From positions 1 to 50,603 of IMG/VR virus record IMGVR_UViG_3300032309_001784: DNA of 50,603 nucleotides; one strand, written 5' to 3'. Every line of letters begins with the position of its first letter. Within the stretch, counting starts at the first letter, position 1. Origin of the DNA: a virus. Taxonomy: Duplodnaviria; Caudoviricetes. Both the position numbers and the translations under genes were made by a program. Positions 1-50,603 of the stretch are shown piece by piece. The notes beneath the pieces were generated by a model. That model ran no database searches. It worked only from the letters and a program-made list of their open reading frames with translations, and was not told where the DNA came from.

Positions 1-110
1 AGCGGCAGGGCGAGTACCAAATTAGGTACTTACGATGCCGCGATTGCGGCTGCACAGATAAGCACGTGCTGCCGTCTGCCGAGGTTCGCCGGCTCAAGGC
101 CGCGGGCTAG
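1..110 (+). CDS. 3' part of small Ogr/Delta-like zinc-finger protein (5' part at window end)
   Basis: Frame 3 reads RQGEYQIRYLRCRDCGCTDKHVLPSAEVRRLKAAG*; joins in frame with MAAKSGDDCPQCKCG at 50558-50603. Confidence 0.65.
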   Translation, partial: RQGEYQIRYLRCRDCGCTDKHVLPSAEVRRLKAAG

Positions 111-135
111 TCCTTTACTGCCCGCCGTGCGTGTG

Positions 136-166
136 CTGCAAGGGTTGGGCCTCGTCTCCGTAGCGT
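136..166 (+). promoter_or_regulatory. Putative late promoter CTGCAAG-N18-TAGCGT upstream of major capsid gene
   Basis: Same motif with the same 18-nt spacing recurs at 5246, 33139, 36185 and 43593. Confidence 0.7.
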
Positions 167-216
167 GAGGGTATCGGCGGCATCGGTCGCCGCCCCCGAA
201 CACAGGAGACGCTCAC

Positions 217-1587
217 GTGGCTGTCGAAAAGCTCAAGGCTCTGCTCGATGAACTCGCTGCCGTTGTCGCCGAGATGGAGGCGATGACCGAAGACGCCCCC
301 GAGGGCGGAGAGGCCGCGCCGATGACCGAGGAGCAGGAGGCGTCGCTCCGCAGCCTTGAGACCAAGGCCGACAAGCTCCGCGAGCGGATTGAGTTCGTGC
401 AGCGCGTTCAGGTGAAGGAAAGCGAACTGCGGGCCGTTTTGGAGCGTGCTGCTCCGGCCAAGGCGATCGAGACCCCCGAGTCGAAGGAGACTGCCGTGGA
501 GAAGCGTGAGTATGCCGTGCCCAAGTCGCACAACAACCTCCGCGCGTTCAAGGACGCCGAGACCGCGTACCGCGCGGGAATGCACCTGAAGGGCTACGTG
601 TTCGGCGATGCCGAAGCCCGTCGGTGGTGCCAGGATCACGGCGTCGAGACCCGCGCCCAGGCCGGCGGAATCAATTCGCTCGGCGGTGTCCTTTCGAGCC
701 CTGAACTCAGCAATGAGATCATCAGGCTTGTGGAGGAGTTTGGCGTGTTTCCTCAGTACGCGAAGCGAGCTGTGATGAACAGCGACACGCTCGTTTACCC
801 GCGTCGCACCGGCGGCCTGACCGCCCGTCCGGTCGGCGAGAACGTCGAAGTGACCCAGAGCGACGTGACGTTTGACAACGTCGAGCTCAACGCGCGAATC
901 TGGGGCGTGGCGAACCGCACCCCGAACTCGCTGCTCGAAGACTCGGTGATTGACCTCGCCGATGCGATGGCGGTCGAAGTGGGCCAGGCGTTTGCCGAAG
1001 CCTTCGACAACGCCGGCTTCATCGGTGACGGCACGCTGGCCTACCACGGCGTGACCGGCGTGGCGACGAAGGTTCTCCAGTCGGCCTACTCGGCGAGCGT
1101 CGTGACTGCCACGGGCAACACGACCTTCGGCGACCTGACCATGCGGAACTTCACCGACGTGCTGGCCCGGCTCCCGCTCTTTGCGAGGAACCGGAACGCT
1201 CGCTGGTACATCTCCCCGGCCGGCTGGGGCTCGGCGATGCTGCGGCTCGCCATGCTCCCCGGCGGCACGTCCAACGCTGGCGGAAACAACTCGGGCAACA
1301 TCGCCGCCGGTTTCGGCGAGACGTTCCTGGGCTACCCCGTCACGCTGGTGCAGCCGATGGAAAGCCGCGTGACCGGCACGACCGGCCAGGTGGCCGCCCT
1401 GTTCGGCGACTTGAGCCAGGCGGCGATCTTCGGCGAGCGTCGGGCCATCTCGATCAAGACCGCTTCCGAGCGGTACATCGAGTTCGATCAGACCTTGACG
1501 TTTGCTACGGCTCGCAATGCGATGGTCGTGTCCGACCTGGGCTCGACCACGAAGGCCGGCCCGCTCGTTGCCCTCAAGTTCGGCTGA
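217..1587 (+). CDS. HK97-fold major capsid protein with N-terminal coiled-coil delta domain
   Basis: 456 aa; helical N-terminal scaffold region; motifs GENVEVTQSDVTFDNVEL, AFDNAGFIGDGT, FLGYPV, ALFGDLS; RBS AGGAG; follows the prohead protease circularly. Confidence 0.93.
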   Translation: MAVEKLKALLDELAAVVAEMEAMTEDAPEGGEAAPMTEEQEASLRSLETKADKLRERIEFVQRVQVKESELRAVLERAAPAKAIETPESKETAVEKREYAVPKSHNNLRAFKDAETAYRAGMHLKGYVFGDAEARRWCQDHGVETRAQAGGINSLGGVLSSPELSNEIIRLVEEFGVFPQYAKRAVMNSDTLVYPRRTGGLTARPVGENVEVTQSDVTFDNVELNARIWGVANRTPNSLLEDSVIDLADAMAVEVGQAFAEAFDNAGFIGDGTLAYHGVTGVATKVLQSAYSASVVTATGNTTFGDLTMRNFTDVLARLPLFARNRNARWYISPAGWGSAMLRLAMLPGGTSNAGGNNSGNIAAGFGETFLGYPVTLVQPMESRVTGTTGQVAALFGDLSQAAIFGERRAISIKTASERYIEFDQTLTFATARNAMVVSDLGSTTKAGPLVALKFG

Positions 1588-1616
1588 TAACGACACCCTT
1601 TAGGAGACCCTGACCC

Positions 1617-2066
1617 ATGAATTTTGGTGCTGCACAGAAGTCGGTGTCGAAGGCCGAAGCCTCAGTGGCCTCGAACGCGACCCACTCGCTTGAAATCGAT
1701 ACGCTCGGATTTGCTTACGCGTCGATCGACGTTCTCTTCACGCCGTTCACGGCCGCTGCCGCCACCGCTGCGACGGCCGCCACGGTGCTGCGTCTGGCCC
1801 AGAGCGACACCAGCGGTGCCGCGGGCACGGCGAACCTCTACGTGCAGGGCGTCGATTACACGGTGGCCGCTGGCACGACCGCCACGGCTGGCGTGGGCTA
1901 CGCCCACCGCTTCGACGTGGACTTGAGGGGCAAGAGACGTTACCTCACGGTGTTCGCGACCCCGGTTTCCACGGTGGGTATCGTGACCTCGTGCCGTCTC
2001 TCGAAGGGCGAGGCCGGCCCGATGTCGGTGGGCGACAAGGGCGTGAACACGCAGGCCGTCGGCTGA
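1617..2066 (+). CDS. Putative capsid decoration/auxiliary virion protein
   Basis: 149-aa Ala/Thr-rich beta-type ORF directly after the capsid gene, RBS AGGAG. Confidence 0.6.
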   Translation: MNFGAAQKSVSKAEASVASNATHSLEIDTLGFAYASIDVLFTPFTAAAATAATAATVLRLAQSDTSGAAGTANLYVQGVDYTVAAGTTATAGVGYAHRFDVDLRGKRRYLTVFATPVSTVGIVTSCRLSKGEAGPMSVGDKGVNTQAVG

Positions 2067-2090
2067 TCGGCTTGACACGCGAACGAAAGT

Positions 2091-2132
2091 AGACGGCGGG
2101 AAGGCGACGAGCCTCCCCGCCGTCTCTCTTTT
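2091..2132 (+). terminator. Probable intrinsic terminator after capsid genes
   Basis: Stem AGACGGCGGG (2091-2100) / CCCGCCGTCT (2116-2125) followed by CTCTTTT. Confidence 0.55.
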
Positions 2133-2143
2133 AGGAGCTCGCC

Positions 2144-2878
2144 GTGATCGTTCAAGTTGGTGATTCCCGCGTCGAAGTGCGTGCCGAAGCCGTCTTGTCT
2201 GGCCCGAGATTCGGGCCGCTCATCAACGCCTTCGGGTTTATTGAGGCGTTGATGCCGCTGCACATCCGCCCGACGCTCGGGCAGGGAGCCTACTGGAGCC
2301 AGGTTCTCACGCGGATGCTAGAGCAGTTCGAGCCGACGACTGAGTTCATTATCACGCTCGATATGGACAGCTTCGTGAGTCGCGAGCAGATTGAACACCT
2401 ATTCGCCTTGGCGCTGACATTTCAGTGCGATGCTTTGGCCCCGCTCCAGACGAAGAGGGAGGACGGCAGGCCGATGCTCACGCTGCTCGACACGCTGGAC
2501 AACCCGCCCGAGGGCGGCGTCACGTCGGTGCCCGTGGAGTGGTTCGGCCACCCGGTTAGGCAAGTCGATACGGCGCATTTTGGGTGCACCATCATCTCGA
2601 CGGCGGCTCTGCGGCGGATGAAAAAGCCGTGGTTCTACGAGCAGGCAGATCCGCAGGGCGGGTACGGCGAAGGCCGAGTCGATGCCGACATCGGGTTCTG
2701 GCGTCAGTGGAAGGCCAGCGGCAACCGGCTCTACGTGACGCCTCGCGTGTGCATTGGGCATGGCGAATACGTAATCACGTGGCCGGGGCAGAACCTTGGA
2801 GGCCCGGTCTATCAGTACACGACAGAGTGGCAGGAAACCCGGAAACCACCGGAAACTGCATGGAGGGTGGGCGAATGA
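2144..2878 (+). CDS. GT-A fold (GT2-like) glycosyltransferase
   Basis: DxD motif (ITLDMDS), AHFGCTIIS, DADIGFW, VCIGH. Confidence 0.65.
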   Translation: MIVQVGDSRVEVRAEAVLSGPRFGPLINAFGFIEALMPLHIRPTLGQGAYWSQVLTRMLEQFEPTTEFIITLDMDSFVSREQIEHLFALALTFQCDALAPLQTKREDGRPMLTLLDTLDNPPEGGVTSVPVEWFGHPVRQVDTAHFGCTIISTAALRRMKKPWFYEQADPQGGYGEGRVDADIGFWRQWKASGNRLYVTPRVCIGHGEYVITWPGQNLGGPVYQYTTEWQETRKPPETAWRVGE

Positions 2879-3090
2879 CGAAGATAGAAATGGTGCGGCT
2901 ACGGATGAGAAAGGCACACGGTGCCTACCGGGTCGGCGAGATCGTGGAACTGCCAGAGCGTGACGCCGAGTCGCTGATCGCCTGGGAGTACGCGGAGCGG
3001 GCCGCAGACAAGCAGACGATGATCGAGACCGCCAGCGTGGAGCCGGCGACGCAGACGGCAGACGTGACGCCGCGGAGACGACGCAAGTGA
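2875..3090 (+). CDS. Small head-associated hypothetical protein
   Basis: ATG overlaps upstream stop (ATGA); YRVGEIVELPERDAESLI resembles small proteins found beside capsid genes. Confidence 0.6.
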   Translation: MTKIEMVRLRMRKAHGAYRVGEIVELPERDAESLIAWEYAERAADKQTMIETASVEPATQTADVTPRRRRK

Positions 3091-3668
3091 TGCAACGCTA
3101 CCGCAGCCTGAAGCGAACCGCCGCCCCGGCGGTCGAGCCCGTGACGCTCTCCGAAGCCAAGGCCCACTGCCGGGTCGATGCGTCGGCCGACGATACGCTG
3201 ATCACGAATCTGATCACGACCGCCCGCGAGCTCGTAGAGGACTACATCGACCGAGCTCTCGTGACCCAGCGGCTCGTGATGAAGATCGACCAGTTTCCCT
3301 ACGAAATTGAACTGCCTCGCCCGCCGATGGCATCTGGCGGAACCGTCACGGCGGTGACGATCACGTACACGATTGCGGATAGCAGCACGGCGACGCTTGC
3401 GGCAACCGACTACCGGGTGGATCGCGACTCCACGCCGGGCCGCATTCGCACGACCTACAACGGCTCCTGGCCGTCGGCGTTACTGGATGCAAACGCGATC
3501 ACGGTCACATGGTGGGCTGGCTACGGCTCCTCAAGCGACATCCCGCAGCGGGTGAAGTCGGCCATGCTGATGACGATCCTCGAACTCTATGAAAAGCGTG
3601 GCGACGGGCAGATGCCCGATGGTGCCAAGCGGCTGCTCGATACCGTCTCGTGGGGGAGCTACACGTGA
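3090..3668 (+). CDS. Head-tail connector protein (gp6-like)
   Basis: EPVTLSEAKAHCRVD...DDTLITNLITTARELVEDY motif; position after capsid. Confidence 0.88.
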   Translation: MQRYRSLKRTAAPAVEPVTLSEAKAHCRVDASADDTLITNLITTARELVEDYIDRALVTQRLVMKIDQFPYEIELPRPPMASGGTVTAVTITYTIADSSTATLAATDYRVDRDSTPGRIRTTYNGSWPSALLDANAITVTWWAGYGSSSDIPQRVKSAMLMTILELYEKRGDGQMPDGAKRLLDTVSWGSYT

Positions 3669-4111
3669 GCCTGTCGGCAGAAGTGTTTTTCAGCATCGTC
3701 GCGGTGGAGACCGACACGACCGACATTGCGCGAAATAGTCGCGTCACGCGAGCGGATTACTTCCAGGCGCTCACCGAAGGCACCGCCGCGAACCAAGCAC
3801 AGATCGTGTGGAGCGATTCGCGGGTGAGCGGCGGCACCGACACGATCCAGTTGGATAGCCTGTCCGACACCCGCGACGGGGCGAGCGTGTCGGTGGTTTT
3901 TTCCGCCGTAAAAACGATCTACGTTCGCAACACAGGCAGCACGCACACGCTCACGCTGACCGGCTCGTTCTCTGGCAGCGTTGCCCCTGGCGGCATCTTT
4001 GCGGTCGTGAACCCGACGGCGGCGGGGGCGTCGGCTTCGTCGCTGTTCGTGACGAGCACGGCCGGCGCGACCTATGACATCGTCGTGGTCGGCGAGGGCA
4101 CGATCATATGA
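3665..4111 (+). CDS. Hypothetical virion protein
   Basis: GTG overlapping upstream stop; Ser/Thr-rich beta protein within the neck module. Confidence 0.55.
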   Translation: MSLSAEVFFSIVAVETDTTDIARNSRVTRADYFQALTEGTAANQAQIVWSDSRVSGGTDTIQLDSLSDTRDGASVSVVFSAVKTIYVRNTGSTHTLTLTGSFSGSVAPGGIFAVVNPTAAGASASSLFVTSTAGATYDIVVVGEGTII

Positions 4112-4425
4112 TCGACGCCGGGCAACTCCGCGAACGGATCACGGTAGAGCAGCCGACCGAATCGCGGAACCGGCTGGGCGAGACGACCTACACGTACTCG
4201 TCGTTCGCAGAAGTATGGGCTAGCGTCACGGGCGTGACGGCGCGGGAGTTCCTCCTGGCGAACACCCAGCAAACCGAGATCACGCACCGGATTCGGATGC
4301 GGTATCTGACGGGGCTCACGAACCAGATGCGGATCTCGTGGCGGGGGCGAACGCTTCAGATCATCTCGGTGCTAGAGCGCGAGAACCGGAGTGAGCACGA
4401 ACTGATCTGCTCGGAGACCGTCTAG
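4108..4425 (+). CDS. Head closure / head-tail adaptor (SPP1 gp16-like)
   Basis: AGQLRERITVEQ...EVWASV...THRIRMRY...MRISWRGRTLQIISV. Confidence 0.88.
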   Translation: MIDAGQLRERITVEQPTESRNRLGETTYTYSSFAEVWASVTGVTAREFLLANTQQTEITHRIRMRYLTGLTNQMRISWRGRTLQIISVLERENRSEHELICSETV

Positions 4426-5243
4426 TGGCTGTCGGCGGCGTCCAGATCAATATCAACGCTGAAGAACTGCGCGGGCTGCGTGACAAGCTCGCGTCGTTCT
4501 TTCCGAACAAGCAGGCCGCCGACGTGATCGGCGACGCGGTGCGGAAGGCGATCCAGCCGATGACACGCAGGCTGCGAGAGATCACGCCCGTCGGCCCGAC
4601 GGGCAACTTAAAGCGGGCGGTCACGTCGAAGGTCGTAAAGTACAAGCAGACCGGCGTGGCGGTCGGGATCGTAGGCTACACGCGAGCCGGTGAAAGCGGT
4701 TCCGCGTCGGCGGCTGGCGGGTCCGTTCGCGTTGGCAAAGACCGGGCCTTTCATCAGTGGCTCCTCGAATTCGGCACGAAGCGCCGCGTGCTGACAACGA
4801 TCTCGAACAAGCCGTACCAACGCAAGAGCCCGACGACGCCGTTCACACGCGTTCGCCTGGGGCAGCAAGAGACGGTTCGCGGCAAAGGCGTGGTGCATTG
4901 GGTGAGCGGCCAGAACGCCGTTATCGCAAGTTCTTTCAACAGGCTCGGCCCGTTTCAAGTGGTGAAAGGCCGCAGCGACCGTGCAGGCGTGCAGACCGAT
5001 CCGAACTACCCTGCGGCGTTTTTTAAGAAGGCAAAAAAGGGGCAGCCACTCATTATCGAGGCTTCCCCGGAAGGCGGCGTGAAGGGCATCCCCCCAGTGC
5101 AGACGGCGTTCGTACAGACGCAAGGCGAGATCGCCGCCATCCTCCAGCGGGAGCTCTCGCTGTCGCTGTCTCAGGCGTGGTCGTCGCTCCGCATCCGCGA
5201 CACCGGAAGCGTCTCGGGCACCGACTCGCTCGGGCCGGGCTGA
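4425..5243 (+). CDS. HK97 gp10-like neck protein (extended)
   Basis: TPVGPTGNLKRAV and WLLEFGTK motifs; synteny. Confidence 0.72.
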   Translation: MAVGGVQININAEELRGLRDKLASFFPNKQAADVIGDAVRKAIQPMTRRLREITPVGPTGNLKRAVTSKVVKYKQTGVAVGIVGYTRAGESGSASAAGGSVRVGKDRAFHQWLLEFGTKRRVLTTISNKPYQRKSPTTPFTRVRLGQQETVRGKGVVHWVSGQNAVIASSFNRLGPFQVVKGRSDRAGVQTDPNYPAAFFKKAKKGQPLIIEASPEGGVKGIPPVQTAFVQTQGEIAAILQRELSLSLSQAWSSLRIRDTGSVSGTDSLGPG

Positions 5244-5245
5244 CG

Positions 5246-5276
5246 CTGCAAGCGTCGGGGGTGCCGCCGGCACAAT
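5246..5276 (+). promoter_or_regulatory. Putative late promoter CTGCAAG-N18-CACAAT, leaderless start at 5283
   Basis: Motif copy; ATG lies 6 nt after the -10-like hexamer and there is no SD. Confidence 0.6.
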
Positions 5277-5282
5277 CGGGGT

Positions 5283-5702
5283 ATGGCCTTCAAGAGCCCC
5301 GAAGCCGCCGTTCGTTCAGCCCTCGTAGACAACGCAACCGTTGCCGCGATCATCGGTACGCGGATCTATCCCGTCATCGCCCCGGCCTCTGCGGCGGTCC
5401 CGTTTGCCACGTACCGCCGATCGGCTGTCCAGCGGTCGCAGAGCCTTGCCGGCCCGACGGGCGTCACTACCGTGATCCTGGCCCTCGACCTCTACGCGGA
5501 GTCATACGAGGCAGTAAGAGAACTGGCGGAAGTGTGCCGTCTCGCGCTGGATGGGTACGGGGGACTTACGCCAGACTCAGTGTTAGTGAACAACGTCAGC
5601 CTTGACAACGAGGCTGACGGGTTCGCCCAACTCGCCGGTGGCGAGTCACCACCGCTTTACTCGGTTTCGCAAACGTACTCTATCCTCTGGCAGGAGACAT
5701 AA
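5283..5702 (+). CDS. Tail terminator / tail completion protein (DUF3168-like)
   Basis: IIGTRIYPVIAP...PFATY...LDLYAESYEAVRELAEVCRLALDG. Confidence 0.8.
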   Translation: MAFKSPEAAVRSALVDNATVAAIIGTRIYPVIAPASAAVPFATYRRSAVQRSQSLAGPTGVTTVILALDLYAESYEAVRELAEVCRLALDGYGGLTPDSVLVNNVSLDNEADGFAQLAGGESPPLYSVSQTYSILWQET

Positions 5703-5705
5703 AAG

Positions 5706-6101
5706 ATGTCGGCAACCCCGCATGATGGAACCGGAACAGTTCTTCGCCTTGGTGCTACGGCCTACACGGTGACCAACATCGTGATCACTCAGACCGACCC
5801 GACTGCCGATCAAGAGAAGATTGACGTGAGCCATCTGGGCTTGACCACCGGCAATTCGATCGCCACGATCGACCGGCCGCTCCAGGGTTCCACGACCGAC
5901 ACCGGCCGCCAGGTGCAGTTCGATTACCTGGGTAAGGTGCTGATTGCCGACGCCTCGACGGGCACGTGCTCGATCACGGTGGCCGGCGCGGCTCTGACGG
6001 GGTTCTCTTCGCTCGCGTACACGGTCAACTCCTCGACGCTCACGTTCGCCGTGAACGACGCGATTCGTGGACAGGCCACCCTCCGGGTTGCCCGCGTCTA
6101 A
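5706..6101 (+). CDS. Putative major tail (tube) protein
   Basis: Follows terminator gene; IDVSHL motif; beta-rich 131 aa. Confidence 0.6.
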   Translation: MSATPHDGTGTVLRLGATAYTVTNIVITQTDPTADQEKIDVSHLGLTTGNSIATIDRPLQGSTTDTGRQVQFDYLGKVLIADASTGTCSITVAGAALTGFSSLAYTVNSSTLTFAVNDAIRGQATLRVARV

Positions 6102-6122
6102 TTGCCGTGACGGAGGCCCGTC

Positions 6123-6443
6123 ATGGCGACTGTATGCACGGGCGTAAGCGTAACGTGGGCGAGCGTTAGTCTTGGTGAAGTCACCGAGATCGACGTGAAC
6201 GTGGGCGGCAGTCTGCCGCTCGGGCGCGACTCCACGTTTTCAGTTGACGCAGGCACTATCACTTTGAAGTGTCTGAGCGCGGCAGCAATCGGCTTATCGC
6301 AGTACGGGGTTCAGGGTACGCTCGCTATCACAGGCGGCGGGCTTACTCTGACCCACAAGGCGATCTGCCAGACGTTGACGCTCTCGGGCCGGGTCAATGA
6401 CGTGGCTCGGTATAGCGCGACCTTCAAACTTGTGAGGCAATAG
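6123..6443 (+). CDS. Second tail-tube-like protein
   Basis: Beta-rich; C-terminus GRVNDVARYSATFKL resembles upstream FAVNDAIRGQATLRV. Confidence 0.5.
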   Translation: MATVCTGVSVTWASVSLGEVTEIDVNVGGSLPLGRDSTFSVDAGTITLKCLSAAAIGLSQYGVQGTLAITGGGLTLTHKAICQTLTLSGRVNDVARYSATFKLVRQ

Positions 6444-6788
6444 ATGGCACTGACAGCAGACCAGATTCTCGCGGCGGACGACCTTGGGCTGAAGGAGGTC
6501 AAGGTTAAGGAATGGAACGGCAGCGTGTTCATTCGCGTGATGTCCGTGGCGGAACGCGACGCCTACGAGCGGATGTGGATCGGCAAAAAAGATTCCGGCG
6601 TGGCGAACTTCCGCACCGAGTACCTCGTGCGGTTGCTGTGCGACGAGAAGGGGGAACTCCTCTTCACGAAGGAGCAGATCGAGAAGCTCGGGCAGAAGAG
6701 CGGTGCGGTAATGGCGCGCCTGTTCGACGCCGCGATCCGCCACAACGCAATGTCGGAGGCAGATGTCGAAGAGTTGGGAAAAGGTTGA
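6444..6788 (+). CDS. Tail assembly chaperone (gpG-like)
   Basis: EVKVKEWNGSVFIRVMS...LCDEKGELLF; precedes tape measure gene. Confidence 0.85.
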   Translation: MALTADQILAADDLGLKEVKVKEWNGSVFIRVMSVAERDAYERMWIGKKDSGVANFRTEYLVRLLCDEKGELLFTKEQIEKLGQKSGAVMARLFDAAIRHNAMSEADVEELGKG

Positions 6789-7096
6789 ATGTCTCGCCAG
6801 TTCGCCGGTTCATGTTCCGGCTGGCGGGACACTTGAAGATGACGGTCGGCGAGCTAGCAAGACGAATGGATTCACAAGAACTTGCGGAGTGGATGGCCTA
6901 TACGCGGTACTACGAAGCAATAGGGAACCCGTGGGCAGAGACCGGGCTGATCGTGTCGGCGTTGCTTGCACCGCACGCCCCGAAGGGCAAAGCACCGAAG
7001 CCGAGCGACTTCATTCCGATTGAAACTCCACCGCAGCATGAGGCCCAAGCCCGCGAAGTTCTTCTGGATTTGAAACGGCAACTAGGGATCGAGTGA
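6776..7096 (+). CDS. -1 frameshift extension of tail chaperone (gpGT-like)
   Basis: Slippery G GGA AAA at 6776-6782 just before the stop; -1 frame stays open to 7096 (RLAGHLKMTVGEL...ELAEWMAY). Confidence 0.8.
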   Translation, partial: GKRLNVSPVRRFMFRLAGHLKMTVGELARRMDSQELAEWMAYTRYYEAIGNPWAETGLIVSALLAPHAPKGKAPKPSDFIPIETPPQHEAQAREVLLDLKRQLGIE

Positions 7097-7097
7097 G

Positions 7098-10000
7098 ATG
7101 GCAACGATTCTCGGGCTGGCGCTCAAGATCAACGCGGACGCGAGCGGCGTTCCGCGTTCGCTCACGCCTGTCGAGAAGGCGTTGCGGTCGCTTGACGTTG
7201 AAGCGGCGAAGGTCACGAAGGTATTCGAGAACTTCGCTAAAGCCAGTGGCGCGGCCGCCGACGTGCAGAGGCGATTTGAGTCGGAGATCCAAAGTCTCAC
7301 GCAAGCCCTGCAAGCCGGCGAGATCAACGGGCAGCAGTTTGCGGATGGGTTCGCAGCGATTCGGGCCGCTGCCGGCGACTTGGCCGAAACCTTTGCCGAA
7401 GGTGCCCGCGTCACTGAGCAGTATCGAACAGAGGAAGACCGGCGAGCGGAGACGCTGGAACGCCTGGCGACCTTGCTTGAGGCTGGAGCGATCTCTGAGG
7501 CGACCTACTCTCGGGCTCGGGCCGAAGCAAGCGGCGCAAACGCTGCCGCAGCCAGAGAGGAGCAGACAAGGCTCGCGCAGATCAACAGCCTCCAGTCAGA
7601 GGCCGCAGCCATCACGGCCAGGTATCAGACAGATCAAGAAAAGCGAGCGGCGTCGGAAGCCCGCCTGAACACGCTGCGCGAAGCAGGAGTGTTGAGCGAG
7701 GAAACATACAAGCGTGCGATTGAGGATGCGAGCGGGGCGACGCAGGCGGCAGTAAAGGCAGAGCAGGAGCGATCAGCAGCTCTTGCTGAAGGCAAGAGGC
7801 TGACTGATCAGTTTTTGTCTGCCGACCAACAACGTGCGGCGGAACTGCAACGGCTCAACTCCCTCTACCGCAATGGGACTATCGAGGCCGAGACGTTTGC
7901 CCGAGCCGTTGCGTCATCGTCGCAGCAGGGAGACAGCACGCAGCTACAGCGGTTCGCGGAGGCAATCGGGCCTCTGCGCGAACAAGCCCAATCGGGGGCT
8001 ATGTCGCTTGAGGAGTTCCAGCGTGCGGCGGCTGGTATTGCCGACGCGGTCGCCGCATCGACCGCCCCAACGGTTCGCTCTGCCGAGGCAATCCTTGAAC
8101 TAAAGTCGCGGCTTGATGCCGGGACGATTTCTATTGAGGAATACCGGGCGCAGTTCGCTCAAATCCAGAGCGGCGATTTCCGCAGCACGTTCACTGTGGA
8201 GGTGCTCGGCGTCCGCGAGGGAGTTGAGGCGACCGAGCGCCTGCAATCGGCGGTTTCTAGCCTGCAAGGAACGCAGATAGAAGCCGCGTTGCAGATCACC
8301 GGCACAGAAAGCATCGACCAACTCAGGAGTCAATTCGCCAGCATCGACGGCGCGAAGATCGACGCGATCCTTCAAGTGCTGGGTGTCGAGACTGTTGACG
8401 AGGCAAAGGCCAGGCTGGCGACCATCGACGGCACGACCGTCACTGCTCAGTTGAACACGGTCGGTATTGAAAGCATCGCGCAAGCGCAGCAGGCCATCGA
8501 CAGCCTAGAGGGTAAGCAAGTCGAGGCCGTGCTGGAAATCACAGGCGCAGAGAGCATCGAGCAACTGCGGAGTGAGTTCGCCAGCATCGACGAGACAAGA
8601 ATTGATGCCGTTTTAGAAATCCTTGGCGTCGATGCCGTGGACGATGCCAAGGCTCGGCTGGCATCTCTGCAAGGAACGCAGATCGAAGCTGTGCTGCGCG
8701 TGCTGGGCGTTGATACTGTTGACGAAGCCAGATCGCGACTGGCGTCCCTTGACGGTACTACCGTCACCGCTGAACTAAACGCGGTTGGCATGGAAAGCAT
8801 CGAGCAGGCGCAGCGGGTCATTGACTCGCTGGAAGGCAAGGACATCACGGTCCTCGCCGAGACGCTCGGTGCCAGTTCTGTCGAAGAACTCACACAAATC
8901 ATCAACGCGGTGGAGTCGAAGACAGTATCGGTCGAAACCTCCACGAACGCCGACGAAACCGCCCGTGCCGTCCGGTCTCTGGTCGAAGAGCAAGATGCCT
9001 ACCAGTCGCTCCTTCGCGATGCCGAACGGCTGAACGAGGCGAATAGGTCTTCCGCCGAGAAGCAGGCCAGGCAGTTAGAACGACTCGATGCCGTCTACGC
9101 CACCGGAAAGCTGAGAATTGAGGCGTACAACGCTGAGGCGGCAAGGATTCTTGGCATCAATGAACTTGCGGCAGCGTCGGAGAGAGAGCGTGCTGCTGCG
9201 TCTGCTGCCGCAGCCGCCGACCAAGCCGCCGCGTCGCGGATCATCGAGGCAAACCTTACGAAGCAGGAGCGAGCGCAACGTGATTTTGAAAAATCGACGC
9301 AGGAGCTCAACCGTCTGAGGGCGGCGGGACGACTAACGGAATCCGATTACGCAACCGCGCTTCAGAGGACAGCGGATGCTTATGCCAAGGCCACAATCGC
9401 GGCGTCAAAGTTTGACGCTGCATCAGACAAGGCCAGTGGCGCTAGCGTTTTGAAGTTCAATGAACTGTCAGGAATCCTCTCTGCTCTGCCAGGTCCGATA
9501 GGGAATGTGGCCGGCAGGCTCTCGGGGCTGTCGTCTGCCGGTGAGGGGCTAGCGCGCGTGTTCTCTGGCGGGCTGGCTGGCGGGCTGTCGAGCGTGGGCA
9601 AGAGTGTCGCGGCCCTGGTCAATCCGTTTACGCTGGCGGTGGGTGGCGTTGTAGCGTTTGGGGCTGCGGCCCTTGCTGTCACTCGCGGGCTTGCAGCCTT
9701 GGAGGATCGTGTCGAGAACCTTGGCAACATTGCCGACAAGCTCGGCGTGTCCTTTGAGTTCATCCAAACGCTCGAAGAGGCGGCGAACCGCAGCGGTACA
9801 AGCATCGACGCAGTGAGTGCCGCGTTCGGCAGGCTTCAGAAGAGCGTGCTCGGCGTGGACGAGGAGAGCAAAGCCGCGCAGAAGGCGCTTTCGGAAATTG
9901 GCGTCACCGCAGAGGAGTTGGCACAACTCTCACCGGAGGATCAGTACCAGCGAATCGGGGCGGCTCTCGCCGACATCGAAGACCCGGCACGAAGAACGGC

Positions 10001-12584
10001 CACGGCCACGGCACTGTTCGGCAAGGCCGGTGCGGACCTCATTCCGTTCTTCAACAATCTCCCCGGAGCAACAGCCGACATCGAGCGGTTCGGCCGTTCT
10101 CTTACCGCCATCGACCGTCGTCGCGTTGACGAGTTTGGTGCAGGGCTTGACGCACTAAGCGTTGCCACACAAGGGCTCGGGCAAACTCTGCTTTTGCCGT
10201 TTGTCGGGCTCGGAGAAGGCGTTGCAACGGCATTTGCTGAGATCACTGCGGGCATCACGGCGATCATCGACCCAATTGGCCAGATCCTCGAACCCGTGCT
10301 GACGCAAATCGGACGAATCATTCAACTGCTCGGCACGAACCTTGGAAACTTGGGTCGCGTGATTGGTGCAGTTTTTCAGCCGTTTGCAACAGTTGCGCAA
10401 ACCGTATCGCAAGCCTTGGAGCCACTGTATGACGGGCTTTTTGGATTCCTGGAAGTATTCGGCGACGCCTCCGTTCAGGTTACTGAGTTCCTCGTTTCGT
10501 TCACGTCGATCGGTGCAATCGCCGCGAACGCTTCTGCTCTCGGCGACACGTTGAGCCGCGTTGTGGCGATTGTCACCACGGCGTTCTCGCGGATTGGAGA
10601 GCTGATCGGCAACACGCTCGGACAGGCAGTCGAGTGGGTGTCGCGTAGCGTGACTGCGTTCGTTGAGTTCACGGGGCTCGTTCCGACGCTCGAAGCGATC
10701 GGTGGCACGATCAGCAGTGTCTTCGGTGCTGTGTCGTCTGTGTTTCAGACAATCGCCAGTGCTATCGGCGGAACGGTCGGTCGATTGCTGACGATGGCCG
10801 AAAACTTCCTGGGCATCGAGCGATCCGCCGAAGCGGCGTCTTCCGGCGTGGACCAAGTGACCAACTCAACCGTCCAACTCACCGAAGAACAAAAACGCGC
10901 GGCTGCCGAAGTGCAGAAGGCCGTCGAGAATAGTTCCGGCGTTCTCGACACTGCGATCCAGAAGGCGGGCGAATTCGGCCAGGCGGGCTTCGAGGCAGCG
11001 TTTCAGTTCCAAGAGGCACTCGCCGACCTCAAGGAGCAGGCCGACGCCAACGAACTCAACGCCGAGCAGTACAGTCGCGGCGTTGCGCTTGCGACGGCTG
11101 AGTTCGACAAGCAGGTTGACCGCTTGAAGCAAATTCAAGACGAGACCCGCAAGGCAGCCGAAGAGGCACAAAAGCGAGTCGATGCCGACCGCCAGGTGGC
11201 CGACGCGTTGCTAGAGCAGGCTCGCATCAACGAGCAGTTCGGCGGCGACGCATCGCGCGCGAAGGCTGCCGATGCGGTGCTGGCAGTTGAACGCGAGATC
11301 GCCCGCATCAAGGAGTCGGTGGGCGCGGCTCGCGACAGCGGCGACGCTGAGGCGGTGGCTACCGGCGAGGAGCGGATTCGGCAACTCCAAGAAATCCAGA
11401 ACCAGCAGGCAGCGATCGCCGACGGCTCCGCGAAGGCGGCAGCCGACGAAGCCAAGCGGGTCGAGGATCAGAAAAAGCGGGTGGACGCTCTGATCGCATC
11501 CAGCGACACGCGGAGTGAACTGGAACAGCAACTTATCGACGTTCAAGAGCAGCAGAAGATCACGCTCGATCAACTCATTGTCGCACGCCAGACGTTCAAT
11601 AGAGAGCAGGCGGACGCTGCCGCTGGCCGTCTTGCCCAGCTCGACCAACTGCAAGCCAAACTCGACGATCAGCAGCAAGCCGTCGAGCAAGGCTTTGGGG
11701 AGGGCTTCGCCAAAGCGTTTGACGCGACAAACAAAGGGATTGACGAACTTATTGTTAAGGCCGAGCAGCAATTCGGCACCGTTGGTGCTCTGGCGGGCGA
11801 GGCTCTACGGGCAGGAGTTGCTGCCGCCCAAGCCCGTGCCGATGCTGACAAGACTTTCAGCGCAGAGGCTTACGAGCGCGAAGTTGCCCAGCAACGCGAC
11901 ATCTTCCAGCAACGACTAGACGCCGCCAACCGCGTCGAGGAGTTCCTGCGAAACGGAATCGACGCTCGGCAGCAGGCGGAACTCAAGGCGACCGAGGAAC
12001 TTGAGAAGCGGAAGAAGGAAGCCGCGACCAACGTCCAGGCGATCGAAGCGAAGCTCATTGAGGAGCGTAAGAAGTTGGAAGAGGCCCGCGAGGCGGGCGA
12101 CCTTCGCGGGGCTCGCGCGGGAGCGACGCGCGTCAGAGAACTGGAGCGAGTGCAGCGGCAGGAGCAGCAACTCGCAGACGGTCGCCTGCGGCAGCAAGAT
12201 CAGATTGGGCAACAGTTTGTGTCTGGCCTCAACACTGCCCAGCAATTTCAAACACTCGTCGCGCAGCAAAACGACAACTTTCTAAAGTCGTTCAACGACA
12301 CCTACGCAGGGGCGAACCAAGCTCTCGCCGCTGCCGCAGAGCGAGCGGCGAAGATGGAGCGGCTGCTCACGCCTACAAACCAACTGGCAAACACCGCTGA
12401 CATTCGGACGCAAGAAGGCCAAGACATCCTTCTCGGGCTCGCCGCTAGCGCGCAAGACCCCCGGTTGATCGAGGCGAAGTTGCAAACGAAGCAGTTGCAA
12501 CTCATCGCGCAAGGCATCGGCCAAGCGGCATCAAATTACTTTAACTCGCCCGTCGCTATCGTCGGCGGTGCGGTCCTTGGGTGA
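7098..12584 (+). CDS. Tail tape measure protein
   Basis: 1828 aa, Ala/Glu/Gln-rich helical protein with a central hydrophobic region; follows the chaperone pair. Confidence 0.93.
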   Translation: MATILGLALKINADASGVPRSLTPVEKALRSLDVEAAKVTKVFENFAKASGAAADVQRRFESEIQSLTQALQAGEINGQQFADGFAAIRAAAGDLAETFAEGARVTEQYRTEEDRRAETLERLATLLEAGAISEATYSRARAEASGANAAAAREEQTRLAQINSLQSEAAAITARYQTDQEKRAASEARLNTLREAGVLSEETYKRAIEDASGATQAAVKAEQERSAALAEGKRLTDQFLSADQQRAAELQRLNSLYRNGTIEAETFARAVASSSQQGDSTQLQRFAEAIGPLREQAQSGAMSLEEFQRAAAGIADAVAASTAPTVRSAEAILELKSRLDAGTISIEEYRAQFAQIQSGDFRSTFTVEVLGVREGVEATERLQSAVSSLQGTQIEAALQITGTESIDQLRSQFASIDGAKIDAILQVLGVETVDEAKARLATIDGTTVTAQLNTVGIESIAQAQQAIDSLEGKQVEAVLEITGAESIEQLRSEFASIDETRIDAVLEILGVDAVDDAKARLASLQGTQIEAVLRVLGVDTVDEARSRLASLDGTTVTAELNAVGMESIEQAQRVIDSLEGKDITVLAETLGASSVEELTQIINAVESKTVSVETSTNADETARAVRSLVEEQDAYQSLLRDAERLNEANRSSAEKQARQLERLDAVYATGKLRIEAYNAEAARILGINELAAASERERAAASAAAAADQAAASRIIEANLTKQERAQRDFEKSTQELNRLRAAGRLTESDYATALQRTADAYAKATIAASKFDAASDKASGASVLKFNELSGILSALPGPIGNVAGRLSGLSSAGEGLARVFSGGLAGGLSSVGKSVAALVNPFTLAVGGVVAFGAAALAVTRGLAALEDRVENLGNIADKLGVSFEFIQTLEEAANRSGTSIDAVSAAFGRLQKSVLGVDEESKAAQKALSEIGVTAEELAQLSPEDQYQRIGAALADIEDPARRTATATALFGKAGADLIPFFNNLPGATADIERFGRSLTAIDRRRVDEFGAGLDALSVATQGLGQTLLLPFVGLGEGVATAFAEITAGITAIIDPIGQILEPVLTQIGRIIQLLGTNLGNLGRVIGAVFQPFATVAQTVSQALEPLYDGLFGFLEVFGDASVQVTEFLVSFTSIGAIAANASALGDTLSRVVAIVTTAFSRIGELIGNTLGQAVEWVSRSVTAFVEFTGLVPTLEAIGGTISSVFGAVSSVFQTIASAIGGTVGRLLTMAENFLGIERSAEAASSGVDQVTNSTVQLTEEQKRAAAEVQKAVENSSGVLDTAIQKAGEFGQAGFEAAFQFQEALADLKEQADANELNAEQYSRGVALATAEFDKQVDRLKQIQDETRKAAEEAQKRVDADRQVADALLEQARINEQFGGDASRAKAADAVLAVEREIARIKESVGAARDSGDAEAVATGEERIRQLQEIQNQQAAIADGSAKAAADEAKRVEDQKKRVDALIASSDTRSELEQQLIDVQEQQKITLDQLIVARQTFNREQADAAAGRLAQLDQLQAKLDDQQQAVEQGFGEGFAKAFDATNKGIDELIVKAEQQFGTVGALAGEALRAGVAAAQARADADKTFSAEAYEREVAQQRDIFQQRLDAANRVEEFLRNGIDARQQAELKATEELEKRKKEAATNVQAIEAKLIEERKKLEEAREAGDLRGARAGATRVRELERVQRQEQQLADGRLRQQDQIGQQFVSGLNTAQQFQTLVAQQNDNFLKSFNDTYAGANQALAAAAERAAKMERLLTPTNQLANTADIRTQEGQDILLGLAASAQDPRLIEAKLQTKQLQLIAQGIGQAASNYFNSPVAIVGGAVLG
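8268..8915 (+). repeat. Eight tandem 27-aa (81-nt) repeats within tape measure protein
   Basis: e.g. GTQIEAALQITGTESIDQLRSQFASID / GAKIDAILQVLGVETVDEAKARLATID / GTTVTAQLNTVGIESIAQAQQAIDSLE. Confidence 0.85.
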
Positions 12585-12587
12585 TCT

Positions 12588-13466
12588 ATGCCAGGAACAA
12601 TCGTCGCTACAAAAGAACTCGCCCGCACTTTTGAGAATGAATTGGGCTCGACCGGCGGCACGGCGAAGCGTCGCTGGGTGTGCATGCTGTCGGACAACAC
12701 GCTCACCAGCGGCGGGCCGCCAGACATTACCACGATCATGTCGGCTACGGCCGGCAACTCGTTTGGCGCGGTTCACCCGGTTCACACGACGCTGAAGCTT
12801 CGCAAAGTGTCGGTGAACGAGCGATACGATGACAACCCATACGCCCTAGAAGTTATCGGCGAGTACAACTTCGTTACGCAGGACGAACTGAAGTCGCCTA
12901 CGAACCGTGCCTCGGTGTGGTCGTTTGAATCACGGCCCGGCCAAGTGCCGGCTCTTTTCTATTACGACGGCTCCACGCAGTATCCGCTGACGAACTCTGC
13001 ATACGACTACTTCCCTGGCCTCGTGACCGAGGAAAGCCTAGTGCAGATCAAGGTGCAGAAAAATTTTTCTGCCGTCCCAAGCAGTTGGCTCTCCCTGCAA
13101 AACTTTGTGAACAATTCGGCTTTTCTCGGCTGTGCAGCCGACACCGTCAAGGTTGCGGGTGTCGATGTGCAGTATGTCGCTGAAGAGTTCAACAACACGC
13201 TGCAACGATACTACGCCACAACTGCCACTCTTGCCTACCGCCAGTCTGGTCACAATTTGTTGCTACCCGATGTTGGGTTCAACTTCTTATCTGGCGGCGA
13301 GAAGCGCCGCGCCATGGTGTTCGATTTCCAAAATTCTGAGTGGGTTCCCAGCCCCAACCCGGTCGGCCTTGACGGCAACGGCGGGCAGACCTTGGGCACT
13401 CCCGCGATCCTGACTCGCCGAGTGAATCCGCGCGGAAACTTCGCCACGTTTGGCACACCGCCATGA
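12588..13466 (+). CDS. Putative distal tail/baseplate protein
   Basis: 292-aa ORF directly after tape measure gene. Confidence 0.55.
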   Translation: MPGTIVATKELARTFENELGSTGGTAKRRWVCMLSDNTLTSGGPPDITTIMSATAGNSFGAVHPVHTTLKLRKVSVNERYDDNPYALEVIGEYNFVTQDELKSPTNRASVWSFESRPGQVPALFYYDGSTQYPLTNSAYDYFPGLVTEESLVQIKVQKNFSAVPSSWLSLQNFVNNSAFLGCAADTVKVAGVDVQYVAEEFNNTLQRYYATTATLAYRQSGHNLLLPDVGFNFLSGGEKRRAMVFDFQNSEWVPSPNPVGLDGNGGQTLGTPAILTRRVNPRGNFATFGTPP

Positions 13467-14101
13467 GCAGCCCACGCGACCCAACGCAGTTCACGCGAGA
13501 AAGCGCCGAGCGGATTGCCAATGTCGTGCGCGCAACCGAGCTCTCGTCTCCGGGTACGAAGCCACTGTCGTTTGCCCGCGAAGATTTTTTCCGCAACCGA
13601 AAAATCTTTCGCATAGCGACATTCGCCGGCGCATGGCCGACCGGCGTCGAGAAGATCGTCACTTTCAAGTATCAGACCGCGACGCCGAACACCGCGTCGG
13701 CGATGAACCTGTTTTTTCCAGTCTCAAACACTGCCACGTCAGGTGATTGTGCAATTGCAAAGGACGGCACCGCGTGGTTCTTGATCGACGTGCCATTTGA
13801 GACGGCCACGGCTGTTTTTGTGTCCAGTACTGTTTCGCAAACGGTGTTTGGCACAGGCAGCACGTCGGTGATTCGGTTCGCTGGGACGGGATCAACCCAG
13901 TCAACGACATACATTACCGGCGTTTCGGCCTCGCTCGACACGGCCAACTGTGCAATCTCTGTGACCGCCGCAACTGCTAGCGCGACATTGTTTTCAATGG
14001 CTGGCACGCAGACTGCGATTAGCGTGTCAATGTCTGGCACGCAGACGATCACGATGGTCGGCGCGACGTTTACTTCCACGTTCCTTAGGTTCCGGGTGTA
14101 G
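13463..14101 (+). CDS. Putative tail tip protein
   Basis: Translationally coupled; Ser/Thr-rich C-terminal half. Confidence 0.5.
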   Translation: MSSPRDPTQFTRESAERIANVVRATELSSPGTKPLSFAREDFFRNRKIFRIATFAGAWPTGVEKIVTFKYQTATPNTASAMNLFFPVSNTATSGDCAIAKDGTAWFLIDVPFETATAVFVSSTVSQTVFGTGSTSVIRFAGTGSTQSTTYITGVSASLDTANCAISVTAATASATLFSMAGTQTAISVSMSGTQTITMVGATFTSTFLRFRV

Positions 14102-14103
14102 AG

Positions 14104-14706
14104 ATGGCGTGTGTTTGCTGTGCTGGGCTTGGGCTTCGGTGCAAGGTATGCAGCACGAAAACTTGCGTCGTTGGCGGAACGTGGAGCAAAATTGTAACCG
14201 ACCAGTATTTCGAGCGGTTCGAAGGTAATATCGAGAACCTGCCCGAAGGGCCAATTTCTCTGGGCTACGCTGGGTCATCAAGGCTAAAGGCGCTATGGAA
14301 ATGGCCTCGGGCTTCGTCGATCAATATCCCACAAATACTCTTGCCTTCATTTACATGGCAAGCCGGATTTCCAAACAATCTTGATGGGTGTCTGTATGTA
14401 TCCTTGGAATCCACGACGGCCCAGCTTTACGGGGAAGGCTGCTGCGGAATAGATTTTGGCAACGTAGTTTGCGGAAGCCGTCAAAACGTCATTGGATCTG
14501 AAGGCAAGTACCGCTGGCAAATGATGGTCTTGGACTGCGAGTCCGAAAGTTTTCAGGACGTTACTGGCAGTGCAGTTACGCAGATTCAGCCTTTTGAGGG
14601 TGAGTACAATCAGCTAACAACCCACCCTAACCGTTTTTGTGCAACGGTAAAATCCACGGCGATGCCAGATTACTTCCCTAGCGAAGTTCCTGTGGTGTGC
14701 TCATGA
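14104..14706 (+). CDS. Cys-rich hypothetical protein (locally lower GC)
   Basis: 200-aa ORF starting MACVCC; visibly more AT-rich than its neighbours. Confidence 0.5.
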   Translation: MACVCCAGLGLRCKVCSTKTCVVGGTWSKIVTDQYFERFEGNIENLPEGPISLGYAGSSRLKALWKWPRASSINIPQILLPSFTWQAGFPNNLDGCLYVSLESTTAQLYGEGCCGIDFGNVVCGSRQNVIGSEGKYRWQMMVLDCESESFQDVTGSAVTQIQPFEGEYNQLTTHPNRFCATVKSTAMPDYFPSEVPVVCS

Positions 14707-15236
14707 GCAACGGCGGCCAGTGGAAGACCACAAGGGCTATTTTTTCTGAATACTGCGAGGGGCTTGGGTACTCCGACGTAGAGTTGAATGAGTTGGTTGT
14801 AGGCAGCGACGGGGAATGGATTTTCGTTGACATCGGCAATCCCTTTTTCCCGCGACTGCCCAAAGTGCTTTCGCACGAAGTAGATTCCCCGCCGCCATCG
14901 CACGGCCCAGGCACAGAACTCAAAGTCCTGCTCGCCGGCTGGCCGTTCTACATCGTTTCGTCGCCAACTTGTAAATGTAACGCTCGCGCACGCTACATGG
15001 ACGAGAAAGGCTGCGATTGGTGCGCAGGCAAGGAAGGGATGGCCGAGATCATGGGCTTCTTACGGGAAGCCGCCGAAGAGCGCGGCCTGCCGTTTCTTGA
15101 CTTGCCCGCTAGGCTCCTCGTGAGACGGGCGATCCACAACGCCCGGCGAAAGGAATCGGTCGCTGATGCCGAAGGATCATCACATCACGATCGACGGGAA
15201 TCGCTGGCTCCTCCGGGTGACGCCGCTCAAGGGTGA
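14703..15236 (+). CDS. Hypothetical protein with CxC...CxxC motif
   Basis: ATGA overlap; HGPGTELK...CKCNARARYMDEKGCDWC. Confidence 0.55.
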   Translation: MSNGGQWKTTRAIFSEYCEGLGYSDVELNELVVGSDGEWIFVDIGNPFFPRLPKVLSHEVDSPPPSHGPGTELKVLLAGWPFYIVSSPTCKCNARARYMDEKGCDWCAGKEGMAEIMGFLREAAEERGLPFLDLPARLLVRRAIHNARRKESVADAEGSSHHDRRESLAPPGDAAQG

Positions 15237-15447
15237 CGCGTCGGGCTGGACGTTCTTTGACGGGGCGGCGAACCCTCGCATCTTGATCGACGAGAAGTGC
15301 CGCGGGTGGAGTCGCGTCGAGACGATCCTGCACGAACTCGCCCACGCGGCACTCGGCCCGAACATCAGCGAAGAGGCGATCACGGAACTGGCTCGCGTTC
15401 AGCGGCGCGTGCTGGCAATGCTTTACACGATCACGCCGAAGGAGTGA
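15166..15447 (+). CDS. Small HExxH metallopeptidase-like protein
   Basis: RILIDEK...ETILHELAHA. Confidence 0.65.
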   Translation: MPKDHHITIDGNRWLLRVTPLKGDASGWTFFDGAANPRILIDEKCRGWSRVETILHELAHAALGPNISEEAITELARVQRRVLAMLYTITPKE

Positions 15448-15449
15448 CC

Positions 15450-15707
15450 ATGGCAAGGAAGCCAATGAACTTGGCAGACGATGTCGGCGATGCAGTTGCC
15501 GCGATCAAGCCGAAGACGTGGCTGTCGCAACTGGACGCCGCCGCACGCGAGGAGCTACTCGCCGTTCGCGATCGGTTTCACGCTGGCGGCTACGCCGCTC
15601 GCCGCGGCACGCTCGCCCGCGTTCTAGCCAACGCATGCCGCCAGCGTGGATGGGCAGTGTGCGACCACAAGAGGTTGGCCGAATGGCTCGCAAACACATC
15701 CGACTAG
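15450..15707 (+). CDS. Hypothetical protein
   Basis: RBS AAGGAG; 85 aa, co-oriented within the operon. Confidence 0.6.
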   Translation: MARKPMNLADDVGDAVAAIKPKTWLSQLDAAAREELLAVRDRFHAGGYAARRGTLARVLANACRQRGWAVCDHKRLAEWLANTSD

Positions 15708-16867
15708 ACGCTGACGTGTCCTTAAAACTCCCGCCTCCCTCGCCGGCCGCCGACGCCGAACAGGTGACGCAGCGGCAGGAGGGCGAGACTCTTGAAGCCC
15801 GCTCTACGAGCCAGCGGATCAAGACCGTCGAGGATTTGATCGCTCACATCGAAGCGGACATGAGCCGCTTTGAGATCGCCGCATCCGAGGCGACGACCTG
15901 GGAGTGCGGGAACGGTGACGGCGGCACGATCGAACTGCACCGGGTCTTCGTGCGGCTGAAGCCCAAGGCCGGGCCGGGCGTGCGCGAGTGCGTCGAGGCG
16001 ATGATCCAGGCGGCAAGCAAGCCCCTGCGGAAGCCGCTAACCAAAAGCGTAAAGGCCCCAAAGCGTGACGGCCTCTGGCAAGTGCTGTGCGTGGCCGACA
16101 CCCATTTCGGCAATTACGCCTGGAGCCAGACCACCGGGGCCGGCGACTGGGATCTCTCGATTGCCGAGCGTGTCGTGCACGCTGCGGCCGGCGAGCTCCT
16201 GGCGGTGGGAGACTCCCACAACCCCACTCGCCGAACGATCGCCTTTCTCGGTGACTTGTTCCACTACGATCGAGCCGAGCGAGCCGAGACCTCCAGCGGC
16301 ACGCCGCTCGAACGAGACGGGCGTCTTCAGAAGATGATTCAGGTCGGTAGCGACGTGCTGCTCGGCATCGTGGAGCGGTCGGCGGCTACGTGCCCCACCG
16401 ACGTTGTGCTGGTGCACGGGAACCACGATGAGACGTTGAGTTGGGCGTTCCATCGAATCCTTCTAGAGCGGTTCCGAAACGATCGCCGCGTGCGAGTCGA
16501 GGAGCGGTACACAGGGCGGAAGTACCTCGCCCACGGGAAGAATCTGCTCGGCTTCGCCCACGGGCACAAGGCAAAGAAGAGACTGCCGCAGATCATGGCG
16601 ATCGAGGCGGCGTCGGAGTGGGCGCGATGCCCGTATCGCGAGTGGCACACCGGACACTACCACTCATCGGCGGCAGAGTGGTCGCGGCCTATTGAGACGA
16701 TCGACGGCGTGCTCACGCGGGTAAGCCCGTCGCTCTGCGCCCCTGACGACTGGCACGCTTCGCACGGGTTTCTGAACACTAGACAGTGCATGGAGACTTT
16801 CATCTACGCGCCCGAGGGTGGCCTCACCGCGATGCACGTCTCGACACCAACGAAAGGCAGACCATGA
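15683..16867 (+). CDS. Calcineurin-like metallophosphoesterase
   Basis: All five motifs present: ADTHFG, GDLFH, HGNHD, AHGH, TGHYH. Confidence 0.85.
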   Translation: MARKHIRLDADVSLKLPPPSPAADAEQVTQRQEGETLEARSTSQRIKTVEDLIAHIEADMSRFEIAASEATTWECGNGDGGTIELHRVFVRLKPKAGPGVRECVEAMIQAASKPLRKPLTKSVKAPKRDGLWQVLCVADTHFGNYAWSQTTGAGDWDLSIAERVVHAAAGELLAVGDSHNPTRRTIAFLGDLFHYDRAERAETSSGTPLERDGRLQKMIQVGSDVLLGIVERSAATCPTDVVLVHGNHDETLSWAFHRILLERFRNDRRVRVEERYTGRKYLAHGKNLLGFAHGHKAKKRLPQIMAIEAASEWARCPYREWHTGHYHSSAAEWSRPIETIDGVLTRVSPSLCAPDDWHASHGFLNTRQCMETFIYAPEGGLTAMHVSTPTKGRP

Positions 16868-17310
16868 CAACGACGGTCGAAGAAGCGAACGCCGCACTGC
16901 GGCAAGCGGTGGGCCAGCGAATCAACGCGGCGGCATCTGGGTATGACCCCCAGGATGACGAACGACCGTGGAGGGGCGACGCGTTGCTCGCGGAGCCAAC
17001 CGTGCATCCGACCAGCCAGGCGTTCTTTGATCTCTGCGACGCCTTGAAAGAAATGCACCGCCGCAAGAGTCGGGACTACGGCTGCCCGAACGGCGGCGAT
17101 CCACTCGCCAACATTCGCAACGGCGCGAAGTTTGTCGGCATCGAGGCGTGGAAGGGTGCGATGGTTAGATTGAGCGACAAGGTGACGAGGCTCGCGAGCT
17201 ATAACGCGACGGGCAGGTTAGAGAACGAATCGCTCGATGACAATTTATTCGACCTCGCATCCTATTCGCTTCTCGCACTTTTACTTCACCGGGAGGAGCG
17301 TGATGCGTGA
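16864..17310 (+). CDS. DUF1599/Nmad1-like nucleotide-modification-associated protein
   Basis: HRRKSRDYG...VRLSDKVTRL...ESLDDNLFDLASYSLL. Confidence 0.7.
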   Translation: MTTTVEEANAALRQAVGQRINAAASGYDPQDDERPWRGDALLAEPTVHPTSQAFFDLCDALKEMHRRKSRDYGCPNGGDPLANIRNGAKFVGIEAWKGAMVRLSDKVTRLASYNATGRLENESLDDNLFDLASYSLLALLLHREERDA

Positions 17311-17425
17311 CGTGATCGCGTGGACGCTGACGATCCTCGCGGCCGCAATTGCACTGCCTGCGCAGTTGCTCATGTTTCTCGCCGAGTGGATCGGAGACAA
17401 AGCGGATGAATGGATTGCCGACTGA
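17303..17425 (+). CDS. Small membrane peptide
   Basis: RBS GGAGG; hydrophobic 40-aa ORF. Confidence 0.4.
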   Translation: MRDVIAWTLTILAAAIALPAQLLMFLAEWIGDKADEWIAD

Positions 17426-17618
17426 TCGCCGCGTGCCCTACTCGGAAGAGGAGGCCCAGGAGGCGTGGCTGTTCGTCGGTCGCTACGGGCCGTCGAACTC
17501 GTGGACAGCAACCAACGGCACCGCGGCCAGGATGATCGGGCGATTGCTTGAAGAGCGCGAGCGGCTGCTCGTTATGCTCGCGGCGCGCGAGAACATCGCG
17601 AGGCCCGCGGAACAGTGA
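17406..17618 (+). CDS. Hypothetical protein
   Basis: 70-aa ORF ending the rightward operon before the convergent integrase. Confidence 0.5.
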   Translation: MNGLPTDRRVPYSEEEAQEAWLFVGRYGPSNSWTATNGTAARMIGRLLEERERLLVMLAARENIARPAEQ

Positions 17619-17687
17619 GCCGGGCGGCGGGTTGCAGGGCTGTGCAGGGTCGTCCTTTCCCCCGCAACGCCCTCCCCGCCTGCTCGG

Positions 17688-18587
17688 TCACTTTGGCTTC
17701 GGCTTGCCCTTGAGGTCGAGCGGCGGGAGGAAGTCGAGGGCCGATTGCTGCCCCACGATCCGGGTGTCGAGGTAGTGCTTCTGGGTCGTTCGAGCCGACG
17801 CGTGCCCGAGGTGCTCGGTGGCATCGCCGCCGCCGGCCTTCACGTAACTGCCGCTCGCCTTGCGGATTGCATGGAACCCGCGGGGCGTCACGCCCGAGCA
17901 GGCGCAAATCTTACGGAGTATCTGGTAGATCGAATCCTGCTTGCGGTTCTCCAGCCACGGCCACACGAGGCAATTATCGCCGCGCCGCTGGGTCGTGAGC
18001 CAGGCGGCGAGCTCGCCGCTGATCTGCCTCTCGATCGTTGTGGTGCGATCCTTGCGGGTCTCCCCGAGCACGGTGATGACTCGCCGCTCCAGATCCACCT
18101 CGCCCCAGCGGACAGCCAAGAGCCCCCCGACGCGCTCGCCGGTCTCCCAGCAAGCCCGAACGAGAGTCATAAACAGCCAGGCCGCCGGCACCGGGCCGAC
18201 CTTCCCATAGCAGTGCCGGGCCTCGCGGATGATCGCGGACACCTCCTCGACGGTGTATCCGCGCGGCGGTCGCGTGGGCACCTTCAGGCGAGGGAAGTCG
18301 ATGAACTCAGGAATGAGCCTCTTGCGAGCCGCCAGCGAGGCCAGAGACGAGAGATGACTCTTGTCCTTGGCGACGGTCGCCGGCGATGCCAGCCGGCCTT
18401 TACGAGGCGTCGTGGCTCGCCAACGCAGGAATCGTGCCATCGTCAGATCGGTAAAATCCTCAAGCGTCGCCGGCCGCTGGAGAAACTCCTCTAGCCGGTC
18501 GATGGTTTCGTTTATCATGTGCACGGTACGCTCCCTCAGTCCCTTGAGCACGGCGTAGCGATCGTTGGCGAGCTCTCGAATCGTCAT
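17688..18587 (-). CDS. int: Tyrosine recombinase / phage integrase
   Basis: Catalytic R (TGERVG), K (TRKDR), HxxR (FHAIRK), LGH and Y (KHY); RBS AAGGAGG on the minus strand. Confidence 0.9.
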   Translation of the reverse strand: MTIRELANDRYAVLKGLRERTVHMINETIDRLEEFLQRPATLEDFTDLTMARFLRWRATTPRKGRLASPATVAKDKSHLSSLASLAARKRLIPEFIDFPRLKVPTRPPRGYTVEEVSAIIREARHCYGKVGPVPAAWLFMTLVRACWETGERVGGLLAVRWGEVDLERRVITVLGETRKDRTTTIERQISGELAAWLTTQRRGDNCLVWPWLENRKQDSIYQILRKICACSGVTPRGFHAIRKASGSYVKAGGGDATEHLGHASARTTQKHYLDTRIVGQQSALDFLPPLDLKGKPKPK

Positions 18588-18767
18588 CGTTGCACCCTCC
18601 TTTAGTGGTCTGAACACCAGTATATGTACAAGACCAGCGGCGGCATGCCCTCCGCTGGAGATGTTGTTCAGTATCGTATGGGTGTGCCGACCGGGCCGGC
18701 TACGCCAAAATCTGAACGAGCGCACAGGTGGTGATATACGCCGGATTTCAGCGGCGTAGATTGTTGC

Positions 18768-18795
18768 TTGACCAACTAACGCTCGGTGCTAGATT
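18768..18795 (+). promoter_or_regulatory. Sigma70-type promoter TTGACC-16-TAGATT (extended -10) containing AACTAACG box; leaderless start at 18803
   Basis: Read directly; same architecture at 19177 and 19762. Confidence 0.7.
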
Positions 18796-18802
18796 TCAAG
18801 GG

Positions 18803-19087
18803 ATGATCGCTTTGCCACAACAATTTCAGGGCGGAAACTACTTCACCGTGACCGAGGCTGCCTCTTTCATGGAGTGCAGCGTCGGCTGGGTGCGGATGCT
18901 CATTCTCCAGAAGAAGCTCGATGCCACACGGGTCGGCAATCGCACGCTCTTGATCCCGCAGGCCGCGGCCCAGAGGGCGAAGGACTTGCTCACGACCCGG
19001 TCGCTAGGCAAGCAGGGGCAAGCAAAACGCCCAGCGGCAAAGCGGAAGCCCGCCAAGAAGGCCGCGAAGGGCCGGTCGCGGGGCTAG
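18803..19087 (+). CDS. Excisionase/MerR-like HTH DNA-binding protein
   Basis: YFTVTEAASFMECSVGWVRMLILQKKLDATRVGNRTLLI; divergent from integrase. Confidence 0.8.
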   Translation: MIALPQQFQGGNYFTVTEAASFMECSVGWVRMLILQKKLDATRVGNRTLLIPQAAAQRAKDLLTTRSLGKQGQAKRPAAKRKPAKKAAKGRSRG

Positions 19088-19176
19088 CCTTCTCATTTCC
19101 CAAGTGTCCAGCCGCCAGCCGGCAGGGCCGTTTTTCACGGGGAATACGCTGTTTCGGATTTTTTCTGGATTCCCCC

Positions 19177-19204
19177 TTGCCGAACTAACGATACTTGCTA
19201 CTAT
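19177..19204 (+). promoter_or_regulatory. Promoter TTGCCG-16-TACTAT containing AACTAACG box
   Basis: Read directly. Confidence 0.7.
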
Positions 19205-19254
19205 GTGGGTGTCAGGCGAGTGAGACCTGACGCAACGCAAACGGGAGACGAATA

Positions 19255-19506
19255 ATGAACGCCGCCTTCACCATCACTGAGCCCCGCGAGATCATCAAGG
19301 CTCTGCTCAAGACGTTCGAGGATGCCCGCGGTTGGAAGTACCCGATCGCTGCCCAGCGGTTCACGCAGGAGCACCTCGCCTTTGAGGTCGCGGCTGCGAT
19401 GGATTTTTACTACGGCGGGCACGAAATGAGCTCGCACGTGAACGATGCCGGCGAGACCGTGTATGCGGTGAGCAGCCGTGGCTACTACCACTACGTGGGA
19501 GCCTGA
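19255..19506 (+). CDS. Hypothetical early protein
   Basis: RBS GGGAG; 83 aa ending SRGYYHYVGA. Confidence 0.65.
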   Translation: MNAAFTITEPREIIKALLKTFEDARGWKYPIAAQRFTQEHLAFEVAAAMDFYYGGHEMSSHVNDAGETVYAVSSRGYYHYVGA

Positions 19507-19621
19507 CCGACCTCTGCCACCGGCATTCGGGCCGGCGGCAATACCGCACAAGGGTGGGGCCACCCAGCCCGCCGACAGCCGCGAAATGGGTGGCATTCTT
19601 ACACACGCCAAGGAGGGCACC

Positions 19622-19765
19622 ATGCAACGGTTCTGGAATCGACTCTTCGAGCAGTTGGTGATGATCCGCCTGGGCCAGGAGCTCGGGACCGACTCCGACC
19701 TTGCCCAGACGATCGCCGGAGGCATCGACGTTTTCGTGCGAATGCTCGGCGTTTTCTTGTCTTGA
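19622..19765 (+). CDS. Small hypothetical protein
   Basis: RBS AAGGAGG; 47 aa. Confidence 0.55.
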   Translation: MQRFWNRLFEQLVMIRLGQELGTDSDLAQTIAGGIDVFVRMLGVFLS

Positions 19766-19859
19766 CGAACTAACGCTACGCACTACTCTAACTGACGCTA
19801 AGTGCCACAACAAATTTTCAGCACTGAACGCTTGACACACAAACGCGAAGAAATACATT
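19762..19859 (+). promoter_or_regulatory. Tandem promoters TTGACG-16-TACTCT (with AACTAACG box) and TTGACA-16-TACATT
   Basis: Hexamers at 19762/19784 and 19832/19854; variant box AACTGACG at 19790. Confidence 0.65.
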
Positions 19860-19922
19860 TCCCCTCAATCGAACCCCACGACTGAACGCGTGTTCACCAC
19901 TCGACAGAAAGGAATCCCCCAC

Positions 19923-20141
19923 ATGGACGCCCATTTTCCTGAATACGCCGCTGCCGCCGCAGCCCTCCACGAGCAAACGCCCTCCCCGATCCACGAGCCC
20001 GCAGTTGGTGACTTCGTGAGCGGCGTCACTGCCGGAAAGCGATGGGCGGGCCGCGTGCAGTGGGTCGCGGACGACGGCCGGATCTCGATCGAACTCGACG
20101 GCGGCTGGCTCTACGTGAGCAGCGGCGACATCACGCACTGA
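19923..20141 (+). CDS. Small hypothetical protein (SH3-like C-terminus)
   Basis: RBS GAAAGGA; PAVGDFVSG...WAGRVQWV...ISIEL. Confidence 0.6.
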   Translation: MDAHFPEYAAAAAALHEQTPSPIHEPAVGDFVSGVTAGKRWAGRVQWVADDGRISIELDGGWLYVSSGDITH

Positions 20142-20144
20142 AAC

Positions 20145-20218
20145 ACAGGAGAGGCGGTGGAACCGCCTGACGCAAGGACGCACGTGCCGTGGAGCCAGGA
20201 GGGCAAAGCGGCTTTTTA
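20145..20218 (+). ncRNA. Candidate CsrB/RsmZ-like GGA-hairpin RNA element
   Basis: Five GGA motifs in 74 nt, several in stem-loops, ending in a GCCG/CGGC stem plus TTTTT. Confidence 0.4.
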
Positions 20219-20255
20219 AGACGAACGGAAACGACAGAACGAAAGGGACTCGACA

Positions 20256-21188
20256 ATGGTTGCTATCAGAAAGGCCCGCCGCAGTGCCACGAAACTGCGG
20301 CTTCTCCTCACCAGCCCCAGCGGCGGCGGCAAGACCTACGGGGCGTTGCTGCTTGCGAAGGGTCTCGGCGGCAAGACCGTGGTGATCGACACCGAGGAGG
20401 GATCGTCCGACCTCTATGACACGCTCCACGATTTCGACGTGATCGACCTCAAACCGCCGTTCACCCCGGAACGCTACATCGAGGCGATCACGGCGGCAGA
20501 GGCCGCGGGCTATGGAGTGATCGTGATCGACAGCGTGACGCATTGCTGGAGCGGCCAGGGCGGCTGCCTCGAACTTTTGGACGACATCGCCAAGGCCCAG
20601 TTTCGCGGCAACACGTGGTCTGCCTTTTCGGTCATCACGCCACGCTGGCGGGCGTTCGTTGACGCGATCCTGCGAAGCCCGGCGCACGTGATCTGCACGG
20701 GCCGCAGCAAAACTGAGACGGCGCAAGTGGAGGACGGTGGGCGGAAAAAAGTGGCGAAACTCGGGATGAAGCTCGAAGCCCGCGACGGGCTTGAGTACGA
20801 GTTCACGGCGGTGCTTGATCTGATACACGACGGCCACTTCGCCACGGTCAGCAAGGATCGCACGGGCTTGTTTTGCGGCGACCCGAAGCCTATCAGCGTC
20901 GAGACCGGCAAGCGTCTCGCCGACTGGCTCGCGGGCGGCGCGGCGATTGCCACCGAGCCCGGCGTCACGCAGCAACAGCCGCAGAACGCCACGGTCGAAG
21001 CCCATCGGAAGAAGGCCGGCTGGCGCGACCGCGTCGCCCAGGCGGCGACGGTGGCCGAACTGAGCGCGATCTCTGACGAGGCGGATTTCGCCGTGTCCGC
21101 GGGCAAGCTCACCCACGAGCAACGCGACCAACTTGAGACGCTGATCGCCCAGCGTCACGAGACGATTGACGAGGCGTCGAGAACTTGA
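20256..21188 (+). CDS. AAA_24-family ATPase (Sak4-like recombination protein)
   Basis: Walker A SPSGGGKT, VIDTE, Walker B VIVIDSVTH, EYEFT. Confidence 0.85.
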   Translation: MVAIRKARRSATKLRLLLTSPSGGGKTYGALLLAKGLGGKTVVIDTEEGSSDLYDTLHDFDVIDLKPPFTPERYIEAITAAEAAGYGVIVIDSVTHCWSGQGGCLELLDDIAKAQFRGNTWSAFSVITPRWRAFVDAILRSPAHVICTGRSKTETAQVEDGGRKKVAKLGMKLEARDGLEYEFTAVLDLIHDGHFATVSKDRTGLFCGDPKPISVETGKRLADWLAGGAAIATEPGVTQQQPQNATVEAHRKKAGWRDRVAQAATVAELSAISDEADFAVSAGKLTHEQRDQLETLIAQRHETIDEASRT

Positions 21189-21231
21189 GTCTGAACGGAA
21201 CGAACCTCAACAACAACAGGAGAAGGAAGAG

Positions 21232-21702
21232 ATGGATTTCACGATCGACATTGCACCGCAGGCAGACAGCATCGACACCGCAGACCGGCCGCTCGTGCCG
21301 GCCGGCACGCACACGCTGACTATCCGCTCGGCGAGTGAAGGCCCGAACGAATACAAGCGAAGCGACGAGAACCCCGAGGGGCTCTGCCTCAAGTTGCGAC
21401 TCGCCTCCGACGGCAATCACAGGTTCGTTTTCGATGACCTCCCCGCTCACTTGGCGTGGCGTGCCCAGCAACTCGCCGCAGCGGTCGGGATCATTCCGGT
21501 GGACGGCAAACTCACGCTGCGGCCCGACGAGCTCGAAGGCCAGAAAGTGAGCGTGGAAATCACGCACTACACGTCGAAGGCCGGCAAGGTCAGCGCCGTG
21601 GTGAAGCGGTATCTGCCCGCTACTGCCACGCCGAAGGCGGTGAAGAGGAGCAACCTCGCCGCCGTGAACGCTGCGTTTCCCGATGACGACATCCCGTTCT
21701 GA
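21232..21702 (+). CDS. Single-stranded DNA-binding protein (DUF669-like)
   Basis: LVPAGTH...; acidic C-terminal DDDIPF tail; follows Sak4-like gene. Confidence 0.75.
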   Translation: MDFTIDIAPQADSIDTADRPLVPAGTHTLTIRSASEGPNEYKRSDENPEGLCLKLRLASDGNHRFVFDDLPAHLAWRAQQLAAAVGIIPVDGKLTLRPDELEGQKVSVEITHYTSKAGKVSAVVKRYLPATATPKAVKRSNLAAVNAAFPDDDIPF

Positions 21703-21713
21703 GGAGGCCACAC

Positions 21714-21971
21714 ATGAGCATCTTCGGCGACGACGAAGACGACGACCGGCACGCTGCGAATCGACGGTGGAACTCCTACCTCGATGAGATCGACGCCGAG
21801 ATCCGAGAGGAGCAAGCCCAACGGGCGACGTTCACCGCGGACATCGGCAATGTGTTAGAGCCCGACATCGTGATCAAGCCCGGGTCGCATCACGCGGCTG
21901 CGGCTGCGGCGGTCGGGCGTGAGGACGAGTACAGCAACCGAATGCGTCAGAAGTACGGAGGAGAGTGGTAG
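21714..21971 (+). CDS. Hypothetical protein
   Basis: Strong RBS GAGGAGG; 85 aa. Confidence 0.6.
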   Translation: MSIFGDDEDDDRHAANRRWNSYLDEIDAEIREEQAQRATFTADIGNVLEPDIVIKPGSHHAAAAAAVGREDEYSNRMRQKYGGEW

Positions 21972-22127
21972 ATGCCCTGGCACGACACGTGGACGCAGAT
22001 GAAACGGAAAAAGGCCCAGCCGCAGGGCCAGATTCGCCAATCGACTAGGGCGAAGCGGACGGTTCGCGGGAGTACCGACACCACCACCGCAGTGAAGGCT
22101 CGCAAACGACCTCCCTTGCCAGAGTGA
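21972..22127 (+). CDS. Small basic hypothetical protein
   Basis: ATG immediately after upstream stop; 51 aa MPWHDTWTQMKRKK... Confidence 0.4.
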   Translation: MPWHDTWTQMKRKKAQPQGQIRQSTRAKRTVRGSTDTTTAVKARKRPPLPE

Positions 22128-22176
22128 CTTCGCCGCCGGCCCGGCGTCACAGGGCTAATACACAAGGATGTGAACT

Positions 22177-22998
22177 ATGAAATCCCTCAACACCTTCTCT
22201 GAGATCGCCCCGCTCTACCTTGCCGAGCGCGTCGTCACCAAGCACTACGCCGCGAACGTGACTCGGGTCGCGGGCCGGGCCGGGCCGCTGTCGGTGGAAC
22301 GGATGAACCGCTACCTCACGAAGCGCGTCGAAGAGACGAGCGGGCTCACGACGCGATCGGAGCGGACGATCCTGCTCTCGCTCTGGAACTGGGGCTACCA
22401 GCGCGGGCTCGTCAAGGAAGCACCCCGCGGCGTGCTCAAGATGAAAGCCAGGCGGAAGCCGACGAAAGCGTGGACGGTGCCGCAACTGAAGGCGGTGCTT
22501 GATGCCGCGAAGGCGAAGACCGGCAAGAGGCTTCGCAGCGGTGCCGATCTCGGCGACCTCCTCGTGTGCTGGGTGCTCGTGGGCTACGAGTGCGGTGCCA
22601 GATTCGGCGACGTGATGAGTTTCACCCGCGACCATATCGACGGCGACACGCTCGCGTGGGTGCAGAGCAAGACGGGCGACCCGATCACCCGCCCGCTCAC
22701 GCCCGCGTGCCTCGACGCGATCGACAAGATGCTCGCGAAGTCGCCCGACGGGCGCATTCTCGGCTGGGCCTGCGGCCGGCGGATGGCGATGCGTTACATG
22801 CGCGAGCTCCTCGACTCGCTCGGAGTCGGCGGCTCCTCGAAGTGGTTGCGTCGCTCTGGAGCCACTCACTGCGAGATGGAAAAGGCCGGGGCCGGAAGGC
22901 TCCACCTGGGCCATCGGTCGCCAGCCCTCTTTGAACAAGCGTATTGCGATTGGTCTCAACTGCGGACGAAAACCCCGAGAACCCCTGCCCTCGTTTGA
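22177..22998 (+). CDS. Second tyrosine recombinase family protein
   Basis: CGARFGD (R), QSKTG (K), KWLRRSGAT, HLGH, QAY. Confidence 0.82.
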   Translation: MKSLNTFSEIAPLYLAERVVTKHYAANVTRVAGRAGPLSVERMNRYLTKRVEETSGLTTRSERTILLSLWNWGYQRGLVKEAPRGVLKMKARRKPTKAWTVPQLKAVLDAAKAKTGKRLRSGADLGDLLVCWVLVGYECGARFGDVMSFTRDHIDGDTLAWVQSKTGDPITRPLTPACLDAIDKMLAKSPDGRILGWACGRRMAMRYMRELLDSLGVGGSSKWLRRSGATHCEMEKAGAGRLHLGHRSPALFEQAYCDWSQLRTKTPRTPALV

Positions 22999-23011
22999 CT
23001 GGAGGCTTGGA

Positions 23012-23182
23012 ATGCCACCCCTCAACCGCGTACCCGTCGAACGGGTGCGACAACTGCTTGCCCAAGGCGTCACGGCGTCGGCGATCTGCCGCCGCCTGGC
23101 GATCAACAAGGGCTCGGTGTCGCAGATCAAGACACAGATGCAGAAGGAGTCGCAAGGATGCACGACTACCAGTTCGACGTGA
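23012..23182 (+). CDS. Small HTH protein
   Basis: RBS GGAGG; VRQLLAQGVTASAICRRLAINKGSVSQI. Confidence 0.65.
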   Translation: MPPLNRVPVERVRQLLAQGVTASAICRRLAINKGSVSQIKTQMQKESQGCTTTSST

Positions 23183-23469
23183 TCTCGCGCGTCGCTGATC
23201 TGCCGCTCTTTCGGGCGACCAACCCGGCGACATCACGGGCCGCTGCCGCCGAGGCGAAGAAGTTCCGCAGCCAGCACCACCGGCAGATCCTCGACGCACT
23301 CGCCGCTGGGCCGGCGGGGGCCAGCGGGATCGCGGCACGGTGCGGCATGGTCGCCCACCAGATCGGCAGGCGATTGCACGAGCTCGCCAAGGCTGGGCGG
23401 ATCGTGGAGACGGGCCGTGTGGTGAGGAGTGCGAGCGGGCGCGGGGAGCGTGAGTGGAGGGTGAAGTGA
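23158..23469 (+). CDS. Winged-helix DNA-binding protein
   Basis: FRATNPATSRAAA...QILDAL...IGRRLHELAKAGRIVETG...SGRGEREW. Confidence 0.7.
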   Translation: MHDYQFDVISRVADLPLFRATNPATSRAAAAEAKKFRSQHHRQILDALAAGPAGASGIAARCGMVAHQIGRRLHELAKAGRIVETGRVVRSASGRGEREWRVK

Positions 23470-23876
23470 TGCGACCCAACATCGACGAATACACGCGATA
23501 CATCGCTAGCCACCGCTGGGCTTGTAAGCGCGACGCTCGAAAGCAAATCGACGGCCATCGCTGCCAGACGTGCACGCACGACGGCACGCTCTGGAGGCTT
23601 GAGGTTCACCACAAGACATATGAACGATTTAAGGACGAGGACGTTGATCGCGACTTGATCACCCTATGCGTCCAGTGTCACGAAGCCGTGACGTGCGTAA
23701 TCCGGTCCCGTCGGTATGACGGCCAGCCGGTGCAAGTGTGTTTTGTTTCGGATGATTTTATTTCAAGAAAGGATGTGTCATATGGCATGGACGACTTTGA
23801 CCTACAAGATCACCGGAGACGCGCCGCTGATCATGCACAACGGCGATCTCGCAAACCCGTTGAGCAAGGCCGCTAA
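23469..23876 (+). CDS. HNH endonuclease-like protein adjacent to RAMP gene
   Basis: DGHRCQTC...LEVHHKTY...DLITLCVQCHEAV (CxxC-HH-CxxCH). Confidence 0.8.
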   Translation: MRPNIDEYTRYIASHRWACKRDARKQIDGHRCQTCTHDGTLWRLEVHHKTYERFKDEDVDRDLITLCVQCHEAVTCVIRSRRYDGQPVQVCFVSDDFISRKDVSYGMDDFDLQDHRRRAADHAQRRSRKPVEQGR

Positions 23877-24408
23877 GGCACTGAAGCAGGTTACATCGAA
23901 GAAGAAAAAGACGGACGCCGATTTTGAGCGGATGGCTGAAATCGAGTTCAAGGCTGGTCTCTACATCGACGAGGACCGCGGCCCGGTCATTCCCGGCGAG
24001 AATATCGAGGCCACGCTCTACAACGCGGCGAAGATCACGAAGGAAGGCAAGATTGCGAAGTCTGCATGCTTCGTTCCCAAGTCTGCGGTGCTTCAGTACG
24101 ACGGCCCGCGTGACGCTAACGGTCTCTGGCAGGAAGAACGCTTCCGCAACTGCGTCGGCGTGAAGGTTGGCATGAGCCGCGTGATGCGGACTCGACCGAT
24201 CTTCCACGATTGGTCGGCGATCGTCGAGGTCAAGTTTGAGGACTCGGTGGTGAACGAAGAGCAGGTCGATCGCTGGGTGCATGCGGCCGGCACGCAGGTC
24301 GGTCTCTGCGATTGGCGGCCCAGGTGCGGACGGTTCACCGCCGAGAAGGTGGCGAACACGACGCCGAAGAAGCGGAATGTTGCACCGGAGGCTGTCGGCG
24401 CGGCGTGA
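23782..24408 (+). CDS. Stand-alone Cas7/RAMP-like RNA-binding protein (Vipr-like effector candidate)
   Basis: 208 aa; N-terminal YKITGDAPLIMHNG, VIPGENIEATL (cf. RAMP IPGSSxKG), C-terminal Gly-loop AGTQVGLCDWRPRCGRF; RBS AGAAAGGA; repeat array begins 7 nt after the stop. Confidence 0.72.
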   Translation: MAWTTLTYKITGDAPLIMHNGDLANPLSKAAKALKQVTSKKKKTDADFERMAEIEFKAGLYIDEDRGPVIPGENIEATLYNAAKITKEGKIAKSACFVPKSAVLQYDGPRDANGLWQEERFRNCVGVKVGMSRVMRTRPIFHDWSAIVEVKFEDSVVNEEQVDRWVHAAGTQVGLCDWRPRCGRFTAEKVANTTPKKRNVAPEAVGAA

Positions 24409-24415
24409 TCAATTT

Positions 24416-25471
24416 GGCTTGGCACGGTTTGACTAATTATGTCCTGGCTCGCTTTGTCCAGGTCGGGCATGTCGGATCGCGGCTGACGCCCACTCTCGTG
24501 ATAGGCACGGCAGCACCTTCGACGGTGCGGAGTGGGATGGGACACGGTTAGTCATGGTGCGTCAAGTTGGGTTCGGGCGTGTTCCGGTGGTATCGGTTTG
24601 GGCTCGTTATGGAAACCTCTCTCGTGGTCGGCACGGTTGCGTCTTCAAGGGCGCGGAGAGGGATGCACTTAGTTAAGTGCTGGCTCATGTCGGTCAAGGC
24701 ATGTTCGGTCCTGTTCCGGTGGGTTTTGTTGTGGCAAGACTGGGCAAGGTTAGTCGAGTTATGGAAACCACCTGCACGGTCGGCGTGATTGCGGCTTCGA
24801 TGCCGCGAGGTGGGATGGGTCATGGCGTGTTGGGTTCGCGTTGTATGGGGCAATGTGGGTTCGGGCAATGCGTGTCATGTCATGGAAACCACCATCGTGC
24901 GGGCACGGAGGCCGATCGACGCGGCCGTGGTGGGATGTATCTAAGTGGTGCGTGGTTTGTCAGCGTCGGTTCAGTCAGTGCAAGGCAGGTTTCGTTCCGT
25001 TGTGGTTGGTCATGTTGTGTTCCGGTCTGGAAGGGCCAGTCACGGAAACCCCACCCGTGCAGGCACGGTTCCCGATCGACGCGGGAGGTGTGGGATGTGT
25101 CTGGTTGGTGCAAGGCACGGCACAGTGGGTTCCGCTGTGTTCCGGCGTGGCAGGTTTCTACCAAGCTCGTGCAGGCACGGGGCCGGATCAACGCCGGCGG
25201 CTTGGGGTGTATTAAGGCAAGGTCCGGTCGGGTTTGGTTTGTTGCGTTCTGTTCGGACACGGTCGAACGGGGCCGGTCAAGGCTGTGTAAGGCACGTCGG
25301 TGCTGGGTATCACAACCGCCATCGCGGTCGGCGCGGTGAGGCTTCGACGCCTCGTGGCGGGATGTCGCTCGGTCAGGTTTGGAATGTCATGGCAGGGCAG
25401 GTTTGTGGAATGTCTAGGCTTGGTTTCTTTGCCCTCGTGATAGGCACGAAGCCGCTTCGACGCGGCGGGGC
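24416..25471 (+). ncRNA. Array of 8 putative guide RNAs: 5-nt periodic (G-K-Y-N-N)n tract plus conserved three-way-junction hairpin
   Basis: Tracts at 24416, 24541, 24693, 24819, 24944, 25099, 25211, 25366; structured repeats at 24489-24536, 24616-24661, 24768-24813, 24889-24933, 25049-25093, 25161-25205, 25316-25360, 25431-25471, with compensatory stem changes. Confidence 0.85.
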
Positions 25472-25490
25472 GTAATTTCAAGGAGGAAAA

Positions 25491-26285
25491 ATGGCACGCC
25501 AAACAGTTGACCACTACATCCCGTTCTTTGGCCGCGACTTCTTGGCTGCTACAGCCGGATGGACCGCCGAAGAGCGAGGTCATTACGTGACGGCCTTGAT
25601 CGTCCAGTGGGAGCAGGGATCTATCCCAGACTCTCTTGAACGCCTAGAGATCATCTCGCCTGGAATCACGCGTACCTGGGCACTGCTTGAGTCGAAGTTC
25701 CCGGTATGCCGTGACGGCCGCCGCCGGAACCCTCGAATGGAGATTCATAGGGCGAAATCAGAGGCTCTAAAGGAAGCTCGCGTAGAGGCTGGCAGGGCTG
25801 GCGGGGAGGCGAATCAAGCAAACCGCAAGCAAACGGGCAAGCAAAACGGAAGCAAAACGCAAGCAAACGGGGTAGCAAACGGGGTAGCAAAACTGAAGCC
25901 TCCAACTCCAACTCCAACTCCAACTCCATCTCCTCCCCAAGAAAAACAATGCAGCGCACACACACCAGACGGCGAGGCGTGTTTTTCTGTTCAGGGGGAG
26001 GAAGAAGACACGTGGGAGTCGTTTGTCCGGTCGTGGAACGCCACTCACCGGGCCTGCCCGTGGACGCCGCTGGTTCCCCCGGCTGCGTGGGGCGACTTCG
26101 CCACGTCTGACGGGTGGCTGGGGCGAGCCGAGCAGGCGCTTGAGCGGCTGCCGGCGTGCGAGTGGTTCGACACGCCCGTGGCCCTGACGAAGTTCTTCGA
26201 GTACGTGGACCGGATTCTGGCCGGGGAGTTCGACAACCCCAAGCAGGGCCGGCGAGCACGGCAGCCCGCAGGAGGGAACCTGTGA
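25491..26285 (+). CDS. Replication initiator, DUF1376 (YdaU-like) N-terminal domain
   Basis: YIPFFGRDFLAATAGWTAEERGHYVTALIVQWEQG...RRNPRME; RBS AAGGAGG. Confidence 0.8.
   Translation: MARQTVDHYIPFFGRDFLAATAGWTAEERGHYVTALIVQWEQGSIPDSLERLEIISPGITRTWALLESKFPVCRDGRRRNPRMEIHRAKSEALKEARVEAGRAGGEANQANRKQTGKQNGSKTQANGVANGVAKLKPPTPTPTPTPSPPQEKQCSAHTPDGEACFSVQGEEEDTWESFVRSWNATHRACPWTPLVPPAAWGDFATSDGWLGRAEQALERLPACEWFDTPVALTKFFEYVDRILAGEFDNPKQGRRARQPAGGNL
25815..25893 (+). repeat. Putative replication-origin iterons (7 x AGCAAA(A)C) inside initiator gene
   Basis: Copies at about 25815, 25826, 25838, 25850, 25860, 25873 and 25885, spaced 10-13 bp. Confidence 0.65.
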
Positions 26286-26800
26286 GAACGTGGGAAGAAA
26301 ACAAGACGACGATCAACCAACTCTGGCCCCAATGCCGCTGGACCGGCGAGGAGGGCGAGCTCTGGCGTGGCGACCTGTCGCGGCTGGATCAGGACGTGCT
26401 CTATGACGCGATTCGCGACGTGAAGCGAAGCCACGACACGCTGTACCCACAACTTAAGTGGATGCTCGAAACCTACCGCGAACTTGCGGCGCTGAAGAAG
26501 AGCGCCGGCGTCACGAAGACCAGGGCAGAAGTCAAAATAAAACTCGACATCAACGATGAGGAGAATGCCAAGCTCGTTGACGACTGCATGAAAATGATTG
26601 ACGAATCAACACGGGCAGACTTTCCTAGTGTTGAGGAAACGGTTCTCAATCAACTGAAGCAGAAGAACGGGATCTACGCGAGTGCCGCCGTGCGACTTCT
26701 CCGCTACGCGAGGCGTCGGCTGCTCGGCCAGGAAGAGACATTCGGGCGCGTGGCGAAGGATGGGCGAATTGAGCCGATTTCACTTGGAGTAGACAAATGA
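26282..26800 (+). CDS. Hypothetical replication-associated protein (helicase-loader position)
   Basis: GTG coupled to initiator stop; synteny only. Confidence 0.5.
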   Translation: MRTWEENKTTINQLWPQCRWTGEEGELWRGDLSRLDQDVLYDAIRDVKRSHDTLYPQLKWMLETYRELAALKKSAGVTKTRAEVKIKLDINDEENAKLVDDCMKMIDESTRADFPSVEETVLNQLKQKNGIYASAAVRLLRYARRRLLGQEETFGRVAKDGRIEPISLGVDK

Positions 26801-27036
26801 AGATTGCAACGGATTGCGAATCGAACGCACCGAAAGCACTCACGAAGCGACAGCGTGAGCTCCTCGATCTCGTGATCGAGCACTCCCGGCTCTACGGGCC
26901 GACTGTTCGCGAGCTTTGCGCCGCCGCCAAGATCGCGTCGCCGAACGGCGTGGCGTGTCACCTCAAGGCGCTTGAGCGCAAGGGCTACGTGCGACGCACG
27001 CCGGGCAAGGCCCGGGCGATCGAGGTGCTGCAATGA
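26797..27036 (+). CDS. LexA-type DNA-binding domain protein lacking the peptidase domain
   Basis: LTKRQRELLDLV...GPTVRELC...SPNGVACHLKALERKGYVRRTPGKARAIEVL. Confidence 0.85.
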   Translation: MKIATDCESNAPKALTKRQRELLDLVIEHSRLYGPTVRELCAAAKIASPNGVACHLKALERKGYVRRTPGKARAIEVLQ

Positions 27037-27287
27037 GCGTGCGTGACTTCGTGATGCTCTCGATTGGCGAAATCATCCTGGCGGCGACGTTCGCCCTTGG
27101 GATTTTGGTTGGTGCATCCCTGAGACGAAAGGAATCTTCTCATGACGACAGCAACGGCAGAACGGAAGCGGCGGCGCAGTGGCACCGCCCTCGATATCGT
27201 GACGCTCACGGCAGCGATGAACGCAGTGAAAAACGCGGTGTCCAACCGGCCTCTCAATCCGATCATGAACAACGTGCTGCTCTGTGA
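27033..27287 (+). CDS. Small membrane protein
   Basis: ATGA coupling and hydrophobic N-terminus; 3' part overlaps the beta-clamp gene. Confidence 0.35.
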   Translation: MSVRDFVMLSIGEIILAATFALGILVGASLRRKESSHDDSNGRTEAAAQWHRPRYRDAHGSDERSEKRGVQPASQSDHEQRAAL

Positions 27288-28260
27288 CGGGCGACTCGTT
27301 GCGGCAAACGGCGAACTGCGGATCGAGTGCTACATCGACTACGCGGGCGAGCCCGTTCTTCTCCCGTACCACCGGACCCTCGCGATCCTGCGGGCGGCGC
27401 GGCAGGGCCAGGTGCGAATTACGCCGAACGGGACGACGTGCACGATCGAGGCGGGCACTGCGCAGTGGACGCTGCCGACCGAGAGCGCCGCTGAGTTCCC
27501 GGGCACGGGGCTTGAGGACGCGCCGGCCTTGGCCCGCATCCCGTGCGACCAGTTCGCCCGGGCGGTAAACGCGGTGAGCTACGCGACCGACACGCAGGGC
27601 ACGCGGTTCGCGCTCGGCGGGATCTGCGTTGAAGTGAGCCGCAACGACGGGACGGTGACGTTCATCGCGACCGACGGCCGGCGGCTCTCGTCGTCTGAGA
27701 TCGAGATCGGGCAGGACACCGACGATGCCCAGCGGCTCGTGCCGGTGGCTGCCATGCAAACTATCCGCGATCTGTGCGACGGGCACGACGAGGAGGCGGT
27801 GCAAATCGACTCGACAGCGTCGGAGTTGATCGCGACGCTGCCAAACGCCCGCGTGATTGCCCGTCTCGTGGAAGGCAAGTTCCCGCGGTGGCGCGACGTG
27901 ATCCCAGAGCACGACACGAGCCCGACCACGGCGACGATTGCCGAACTGCGGGCCGCGACCAGTTCCGCGAGTATCTGCACGAGCGAGCAGTCGAAGGGCG
28001 TCGAGTTCACGTTCGACGGTGACACCATCGCGCTCAAGGGACAGAGCAGCGAGCACGGGACGGCGTCGGTCACGTGCCCTGTCGTGGAGGCCGGGAACGA
28101 GTGCACAGTGAAACTCGACCCGAGCTTCGTGCTCCAGTTCCTCGACGGCCTGCCGGCCGACGGTGAGCCGACGGTGTCGATTCTGACGAAAGACGCTGCG
28201 GGTGCCGTCGTGTTCCGGTGCGACGACTACACCGGGCTCGTGATGCCGCTCGGGGAGTGA
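27142..28260 (+). CDS. dnaN: DNA polymerase III beta sliding clamp
   Basis: 372 aa; NPIMNNVLL, AAEFP, RFALGGI, IATDGRRLS, ARLVEGKFPRWRDVIP, GLVMPL. Confidence 0.9.
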   Translation: MTTATAERKRRRSGTALDIVTLTAAMNAVKNAVSNRPLNPIMNNVLLCDGRLVAANGELRIECYIDYAGEPVLLPYHRTLAILRAARQGQVRITPNGTTCTIEAGTAQWTLPTESAAEFPGTGLEDAPALARIPCDQFARAVNAVSYATDTQGTRFALGGICVEVSRNDGTVTFIATDGRRLSSSEIEIGQDTDDAQRLVPVAAMQTIRDLCDGHDEEAVQIDSTASELIATLPNARVIARLVEGKFPRWRDVIPEHDTSPTTATIAELRAATSSASICTSEQSKGVEFTFDGDTIALKGQSSEHGTASVTCPVVEAGNECTVKLDPSFVLQFLDGLPADGEPTVSILTKDAAGAVVFRCDDYTGLVMPLGE

Positions 28261-28262
28261 GC

Positions 28263-28505
28263 ATGACGACACACTGGAACATCGACGCCGAGGAGTTTCG
28301 CGGGTTGTGGGAGTCGGGAACTCCGGTTGCCACGATTGCGAGCCGCTTCGGCGTGAAAATCAACCACGTGTACAAGCTGCGGCGGCAGTTCGGAATCGCC
28401 GAACGCGACAAGGTGGTGACGAAAGATCCGACACCGTCGCAGATCGCGGAGCGTGCCGCCGCTCTCAAGGTGAAACACTTGCAAGAGATGCGAGCGCTTG
28501 GCTGA
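28263..28505 (+). CDS. Small HTH-like protein
   Basis: LWESGTPVATIASRFGVKINHVYKLRRQFGI. Confidence 0.6.
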   Translation: MTTHWNIDAEEFRGLWESGTPVATIASRFGVKINHVYKLRRQFGIAERDKVVTKDPTPSQIAERAAALKVKHLQEMRALG

Positions 28506-28909
28506 TGTTCATCGCCACCGAAACACCGATGACGATTGAGATCGAGGACGCCGAGTACATCGCTCGCGCGTTGTGCAACCCTGGTTCCGAGATGCAACGC
28601 GAGCTCATCGACTCAAGCACCGACACGCCGATGGTCGTCGTGTATGACCCAGAGCCGATCGGCTGGGTGGCGACGCATCTCTGGCGTGGGCTTCAGACGC
28701 TCGAAGGCTACGTTGATCCAGAGTGGCGGCGCAAGGGGCTCGCGAGGATCGCCGCCCTGACGCTACTCGCGACGGGCTACCTTGACCGGACCAAGGCGAT
28801 TGCCGTGTTCTCTACCGAGTGCGTCACGCTCGCGAAGTCGCTCGGGTTTCAGGACGTTCGCCAGTTCCGGCGCAACCGCTACGGCGACTGGGAGCCCGCC
28901 CCGCTCTGA
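28505..28909 (+). CDS. GNAT-family acetyltransferase
   Basis: Acetyl-CoA motif YVDPEWRRKGLA. Confidence 0.7.
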   Translation: MFIATETPMTIEIEDAEYIARALCNPGSEMQRELIDSSTDTPMVVVYDPEPIGWVATHLWRGLQTLEGYVDPEWRRKGLARIAALTLLATGYLDRTKAIAVFSTECVTLAKSLGFQDVRQFRRNRYGDWEPAPL

Positions 28910-28955
28910 CTGCACGAGTCACGCAGAAACTTGACGCCGGCGCGAGCATGGCGGA

Positions 28956-29363
28956 ATGGAAACGCTGACTTTCTCGGTGCCGGGCGACCCGGTGCCGCAG
29001 CCGCGAGCGAGGGTTTCAACGCGCGGCGGATTCGCACGGGCCTACACGCCAGCCGAGCACCCGATACACCGCTACCGCCAGGCGATCGCCGCCGCCGCCC
29101 GCAAGGCGGGTGCAACTCCGACCGACGCCGTACCGCTCACGCTGATCGTGGATCTCGTGTTCGGAAGGCCGAAGAGTCACTACCGCAAGAGCGGGCTGAA
29201 GCCAGACGCTCCTCGGCTGCCGCGGCCCGACTGCTCGAACTGCCTCAAGGGGATCGAGGACGCGCTAAACGGGATCGCTTGGGTTGACGACACCCAGGTG
29301 AGCCGGGTCGTGGTCGAGAAGAGCTATGGCGACGAGCCCCGGACCGTCGTGCGGATTTCTTGA
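28956..29363 (+). CDS. rusA: RusA-family Holliday junction resolvase
   Basis: VPGDPVPQPRAR...RPDCSNCLKGIEDALNGIAWVDDTQV. Confidence 0.88.
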   Translation: METLTFSVPGDPVPQPRARVSTRGGFARAYTPAEHPIHRYRQAIAAAARKAGATPTDAVPLTLIVDLVFGRPKSHYRKSGLKPDAPRLPRPDCSNCLKGIEDALNGIAWVDDTQVSRVVVEKSYGDEPRTVVRIS

Positions 29364-29427
29364 CACGCTCGCGATAGTCGGTCGCAAGTCGCCGATGGAC
29401 CGGCGACGAACCTGAAGGAGAAATCCT

Positions 29428-29730
29428 ATGCGACCGTTTGTTCTCGTTTGTTCCCTGTTGTTCTGTGTTCCGGCCTTCGCCGACACGAACATTTACGCCC
29501 GCCGCGTCGTCATCTCGTCTGCCCAGCAAGACGCCGAGGAGATGGCCCGCACCGGCGTCCTTCGCCACTGCGGCCGGGCCGGCGGCCGGCGGGAAGGTAT
29601 CGGCACTGGCAGCACGCCCGACGCTGCGTTCCGCAACTGTTGCTACTACGGGCGGTATCGGATCGTTGAGAAGGGCGTCGCCTACTCGCCGACGCGTCGC
29701 CAGTATTTCGCCGTCATCCGCTACGAGTGA
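29428..29730 (+). CDS. Small secreted Cys-containing protein
   Basis: Signal-peptide-like MRPFVLVCSLLFCVPAFA; RBS AAGGAG. Confidence 0.6.
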   Translation: MRPFVLVCSLLFCVPAFADTNIYARRVVISSAQQDAEEMARTGVLRHCGRAGGRREGIGTGSTPDAAFRNCCYYGRYRIVEKGVAYSPTRRQYFAVIRYE

Positions 29731-29733
29731 GTC

Positions 29734-30363
29734 ATGCCCGCTGAGATCAGCACAAGCGATCCGTTTGGCCGGGCGATCGTGCAGACGATTCGCGAGCACG
29801 CGTATGAAAGCGTGCTTGAGATCGGCAGCATGGACGGGCTCGGCTCGACGCAAGTGATGATCGAGGCTCTGCGGCACGCGGGCGACCCAAGGCTAGTGTG
29901 TCTGGAAACCGACCCCGAGCGGTTCCGGCACCTGGCGTGGGTCGTCCGCGAGCACGCGTGGGTGCTGCCGCTGCGGCAGCCGTCGGTGTCGATGGCATCT
30001 CTCACGCCTAGCGACTTCGACCGCGACGTGTGGGGCTCGCCGCACAACCATCTCCGCTACCCCCGCGACCTCGTGGAGTCGTGGTGGGGCGAGATGATGG
30101 ATCAGATGCGAAGCGGCGAGGCGGGGTTTCTGGAGATGAACGCCGACACGTTCGACGTGGTGCTGGTCGATGGCGGCGAGTTCACTGGCTACGACGACTA
30201 CCGGCTCGCAAAGGATCGCTGTCGGTGCATGATGCTCGATGACGTGCATCATGCGTACAAGTGCGCTCGGGCTCACGCTGAACTCGCGGCCGACCCAGCG
30301 TGGCAACTGCACTGGCAGAGCCCTCACGTGCGAAATGGAGCCGCGATCTGGATAAAGAAATGA
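29734..30363 (+). CDS. Class I SAM-dependent methyltransferase
   Basis: VLEIGSMDGLGST, FDVVLVDGGEF, MLDDV. Confidence 0.8.
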   Translation: MPAEISTSDPFGRAIVQTIREHAYESVLEIGSMDGLGSTQVMIEALRHAGDPRLVCLETDPERFRHLAWVVREHAWVLPLRQPSVSMASLTPSDFDRDVWGSPHNHLRYPRDLVESWWGEMMDQMRSGEAGFLEMNADTFDVVLVDGGEFTGYDDYRLAKDRCRCMMLDDVHHAYKCARAHAELAADPAWQLHWQSPHVRNGAAIWIKK

Positions 30364-31058
30364 ACATCACCATCAGCGGCTACAACCGGCCTGAGTATCT
30401 AGCACGCACGTGCGAGGCAGTCTCGAAATGCGTCGGCGTTTCGAGTTGCCGGGTCGCTGTTCTGCTCGACCCATGCGACGAGACCGAGAAGTCGAAGCAT
30501 ATCGCCGGCACTTATGGATTTGAGTGCTTGGCCTACGAGCGGCACGCCGGATGCAACGACTCGATTTACACGTCTATGCGGTACGGGTTTGATGTCATGC
30601 AGTCGGAGTTTCATCTGCACTTTGAGGACGACACGGTTCCGACTCGGGACGCGCTGCTCTGGTTCTCGTGGGCTCGCGACAAGTACCGCCACGACGCAAA
30701 CGTGTTCACCGTGAGCGGCTACCAGCAACAGAGCAACGGCAGGCCCGCCGAGTGCGGAACGCGGCGGTGGTTCACGCCTTGGGGTTGGGGCACGTGGATC
30801 GACCGCTGGGCAGAGATGCGCGATCGGTGGACGAGCAAAGAAGGCCCGAGTTGGGACATCATCGTGAACAATGTCATTCGAGGCACGCGGTGGGAGGCGT
30901 TCCCGACTGTCAGCCGCATCCAGAACATCGGAGCCGAAAAGGGCACGCACGTCTCAGGGCCAGAGTGGCACGCGAAGTACCACCACGTGCCGCAGACAGC
31001 CGATGACCTGGGCGGCCCGGTCGTCCGCGACTTCGTAGAAGTGGAGCCGCTCCTGTGA
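30360..31058 (+). CDS. GT-A fold glycosyltransferase
   Basis: SGYNRPEYL, HFEDD, TPWGWGTW, SRIQNIG. Confidence 0.78.
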   Translation: MNITISGYNRPEYLARTCEAVSKCVGVSSCRVAVLLDPCDETEKSKHIAGTYGFECLAYERHAGCNDSIYTSMRYGFDVMQSEFHLHFEDDTVPTRDALLWFSWARDKYRHDANVFTVSGYQQQSNGRPAECGTRRWFTPWGWGTWIDRWAEMRDRWTSKEGPSWDIIVNNVIRGTRWEAFPTVSRIQNIGAEKGTHVSGPEWHAKYHHVPQTADDLGGPVVRDFVEVEPLL

Positions 31059-31696
31059 TCTTGATGATTGAGCACTACGCGTCAACAGACGAGTCCCGCG
31101 CCCGCGAGCTCGCAATGACGCTAGAGGCAAACAAGAACTGCCAAGCGTTCAAAGAAATCTTTGTGATGCAGGGACCAAGCAGGCTGACGTTTGGTCGTGC
31201 TTTTCGCGTGGCCGCCGAGCAGTATCGCGGCCAAGTCTGCGTGCTCGCTAACGCCGACATTCAGTTCGACGCGAGCGCTCATCTGATACGGGCGGCTGTT
31301 GGCGAGAAGGTTCTGGTGACGCTAACTCGATGGGAGACAGACGCGTCGCCTCGAATGATCGGGCAAATGAAGCACGAGCGCTTTTACTCTGGCTCGCAAG
31401 ACGCGTGGGCGTGGATCGGCGGCGAGCTTGTTGGCGTCGGAGAAGCCATTCCTCTTGGCTACATCGGCTGCGATAACGCGATTGCTGGCGAGGCAATGAA
31501 CGCAGGGTATGACGTTGTAAACCCGTCGCTCTCAATCAAGACGCGACACAATCACGCGAGCACCGGCCGTGGCCCAGACGAACTAAGCGTCACTGGCACT
31601 TACGCCTATCCAGAAATGACAACGCTCTTCGTGACAGACCGCATGGCGTTTCATAAGTGGCCGCTGGAGCAACCCGATGCCGCAGATCACGCTTGA
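31055..31696 (+). CDS. Putative glycosyltransferase
   Basis: VLANADIQFD, SQDAWAW, GCDNAIA, NPSLSI. Confidence 0.6.
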   Translation: MILMIEHYASTDESRARELAMTLEANKNCQAFKEIFVMQGPSRLTFGRAFRVAAEQYRGQVCVLANADIQFDASAHLIRAAVGEKVLVTLTRWETDASPRMIGQMKHERFYSGSQDAWAWIGGELVGVGEAIPLGYIGCDNAIAGEAMNAGYDVVNPSLSIKTRHNHASTGRGPDELSVTGTYAYPEMTTLFVTDRMAFHKWPLEQPDAADHA

Positions 31697-32555
31697 TGAG
31701 ATCGAGGCCCGCCGGCCCGACGTGCTGCTCCCGCCCGCCGCGGAGTTCGCAGAGGACTACGCTCGCACGGTGCAGGCTGGTCGCGAGATCGCCGCCACGA
31801 GGACGGTCGCCCTGGTTGCGATATGCCGGAACGCTATGCCGTGGGTTGAGCAAACTCTCCCGCTCGTTGAAGAGACCGCCGCGATGTTTCACGACTGGTC
31901 GGCGTTCGTCTACGAGAACGATTCCGCTGACGATACGAAGGACGTTCTCGGGCGGTGGCACGACGGGCAACGACGGCACGTGTCGCTCAATGCGAACGGT
32001 CGCCCGCACTTGAACTTCACGACCGAGCAGGTTCGCACGCACGCGCTCGCGGAGTATCGGGCAGCTTGCCAGACGTTCGTCAAGAACGGCGAGACGCCCG
32101 ACTACGTGGTTGTGTTCGACACCGACCCGTGGGGTGGATGGTCGATCGACGGGGTGGCGAACAGCATCGCGTGGCTAGATCGCGACCCGTCGCTCTACGG
32201 GCTGGCGTCCTACTCGTGGAGCGAGTGGGGGCCGCCGGTTGTGGCGTCGCCAATGCCGCTCCAATATGACGCGTTCGCGGCTCGCTTTAATCACTGGAAG
32301 CAACGTGACCAGCAATGGTTTCACCACTGGCATCCTGCGGTCGGCTCGCCGCCGGTGCCGTTCAACAGCGCCTTCGGGCAACTCGCCATCTATCGCGGTG
32401 CCGACTACCTCGCCGGCACGTATGCAGGGCACGATTGCGAACACGTGTGCTTTCACCGTTCGATTCACGAAGCCACCGGCAAACGGCTCGCACTCAACCC
32501 ATCAATGCGGTGCGTCTCGTTCTGGGTGCCCGACGAGGTGAAGCGTGCGGGGTGA
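31677..32555 (+). CDS. Glycosyltransferase (CAP59/GT69-like)
   Basis: YENDSADDT, LAEYR, VVVFDTD, NSAFGQLAIY, DCEHV. Confidence 0.7.
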   Translation: MPQITLDEIEARRPDVLLPPAAEFAEDYARTVQAGREIAATRTVALVAICRNAMPWVEQTLPLVEETAAMFHDWSAFVYENDSADDTKDVLGRWHDGQRRHVSLNANGRPHLNFTTEQVRTHALAEYRAACQTFVKNGETPDYVVVFDTDPWGGWSIDGVANSIAWLDRDPSLYGLASYSWSEWGPPVVASPMPLQYDAFAARFNHWKQRDQQWFHHWHPAVGSPPVPFNSAFGQLAIYRGADYLAGTYAGHDCEHVCFHRSIHEATGKRLALNPSMRCVSFWVPDEVKRAG

Positions 32556-32931
32556 CACAAGCCGGATCGACATCGCAACGCTGAAGGTTCAGTGGGCAAG
32601 CCACTCGTCCTACGCGTCGCTCTGCACGTTCTGGACGGTGACACGCGACCAACTCGTGCGGCTCCGCGACGTGGTTCCGCTGCCGCCACGCCACGACCGC
32701 CGGCTGCGGTACAAGCCGCCGCGCCCCGAGAAGCCGACGCCCGATGAGATCGCCGCGAGCGAGGCAAGCCTAAACCTTGCCCCGATGGTGGCTGCTAGGG
32801 CCACGAACGAGTCGGTGCTCTGGACCGAGGAGGTGCGGGCACTCAGGCAAGTGCGAAAGGCGACAGCGTTCCGCCTGGCCCAAGTCGATGTGCCCGACGA
32901 GCTCCGGCATCTCTTGGATGACGAGCCATGA
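32545..32931 (+). CDS. Hypothetical protein
   Basis: 128-aa coupled ORF. Confidence 0.5.
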   Translation: MRGDTSRIDIATLKVQWASHSSYASLCTFWTVTRDQLVRLRDVVPLPPRHDRRLRYKPPRPEKPTPDEIAASEASLNLAPMVAARATNESVLWTEEVRALRQVRKATAFRLAQVDVPDELRHLLDDEP

Positions 32932-33179
32932 GCCAGCCCGACGAAGTAGTGCGGCGGATCGTCGCCGAGTACGGGCAGCTTTACGTGTACCTCTACGTGA
33001 CCGACGGGAACGGAAAGGTGCTCGAAGACGATCGGTTCAAGCAGCCGTTTCGGCTGGACAAGCGGGACACAGTCGAGGAAGCCAAAGAGTTCTTTGACCG
33101 GGCGTATGACTGGGTGAACGAAACGATTAACTGGCCGTCTGCAAGTGACGGCGGTGGGAGCGGTAGCGTGGAGGAATAG
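32928..33179 (+). CDS. Hypothetical protein
   Basis: ATGA-coupled 83-aa ORF. Confidence 0.55.
   Translation: MSQPDEVVRRIVAEYGQLYVYLYVTDGNGKVLEDDRFKQPFRLDKRDTVEEAKEFFDRAYDWVNETINWPSASDGGGSGSVEE
33139..33169 (+). promoter_or_regulatory. Putative late promoter CTGCAAG-N18-TAGCGT
   Basis: Exact motif copy upstream of the membrane/protease block. Confidence 0.65.
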
Positions 33180-33191
33180 GAGACCCCACGC

Positions 33192-33500
33192 ATGACCACT
33201 CCGAACTACACCGCGACGGCCGACGAGTACGCGAAGTACGGCACAAACCTGAATGTGTGGGAGCAGCTTCGCTTGCTCTCCCAATGGGCTCCGCTGCTCG
33301 CCTACGGGCAAGCGTTCATCAACAGCGTCGATCCCTACAAGAAATCTCTTGTCGTGGCGGATGCCGCGGAGTGGATCGCCAGCAAGACCGATGCCCAGGT
33401 GGACGACCAACTTGTTCGCCTGCTCGCGGAAATCCTCAAGACCCCGCAAGGCGAAGCCCTCGTGCGGTGGTGCCTCCTCAAGTCCGAGGGGGCGAAGTGA
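33192..33500 (+). CDS. Hypothetical protein
   Basis: RBS AGGAG; 102 aa. Confidence 0.6.
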   Translation: MTTPNYTATADEYAKYGTNLNVWEQLRLLSQWAPLLAYGQAFINSVDPYKKSLVVADAAEWIASKTDAQVDDQLVRLLAEILKTPQGEALVRWCLLKSEGAK

Positions 33501-33775
33501 GCGGCGATGCCATCATTCGTGTCGTCGCCGCATTGGCGGCAGTGGGTCTCCTCGCTGCTCCCGCGTTGGCCCGCGTGGTGGAAGGCGTCCGCGCGTCGAT
33601 CGCCGCCCGCCGAGCCGAAGCCGGCGGCGAAGAACCCGTGAAGGTCACGCCGAAGGATCTGCACGTCGTGCTCGATCTCGCCACGCGGCTGAAGGCGGCG
33701 GGCCTGGCGGAAGGCGTGGCTCTCTGCCAGCAGTTGATCGAGGTGATGCTCGGGAACACGAAGGCGAAGAAATGA
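33497..33775 (+). CDS. Membrane-anchored hypothetical protein
   Basis: GTGA coupling; hydrophobic IIRVVAALAAVGLLAAPAL. Confidence 0.55.
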   Translation: MSGDAIIRVVAALAAVGLLAAPALARVVEGVRASIAARRAEAGGEEPVKVTPKDLHVVLDLATRLKAAGLAEGVALCQQLIEVMLGNTKAKK

Positions 33776-34254
33776 ACGTCCGCATTGCGGCGGGCATCGC
33801 GCTCGCCTTCCTCGCCGTGTTCGGCGTGCCCTCGAAGCTCACGCTCCCGAGCCTGCCGCGCGTCGCCGTCACCGTCACCGAGCCGAGCCCCGAGATGAAG
33901 ACCAAGGTCGCCCCCGTTGCCGAAGCCCTGCGTTCCGCCTCGCCCGTTGATCGGGCGATCTGGGCTTCGATCTGGGAGAAGGCCGCTATCGTCGTGGCCG
34001 GCGACGCCGTCTCGCCCGAGATCGCATTCACCGATACGAGGAGCCTGCGGCAGTTCACCGTGCTCGCCCTCGACATTGCGTGGCGTCGGCTGGGCGGCAA
34101 CAAGGCCGGCAAGTACACCGGGCTCCGAGAGGCTGTCGAGTCGGTGCTCGGCGAGACGGTCGGCAGCGAAGTCGTGCCGGTCACGCCCGACGTGCGGCGG
34201 TCCTACTCCGACGCCGCGAGGGCAGTCGCGTGGGCTGGCATCCACGGGGAGTAG
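33772..34254 (+). CDS. Membrane-anchored/secreted hypothetical protein
   Basis: ATGA coupling; N-terminal hydrophobic segment. Confidence 0.55.
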   Translation: MNVRIAAGIALAFLAVFGVPSKLTLPSLPRVAVTVTEPSPEMKTKVAPVAEALRSASPVDRAIWASIWEKAAIVVAGDAVSPEIAFTDTRSLRQFTVLALDIAWRRLGGNKAGKYTGLREAVESVLGETVGSEVVPVTPDVRRSYSDAARAVAWAGIHGE

Positions 34255-34256
34255 CA

Positions 34257-35177
34257 ATGGAAGCCCGGGCCTTCGGATACGATCCCGATCCGGCCGGCGC
34301 GGCGGCGTTCGTCTCTACGCTCGCCCGCCCGACGCTTGCCCAGGCTGGCCCCGAGCTCGCCACCGACGAGAAGACCGACGTGTTTCTCTACGAGGCTCTG
34401 CTCCGGCTGATGCCGTCGTGGGAGCGCGGCTCGCAAGGCAATGTGGGTTCGTGCGTCGGCTGGGCCGCGAGCCTGTGCGTGGACATCCTCGCCGCGTGCG
34501 ACATCGTCTACCGCAAAGAGCCCGAGACGTGGGGAGGCCGCACAATCGAGGCGAGCCTTTATGGAATTTCGAGGGTCGAGAGCCGCGGGCTGCGGGTGAA
34601 TGCGGGCGGGGATGGATCGACCGGCTTCCACGCCGCAAAGGCGATCCGCGACTTCGGGTGCCTGCACTACGGCCAGGACTACGGCGGCACACGGTTCGAC
34701 TCGCACTCGTCGCAGCGTGAACGCGACTGGGGTCGCAACGGTCTTCCCGACGTGCTCGAACCGTTTGCGAAGGAACGCCGCGCGAGCGAGACAACCCTGT
34801 GCACGTCGTTCATGGACGTGGCCCGCGCCGTGTCGAACGGCTACGCGGTCTGTGTCTGTTCGCTCCAGGGCTTTTCGATGAGCCGCGACGAGGATGGGTT
34901 CTGCCGGCCCGGCGGGACGTGGCCGCACGCGATGTGCATTTGTTCGATTCGCTGGGGCAAGCGGCCGGGAGCTCTGATCGTGAACTCCTGGGGTGCGAGC
35001 AACACGGTCGGCAAGCATTACCCAGAGAACATCCCCGAGCCGGTTCGCGTGTGCTCGTTCTGGGCCGACGCCGACGTGATCGACCGCATGTGCCGCGGGG
35101 AGGACACGTACACCTACGCGGGCTACAGCGGGTTCAAGGCGACGAAGATCGAGAACTGGACCGGGGGCACGCTATGA
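34257..35177 (+). CDS. Papain-like (C1 family) cysteine peptidase
   Basis: QGNVGSCVGW (oxyanion Q, catalytic C), WPHAM (H), IVNSWG (N). Confidence 0.85.
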   Translation: MEARAFGYDPDPAGAAAFVSTLARPTLAQAGPELATDEKTDVFLYEALLRLMPSWERGSQGNVGSCVGWAASLCVDILAACDIVYRKEPETWGGRTIEASLYGISRVESRGLRVNAGGDGSTGFHAAKAIRDFGCLHYGQDYGGTRFDSHSSQRERDWGRNGLPDVLEPFAKERRASETTLCTSFMDVARAVSNGYAVCVCSLQGFSMSRDEDGFCRPGGTWPHAMCICSIRWGKRPGALIVNSWGASNTVGKHYPENIPEPVRVCSFWADADVIDRMCRGEDTYTYAGYSGFKATKIENWTGGTL

Positions 35178-35446
35178 ACCGCACGCTGCTCCTTGTCGTG
35201 GTGCTGCTCGCCGGCTGCGTGCCGGGAGTGGCGGTGGACGACGCCGCCATCACGGCGGATCTCGCGTGCGAGGCCGCTCGCTCCGCGGTGCTGCTCTCGC
35301 ATCAGATCACGCCGGCCCCGAAGCCGCCCGCCCCACCGAAGCCCACGCCTGGCAAGTGCTCGCGGTGCAGCGGCACCGGCCTCCTGCCGACAGACGGGCG
35401 GATCAAGATCGAGTGCCCCGACTGCAAAGGGACGGGCAAGATATGA
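35174..35446 (+). CDS. Lipoprotein with DnaJ-type CxxCxGxG zinc finger
   Basis: Lipobox LLAGC; Pro-rich linker; CSRCSGTG and CPDCKGTG. Confidence 0.7.
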   Translation: MNRTLLLVVVLLAGCVPGVAVDDAAITADLACEAARSAVLLSHQITPAPKPPAPPKPTPGKCSRCSGTGLLPTDGRIKIECPDCKGTGKI

Positions 35447-35802
35447 ACCTCGATCAGTTGCAGGCATACGCGTGGCGGCGGCTGCCGCTCGGCAAGTACA
35501 TGGTCGGCAAGCAGACGACCGACGACCTCGTGCAACTGGCGGTCGAGAACTGGGAGGCCGAGTACTTGAACCACGCCAGGGACGACGAGGGCCGGCAGGC
35601 GGTGTGCCTGTCGATGCTGGCGTCGGTCAAGCGCGGGCACCAGTTGGCGAGCGGGAAAGAGCCGCAGGAGTACGGCTTCATCTGGACGTTCCTCCTCCAG
35701 ATGCTCGCCGGTGCCGTGATTCAGATACTCCTCAAGTGGTGGCAGGAACGTGCAAGCAACCGGGTGTGGATGGTCACAATGAAAGCGGAGTTGACAACAT
35801 GA
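35443..35802 (+). CDS. Membrane protein
   Basis: Hydrophobic FIWTFLLQMLAGAVIQILLKWW. Confidence 0.55.
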   Translation: MNLDQLQAYAWRRLPLGKYMVGKQTTDDLVQLAVENWEAEYLNHARDDEGRQAVCLSMLASVKRGHQLASGKEPQEYGFIWTFLLQMLAGAVIQILLKWWQERASNRVWMVTMKAELTT

Positions 35803-36110
35803 CCGCTGACGAACTGAAGCAGGGCGTGCTGGATTCGATGCTGCGGATCGCCGAACGCTTCGGCGTTCCGGTCGTGCTACTCGCCGTAATGATCTGGCTT
35901 GGCCGCGAGGCGGCGATCACGCTGCACGGTTCGTTTGTGGAGCCGGTCGTGAAGTCTCACGTCGAGTTTTTGGAGACGACGAGCGAGACGCTGCGGGAGA
36001 TCGGCAGAACGCAAGAGAAGCAGGCCGAGACGCTCGATGAGCTCGCTCACGGGCAACGCGAAATCCAGCAAGTTCTTGCACGGCCTTCTAAGACCGAAGG
36101 AACAAACTAG
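35799..36110 (+). CDS. Holin/spanin-like membrane protein with coiled coil
   Basis: One TM segment (FGVPVVLLAVMIWL) then a heptad-rich tail. Confidence 0.5.
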   Translation: MTADELKQGVLDSMLRIAERFGVPVVLLAVMIWLGREAAITLHGSFVEPVVKSHVEFLETTSETLREIGRTQEKQAETLDELAHGQREIQQVLARPSKTEGTN

Positions 36111-36112
36111 CC

Positions 36113-36181
36113 ATGTTTGAGCACTTGATCTTGGGCCTGCTGGTGGCCGCCGTCTTCGTCTTGGCGATCCGCAGCCGCTAA
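36113..36181 (+). CDS. Possible 22-aa transmembrane peptide
   Basis: MFEHLILGLLVAAVFVLAIRSR*. Confidence 0.35.
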   Translation: MFEHLILGLLVAAVFVLAIRSR

Positions 36182-36184
36182 CCG

Positions 36185-36215
36185 CTGCAAGCCTGCTGAC
36201 CGCTCACCGTAGGAT
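36185..36215 (+). promoter_or_regulatory. Putative late promoter CTGCAAG-N18-TAGGAT, leaderless start at 36222
   Basis: Motif copy; ATG 6 nt after the hexamer. Confidence 0.65.
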
Positions 36216-36221
36216 CATGCT

Positions 36222-36596
36222 ATGGCTGATTACAGTGTCTTGCCGGCTCAGTTGGATCTCGCCTTCGTTCGCGGCGACGAGTTCAATATGAGCATTGACT
36301 TGTCGTTCGACGGCACCGGATACACGTGGTCAGCAGTTGTTTTTGAGGCGTCGCTGGCGGCTCAAAATGCAGGTATCGGGTCTGCCACTGGGACCTACAG
36401 TCAGGGGGCAACGGCTGCGACATTCTCCATCGACACTGTCAGTGCGGCAAATGCTCAGTACATCATCAGCCTGACTGAAGTGCAGACGCTCGCGCTTGAC
36501 GTGACTCTTTCGTACCGTTGGTTTTTCCGTGGCGTGTCGCCCGGTGGCGTGACCCGCACATATCTCTCTGGCTCAGTAAGCCCGAGGACGCCATGA
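36222..36596 (+). CDS. Fibre-adaptor (BppU-N-like) virion protein
   Basis: LDLAFVRGDEF...ISLTEVQT...TRTYLSG; paralog of 39369..39683. Confidence 0.55.
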   Translation: MADYSVLPAQLDLAFVRGDEFNMSIDLSFDGTGYTWSAVVFEASLAAQNAGIGSATGTYSQGATAATFSIDTVSAANAQYIISLTEVQTLALDVTLSYRWFFRGVSPGGVTRTYLSGSVSPRTP

Positions 36597-37246
36597 GCGA
36601 GATTACTGTCAGCGCTGGCAGCGGCAGCCCCGTTTCTGTCTCGGTCAGTGGCGGCACTGCCGCAGTCACGGTCACTCAAGTTGGAGGCGACCGTGGGCCT
36701 TCGGGTGCGACCGGGCCGGCAAACTCTCTGACGATTGGAACAGTAACGACGGGAGCCCCCGGCTCAACTGCCGTTGCTGTCATCACGGGCACAGCGCCTA
36801 ATCAAGTAATTTCTTTCACGATCCCAAGGGGAGACGCAGGTCAGCAAGGTGCGCAGGGGCCTGCCGGTGCTAGCGGCGCGTCGGGTAGCGTCGGTGCGAC
36901 CGGCCCTGCCGGGCCTCCTAACTCGTTGACGATTGGCAGCGTTGTCACTCTTGCGGCAGGATCTTCGGCCGTCGCCACCATCACCGGCACGTCGCCAAAC
37001 CAAATTCTTTCACTGTCGATCCCGCGTGGCGATGCCGGTGCCAGCGGATCTGCTGGCGCTGCCGGCCCGGCGGGTCCAGCAAACTCACTGACCATCGGCA
37101 CCGTGACAACTGGCGCGACGGCGTCAGCCACAATCACTGGCACCGCACCAAACCAGACCTTGAGCCTTGTGCTGCCTCGCGGCGAAAAGGGCGACACAGG
37201 CCCTTCCGGCGGCGTCTCCCTCGGCCTGGTACTCGCGCTCTCATAG
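36593..37246 (+). CDS. Collagen-like fibre protein
   Basis: Gly-X-Y runs alternating with three NSLTIGxVxT...ITGTxPNQ...PRG modules. Confidence 0.8.
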   Translation: MSEITVSAGSGSPVSVSVSGGTAAVTVTQVGGDRGPSGATGPANSLTIGTVTTGAPGSTAVAVITGTAPNQVISFTIPRGDAGQQGAQGPAGASGASGSVGATGPAGPPNSLTIGSVVTLAAGSSAVATITGTSPNQILSLSIPRGDAGASGSAGAAGPAGPANSLTIGTVTTGATASATITGTAPNQTLSLVLPRGEKGDTGPSGGVSLGLVLALS

Positions 37247-37255
37247 GAAAACGCA

Positions 37256-37630
37256 ATGGCAAACCCCAACCTCGCATCCGCCTCCAACGTCCTCGTCGGC
37301 AATGCCCTCATTCGTTTGACAAGCACGTCAGCCACGCAGGTTGTCTCCAACGCTGCGAGCAGCGGCAAGGCGTATTTGATCGACTCGCTGATCGTCTCCA
37401 ACGTGGACGGCAGCAACACGGCAGAAATCACCATCGACCTGTTTGCGAGCGCGACAAACACGGGCACGGCGACGAAGATCGCTCACACCGTAACCGTCCC
37501 GGCCGACGCTACGCTAATCGTGATTGGCAAGGAAAACCCGCTTTCGTTGCTGGAGGCTCAGTCGATTTACGCCACCGCGTCGGCGGCAGACGATCTCCAT
37601 GTGATCGCAAGTTGGAAAGAGCTGTCGTGA
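37256..37630 (+). CDS. Virion structural protein (hypothetical)
   Basis: MANPNL...SLIVSNVDG...VTVPADATLIVI. Confidence 0.6.
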   Translation: MANPNLASASNVLVGNALIRLTSTSATQVVSNAASSGKAYLIDSLIVSNVDGSNTAEITIDLFASATNTGTATKIAHTVTVPADATLIVIGKENPLSLLEAQSIYATASAADDLHVIASWKELS

Positions 37631-38520
37631 GTAGGCCACCTGGCGGATACATCGGGTTAAGTCGCGTGCCAACGCTTTCTGCGGCGTCTGGCGTTTGGTC
37701 GCTGCGAGAGGCAGAGACAGCAAAGCGATCGGGCATTTGGCCGGTGCCGGCTGTGCTTGTGGACTATCTGGTAATTGCCGGTGGTGGTGGTGGCGGAAGG
37801 TTTTACTCTGGCGGCGGCGGGGCAGGAGGGTTTTTGTCTGGCTCTGACCTGCCATTGTTAATGGGATCGGCATACACCGTAACCGTTGGCGCTGGTGGCG
37901 CGGCCCTCACGGCTAGTGGCTCCGGGAGCGGTGCGAAGGGATCAAACAGTGTTTTTTCTGCGATTACGGCAGAGGGCGGGGGATTTGGTAGCGGAAATAG
38001 CTCTGGGGGCGTGGCTGGCGGCAGCGGCGGTTCGGGGGGAGGAGGCGGCGGCGCATCTTCTGGCGGTTCCGGCGGGGCTGCGGCATCTGGTCAAGGCAAC
38101 GCTGGTGGCAACGCCAGCAATTTGGGTGGCGGTGGTGGTGGTGGCGCTGGAGCAGTTGGGCAAAACGCATCAGGAAGCACCGCTGGCGCTGGCGGCGCTG
38201 GCTCTGCATCCTCAATCACTGGCTCGTCGATCACCTACGCAGGCGGCGGCGGCGGGTCAGCCAGCACACTTGGATCGGGCGGGGCTGGCGGCGGCGGTAG
38301 CGGAGCTACAGACGCCGTAACTGGAGGCAACGGCGAAACGTCAAAGGGTGCTGGCGGCGGTGGAGGTTCCAGCCCGAGAAACGGAGGCAGCGGAGGCTCA
38401 GGCGTCGTCATCATTCGCTCGTTAGTCGCCGCCGCTTCCACAACTGGCTCTCCGACTGTCTCGACAAGCGGCCCGCATACGATTTACACGTTCGCAGGGA
38501 GCGGGAGCATTACGTTTTAG
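37627..38520 (+). CDS. Glycine-rich fibre-associated protein
   Basis: VDYLVIAGGGGGG...GGSGGSGVVIIR glycine-rich domain. Confidence 0.75.
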   Translation: MSRPPGGYIGLSRVPTLSAASGVWSLREAETAKRSGIWPVPAVLVDYLVIAGGGGGGRFYSGGGGAGGFLSGSDLPLLMGSAYTVTVGAGGAALTASGSGSGAKGSNSVFSAITAEGGGFGSGNSSGGVAGGSGGSGGGGGGASSGGSGGAAASGQGNAGGNASNLGGGGGGGAGAVGQNASGSTAGAGGAGSASSITGSSITYAGGGGGSASTLGSGGAGGGGSGATDAVTGGNGETSKGAGGGGGSSPRNGGSGGSGVVIIRSLVAAASTTGSPTVSTSGPHTIYTFAGSGSITF

Positions 38521-38522
38521 TC

Positions 38523-38756
38523 ATGGCACACTTTGCTGAATTAGACGAGAGCAACATCGTCACGCGAGTGATCGTCGTGGCAAACGCCGAGCTGGCAGAC
38601 GGTGACACAGAAAGCGAGGCCAAAGGCGTCGCGTTTCTTTCGGCGCTCTATGGTCACGAGCGATGGAAGCAGACCAGCTACAACGCTAACATGCGAGGCG
38701 TCTACGCCGGAATCGGCATGAGGTATGACGAAGCGAAAGACGAGTTTGTGCCATGA
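38523..38756 (+). CDS. Conserved small phage protein downstream of glycine-rich gene
   Basis: MAHFAELDESNIVTRVIVV...WKQTSYN...YAGIG. Confidence 0.7.
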   Translation: MAHFAELDESNIVTRVIVVANAELADGDTESEAKGVAFLSALYGHERWKQTSYNANMRGVYAGIGMRYDEAKDEFVP

Positions 38757-38820
38757 GACACACCCTTGAACCCCTTCCCAGCCGCTAGCTGAGTCCATCA
38801 CCCACAGTATCGCACAAACC

Positions 38821-39198
38821 ATGCCGATCAACCCCCGATTAATGCGACCGCGTGCCCGCCCAGCGGGCAACAGGCTGACCGCAAGCGGCTGGAGCGGCGC
38901 AGGAACGTCGGCTAGCAAATTGGCACCGCCTGCCAGCCCTGCGACGTTTACCAGTTCTGCGTCTATCAGCGTTGCCACGAGCGGCACTTTGAACGTCAGT
39001 ATTGTTTCGGACGATAACTACAACGACCTATGGGAAGTAATCATCCGGCGCAACGGGACTGCGGTGTACTCCAACGACGGCAACGCCGCGAACGGCACGA
39101 CGTTTACTGTCGCTGTCACTGCGGGGCAGACGATCACGCTCGCGGTGAGCGGCGGCGGCGCGAGGTGGTTTGCTGGCACAAGGCTTTGGGTCGCATGA
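38821..39198 (+). CDS. Hypothetical beta-sandwich virion protein
   Basis: MPINPRLMRP leader followed by a Ser/Thr-rich domain. Confidence 0.55.
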   Translation: MPINPRLMRPRARPAGNRLTASGWSGAGTSASKLAPPASPATFTSSASISVATSGTLNVSIVSDDNYNDLWEVIIRRNGTAVYSNDGNAANGTTFTVAVTAGQTITLAVSGGGARWFAGTRLWVA

Positions 39199-39365
39199 AA
39201 TCAGCCCTCATTGAACTGATGATCTGCGGCACAGTCGGAACCTATTGCGTCATGCGGTGTGCATCACTGGTGCCAGCAGCGTTTGCGGAGGCGAGAGCAG
39301 TGGTGGCGGCGGCGTTTGACAGGCAGCGTCGAATCGAAGAAGTCTTGGAGCCAAAGGGAGAGTAA
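39195..39365 (+). CDS. Small hypothetical protein
   Basis: ATGA coupling; 56 aa. Confidence 0.4.
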   Translation: MKSALIELMICGTVGTYCVMRCASLVPAAFAEARAVVAAAFDRQRRIEEVLEPKGE

Positions 39366-39368
39366 TCG

Positions 39369-39683
39369 ATGCCGTCATACGACCAGACACCGGGCACGCT
39401 CAATCTGTCGTTCAATCGCGCGGATGACTTTTCCGCGCTGATCGACCTGAGTATTTCTATTGTCGGGTACACCCTTACGGCAACCGTCACTAGCCTTGTC
39501 ACAGGAGCGGACGTTGTTCCGTTTACGGTGACGATCCCGTCGGCGGCAAACGGGCAAGTCAACATCGCCCTGACCGACACGCAGACCGCCGCCTTGGCTC
39601 GTGGCACCTACGGCTGGAATATGAAGTGGACTGAGAACGCAGCCACACGCACTGCACTGACGGGCTTCGTGGAGGTGCTCTGA
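39369..39683 (+). CDS. Fibre-adaptor (BppU-N-like) virion protein
   Basis: [11 protein letters not shown]...IALTDTQT...TRTALTG; paralog of 36222..36596. Confidence 0.55.
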
Positions 39684-41746
39684 TGCCGTCCATCAACGCC
39701 AGTGTGACCGGACAGCCGCAGATTCAGGCGAACGTCGGCGAGACGCAGATTGACGTTTCGGTGGGCGGCGGCGAACCGCAGGTTGGCGTTTCAGTTGGCG
39801 GCGGCTTTGGCCCAAGCGGACTCGCCGGGGCGGCGTCAACCGTTACCGTCGGCACCGTGACCACTGGCGCACCGGGTTCTTCGGCAAGCGTAGTCAACGC
39901 AGGATCAAGTAGTGCGGCTGTTCTCAATTTCACAATCCCGCAAGGCCCAGCGGGCAGCAACGCAAGCGCGACAACCGATGCCTCAGCTCTCGTTACCGGC
40001 ACGCTGCCGGACGACCGCCTGTCAAGAAACATCGCCCGCACAAGCGACGTTACGGGCGCCGTGGCGGCAGTCGTGAACGCAGCCCCAGCCTCGCTCGACA
40101 CGCTGAAGGAACTTGCCGACGCCCTTGGCAACGATGCTTCGTTTGCGTCAACCGTGACCAACTCGTTGGCGGCGAAAGCACCGCTGGCAAGCCCGACGTT
40201 CACTGGCACAGTCTCTGGAATTACTAAGAGCATGGTGGGCCTTGGCAACGTCGCAAACGTGGACGCGACGGCCAGGGCAAACCACACTGGGACGCAGGCC
40301 GTGTCCACGATCGACGGCCTCGATGCTGCGCTCGATGGCAAGGCGGCGGCTGGCCATGGGCACGACGCAAACGAGATCACCATCTCCGACGGTGACGGTT
40401 CCTACAGCACGACAATCGATTACATCGTTTCAGAGTTTCTCTACAACCTATCGTTCCAATCCACAACCGGCAACACTGGGGCTGGCTCGGCTGCATCGAG
40501 ACTGGCGGCGAACCGCACAGCGCTTGGCGTAGGGTACGGGACTAGCGCCACGACGGTATGCGTTGGTAACGATAGTCGGTTGAGTAACGCGAGGACGCCG
40601 ACCGGAGCGGCTGGCGGCTCGCTGGCTGGCACCTACCCGAATCCAACGATTGCCAGCACTGCCGTCACGGCTGGCTCCTACGGCAGTGGAACCGAAGTTG
40701 CGACGTTCACTGTTGGAGCCGATGGCAGGCTAACCGCTGCCGAGTCGGCGAGCATCGCCCTGGCGGGATCGGCGATCACCAGCGGCACCGTCGCTGCGGC
40801 GAGACTCGGCAGCGGGACGGCGAACAACACGACGTTTTTACGCGGCGATTCTGCCTACGCCCCCGTCGGCGAGGTCTACGAGTTCACGCGCAGCAGCAAG
40901 CCAGCGGACGCGACCGGCAGCGGCGGGTCCTATTCGTGGACGATTCCCGCCAACGCAAGGCTTGTAGAGTTTTTCGCGGTCGGTGCTGGTGGTGGCGGCG
41001 GGTCTGGCCGTCGCGGTGCTGCTGGGTCGGCTCGTTTTGGTGGTGGCGGCGGCGGCAGCGGCGGCGTGATGTTGTTCACTCGGGCCGTCGCGGACTTGTC
41101 AACGCGGTCAATCTCCATGATTGTCGGCGCAGGTGGAGTTGGCGGTGCTGCCGTGACGGCCGACGACACCAACGGCAACAACGCAGCGGCGGCAACGGAC
41201 ACGCAAATAACGATTGGCTCTCAAGCGATGTACGCCTCGCGCGGCGCTGGCGGCTCCGGCGGCACGGCTGCGGCTGGCGCAGGCGGCAGCGGTGGGAACG
41301 CGCTCTATAACGGAAACGCCGGGGCTAACAGCAGCGCAACGGCTAACCCCAACGGGACGAACGTAAGCACGGTGGCCGGATTTACTGCGGCTGGCGGCGG
41401 CGCTGGTGGCGGAATATCAACCGGCAATGCTTCGTACAGCGGCTCGCTGGCTCGGGCGCAGGGCTGGAACGTCGGCGGTTTGAATGCCAACTCCAACGGT
41501 GGCACGGCCCCAGGCGGCAGCGGTCAAAACGCCACCGACGCTTTCACGACTGCCTTTGCCGGTCAGCCCGGCGGCTCTGGCGGTGGCGGTGCTGCCGGTA
41601 ACGATTCAAATAATGGCGGCACCGGCGGCAACGGCGCTGCGTATGGCGGTGCCGGTGGTGGTGGCGGGGCGTCGGTCAACGGACGCAATAGCGGTGCAGG
41701 CGGCAACGGGGCCGACGGGTATGTCCGAATCACGGTGTGGTACTAA
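39683..41746 (+). CDS. Tail fibre protein with C-terminal glycine-rich domain
   Basis: 687 aa; [29 protein letters not shown], glycine-rich C-terminus. Confidence 0.85.
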
Positions 41747-41748
41747 CC

Positions 41749-42072
41749 ATGCAATCTCTTGCAATCATAAACACTGCCGGTCGCGTCGTTACGTTCGTTC
41801 GTCCAGATGTTCCCGAAGGCTGGACGCCGCCGGACGGGTGCACGGCCGTGCCGGACGATCAGCTCCCGGAAGGCTGGGAGATGGCACCCGAGCGGCACGA
41901 TATGGCCGACGTTCGACGCGAGAGGAACGAGCGATTGGCAGCGAGCGATTGGACGCAAGTCGCAGACTCGCCGGTCGATCAGTCGGCATGGGCAGTGTAC
42001 CGTCAAGCCCTCCGCGATCTGCCGCAGGCTTACAGCGGCGAAGGCCCGATCCCGTGGCCTGTCACTCCGTAG
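41749..42072 (+). CDS. Tail fibre assembly chaperone
   Basis: VRRERNERLAASDWTQVADSP...WAVYRQALRDLP...WP. Confidence 0.85.
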   Translation: MQSLAIINTAGRVVTFVRPDVPEGWTPPDGCTAVPDDQLPEGWEMAPERHDMADVRRERNERLAASDWTQVADSPVDQSAWAVYRQALRDLPQAYSGEGPIPWPVTP

Positions 42073-42190
42073 TTCGCTCTTCACCTTAGAGAGAGTCGGT
42101 GCGCTCTTGCACCAGTGTTGAGTCTGTTACGAAACCTCTGCCGTAAGAAAAACGGGCATAGGTTTCTGTCGCACGGGTAGAATTTGAGCC

Positions 42191-42394
42191 ATGATCGCCA
42201 CGCTACGATTCACGCTGCCTGACGAGCAGGCCGAGTACGATGCCGCGAGGCTGGGCAGCGAGGCCATGCAGGTGCTATGGCAAATCGACCAGACCTGCCG
42301 CAGCCTGCTAAAGCACGGCACGCCGACCGCAGAGGAGCGACGGCTGGCAGAGCAGATACGCGAGATGATCCCTGGCGAGATGCTGGAGATTTGA
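42191..42394 (+). CDS. Small hypothetical protein (leaderless, own promoter)
   Basis: TAGAAT 7 nt upstream of ATG; 67 aa. Confidence 0.6.
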   Translation: MIATLRFTLPDEQAEYDAARLGSEAMQVLWQIDQTCRSLLKHGTPTAEERRLAEQIREMIPGEMLEI

Positions 42395-42624
42395 GAATTC
42401 AACCGAGTTTAGGGCGGTTTATCGAAAACAGATAAACCGGGCTAACTTCACTACACGCCGCAGAGAGAGTCCCGAGCGGGACACGGCAAGAACAGCAACG
42501 AGTTTTGTTCCCGCACGGGACGCTACTGAAATCAGAGAGCGTCGAATTTTTTTGGTTTACGATCTGACAACGCTCGCTACAGTGGTGGAGTGGGTTCTCT
42601 ACTCACAAACGAAAGGGCGATGCG

Positions 42625-42858
42625 ATGACCAACAACGAAGCGAAGATGGCGGAAGAGATTTGCAACTTGCGGGCTGCTCTGCGAGATGCCTCCGACCGGC
42701 TAGAGCAAGTGCTGGAATCGGGCCTTCCAGGCAAGGGCCGAAGCCAAGACGAAAAGGATTCGGTTGAGGGCTGGTGGGTCGATATGCACGCCTCCGTCCA
42801 GCGGGCCAATCGGTTGCTGTCGGAAACCAGCGAGTGGGCTGGCGTGATTGTCGGCTAG
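42625..42858 (+). CDS. Small hypothetical protein
   Basis: 77 aa; upstream TACAGT -10-like hexamer. Confidence 0.5.
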   Translation: MTNNEAKMAEEICNLRAALRDASDRLEQVLESGLPGKGRSQDEKDSVEGWWVDMHASVQRANRLLSETSEWAGVIVG

Positions 42859-42927
42859 TGCGCTACTGAGCGAATGTCGCGTCGTTAGGGGCATTTCAGA
42901 ACTGGCGGTCGCGCGTAGCATCGGGGC

Positions 42928-43380
42928 ATGGCCCAGGCGAAGCTCCGAGTGATCCCGTGCGAGTATGACGAAGCAAAGGCTTTCGTCTTGCGGCATCACC
43001 GGCACCACAAGCCACCATGCGGCCACAAGTTCTCTCTGGCGGTCGCCGACGATGCCAACGAAGTGCGGGCCGTGGTGATGGTCGGCAGGCCGGTCGCCCG
43101 CATGAACGATGACGGCATGACGCTTGAAGTCACACGCCTTGCCAGTGATGGCTGCCCTAATGCCTGCTCCTGCCTCTATGGGGCTGCTTGGAGGGCGACC
43201 AAGGCGCTGGGCTATGGACGGCTCATCACCTACATCCTTGATGACGAGCCCGGCGTGACGCTCAAGGCGTCGGGATGGAAATGTCTTGGGCAAAGGGGGG
43301 GGGGCAGCTGGAACTGCCCGAGCCGTCCGCGCGTGGATAAGCACCCACTCCAGAAGAAGCTCCTATGGGAAGCGTGCTGA
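42928..43380 (+). CDS. XF1762-like GNAT-fold protein (Mom-like candidate)
   Basis: HHRHHKPP.GHKFS...VGRPVAR..DDG.TLEVTRL..DG.PNACS.LY...ITY...E.G.TLKASGW. Confidence 0.7.
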   Translation: MAQAKLRVIPCEYDEAKAFVLRHHRHHKPPCGHKFSLAVADDANEVRAVVMVGRPVARMNDDGMTLEVTRLASDGCPNACSCLYGAAWRATKALGYGRLITYILDDEPGVTLKASGWKCLGQRGGGSWNCPSRPRVDKHPLQKKLLWEAC

Positions 43381-43435
43381 AGTGCGCTACTGCGGCGAGA
43401 GACGGCCGGTTTGACGCTCGCCGTACTCTGCCCGC

Positions 43436-43633
43436 ATGGACCCCGCCACTCCCACGCTCTTGCGGACGCTCGCCGGCTACCACGCGAGCACGAACCTTGT
43501 CGTGCATGTGCAGCACGCCGAGGAGGTGATCCGCCGGCAGCGGGCCGCTCTGCTCCAGGCGGCAGACCGGATCGAGGAGCTTGAGGCCCGGGCTGCAAGA
43601 GAGCCGGCTCTTCCCGCTAGCGTAGAGAGTTAG
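43436..43633 (+). CDS. Small hypothetical protein
   Basis: 65 aa; TACTCT 6 nt upstream; LLQAADRIEELEA. Confidence 0.55.
   Translation: MDPATPTLLRTLAGYHASTNLVVHVQHAEEVIRRQRAALLQAADRIEELEARAAREPALPASVES
43593..43623 (+). promoter_or_regulatory. Putative late promoter CTGCAAG-N18-TAGCGT upstream of packaging operon
   Basis: Exact motif copy. Confidence 0.65.
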
Positions 43634-43680
43634 GCCGCGTGGCTGGCCCGAGACCAGTGCCTTATCCAAGGAGTTGAGCA

Positions 43681-44037
43681 ATGTCCGAAATCAAGATGCG
43701 CCGCCGCTCGCGGCAGATCCCGATCACCCTCACGACCTCGACGGCGAACGCGACCACGCTGTTCACTGAGGACTTCGCGGGCGGTGTGGTTGATCTCGGC
43801 ACGATTGCGACCGCGGCTACCACGCTCCAGATGTGGGGAGCCTCGACTGAAGGCGGGAACTTCCGCCGGCTCTACAACACCGATGGCAGCGTGGCCGACA
43901 TCACGCTCGCCCCGAGCACTTCGGTGGGCACCATCTATGCCCTGCCCGATGCTGTGTTCGGCGTGCCATTCCTCGAAGTGCTGGTAGGCAACACCGCGGG
44001 CACCGGGGTTGTCGCGACTGTCACCCTCAAGAGCTAG
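43681..44037 (+). CDS. Hypothetical (likely virion) protein
   Basis: RBS AAGGAG; Thr-rich beta protein. Confidence 0.6.
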   Translation: MSEIKMRRRSRQIPITLTTSTANATTLFTEDFAGGVVDLGTIATAATTLQMWGASTEGGNFRRLYNTDGSVADITLAPSTSVGTIYALPDAVFGVPFLEVLVGNTAGTGVVATVTLKS

Positions 44038-44040
44038 CCC

Positions 44041-44364
44041 ATGCCGCAGCGGATCGAGATGTGGAAGCCGCCTCGCGGCACCGCGAAGATCCGCCGGCTG
44101 GAAGCCAGGCCGAACGGCTACCGGCGTGGCTACTGCGACCCGAAGCATCGCGCGTGGCGGCAGGCGGTGCTTGAGCGGGACGCTTACATGTGCCGGCACT
44201 GCTCTCGGGTTCTTGGCCGCAAGGGCGAGGCTCACGCCGATCACGTAATTCCAGTCAAGTTGCGTCCCGACCTGCGCTATGAGCTTTCCAACGGGCAAAC
44301 GCTCTGCCCGTCTTGTCACCAGAGAAAGACGAACGCCGAGACTAGGCGCGCAAACTCAGGTTGA
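44041..44364 (+). CDS. HNH endonuclease (HK97 gp74-like packaging cofactor)
   Basis: VLERDAYMCRHC...ADHVIP...NGQTLCPSCHQRKT; upstream of terminase. Confidence 0.85.
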   Translation: MPQRIEMWKPPRGTAKIRRLEARPNGYRRGYCDPKHRAWRQAVLERDAYMCRHCSRVLGRKGEAHADHVIPVKLRPDLRYELSNGQTLCPSCHQRKTNAETRRANSG

Positions 44365-44393
44365 TACATTCCGCCTACCACAAGGATGTGAGT

Positions 44394-45530
44394 ATGGCGT
44401 GCAGGAAATGCGGTTCGTCATGGACGACTATTTATGGGGCCGATCGTGCCTCGTGCCCCGAGTGCTGCAAGATCTCTCGGTTCAAGGAGCGCAAGGCCGG
44501 GCGATACGCCGACCCAATCAAGCACAAGACGTGCGCGGTGTGCGGCGTGCAGTTCGTCGCGGCCGGCTTGGCTGAGATACAGAAACGGAAATGCTGCTCA
44601 GATGCGTGCCGGGCTGTTCGCCGGAAGGAGGGCGTGCAGGCGAGCATAGCGTCAAGGAAAGGAACTCCCAGCAAGCCGAGGGGAAAGAAGACTCCCCTTC
44701 TGTGTGCGATGTGCGGCTCTAAAATCACGTCGAGTAATGGCCGGAAGTATTGCTCGACACGCTGCTTTCATGAGGCAAGGAACGCAGGCATACAAGCGTG
44801 GGACAGGAGCAAGATTGATGAGGCTGCCAGAAGGCGGCCCAACAATGTGTGCCAGTCACCCGAGGCGTATGCGGTTCGGGCCGGAATGAAACACAGGAAG
44901 GCATTCCTGCGGAGTGCCGAGAGGATGTGGAAGTGTGCTTTGCGGAAGCAACCGCGAGCCCCGGTCGCCATCGCTGCTAGTACGTTTGCATTCTTTGTTC
45001 GGCATATCCCGAAGGTTCTTTCGTGCAAATTGTGTGGAGTTCAGTGCGTCAAGCCTGCTTGCTGGAAGTTGCCGCATTGCTCTTGGGAGTGTGCCAAGAA
45101 AGATTGCACTGATGCTGTGTGCACATGCTGCAATCGCGCCATGAAGATTCATTTCATCGGCGGGAGTGTTGAGGCGAGGAAAGCAAAGCCGGTGTGCAAC
45201 AGGTGTGTACTCAAGAGGCACAAGAAGCTGTGCGGAGACTTTGGCAGGCGGTGCAGGAGATTCGGCGTGTTCTATGATCCCAAGATCACTAGACCGGCAG
45301 TCTTTGAGCGGGATGGCTATCGCTGCCACATCTGCAAGAAGAAGACCCTGGCGAAGTATGTTATTCGAGACGGTCATGCTGACCCGATGTCGCCGACAGT
45401 TGACCACCATCCCTACCCTTTGAGTGCAGGCATCAAGGGTCATGAGTGGGACAATGTTCGCTGTGCCTGCTTGAAGTGCAACGTGCGCAAAGGCGCGTCA
45501 TGGTCTGGGCAGATGCTACTGTTTCGTTGA
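44394..45530 (+). CDS. Multi-zinc-finger HNH endonuclease (homing-type)
   Basis: Many CxxC pairs; C-terminal VFERDGYRCHIC...TVDHHPYPL...HEWDNVRCACLKCNVRKG. Confidence 0.8.
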   Translation: MACRKCGSSWTTIYGADRASCPECCKISRFKERKAGRYADPIKHKTCAVCGVQFVAAGLAEIQKRKCCSDACRAVRRKEGVQASIASRKGTPSKPRGKKTPLLCAMCGSKITSSNGRKYCSTRCFHEARNAGIQAWDRSKIDEAARRRPNNVCQSPEAYAVRAGMKHRKAFLRSAERMWKCALRKQPRAPVAIAASTFAFFVRHIPKVLSCKLCGVQCVKPACWKLPHCSWECAKKDCTDAVCTCCNRAMKIHFIGGSVEARKAKPVCNRCVLKRHKKLCGDFGRRCRRFGVFYDPKITRPAVFERDGYRCHICKKKTLAKYVIRDGHADPMSPTVDHHPYPLSAGIKGHEWDNVRCACLKCNVRKGASWSGQMLLFR

Positions 45531-45665
45531 TTACCCCCGGGAAACCGCAGGAAGACGCCATACCCCCCCAAGAGGGGTAGGGGCCAACGAGGAAATCCAA
45601 CTGCTCTAACCCGTTCGCGCGTTGCGGAATAGGCCGTCCGTTTTTCCCCTGCCTAAAAAACAAGC
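45531..45665. other. Probable packaging (cos) region
   Basis: Intergenic between HNH and small terminase as in HK97-like phages; TACCCC/GGGGTA inverted repeat; exact cut site not determinable. Confidence 0.35.
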
Positions 45666-46139
45666 ATGGCAACCCGAGGGCGGAAGCCCAAACCAACCTC
45701 GCTGAAGATTCTCAGCGGCACGCAACGCGGCGCGCCGAAGCGCGAGCCGTCCGCGCCGCCGGGCGCGCCGCCGATGCCGGATCGGCTGAACGTCGAACCG
45801 CTCGCGGTGGCGAAGTGGAACGAGCTCGTGCCGATCCTGCTCGGAATGAATGTGCTCACGACAGGCGACGGCGAAGCCCTGGCGACTTTGTGCGAGGTGT
45901 ACGCTGCGGCCCAGGCGTGTCTCCTTGAGTTGCGAGCCAGTGGCCCGACGATCAAGACCGATCTCGGCGGCGTGAAGCCGAACCCGGCGGGCTCGCTCTA
46001 CAAGGGGCTAGTGAGCCTGCAATCGTCTCTGATGACCGAGTTCGGGCTGACGCCTTCCTCCAGGGTGCGACTTGGCACAAAGCAAGATCAGCCACAAGAC
46101 GAACTGGCAGATTTCTTCTCCCGCCATCAAGGCGGCTGA
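45666..46139 (+). CDS. terS: Terminase small subunit (P27 family)
   Basis: RGRKPKPTSLKIL.G...KPNPA...EFGLTPSSRVRL. Confidence 0.92.
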   Translation: MATRGRKPKPTSLKILSGTQRGAPKREPSAPPGAPPMPDRLNVEPLAVAKWNELVPILLGMNVLTTGDGEALATLCEVYAAAQACLLELRASGPTIKTDLGGVKPNPAGSLYKGLVSLQSSLMTEFGLTPSSRVRLGTKQDQPQDELADFFSRHQGG

Positions 46140-46149
46140 GAAGGCCGGC

Positions 46150-47700
46150 GTGCTGCCGAAGATCACCGAGGCAAAAGCCGAAACGGTCTTTGACTTCTTT
46201 CAGAGCATCCTTCGTCACAGCAAGGGGCAGACGGCCGGGCATTCGTTCATGCTCCTGCCGTGGCAAAAGCACGTTCTCGGCAACCTGTTCGGCCGTGTTC
46301 GAGGCAACACCCGGCAGTATCGCGTCGGGTATATCGAGTTGCCGAAAAAGATGGGAAAGAGCACCACCCTCGCGGGCGTCGCGCTCTACGGCCTGGTCGC
46401 CGACCACGAGCCGGGCGCAGAAATCTACGGTGCGGCCTGCGACCGCGAGCAGGCAGGAATCATCTACCGCGAAGCGGCGTCGATGGTGCGGTCGTCGCCC
46501 GCGCTCTCTCGCGTTCTTGAGGTCGTGGATTCGCGGAAGACGATCATCCACCGAGCGAGCAACTCGTTCTATAGGGTGCTATCGGCCGACGCGTTCAGGG
46601 CCGAAGGCCTGAACATCCACATGCTCCTTTTCGATGAGCTCCACGCACAGCGCGACCGGCGACTCTTCGATGCCCTTCGGTACGGCGGTGCCGCCCGCCG
46701 GCAGCCGCTTATCCTGTCGATCACGACAGCGGGCTACGATCGCCGGTCGATCTGCTGGGAGCAGCACGCCTACGCGGAGAAGTGTATCGCAGATCCCGCG
46801 TTCGACCCGACGTTCTTTGGGTGCATCTACGCGGCCCCGCCCGAGTCTGCGGCGGATGACACGTGGAAGGAGCCTCGCGTCTGGCGGATGGCTAACCCGT
46901 CGCTCGGCACCACGATCACCGAGGAGTCGTTCGCCGCGGACGCCCGCGAAGCCGAGCAGAGCCCGACGAAACTGAACTCATTTTTGAGATACCGGCTCAA
47001 TGTCTGGACGACCCAGGACACACGGTTCTTCAAGCCGGATTCGTGGGCCGCTTGCGGCGGGCCGTTGCGGGAGTTCGGCGACCGGCCGGTGTACGCGGGG
47101 CTCGATCTCGCGAGCACGTATGACCTCACCGCCCTGGTGCTCGTGTGCCCCGACCCGTCTGACAACTCTCTCGACATCCTGCCGTTCTTCTGGATTCCAG
47201 AGTCGAACGCTGCGGATCGGGCGCACCGCGACAAGGTCGATTATCTCGGATGGATTCGCGACGGGCACATCCGCGTGACCGACGGGAACGTGACCGACTA
47301 CACCGTTTTGCACCGCGACATCCTGCAAATCTGCGAGCAGTATCGGGTGCGGCGACTCGCCGTGGATTTGAAGTTTAACGGCCAGATGCTCGCCAACTTA
47401 CTGCAAGGCGATGGGGTTGACGTTGTAGGGTATCCACAAGGCGGGCGCGCGATGAGCGCGCCGCTCAAGACCCTCGAAAACCTGATCTTGTCGGGCCGCG
47501 TGCGGCACGGTGGGCATCCGGTGTTTTCGTGGAACGCGTCCAACTGTGCGGTGGCCGAAGACAGGCACGGCAACATTTACCCGAGCAAAGCGAAGAGCAC
47601 CGAGCGAATCGACGGCATCGTGGCGTGTTGTGAAGGCATTGCTGCCTGGATGGCGGCCGAGCAGCAGCCCAGCGGCACCCCGGAAATCTTCTTTCTATGA
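46150..47700 (+). CDS. terL: Terminase large subunit
   Basis: LLPWQ, Walker A PKKMGKST, LLFDELH, ITTAG, nuclease GLDLAST, RIDGIVA; start could be a little upstream (ORF open from 46072). Confidence 0.95.
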   Translation: MLPKITEAKAETVFDFFQSILRHSKGQTAGHSFMLLPWQKHVLGNLFGRVRGNTRQYRVGYIELPKKMGKSTTLAGVALYGLVADHEPGAEIYGAACDREQAGIIYREAASMVRSSPALSRVLEVVDSRKTIIHRASNSFYRVLSADAFRAEGLNIHMLLFDELHAQRDRRLFDALRYGGAARRQPLILSITTAGYDRRSICWEQHAYAEKCIADPAFDPTFFGCIYAAPPESAADDTWKEPRVWRMANPSLGTTITEESFAADAREAEQSPTKLNSFLRYRLNVWTTQDTRFFKPDSWAACGGPLREFGDRPVYAGLDLASTYDLTALVLVCPDPSDNSLDILPFFWIPESNAADRAHRDKVDYLGWIRDGHIRVTDGNVTDYTVLHRDILQICEQYRVRRLAVDLKFNGQMLANLLQGDGVDVVGYPQGGRAMSAPLKTLENLILSGRVRHGGHPVFSWNASNCAVAEDRHGNIYPSKAKSTERIDGIVACCEGIAAWMAAEQQPSGTPEIFFL

Positions 47701-49538
47701 TCGCCAAATCCGAGCACCGTATCCTCTGGCTGCCCAACGAAGAGCGCATGTGGGACGACGAAGGCGGCGGCTCGCGGAATGCCGCCGGCGTCAGGATCGA
47801 CTCTAGCAATGCCCACTCGGTCGCGGCGGTCTTCTCCTGCCTGCGGGTGATCGCGGAGACGGTGGCGAGCCTGCCGCTCCACGTACTTGAGCGGACGCCA
47901 GGGGGCGGCAAGCGGATCGCCCGCGAGCTCCTGCTCTACCGCCAACTCCACGCGCAGCCGAACGGCTGGCAGACCTCCTTCGAGTGGCGTGAGCAGGCTG
48001 TCTTTCACATCGGGCTCTGGGGCGACGCGTTCTCGGAACTCAAGGCCGGTCAGATCGTGCCGCTGCATCCGAGCCGCATGAAGGTGGAACGGGTCGAGAA
48101 CGGCAAGATTCGCTACAAGTTCCGCGAGGACAAAGGCACCGAGACGATCTACTCGAACGAGCAGATCCTCCAGATTCGCGGACCTTCCGACGACGGCATC
48201 AACGGGATGTCGATTGTCGAGGAGTGCAAGGACGCGATCGCACTGGCCCGGGCTTGCGAGTTGCACGGGGCTCGCTTCTTCGCGGCCGGTGCCCGCCCCG
48301 GGTTTGTACTCTCGACCGACGGCAATCTGAACGCGGAGGCCCGCGAGTCGCTGCGGTCGCAGTGGGACCGGCGTCACGGCGGCGTCGGCAACGCTCACAA
48401 TACGGCGGTGCTCACGGGCGGGCTGAAGCCCTACGAGATCCCGCAGAGCAGCAATAGCGATGCCCAGTTTCTTGAGCTTCGCCGCTACCAGTTGGAGGAG
48501 ATCGCACGCCTCTTCCGGTGCCCCGGTCATCTGCTCGGCATCGGGGCCGGCAGCGCGCAAGCCGACATCGAGTTCGTGCAGCACACGATCCTGCCGTGGC
48601 TGCGTCGATTCGAGTCGGCGTTCATGCGCGACCTCATCGAAGACGACGATCGGTATCTGATCGAGTTCGACGTGCGCGGGTTGCTCCGGGGCGACTCTTC
48701 GAGCCGGTCGGCCTACTACCGGGCCATGTGGGACATCGGCGTTTTGAACACCGATGACATCCGCGAACTGGAAAACATGGACCCGGTCGAAGGCGGCGAC
48801 GTTCGCTATCGGCCGCTGAACATGGGCACGCTGGGCGAGATGCCGACCGAAGGCGACGTGCTGGCCCAGCAACAGCCGGGAAGCGGCATCGACGGCCAGG
48901 CGGTCGAAGGCGGGCTGGCCGCTGCGGCTGGCGAGCCGGTGGTGCCGGCGGTGCCGGGCGAGCCGGCCCAGCCGGAGGCTCCGCAAGTGGCCGATGTGAG
49001 CCTCAACGGGGCACAGATCAACGGGCTGATTCAGATCATCTCTCAAGTGCCCGCTGGCCTGCTCACAAAGGAAGGCGCTGGGTCGATGATTGCGGCGAGC
49101 TTCCCGAGTATTTCGCCTGCTCAGATTCAAGGCATCCTGGCCGGCGTCTCAGAGAGCCTTCCGCAGCCGATAGAGCCCGCGGCCCCGCCTGCCGGCCGCT
49201 CTCTTGAGGAGCGTGCCAAGCCGGGCAGTGTCTCCGAAGGCGACTTCGTGTCGTGGAATTCATCGGGCGGTCGTGCCCGCGGGCGGGTCGATCACGTGAT
49301 GGACTACGGCACGCTCGATGTCCCGGGCACCGACTTCAAGCTCGACGCGAGCGAGAAAGATCCGGCGGCCCTAATCACTCTGTACGAAGAAGTGAGCGGC
49401 GGCTGGCGTGCGACCGAGACGCAAGTCGGCCACAAGGTCGCGACGCTCACGAAGATCGACCCGCTGCCCGAGCCGCCGCCGGTCGAGGAGAAGGCATACA
49501 GCAAGCCAAAGCGGAAGGGGCGCAAGCGTGGCGGCTAG
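47697..49538 (+). CDS. HK97-family portal protein with C-terminal extension
   Basis: AVFSCLRVIAETVASLPL, QPNGWQT, DAQFLE.R...EIARLF; about 200 additional C-terminal residues. Confidence 0.93.
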   Translation: MIAKSEHRILWLPNEERMWDDEGGGSRNAAGVRIDSSNAHSVAAVFSCLRVIAETVASLPLHVLERTPGGGKRIARELLLYRQLHAQPNGWQTSFEWREQAVFHIGLWGDAFSELKAGQIVPLHPSRMKVERVENGKIRYKFREDKGTETIYSNEQILQIRGPSDDGINGMSIVEECKDAIALARACELHGARFFAAGARPGFVLSTDGNLNAEARESLRSQWDRRHGGVGNAHNTAVLTGGLKPYEIPQSSNSDAQFLELRRYQLEEIARLFRCPGHLLGIGAGSAQADIEFVQHTILPWLRRFESAFMRDLIEDDDRYLIEFDVRGLLRGDSSSRSAYYRAMWDIGVLNTDDIRELENMDPVEGGDVRYRPLNMGTLGEMPTEGDVLAQQQPGSGIDGQAVEGGLAAAAGEPVVPAVPGEPAQPEAPQVADVSLNGAQINGLIQIISQVPAGLLTKEGAGSMIAASFPSISPAQIQGILAGVSESLPQPIEPAAPPAGRSLEERAKPGSVSEGDFVSWNSSGGRARGRVDHVMDYGTLDVPGTDFKLDASEKDPAALITLYEEVSGGWRATETQVGHKVATLTKIDPLPEPPPVEEKAYSKPKRKGRKRGG

Positions 49539-50568
49539 ATATGACCACATCGACTTCACGCCTCCGAGCGGCGTCCGCGACGAAGCCGCGAAGGGGCTCG
49601 CGTGGCGGAGCGAGTACGGCCGGGGTGGCACGGCGGTCGGCATCGCTCGGGCGCGCGACCTCTCGAACGGCGCGACGATCTCGCCCGAGACCGCCCGCCG
49701 CATGAAGGCGTATTTCGACCGCCATGAAATCGACAAGCAGGGCGAGGGATGGAACCCGGGCGAGAACGGATTCCCGAGCAACGGGCGTATCGCCTGGGCA
49801 GTGTGGGGCTCCGATCCCGGCCGAGCTTGGAGCCGTAAACTCGTGGAACAGATGAACGCCGCAGACGAGGAGAACCGAAGCATGGTCAACGCAATCGAAC
49901 GCCGATCCCTAATCCTTGACGAAGTCGAATCCGACACGCCGCTGCTCGCTGTCGAGACGCGGAGCGAGGAAGGCGAAAGCGAGACCCGCGAGTGGATTGT
50001 CGGCTATGCCGCGAAATTTGGAGTTCTCAGTTTGGACTTAGGGGATTTTGTGGAGCGGCTGGACCCCGGCGCGTTCGGCCTTGTCACCGAGCGGCGTGGC
50101 CGCAAGAAGCCGCTCCAGACCCGGGCCTTGTGGAACCACGACGCAAACTTCCCGCTCGCCCGCTACCCCGAGACGCTGCGGCTGACCGTGGACGACATCG
50201 GGCTCCGATACGAGTTCCCGGTGCCCGACACGACCTATGGCCGCGACATCGCCGCCAACATTCGAGCGGGGATCGTGAAGGGCAGTTCCTTCGCGTTCCA
50301 AGTCGCCAAGGGCGGCGATGAGTGGAGCGTCGAGGAAGGCCGCAGCGTGCGGACGATCAAGGCGGTCGATTCTCTGATCGACGTTTCCCCGACCACGTTC
50401 CCGGCTTACCCCGACTCCGACGTGGCGGTGGCGAAGCGGTCGTTCGACCAGTTCCGCCAGACGCGCGAAGCGGAGGTCGAGAAGCGTGTCGCCGCGGTTG
50501 CCAAGCGCGCTACGTTCCGCAAGCAGGCGAACAAACTCCGCGAGTACCTGGGCAAGCATGGCCGCTAA
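49528..50568 (+). CDS. HK97-family prohead protease with N-terminal extra domain
   Basis: IVGYAAKF, LWNHD, GSSFAF, DVSPTTFPAYPD; N-terminal ~110-aa extra domain. Confidence 0.9.
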   Translation: MAARYDHIDFTPPSGVRDEAAKGLAWRSEYGRGGTAVGIARARDLSNGATISPETARRMKAYFDRHEIDKQGEGWNPGENGFPSNGRIAWAVWGSDPGRAWSRKLVEQMNAADEENRSMVNAIERRSLILDEVESDTPLLAVETRSEEGESETREWIVGYAAKFGVLSLDLGDFVERLDPGAFGLVTERRGRKKPLQTRALWNHDANFPLARYPETLRLTVDDIGLRYEFPVPDTTYGRDIAANIRAGIVKGSSFAFQVAKGGDEWSVEEGRSVRTIKAVDSLIDVSPTTFPAYPDSDVAVAKRSFDQFRQTREAEVEKRVAAVAKRATFRKQANKLREYLGKHGR

Positions 50569-50603
50569 ATCGGGCGACGACTGCCCGCAGTGCAAGTGCG
50601 GGC
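50558..50603 (+). CDS. 5' part of Ogr/Delta-like zinc-finger gene (continues at position 1)
   Basis: MAAKSGDDCPQCKCG; in frame with 1..110. Confidence 0.6.
   Translation, partial: MAAKSGDDCPQCKCG

Follow-up and report, generated by a model that had tools for sequence, protein, structure and literature searches.

RNA-guided silencing of DNA by VIPR (Viral Interference Programmable Repeat), a CRISPR-like system, was described in 2026 preprints (10.64898/2026.04.26.720920, 10.64898/2026.04.26.720927), with experiments so far in enterobacterial and Pseudomonas phages. A Vipr protein is recognized as a minimal RAMP with an RRM core, a G-loop and a thumb, its guide RNAs (vrRNAs) as at least four tandem YNNGG units (GGY/NN) with hypervariable NN, and its targets as NNxNN matches that skip one nucleotide, agree with another mobile element at 80% or more of NN positions and spare the carrier's own genome. 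The system with a published structure (PDB 36pp) is VIPR type II of Escherichia phage SUSP1 (10.64898/2026.04.26.720920, 10.64898/2026.04.26.720927, 10.64898/2026.10.15.759431). Nuclease-bearing types III and V are described as antiviral and enriched in cellular defence islands (10.64898/2026.04.26.720920), and non-canonical, degenerate scaffolds have been published in 10.64898/2026.10.21.760802.

Here, we describe a VIPR cassette from an IMG/VR tailed-phage genome of 50.6 kb (record IMGVR_UViG_3300032309_001784; the window below is this whole 50,603-nucleotide stretch), comprising an HNH gene, vipr and an array of eight vrRNAs at 23469–25478, and we hold with high confidence that it is such a cassette, most likely blocking replication genes of rival phages. 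VIPR itself, non-canonical scaffolds and HNH accessory domains are all in print; new here are the predicted target of vrRNA 3, an HNH gene that overlaps vipr and its linkage to it, the relaxation of the second scaffold G to G/T, and solitary tails in relatives that carry no VIPR.

Features of the VIPR cassette and its neighbours (positions in the window)
Feature	Position	Strand	Basis or detail
wHTH (winged-helix) gene	23158..23469	+	cassette neighbour, not a part of the cassette
HNH endonuclease gene (135 aa), candidate vap	23469..23876	+	Pfam HNH E 2.6e-5, above curated cut-off
vipr gene (208 aa), predicted RAMP/Cas7-like guide-binding protein	23782..24408	+	phmmer, PHROGs, AF2, Foldseek
vrRNA unit 1	24409..24540	+	14 in-phase pentamers from 24413; tail 24486-24540
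vrRNA unit 2	24541..24666	+	14 pentamers from 24543; tail 24612-24666
vrRNA unit 3	24667..24818	+	16 pentamers 24685-24764; tail 24764-24818
vrRNA unit 4	24819..24938	+	14 pentamers from 24816; tail 24885-24938
vrRNA unit 5	24939..25098	+	21 pentamers from 24941; tail 25045-25098
vrRNA unit 6	25099..25210	+	12-13 pentamers from 25096; tail 25157-25210
vrRNA unit 7	25211..25365	+	19 pentamers from 25213; tail 25312-25365
vrRNA unit 8	25366..25478	+	8 plus 5 pentamers, one phase break; tail 25425-25478
Replication/primosomal gene (DUF1376-like)	25491..26285	+	phrog_9327 primosomal protein E 2.5e-9

A homologue of SUSP1 Vipr

An earlier note, made from the DNA letters alone, had proposed a 208-aa frame encoding a stand-alone Cas7/RAMP-like protein and had pointed to a resemblance to VIPR. 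The frame is a real gene, its start codon fixed by homologues that begin M-A-W, and the resemblance is genuine: phmmer aligns residues 6–190 of its product with the PDB chain 36pp_D, 'SUSP1 Vipr protein', at E 8.6e-32. The protein matches phrog_4652 (E 6.5e-57), and a Pfam search returned nothing above cut-off. The fold assignment was likewise borne out, as an AlphaFold (AF2) model with a pLDDT of 89.8 gave 60 Foldseek matches to the PDB at E≤0.001, and all among the matches listed are chains of CRISPR effector complexes, Csm3 first; the top matches are Csm3 and type VII Cas7 chains, at E 2.4e-5 and TM 0.45–0.54. Judged by its sequence, this is a true Vipr protein, a direct homologue of the solved SUSP1 Vipr, and its modelled fold is Csm3/Cas7-like.

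Nine RNA- or DNA-contact residues of SUSP1 Vipr, named in 10.64898/2026.04.26.720927, could be placed on the phmmer alignment; T175, also named there, was left out of the count because the aligned PDB chain has V at that position. Seven of the nine are identical (SUSP1/window numbering: H17/H19, K33/K35, E71/E73, and R138, D177, W178 and R179 in both), while M72 is replaced by N74 and C173 by V173. H19, K35, R138, W178 and R179 are invariant across 27 aligned homologues, and the G-loop region D-W-R-P-R-x-G-R-F is conserved. Altogether 475 homologues were found at E≤1e-3. By tblastn, copies in felixounavirus are 35.9% identical, those in Pseudomonas phages 40–44% and those in Gordonia phages 45–47%, with further copies in Mycobacterium phage; the genome contigs collection yielded no Vipr relatives.

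The model shares the fold of the class 1 CRISPR-Cas backbone proteins (Cas7/Csm3/Cmr4), and by analogy may share their polymerization along a guide with periodic base flipping. Unlike them, it is only 8–13% identical in sequence, it has two pairing bases per 5-nt period where they have five per 6 nt, and it stands apart from other cas genes, repeat-spacer arrays and adaptation genes. A class 1 CRISPR-Cas assignment was rejected, there being neither a repeat-spacer array nor further cas genes (cas1/2, cas5, cas6, large subunit). This agrees with the earlier note's reading of the genome: none of 56 ORFs scanned against PHROGs matched a Cas family, and a repeat check of the genome found no CRISPR-like identical direct repeats.

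Eight guides in a pentamer array

Downstream of vipr lies a region of 1.07 kb (24409 to 25478), in which the array starts 5 nt past the vipr stop codon. Same-base autocorrelation across it is 0.363 at lag 5, 0.349 at lag 10 and 0.347 at lag 15; in the two flanking genes the lag-5 value is 0.235 and 0.277, and the peaks fall at multiples of 3. A dynamic-programming parse resolved the array into 132 pentamers in 8 tracts, upholding the note's description of eight units that each join a 5-nt-periodic tract to a conserved hairpin. Position 1 of the pentamer is C or T in 124/132 and position 4 is G in 111/132, position 5 is divided between G (68/132) and T (54/132), and positions 2 and 3 vary, so the unit is YNNGK, that is, GKY/NN. 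Two long open frames (24677–25339 and 24945–25475; 220 and 176 aa) cross the array and could be taken to mean that the repeats encode a repetitive protein. However, the region has a 5-nt periodicity without a 3-nt one, neither frame matches Pfam at E≤0.01, open frames are expected in G/T-rich, stop-poor sequence, and the unit architecture together with the RNA covariation described below accounts fully for the region; we give a coding array almost no credence.

As in SUSP1, the phage array adjoins vipr, and each guide is a run of tandem pentamers, variable at two bases, that leads into a conserved structured tail. The layouts differ in that all eight guides here lie downstream of vipr and none upstream, compared with three downstream and one upstream in SUSP1, and in that tracts here run to 13–21 units against a reported 9–16. 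Arrays of this kind are also found beside homologous genes, as the earlier note had suggested checking: 73 of 80 IMG/VR Vipr loci have a plus-strand tract of at least 7 units near vipr, and 9 of the 80 contain a minus-strand tract anywhere, a single one in each. The guides themselves are hypervariable between phages whose Vipr proteins are 85–96% identical; the guide of unit 2 is 86% common to unit 2 of one relative (L003).

The scaffold here is G-K-Y, in contrast to the G-G-Y of SUSP1. Of 119 units in the window, 52% have G as the second scaffold base and 40% have T; the T fraction is 21–45% across close relatives, about 13% in a clade at 70% Vipr identity and mostly at or below 20% in more distant loci. 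Like the published non-canonical units, this is a pentamer array beside a Vipr-like fold whose scaffold differs from GGY or admits more than one base at a single position; here the second scaffold base alone is relaxed, and GKY is not a form that we found named in the accessible text of 10.64898/2026.10.21.760802. That vrRNAs function with U at the second scaffold position is something we only infer, because silencing by SUSP1 is reported to be lost when its GGY motifs are perturbed.

On the plus strand of 22900–25700 we found neither a sigma-70-like promoter nor an intrinsic terminator, which points to a single precursor transcript that would be cut after each tail. A search of 23000–26000 against Rfam returned no family at E≤1.

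A conserved three-helix tail

The eight tails share a three-helix fold with compensatory changes in 10 of 14 pairs (RNAalifold). A covariance model built on them recovers exactly eight hairpin modules in the window, all on the plus strand inside the array, the only other matches there being two weak ones (E 0.07 and 0.25). Across the loci compared there are 63 matches (51 distinct rows, including the two weak window hits outside the array), and in this alignment, which is fitted to the covariance model itself, pairing holds in 95.1% of cells, and both sides change in 13 of 14 pairs. Of 500 shuffled controls, none reached the observed covariation on four of five measures, and 2 did so on the remaining one, further pair types. 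The tails lie strictly downstream of vipr and on the plus strand in the window and in 10 of 10 close relatives, where 53 further copies occur at 2–7 per locus, some of these loci being cut.

Read as a tRNA-like mini-structure, the tail would comprise an acceptor-like stem of 7 bp, then a short hairpin in which a GG is invariant, and a 5-bp stem whose UUCRAN loop resembles a T-loop. ARAGORN found no tRNA or tmRNA in the whole window, so a tRNA-like reading of the tail derives from its layout alone. As a three-helix fold, the tail is unlike that of the SUSP1 system in that the model had no match in the loci of wV8, Trine and Medea1; for tails of the SUSP1 clade a pseudoknot is reported.

Near-identical tail-only elements without a pentamer tract stand just upstream of the replication gene in 17 loci that have no VIPR. 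For 14 such solo tails from VIPR-less relatives, only 3–9 of the roughly 21–24 pentamers parsed upstream were canonical, and it is the tail of unit 8 that most resembles them. This may mean that the tail fold serves a second purpose.

Iteron arrays beside rep genes are a classic arrangement, and the whole 1.07-kb region could on that model be a replication origin, with eight iteron or hairpin repeats bound by the downstream replication protein and an unrelated RAMP-like gene nearby. The placement fits: the array closes with a tail ending at 25478, and next comes the AAGGAGG ribosome-binding site of the replication/primosomal gene (as the earlier note had said of the array's end), whose ATG at 25491 bounds the cassette downstream. 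The solo elements upstream of the replication gene fit too, and in metagenome contigs the tail-like element has several times the coverage of the rest of the locus. Against an origin, the pentamer tracts are confined to vipr-bearing loci and, unlike iterons, are almost wholly different between phages with a related replication region; their 5-nt period, with two variable positions, runs along a single strand; the covariation in the tails is that of RNA helices; and, read by the VIPR code, one of the tracts fits a foreign gene. We regard an origin as very unlikely, and read the region as a vrRNA array.

Guide 3 matches a rival replication gene

By the published one-nucleotide-skip rule, vrRNA 3 matches the RepB-primase/DnaB-helicase gene of related VIPR-less phages at 27–28 of 32 positions (0.84–0.88). 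In one of these (L035) the match is 27/32, with 24 consecutive informative matches that leave out the three 5' repeats and the last repeat of the guide; the site, 47 nt at 11963–12009 of that locus, reads in the coding sense, NN falling on codon positions 1–2 and the skipped base on the wobble position. Such a match suggests that a guide may retain no more than about 12–13 of the units nearest its tail. The site encodes PRIMRLPGFVNWKYEQ, within the RepB_primase domain (residues 97–170). At least 26/32 is reached in 29 loci (best 28/32), a few of which are the same contig twice, and the best of 20 shuffled guides reached 23/32. The published register and skip score best among 20 combinations, 28 against 20–26 elsewhere, a margin that is modest (28 vs 26) because G-rich registers have a high background. 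Copies of the target gene are 71–100% identical at the protein level, and the site is kept across them.

Guide 3 is thus complementary, as predicted from sequence, to a conserved RepB-primase site and in codon register with it. The target phages use a replication module different from that of the window phage, in which tblastn detects no counterpart of the target gene (best E 0.43), and none of the eight guides has a self-target in the window (best 19/28). As with SUSP1, the predicted target is codon-registered under the one-nucleotide skip, lies in a rival mobile element and is accompanied by no self-target; the target here, however, would be a related phage's replication gene, whereas that of SUSP1 is a satellite recombinase. 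Across 2.66 Mb of loci from related phages and MAGs, guides 1, 2 and 4–8 gave no match that reached 0.8 or exceeded the shuffled level.

The earlier note had proposed gapped NN pairing and use against competing phages, and guide 3 gives that proposal a concrete instance under the published code. Given its complementarity to a rival primase/helicase, the most likely function of the cassette is to block the replication genes of rivals.

An HNH gene linked to vipr

The HNH frame does not end before vipr but overlaps it by 95 nt. Of 80 IMG/VR Vipr loci, 64 have an HNH homologue immediately upstream of vipr; in these, Vipr identity ranges from 96% down to 44% and HNH identity falls to 33%, and because of this co-occurrence we consider it a candidate vap. 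Type II (the SUSP1/P. fulva clade) is organized differently, with a vap1-like DNA-binding gene after vipr, which the window lacks, having instead the overlapping HNH gene upstream. The SUSP1-type wV8 locus and the Medea1 locus have a gene of about 150 aa after vipr and no HNH, and in the Trine locus vipr is followed by an 803-nt hypothetical gene; the wV8 gene that occupies the vap1 position shows no likeness to the HNH or the wHTH protein (E 0.83 and 1.2). A predicted HNH nuclease linked to vipr is instead a likeness to the nuclease-associated types III–V, as outlined in 10.64898/2026.04.26.720920. Unlike types III and V as reported, this cassette sits between early genes of a phage genome, and its sole predicted target is another phage.

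Phages often carry small HNH genes as selfish elements, and this one may lie outside the VIPR mechanism, as a free-standing homing endonuclease or packaging-type phage HNH that is a chance neighbour or a mobilizer of the cassette. Two more HNH genes (44041–44361 and 44361–45527) lie beside the terminase in the same genome, the vipr loci of wV8 and Medea1 do without one, and the HNH-vipr-array cassette is patchy among relatives. Chance adjacency is nevertheless hard to square with persistence through 64 of 80 loci. Of 9 relatives checked, 7 share the window's 95-nt overlap (it is 86 nt in L004 and 26 nt in L011), the catalytic and zinc-binding residues, in both CxxC pairs and the HH motif, do not vary among 9 aligned sequences, and a figure legend of 10.64898/2026.04.26.720920 includes HNH domains among Vap proteins. 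We consider an unrelated HNH unlikely, though it is the strongest of the alternatives, and infer that the enzyme is an accessory effector of the VIPR system that may cleave the bound target, going beyond silencing.

The note's further suggestion, that the degenerate scaffold, tRNA-like spacers and linked HNH may mark a distinct variant, goes somewhat too far: degenerate scaffolds and HNH Vaps already appear in the published text, and HNH-vipr pairs are common in IMG/VR.

Genomic surroundings

The winged-helix gene before the HNH gene matches phrog_1123 (E 2.1e-13) and DprA_WH (E 6.5e-5). It is common in VIPR-less relatives, and among 80 kept IMG/VR loci containing it only 8 have HNH and Vipr. 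In one relative (L008) it is itself a predicted target, matched at 21/24 positions by vrRNA 3 of three others (L007, L009 and L010). Downstream of the array, the replication/primosomal gene also shows a DUF1376 match at E 0.0038, below the Pfam cut-off. Megablast of 20000–30000 against isolated phages found no match; relatives of the large terminase in genome collections lead to Planctomycetota hosts, which weakly suggests such a host for this phage.

Proposed mechanism

Carried over by analogy from the homologous SUSP1 system, the mechanism would have Vipr protomers polymerize along each pentamer tract, one protomer per unit, holding the constant G-K-Y bases and exposing the variable NN; these would pair with DNA bearing the same dinucleotides with one skipped base between, and the structured 3' tail would cap each guide. 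Replication genes of rival phages would in this way be blocked in co-infected or lysogenic cells. The mechanism that the earlier note had reasoned out corresponds to the one demonstrated experimentally for SUSP1 in 10.64898/2026.04.26.720920 and 10.64898/2026.04.26.720927.

A more elaborate and rather improbable reading makes this a phage-borne, nuclease-armed branch of VIPR. The HNH enzyme would be recruited to the Vipr filament and cut the rival replication gene instead of merely silencing it, host tRNA-processing enzymes would cut the eight-guide precursor into units at the tRNA-like tails, and the tail-only copies in VIPR-less relatives, under structural selection, would act as decoys, sequestering a rival's Vipr.

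Implications

The cassette extends the VIPR family to an abundant lineage of lake phages and supplies a concrete, predicted guide-target pair, guide 3 against a catalytic primase motif of a rival replication gene. The preprints put forward the idea that wobble-skipping guides resist escape through synonymous mutation, and conservation of the guide 3 site across copies 71–100% identical agrees with it. The G or U at the second scaffold base offers a natural experiment in scaffold reading by Vipr. In this branch of Vipr a nuclease gene is the usual partner inside phage genomes, and this linkage of HNH and vipr in phages bears on the published view of nuclease-bearing VIPRs as cellular defence systems.

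A Cas7-like guide-binding protein beside an RNA array

The window is an entire virus record of 50,603 bp, and nearly all its genes lie on the + strand. Genes for the major head, adaptors and tape measure and for an exonuclease, a Sak4-like ATPase and an integrase-like recombinase precede the wHTH, HNH, 208-aa ORF, array, DUF1376-like replication gene, LexA-like repressor, sliding clamp and RusA, which are followed by tail fibres, a Mom-like gene, two further HNH genes, large terminase and portal; no tRNA gene was found anywhere in the window. The two further HNH genes, directly upstream of the large terminase, form the usual packaging-associated arrangement, and this pair is separate from the array-linked HNH. 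Relatives of the large terminase (L173-L180) occur in MAGs, on contigs assigned to Pirellulales (70% and, on a 660-kb contig, 51%), Planctomycetota, Phycisphaerales and Pirellulaceae, at 43-70% identity overall, tentatively suggesting a planctomycete host; three short contigs (1-1.4 kb) that also carry a relative fall in bins of unrelated phyla.

The earlier note had described and placed the 208-aa ORF and its downstream eight-unit array correctly. The ORF has no Pfam match and is a member of phrog_4652, a family of unknown function (PHROGs, E 6.5e-57); its sole phmmer match among PDB sequences is 36pp_D, "SUSP1 Vipr protein" (E 8.6e-32, residues 6-190), from the Escherichia phage SUSP1. Nine contact residues described in the available part of the SUSP1 structure paper (10.64898/2026.04.26.720927) could be placed on this alignment, and seven are identical in the window protein: H and D, which form hydrogen bonds with the first G of the scaffold; R and W, which grip the second G; E and R of the pyrimidine pocket; and K, which touches the backbone of the target. 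An AlphaFold model built with 27 homologues (pLDDT 89.8) had Csm3/Cas7 chains as its top Foldseek matches (E 2.4e-5, TM 0.45-0.54) in a library older than the Vipr structure entry, bearing out the Cas7/RAMP relationship proposed earlier. The phmmer match, the conserved contact residues and the Csm3/Cas7-like model together identify the ORF product as Vipr, the guide-binding protein in VIPR (Viral Interference Programmable Repeat) systems, whose mechanism we take from the available parts of the discovery paper (10.64898/2026.04.26.720920) and the structure paper.

Coordinates of features in the window and in related loci (L-numbers)
Feature	Location	Detail
wHTH gene	23158..23469	+
HNH gene	23469..23876	+; 135 aa
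vipr	23782..24408	+; 208 aa
Array	24409-25478	+
Guide 3	24685-24764	
Tail 8	25425-25478	
Replication gene	from 25491	+
LexA-like repressor gene	26797-27033	
Terminase-side HNH genes	44041-45527	107 aa; 389 aa with C-terminal HNH domain
Unit with 398 nt between tails	L007:4344-4741; L009:5297-5694	
Tails behind YNNGG tracts, Gordonia phage Trine (L227)	3190-3250; 3299-3360	
Solo tails	L013, L014, L018-L020, L022, L029, L032, L035-L037, L040-L042, L069, L071, L074	vipr-less
vrRNA 3 of L007/L009/L010	L009:4900-4959	
Its wHTH sites	L008:3560-3594	21/24
	L002:3560-3594; L006:2358-2392	20/24
L002 vrRNA 7 sites	L181:5880-5917; L044:3368-3405; L059:3654-3691; L060:13541-13578	22/26; homologues of window 26797-27033
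Guide 3 site, VIPR-less phage	L035:11963-12009	27/32

Pentamer guides with structured 3' tails

A 5-nt periodicity runs across the array and is absent from the flanking genes, and parsing splits the array into 132 pentamers, whose consensus is Y-N-N-G-K. Each of the eight units (vrRNAs) is a guide closed by a conserved ~54-nt tail. As no sigma-70-like promoters or intrinsic terminators were found on the + strand of the array, transcription of all eight units as one precursor would fit. A unit in two related loci has 398 nt between tails and holds several short out-of-phase tracts, which may be degraded units or an insertion.

RNAalifold folds the eight window tails into two hairpins inside an outer 7-bp helix, with compensatory changes at 10 of 14 pairs within the window array alone. 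A covariance model trained on these tails was run on the window, ten close IMG/VR relatives and two distant loci; it matched eight times in the window array and 53 times in the relatives, always there on the + strand downstream of vipr, with zero matches in the two distant loci. In the alignment, which is fitted to the model and took in two weak non-array matches from the window, pairing is kept in 95.1% of cells, and at 13 of 14 pairs both sides change. Slid controls pair at 30-53%, and among 500 shuffles the observed covariation was reached by none on four of five measures and by two on the fifth. This tail type extends to a clade with 70% identical Vipr and, by the covariance model, is missing from more distant loci and from the SUSP1-like wV8, Trine and Medea1 loci.

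The loop of hairpin 2 is UUCRAN and that of hairpin 1 carries an invariant GG; combined with stems of 7 bp and 5 bp, this layout raises the idea of a tRNA-like tail, which stays an idea because ARAGORN and Rfam detected no tRNA or known RNA family in the tails. The Trine tails contain GGTTCGACTCC, which is the classic T-arm sequence of tRNAs and so gives a second hint of tRNA-like features being borrowed by the vrRNA tails of this branch.

Conservation of the cassette and its place among VIPR systems

The order wHTH-HNH-vipr-array is kept in all ten close loci (Vipr 85-96% identical), which hold two to seven tails each, some loci being cut. Their guides nearly all differ, with counterparts elsewhere only for window guides 2 and 3; such turnover is what programmable guides would be expected to show. 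Scanning by alignment yielded 80 Vipr loci with identities of 43-96%, of which ten are contigs already among the close relatives. Near vipr, 73 of the 80 carry one or more + strand tracts of at least seven units.

An HNH homologue lies immediately upstream of vipr in 64 of the 80. The catalytic and zinc-binding residues of the HNH are invariant across nine aligned sequences. In the window the two ORFs share 95 nt, as they do in seven of nine relatives checked, the shared stretch being 86 nt in L004 and 26 nt in L011, so that ~31 window codons (23782-23876) are used in two frames. T makes up 21-45% of pentamer position 5 in the close clade and ~13% where Vipr is 70% identical; in loci further away its share is mostly no more than 20%, one locus reaching 29%.

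The window cassette departs from the type II layout of SUSP1: it lacks vap1, its tail is of a different kind and every guide lies downstream of vipr. In the available text of the VIPR preprints, a figure legend includes an HNH domain among Vap (VIPR accessory) proteins (10.64898/2026.04.26.720920) and non-canonical scaffolds are reported (10.64898/2026.10.21.760802). Judged by its sequence, the system belongs to the VIPR family and would work like its members.

Solo tails in vipr-less relatives

HNH and vipr are present in 8 of 80 wHTH loci, and 17 vipr-less loci each hold exactly one tail-like element, which the covariance model detects at E 1e-10 or lower and which is almost identical to tail 8 of the window. 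These solo tails sit in the short gap from the upstream stop codon to the replication gene or, in L040-L042, within a remnant of that gene, and compensatory changes preserve their helices, for example in L035. No pentamer tract precedes them in the 14 loci examined after three near-duplicates were excluded (3-9 canonical of ~21-24 parsed units). Metagenome contigs of what is probably the source study agree: coverage of tail 8 is several-fold that of the remaining locus, many contigs begin matching only at 25431, and a single contig fuses 23415 to 25431. Whereas solo vrRNAs of VIPR-null SUSP1 relatives, in the available account, carry guides, those here do not; they may be scars left by deletion, may act as decoys or may form a leader of the replication gene.

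Predicted targets in related phages

Both strands were scanned by the published target rule, in which, per the available text, NN dinucleotides are linked by one wildcard base (10.64898/2026.04.26.720920). Among relatives' guides, vrRNA 3 of L007/L009/L010 matches wHTH genes of kin in codon register, against 16/24 for its own wHTH copy and 14/24 for the window's, which looks like predicted self-avoidance plus targeting of kin. L002 vrRNA 7 matches the LexA-like repressor gene in four loci, likewise in codon register. A score of 19/20 over 10 units was reached by two of 48 distinct guides and, in two shuffled sets, by 1 and 0.

None of the eight window guides has a self-target in the window. 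The first scan covered 1.9 Mb of loci around wHTH and large-terminase homologues and was widened to 2.66 Mb with primase-helicase homologues and MAG loci; there, guide 3 alone stood out. Its L035 match scores 27/32, against a ceiling of 23/32 for shuffled guides, includes 24 consecutive informative matches and lies in coding sense inside a 587-aa ORF with RepB_primase and DnaB_C domains, with the wobble position as the skipped base and PRIMRLPGFVNWKYEQ as the encoded peptide. The homologous site scores at least 26 in 29 loci (a few being the same contig twice) and 28 in five, and the published register and skip are the best of 20 combinations (28 versus 20-26). The mismatching units are three at the 5' end and the last, which is part of the conserved junction to the tail, suggesting a working guide of perhaps ~12 units. 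We found no mention of Planctomycetota or of a primase-helicase target in the available text of the VIPR preprints. Because the window phage has no primase-helicase gene, and the phages carrying the site share its wHTH gene and lack vipr, guide 3 is predicted to target the replication module of rival phages that are related but lack VIPR.
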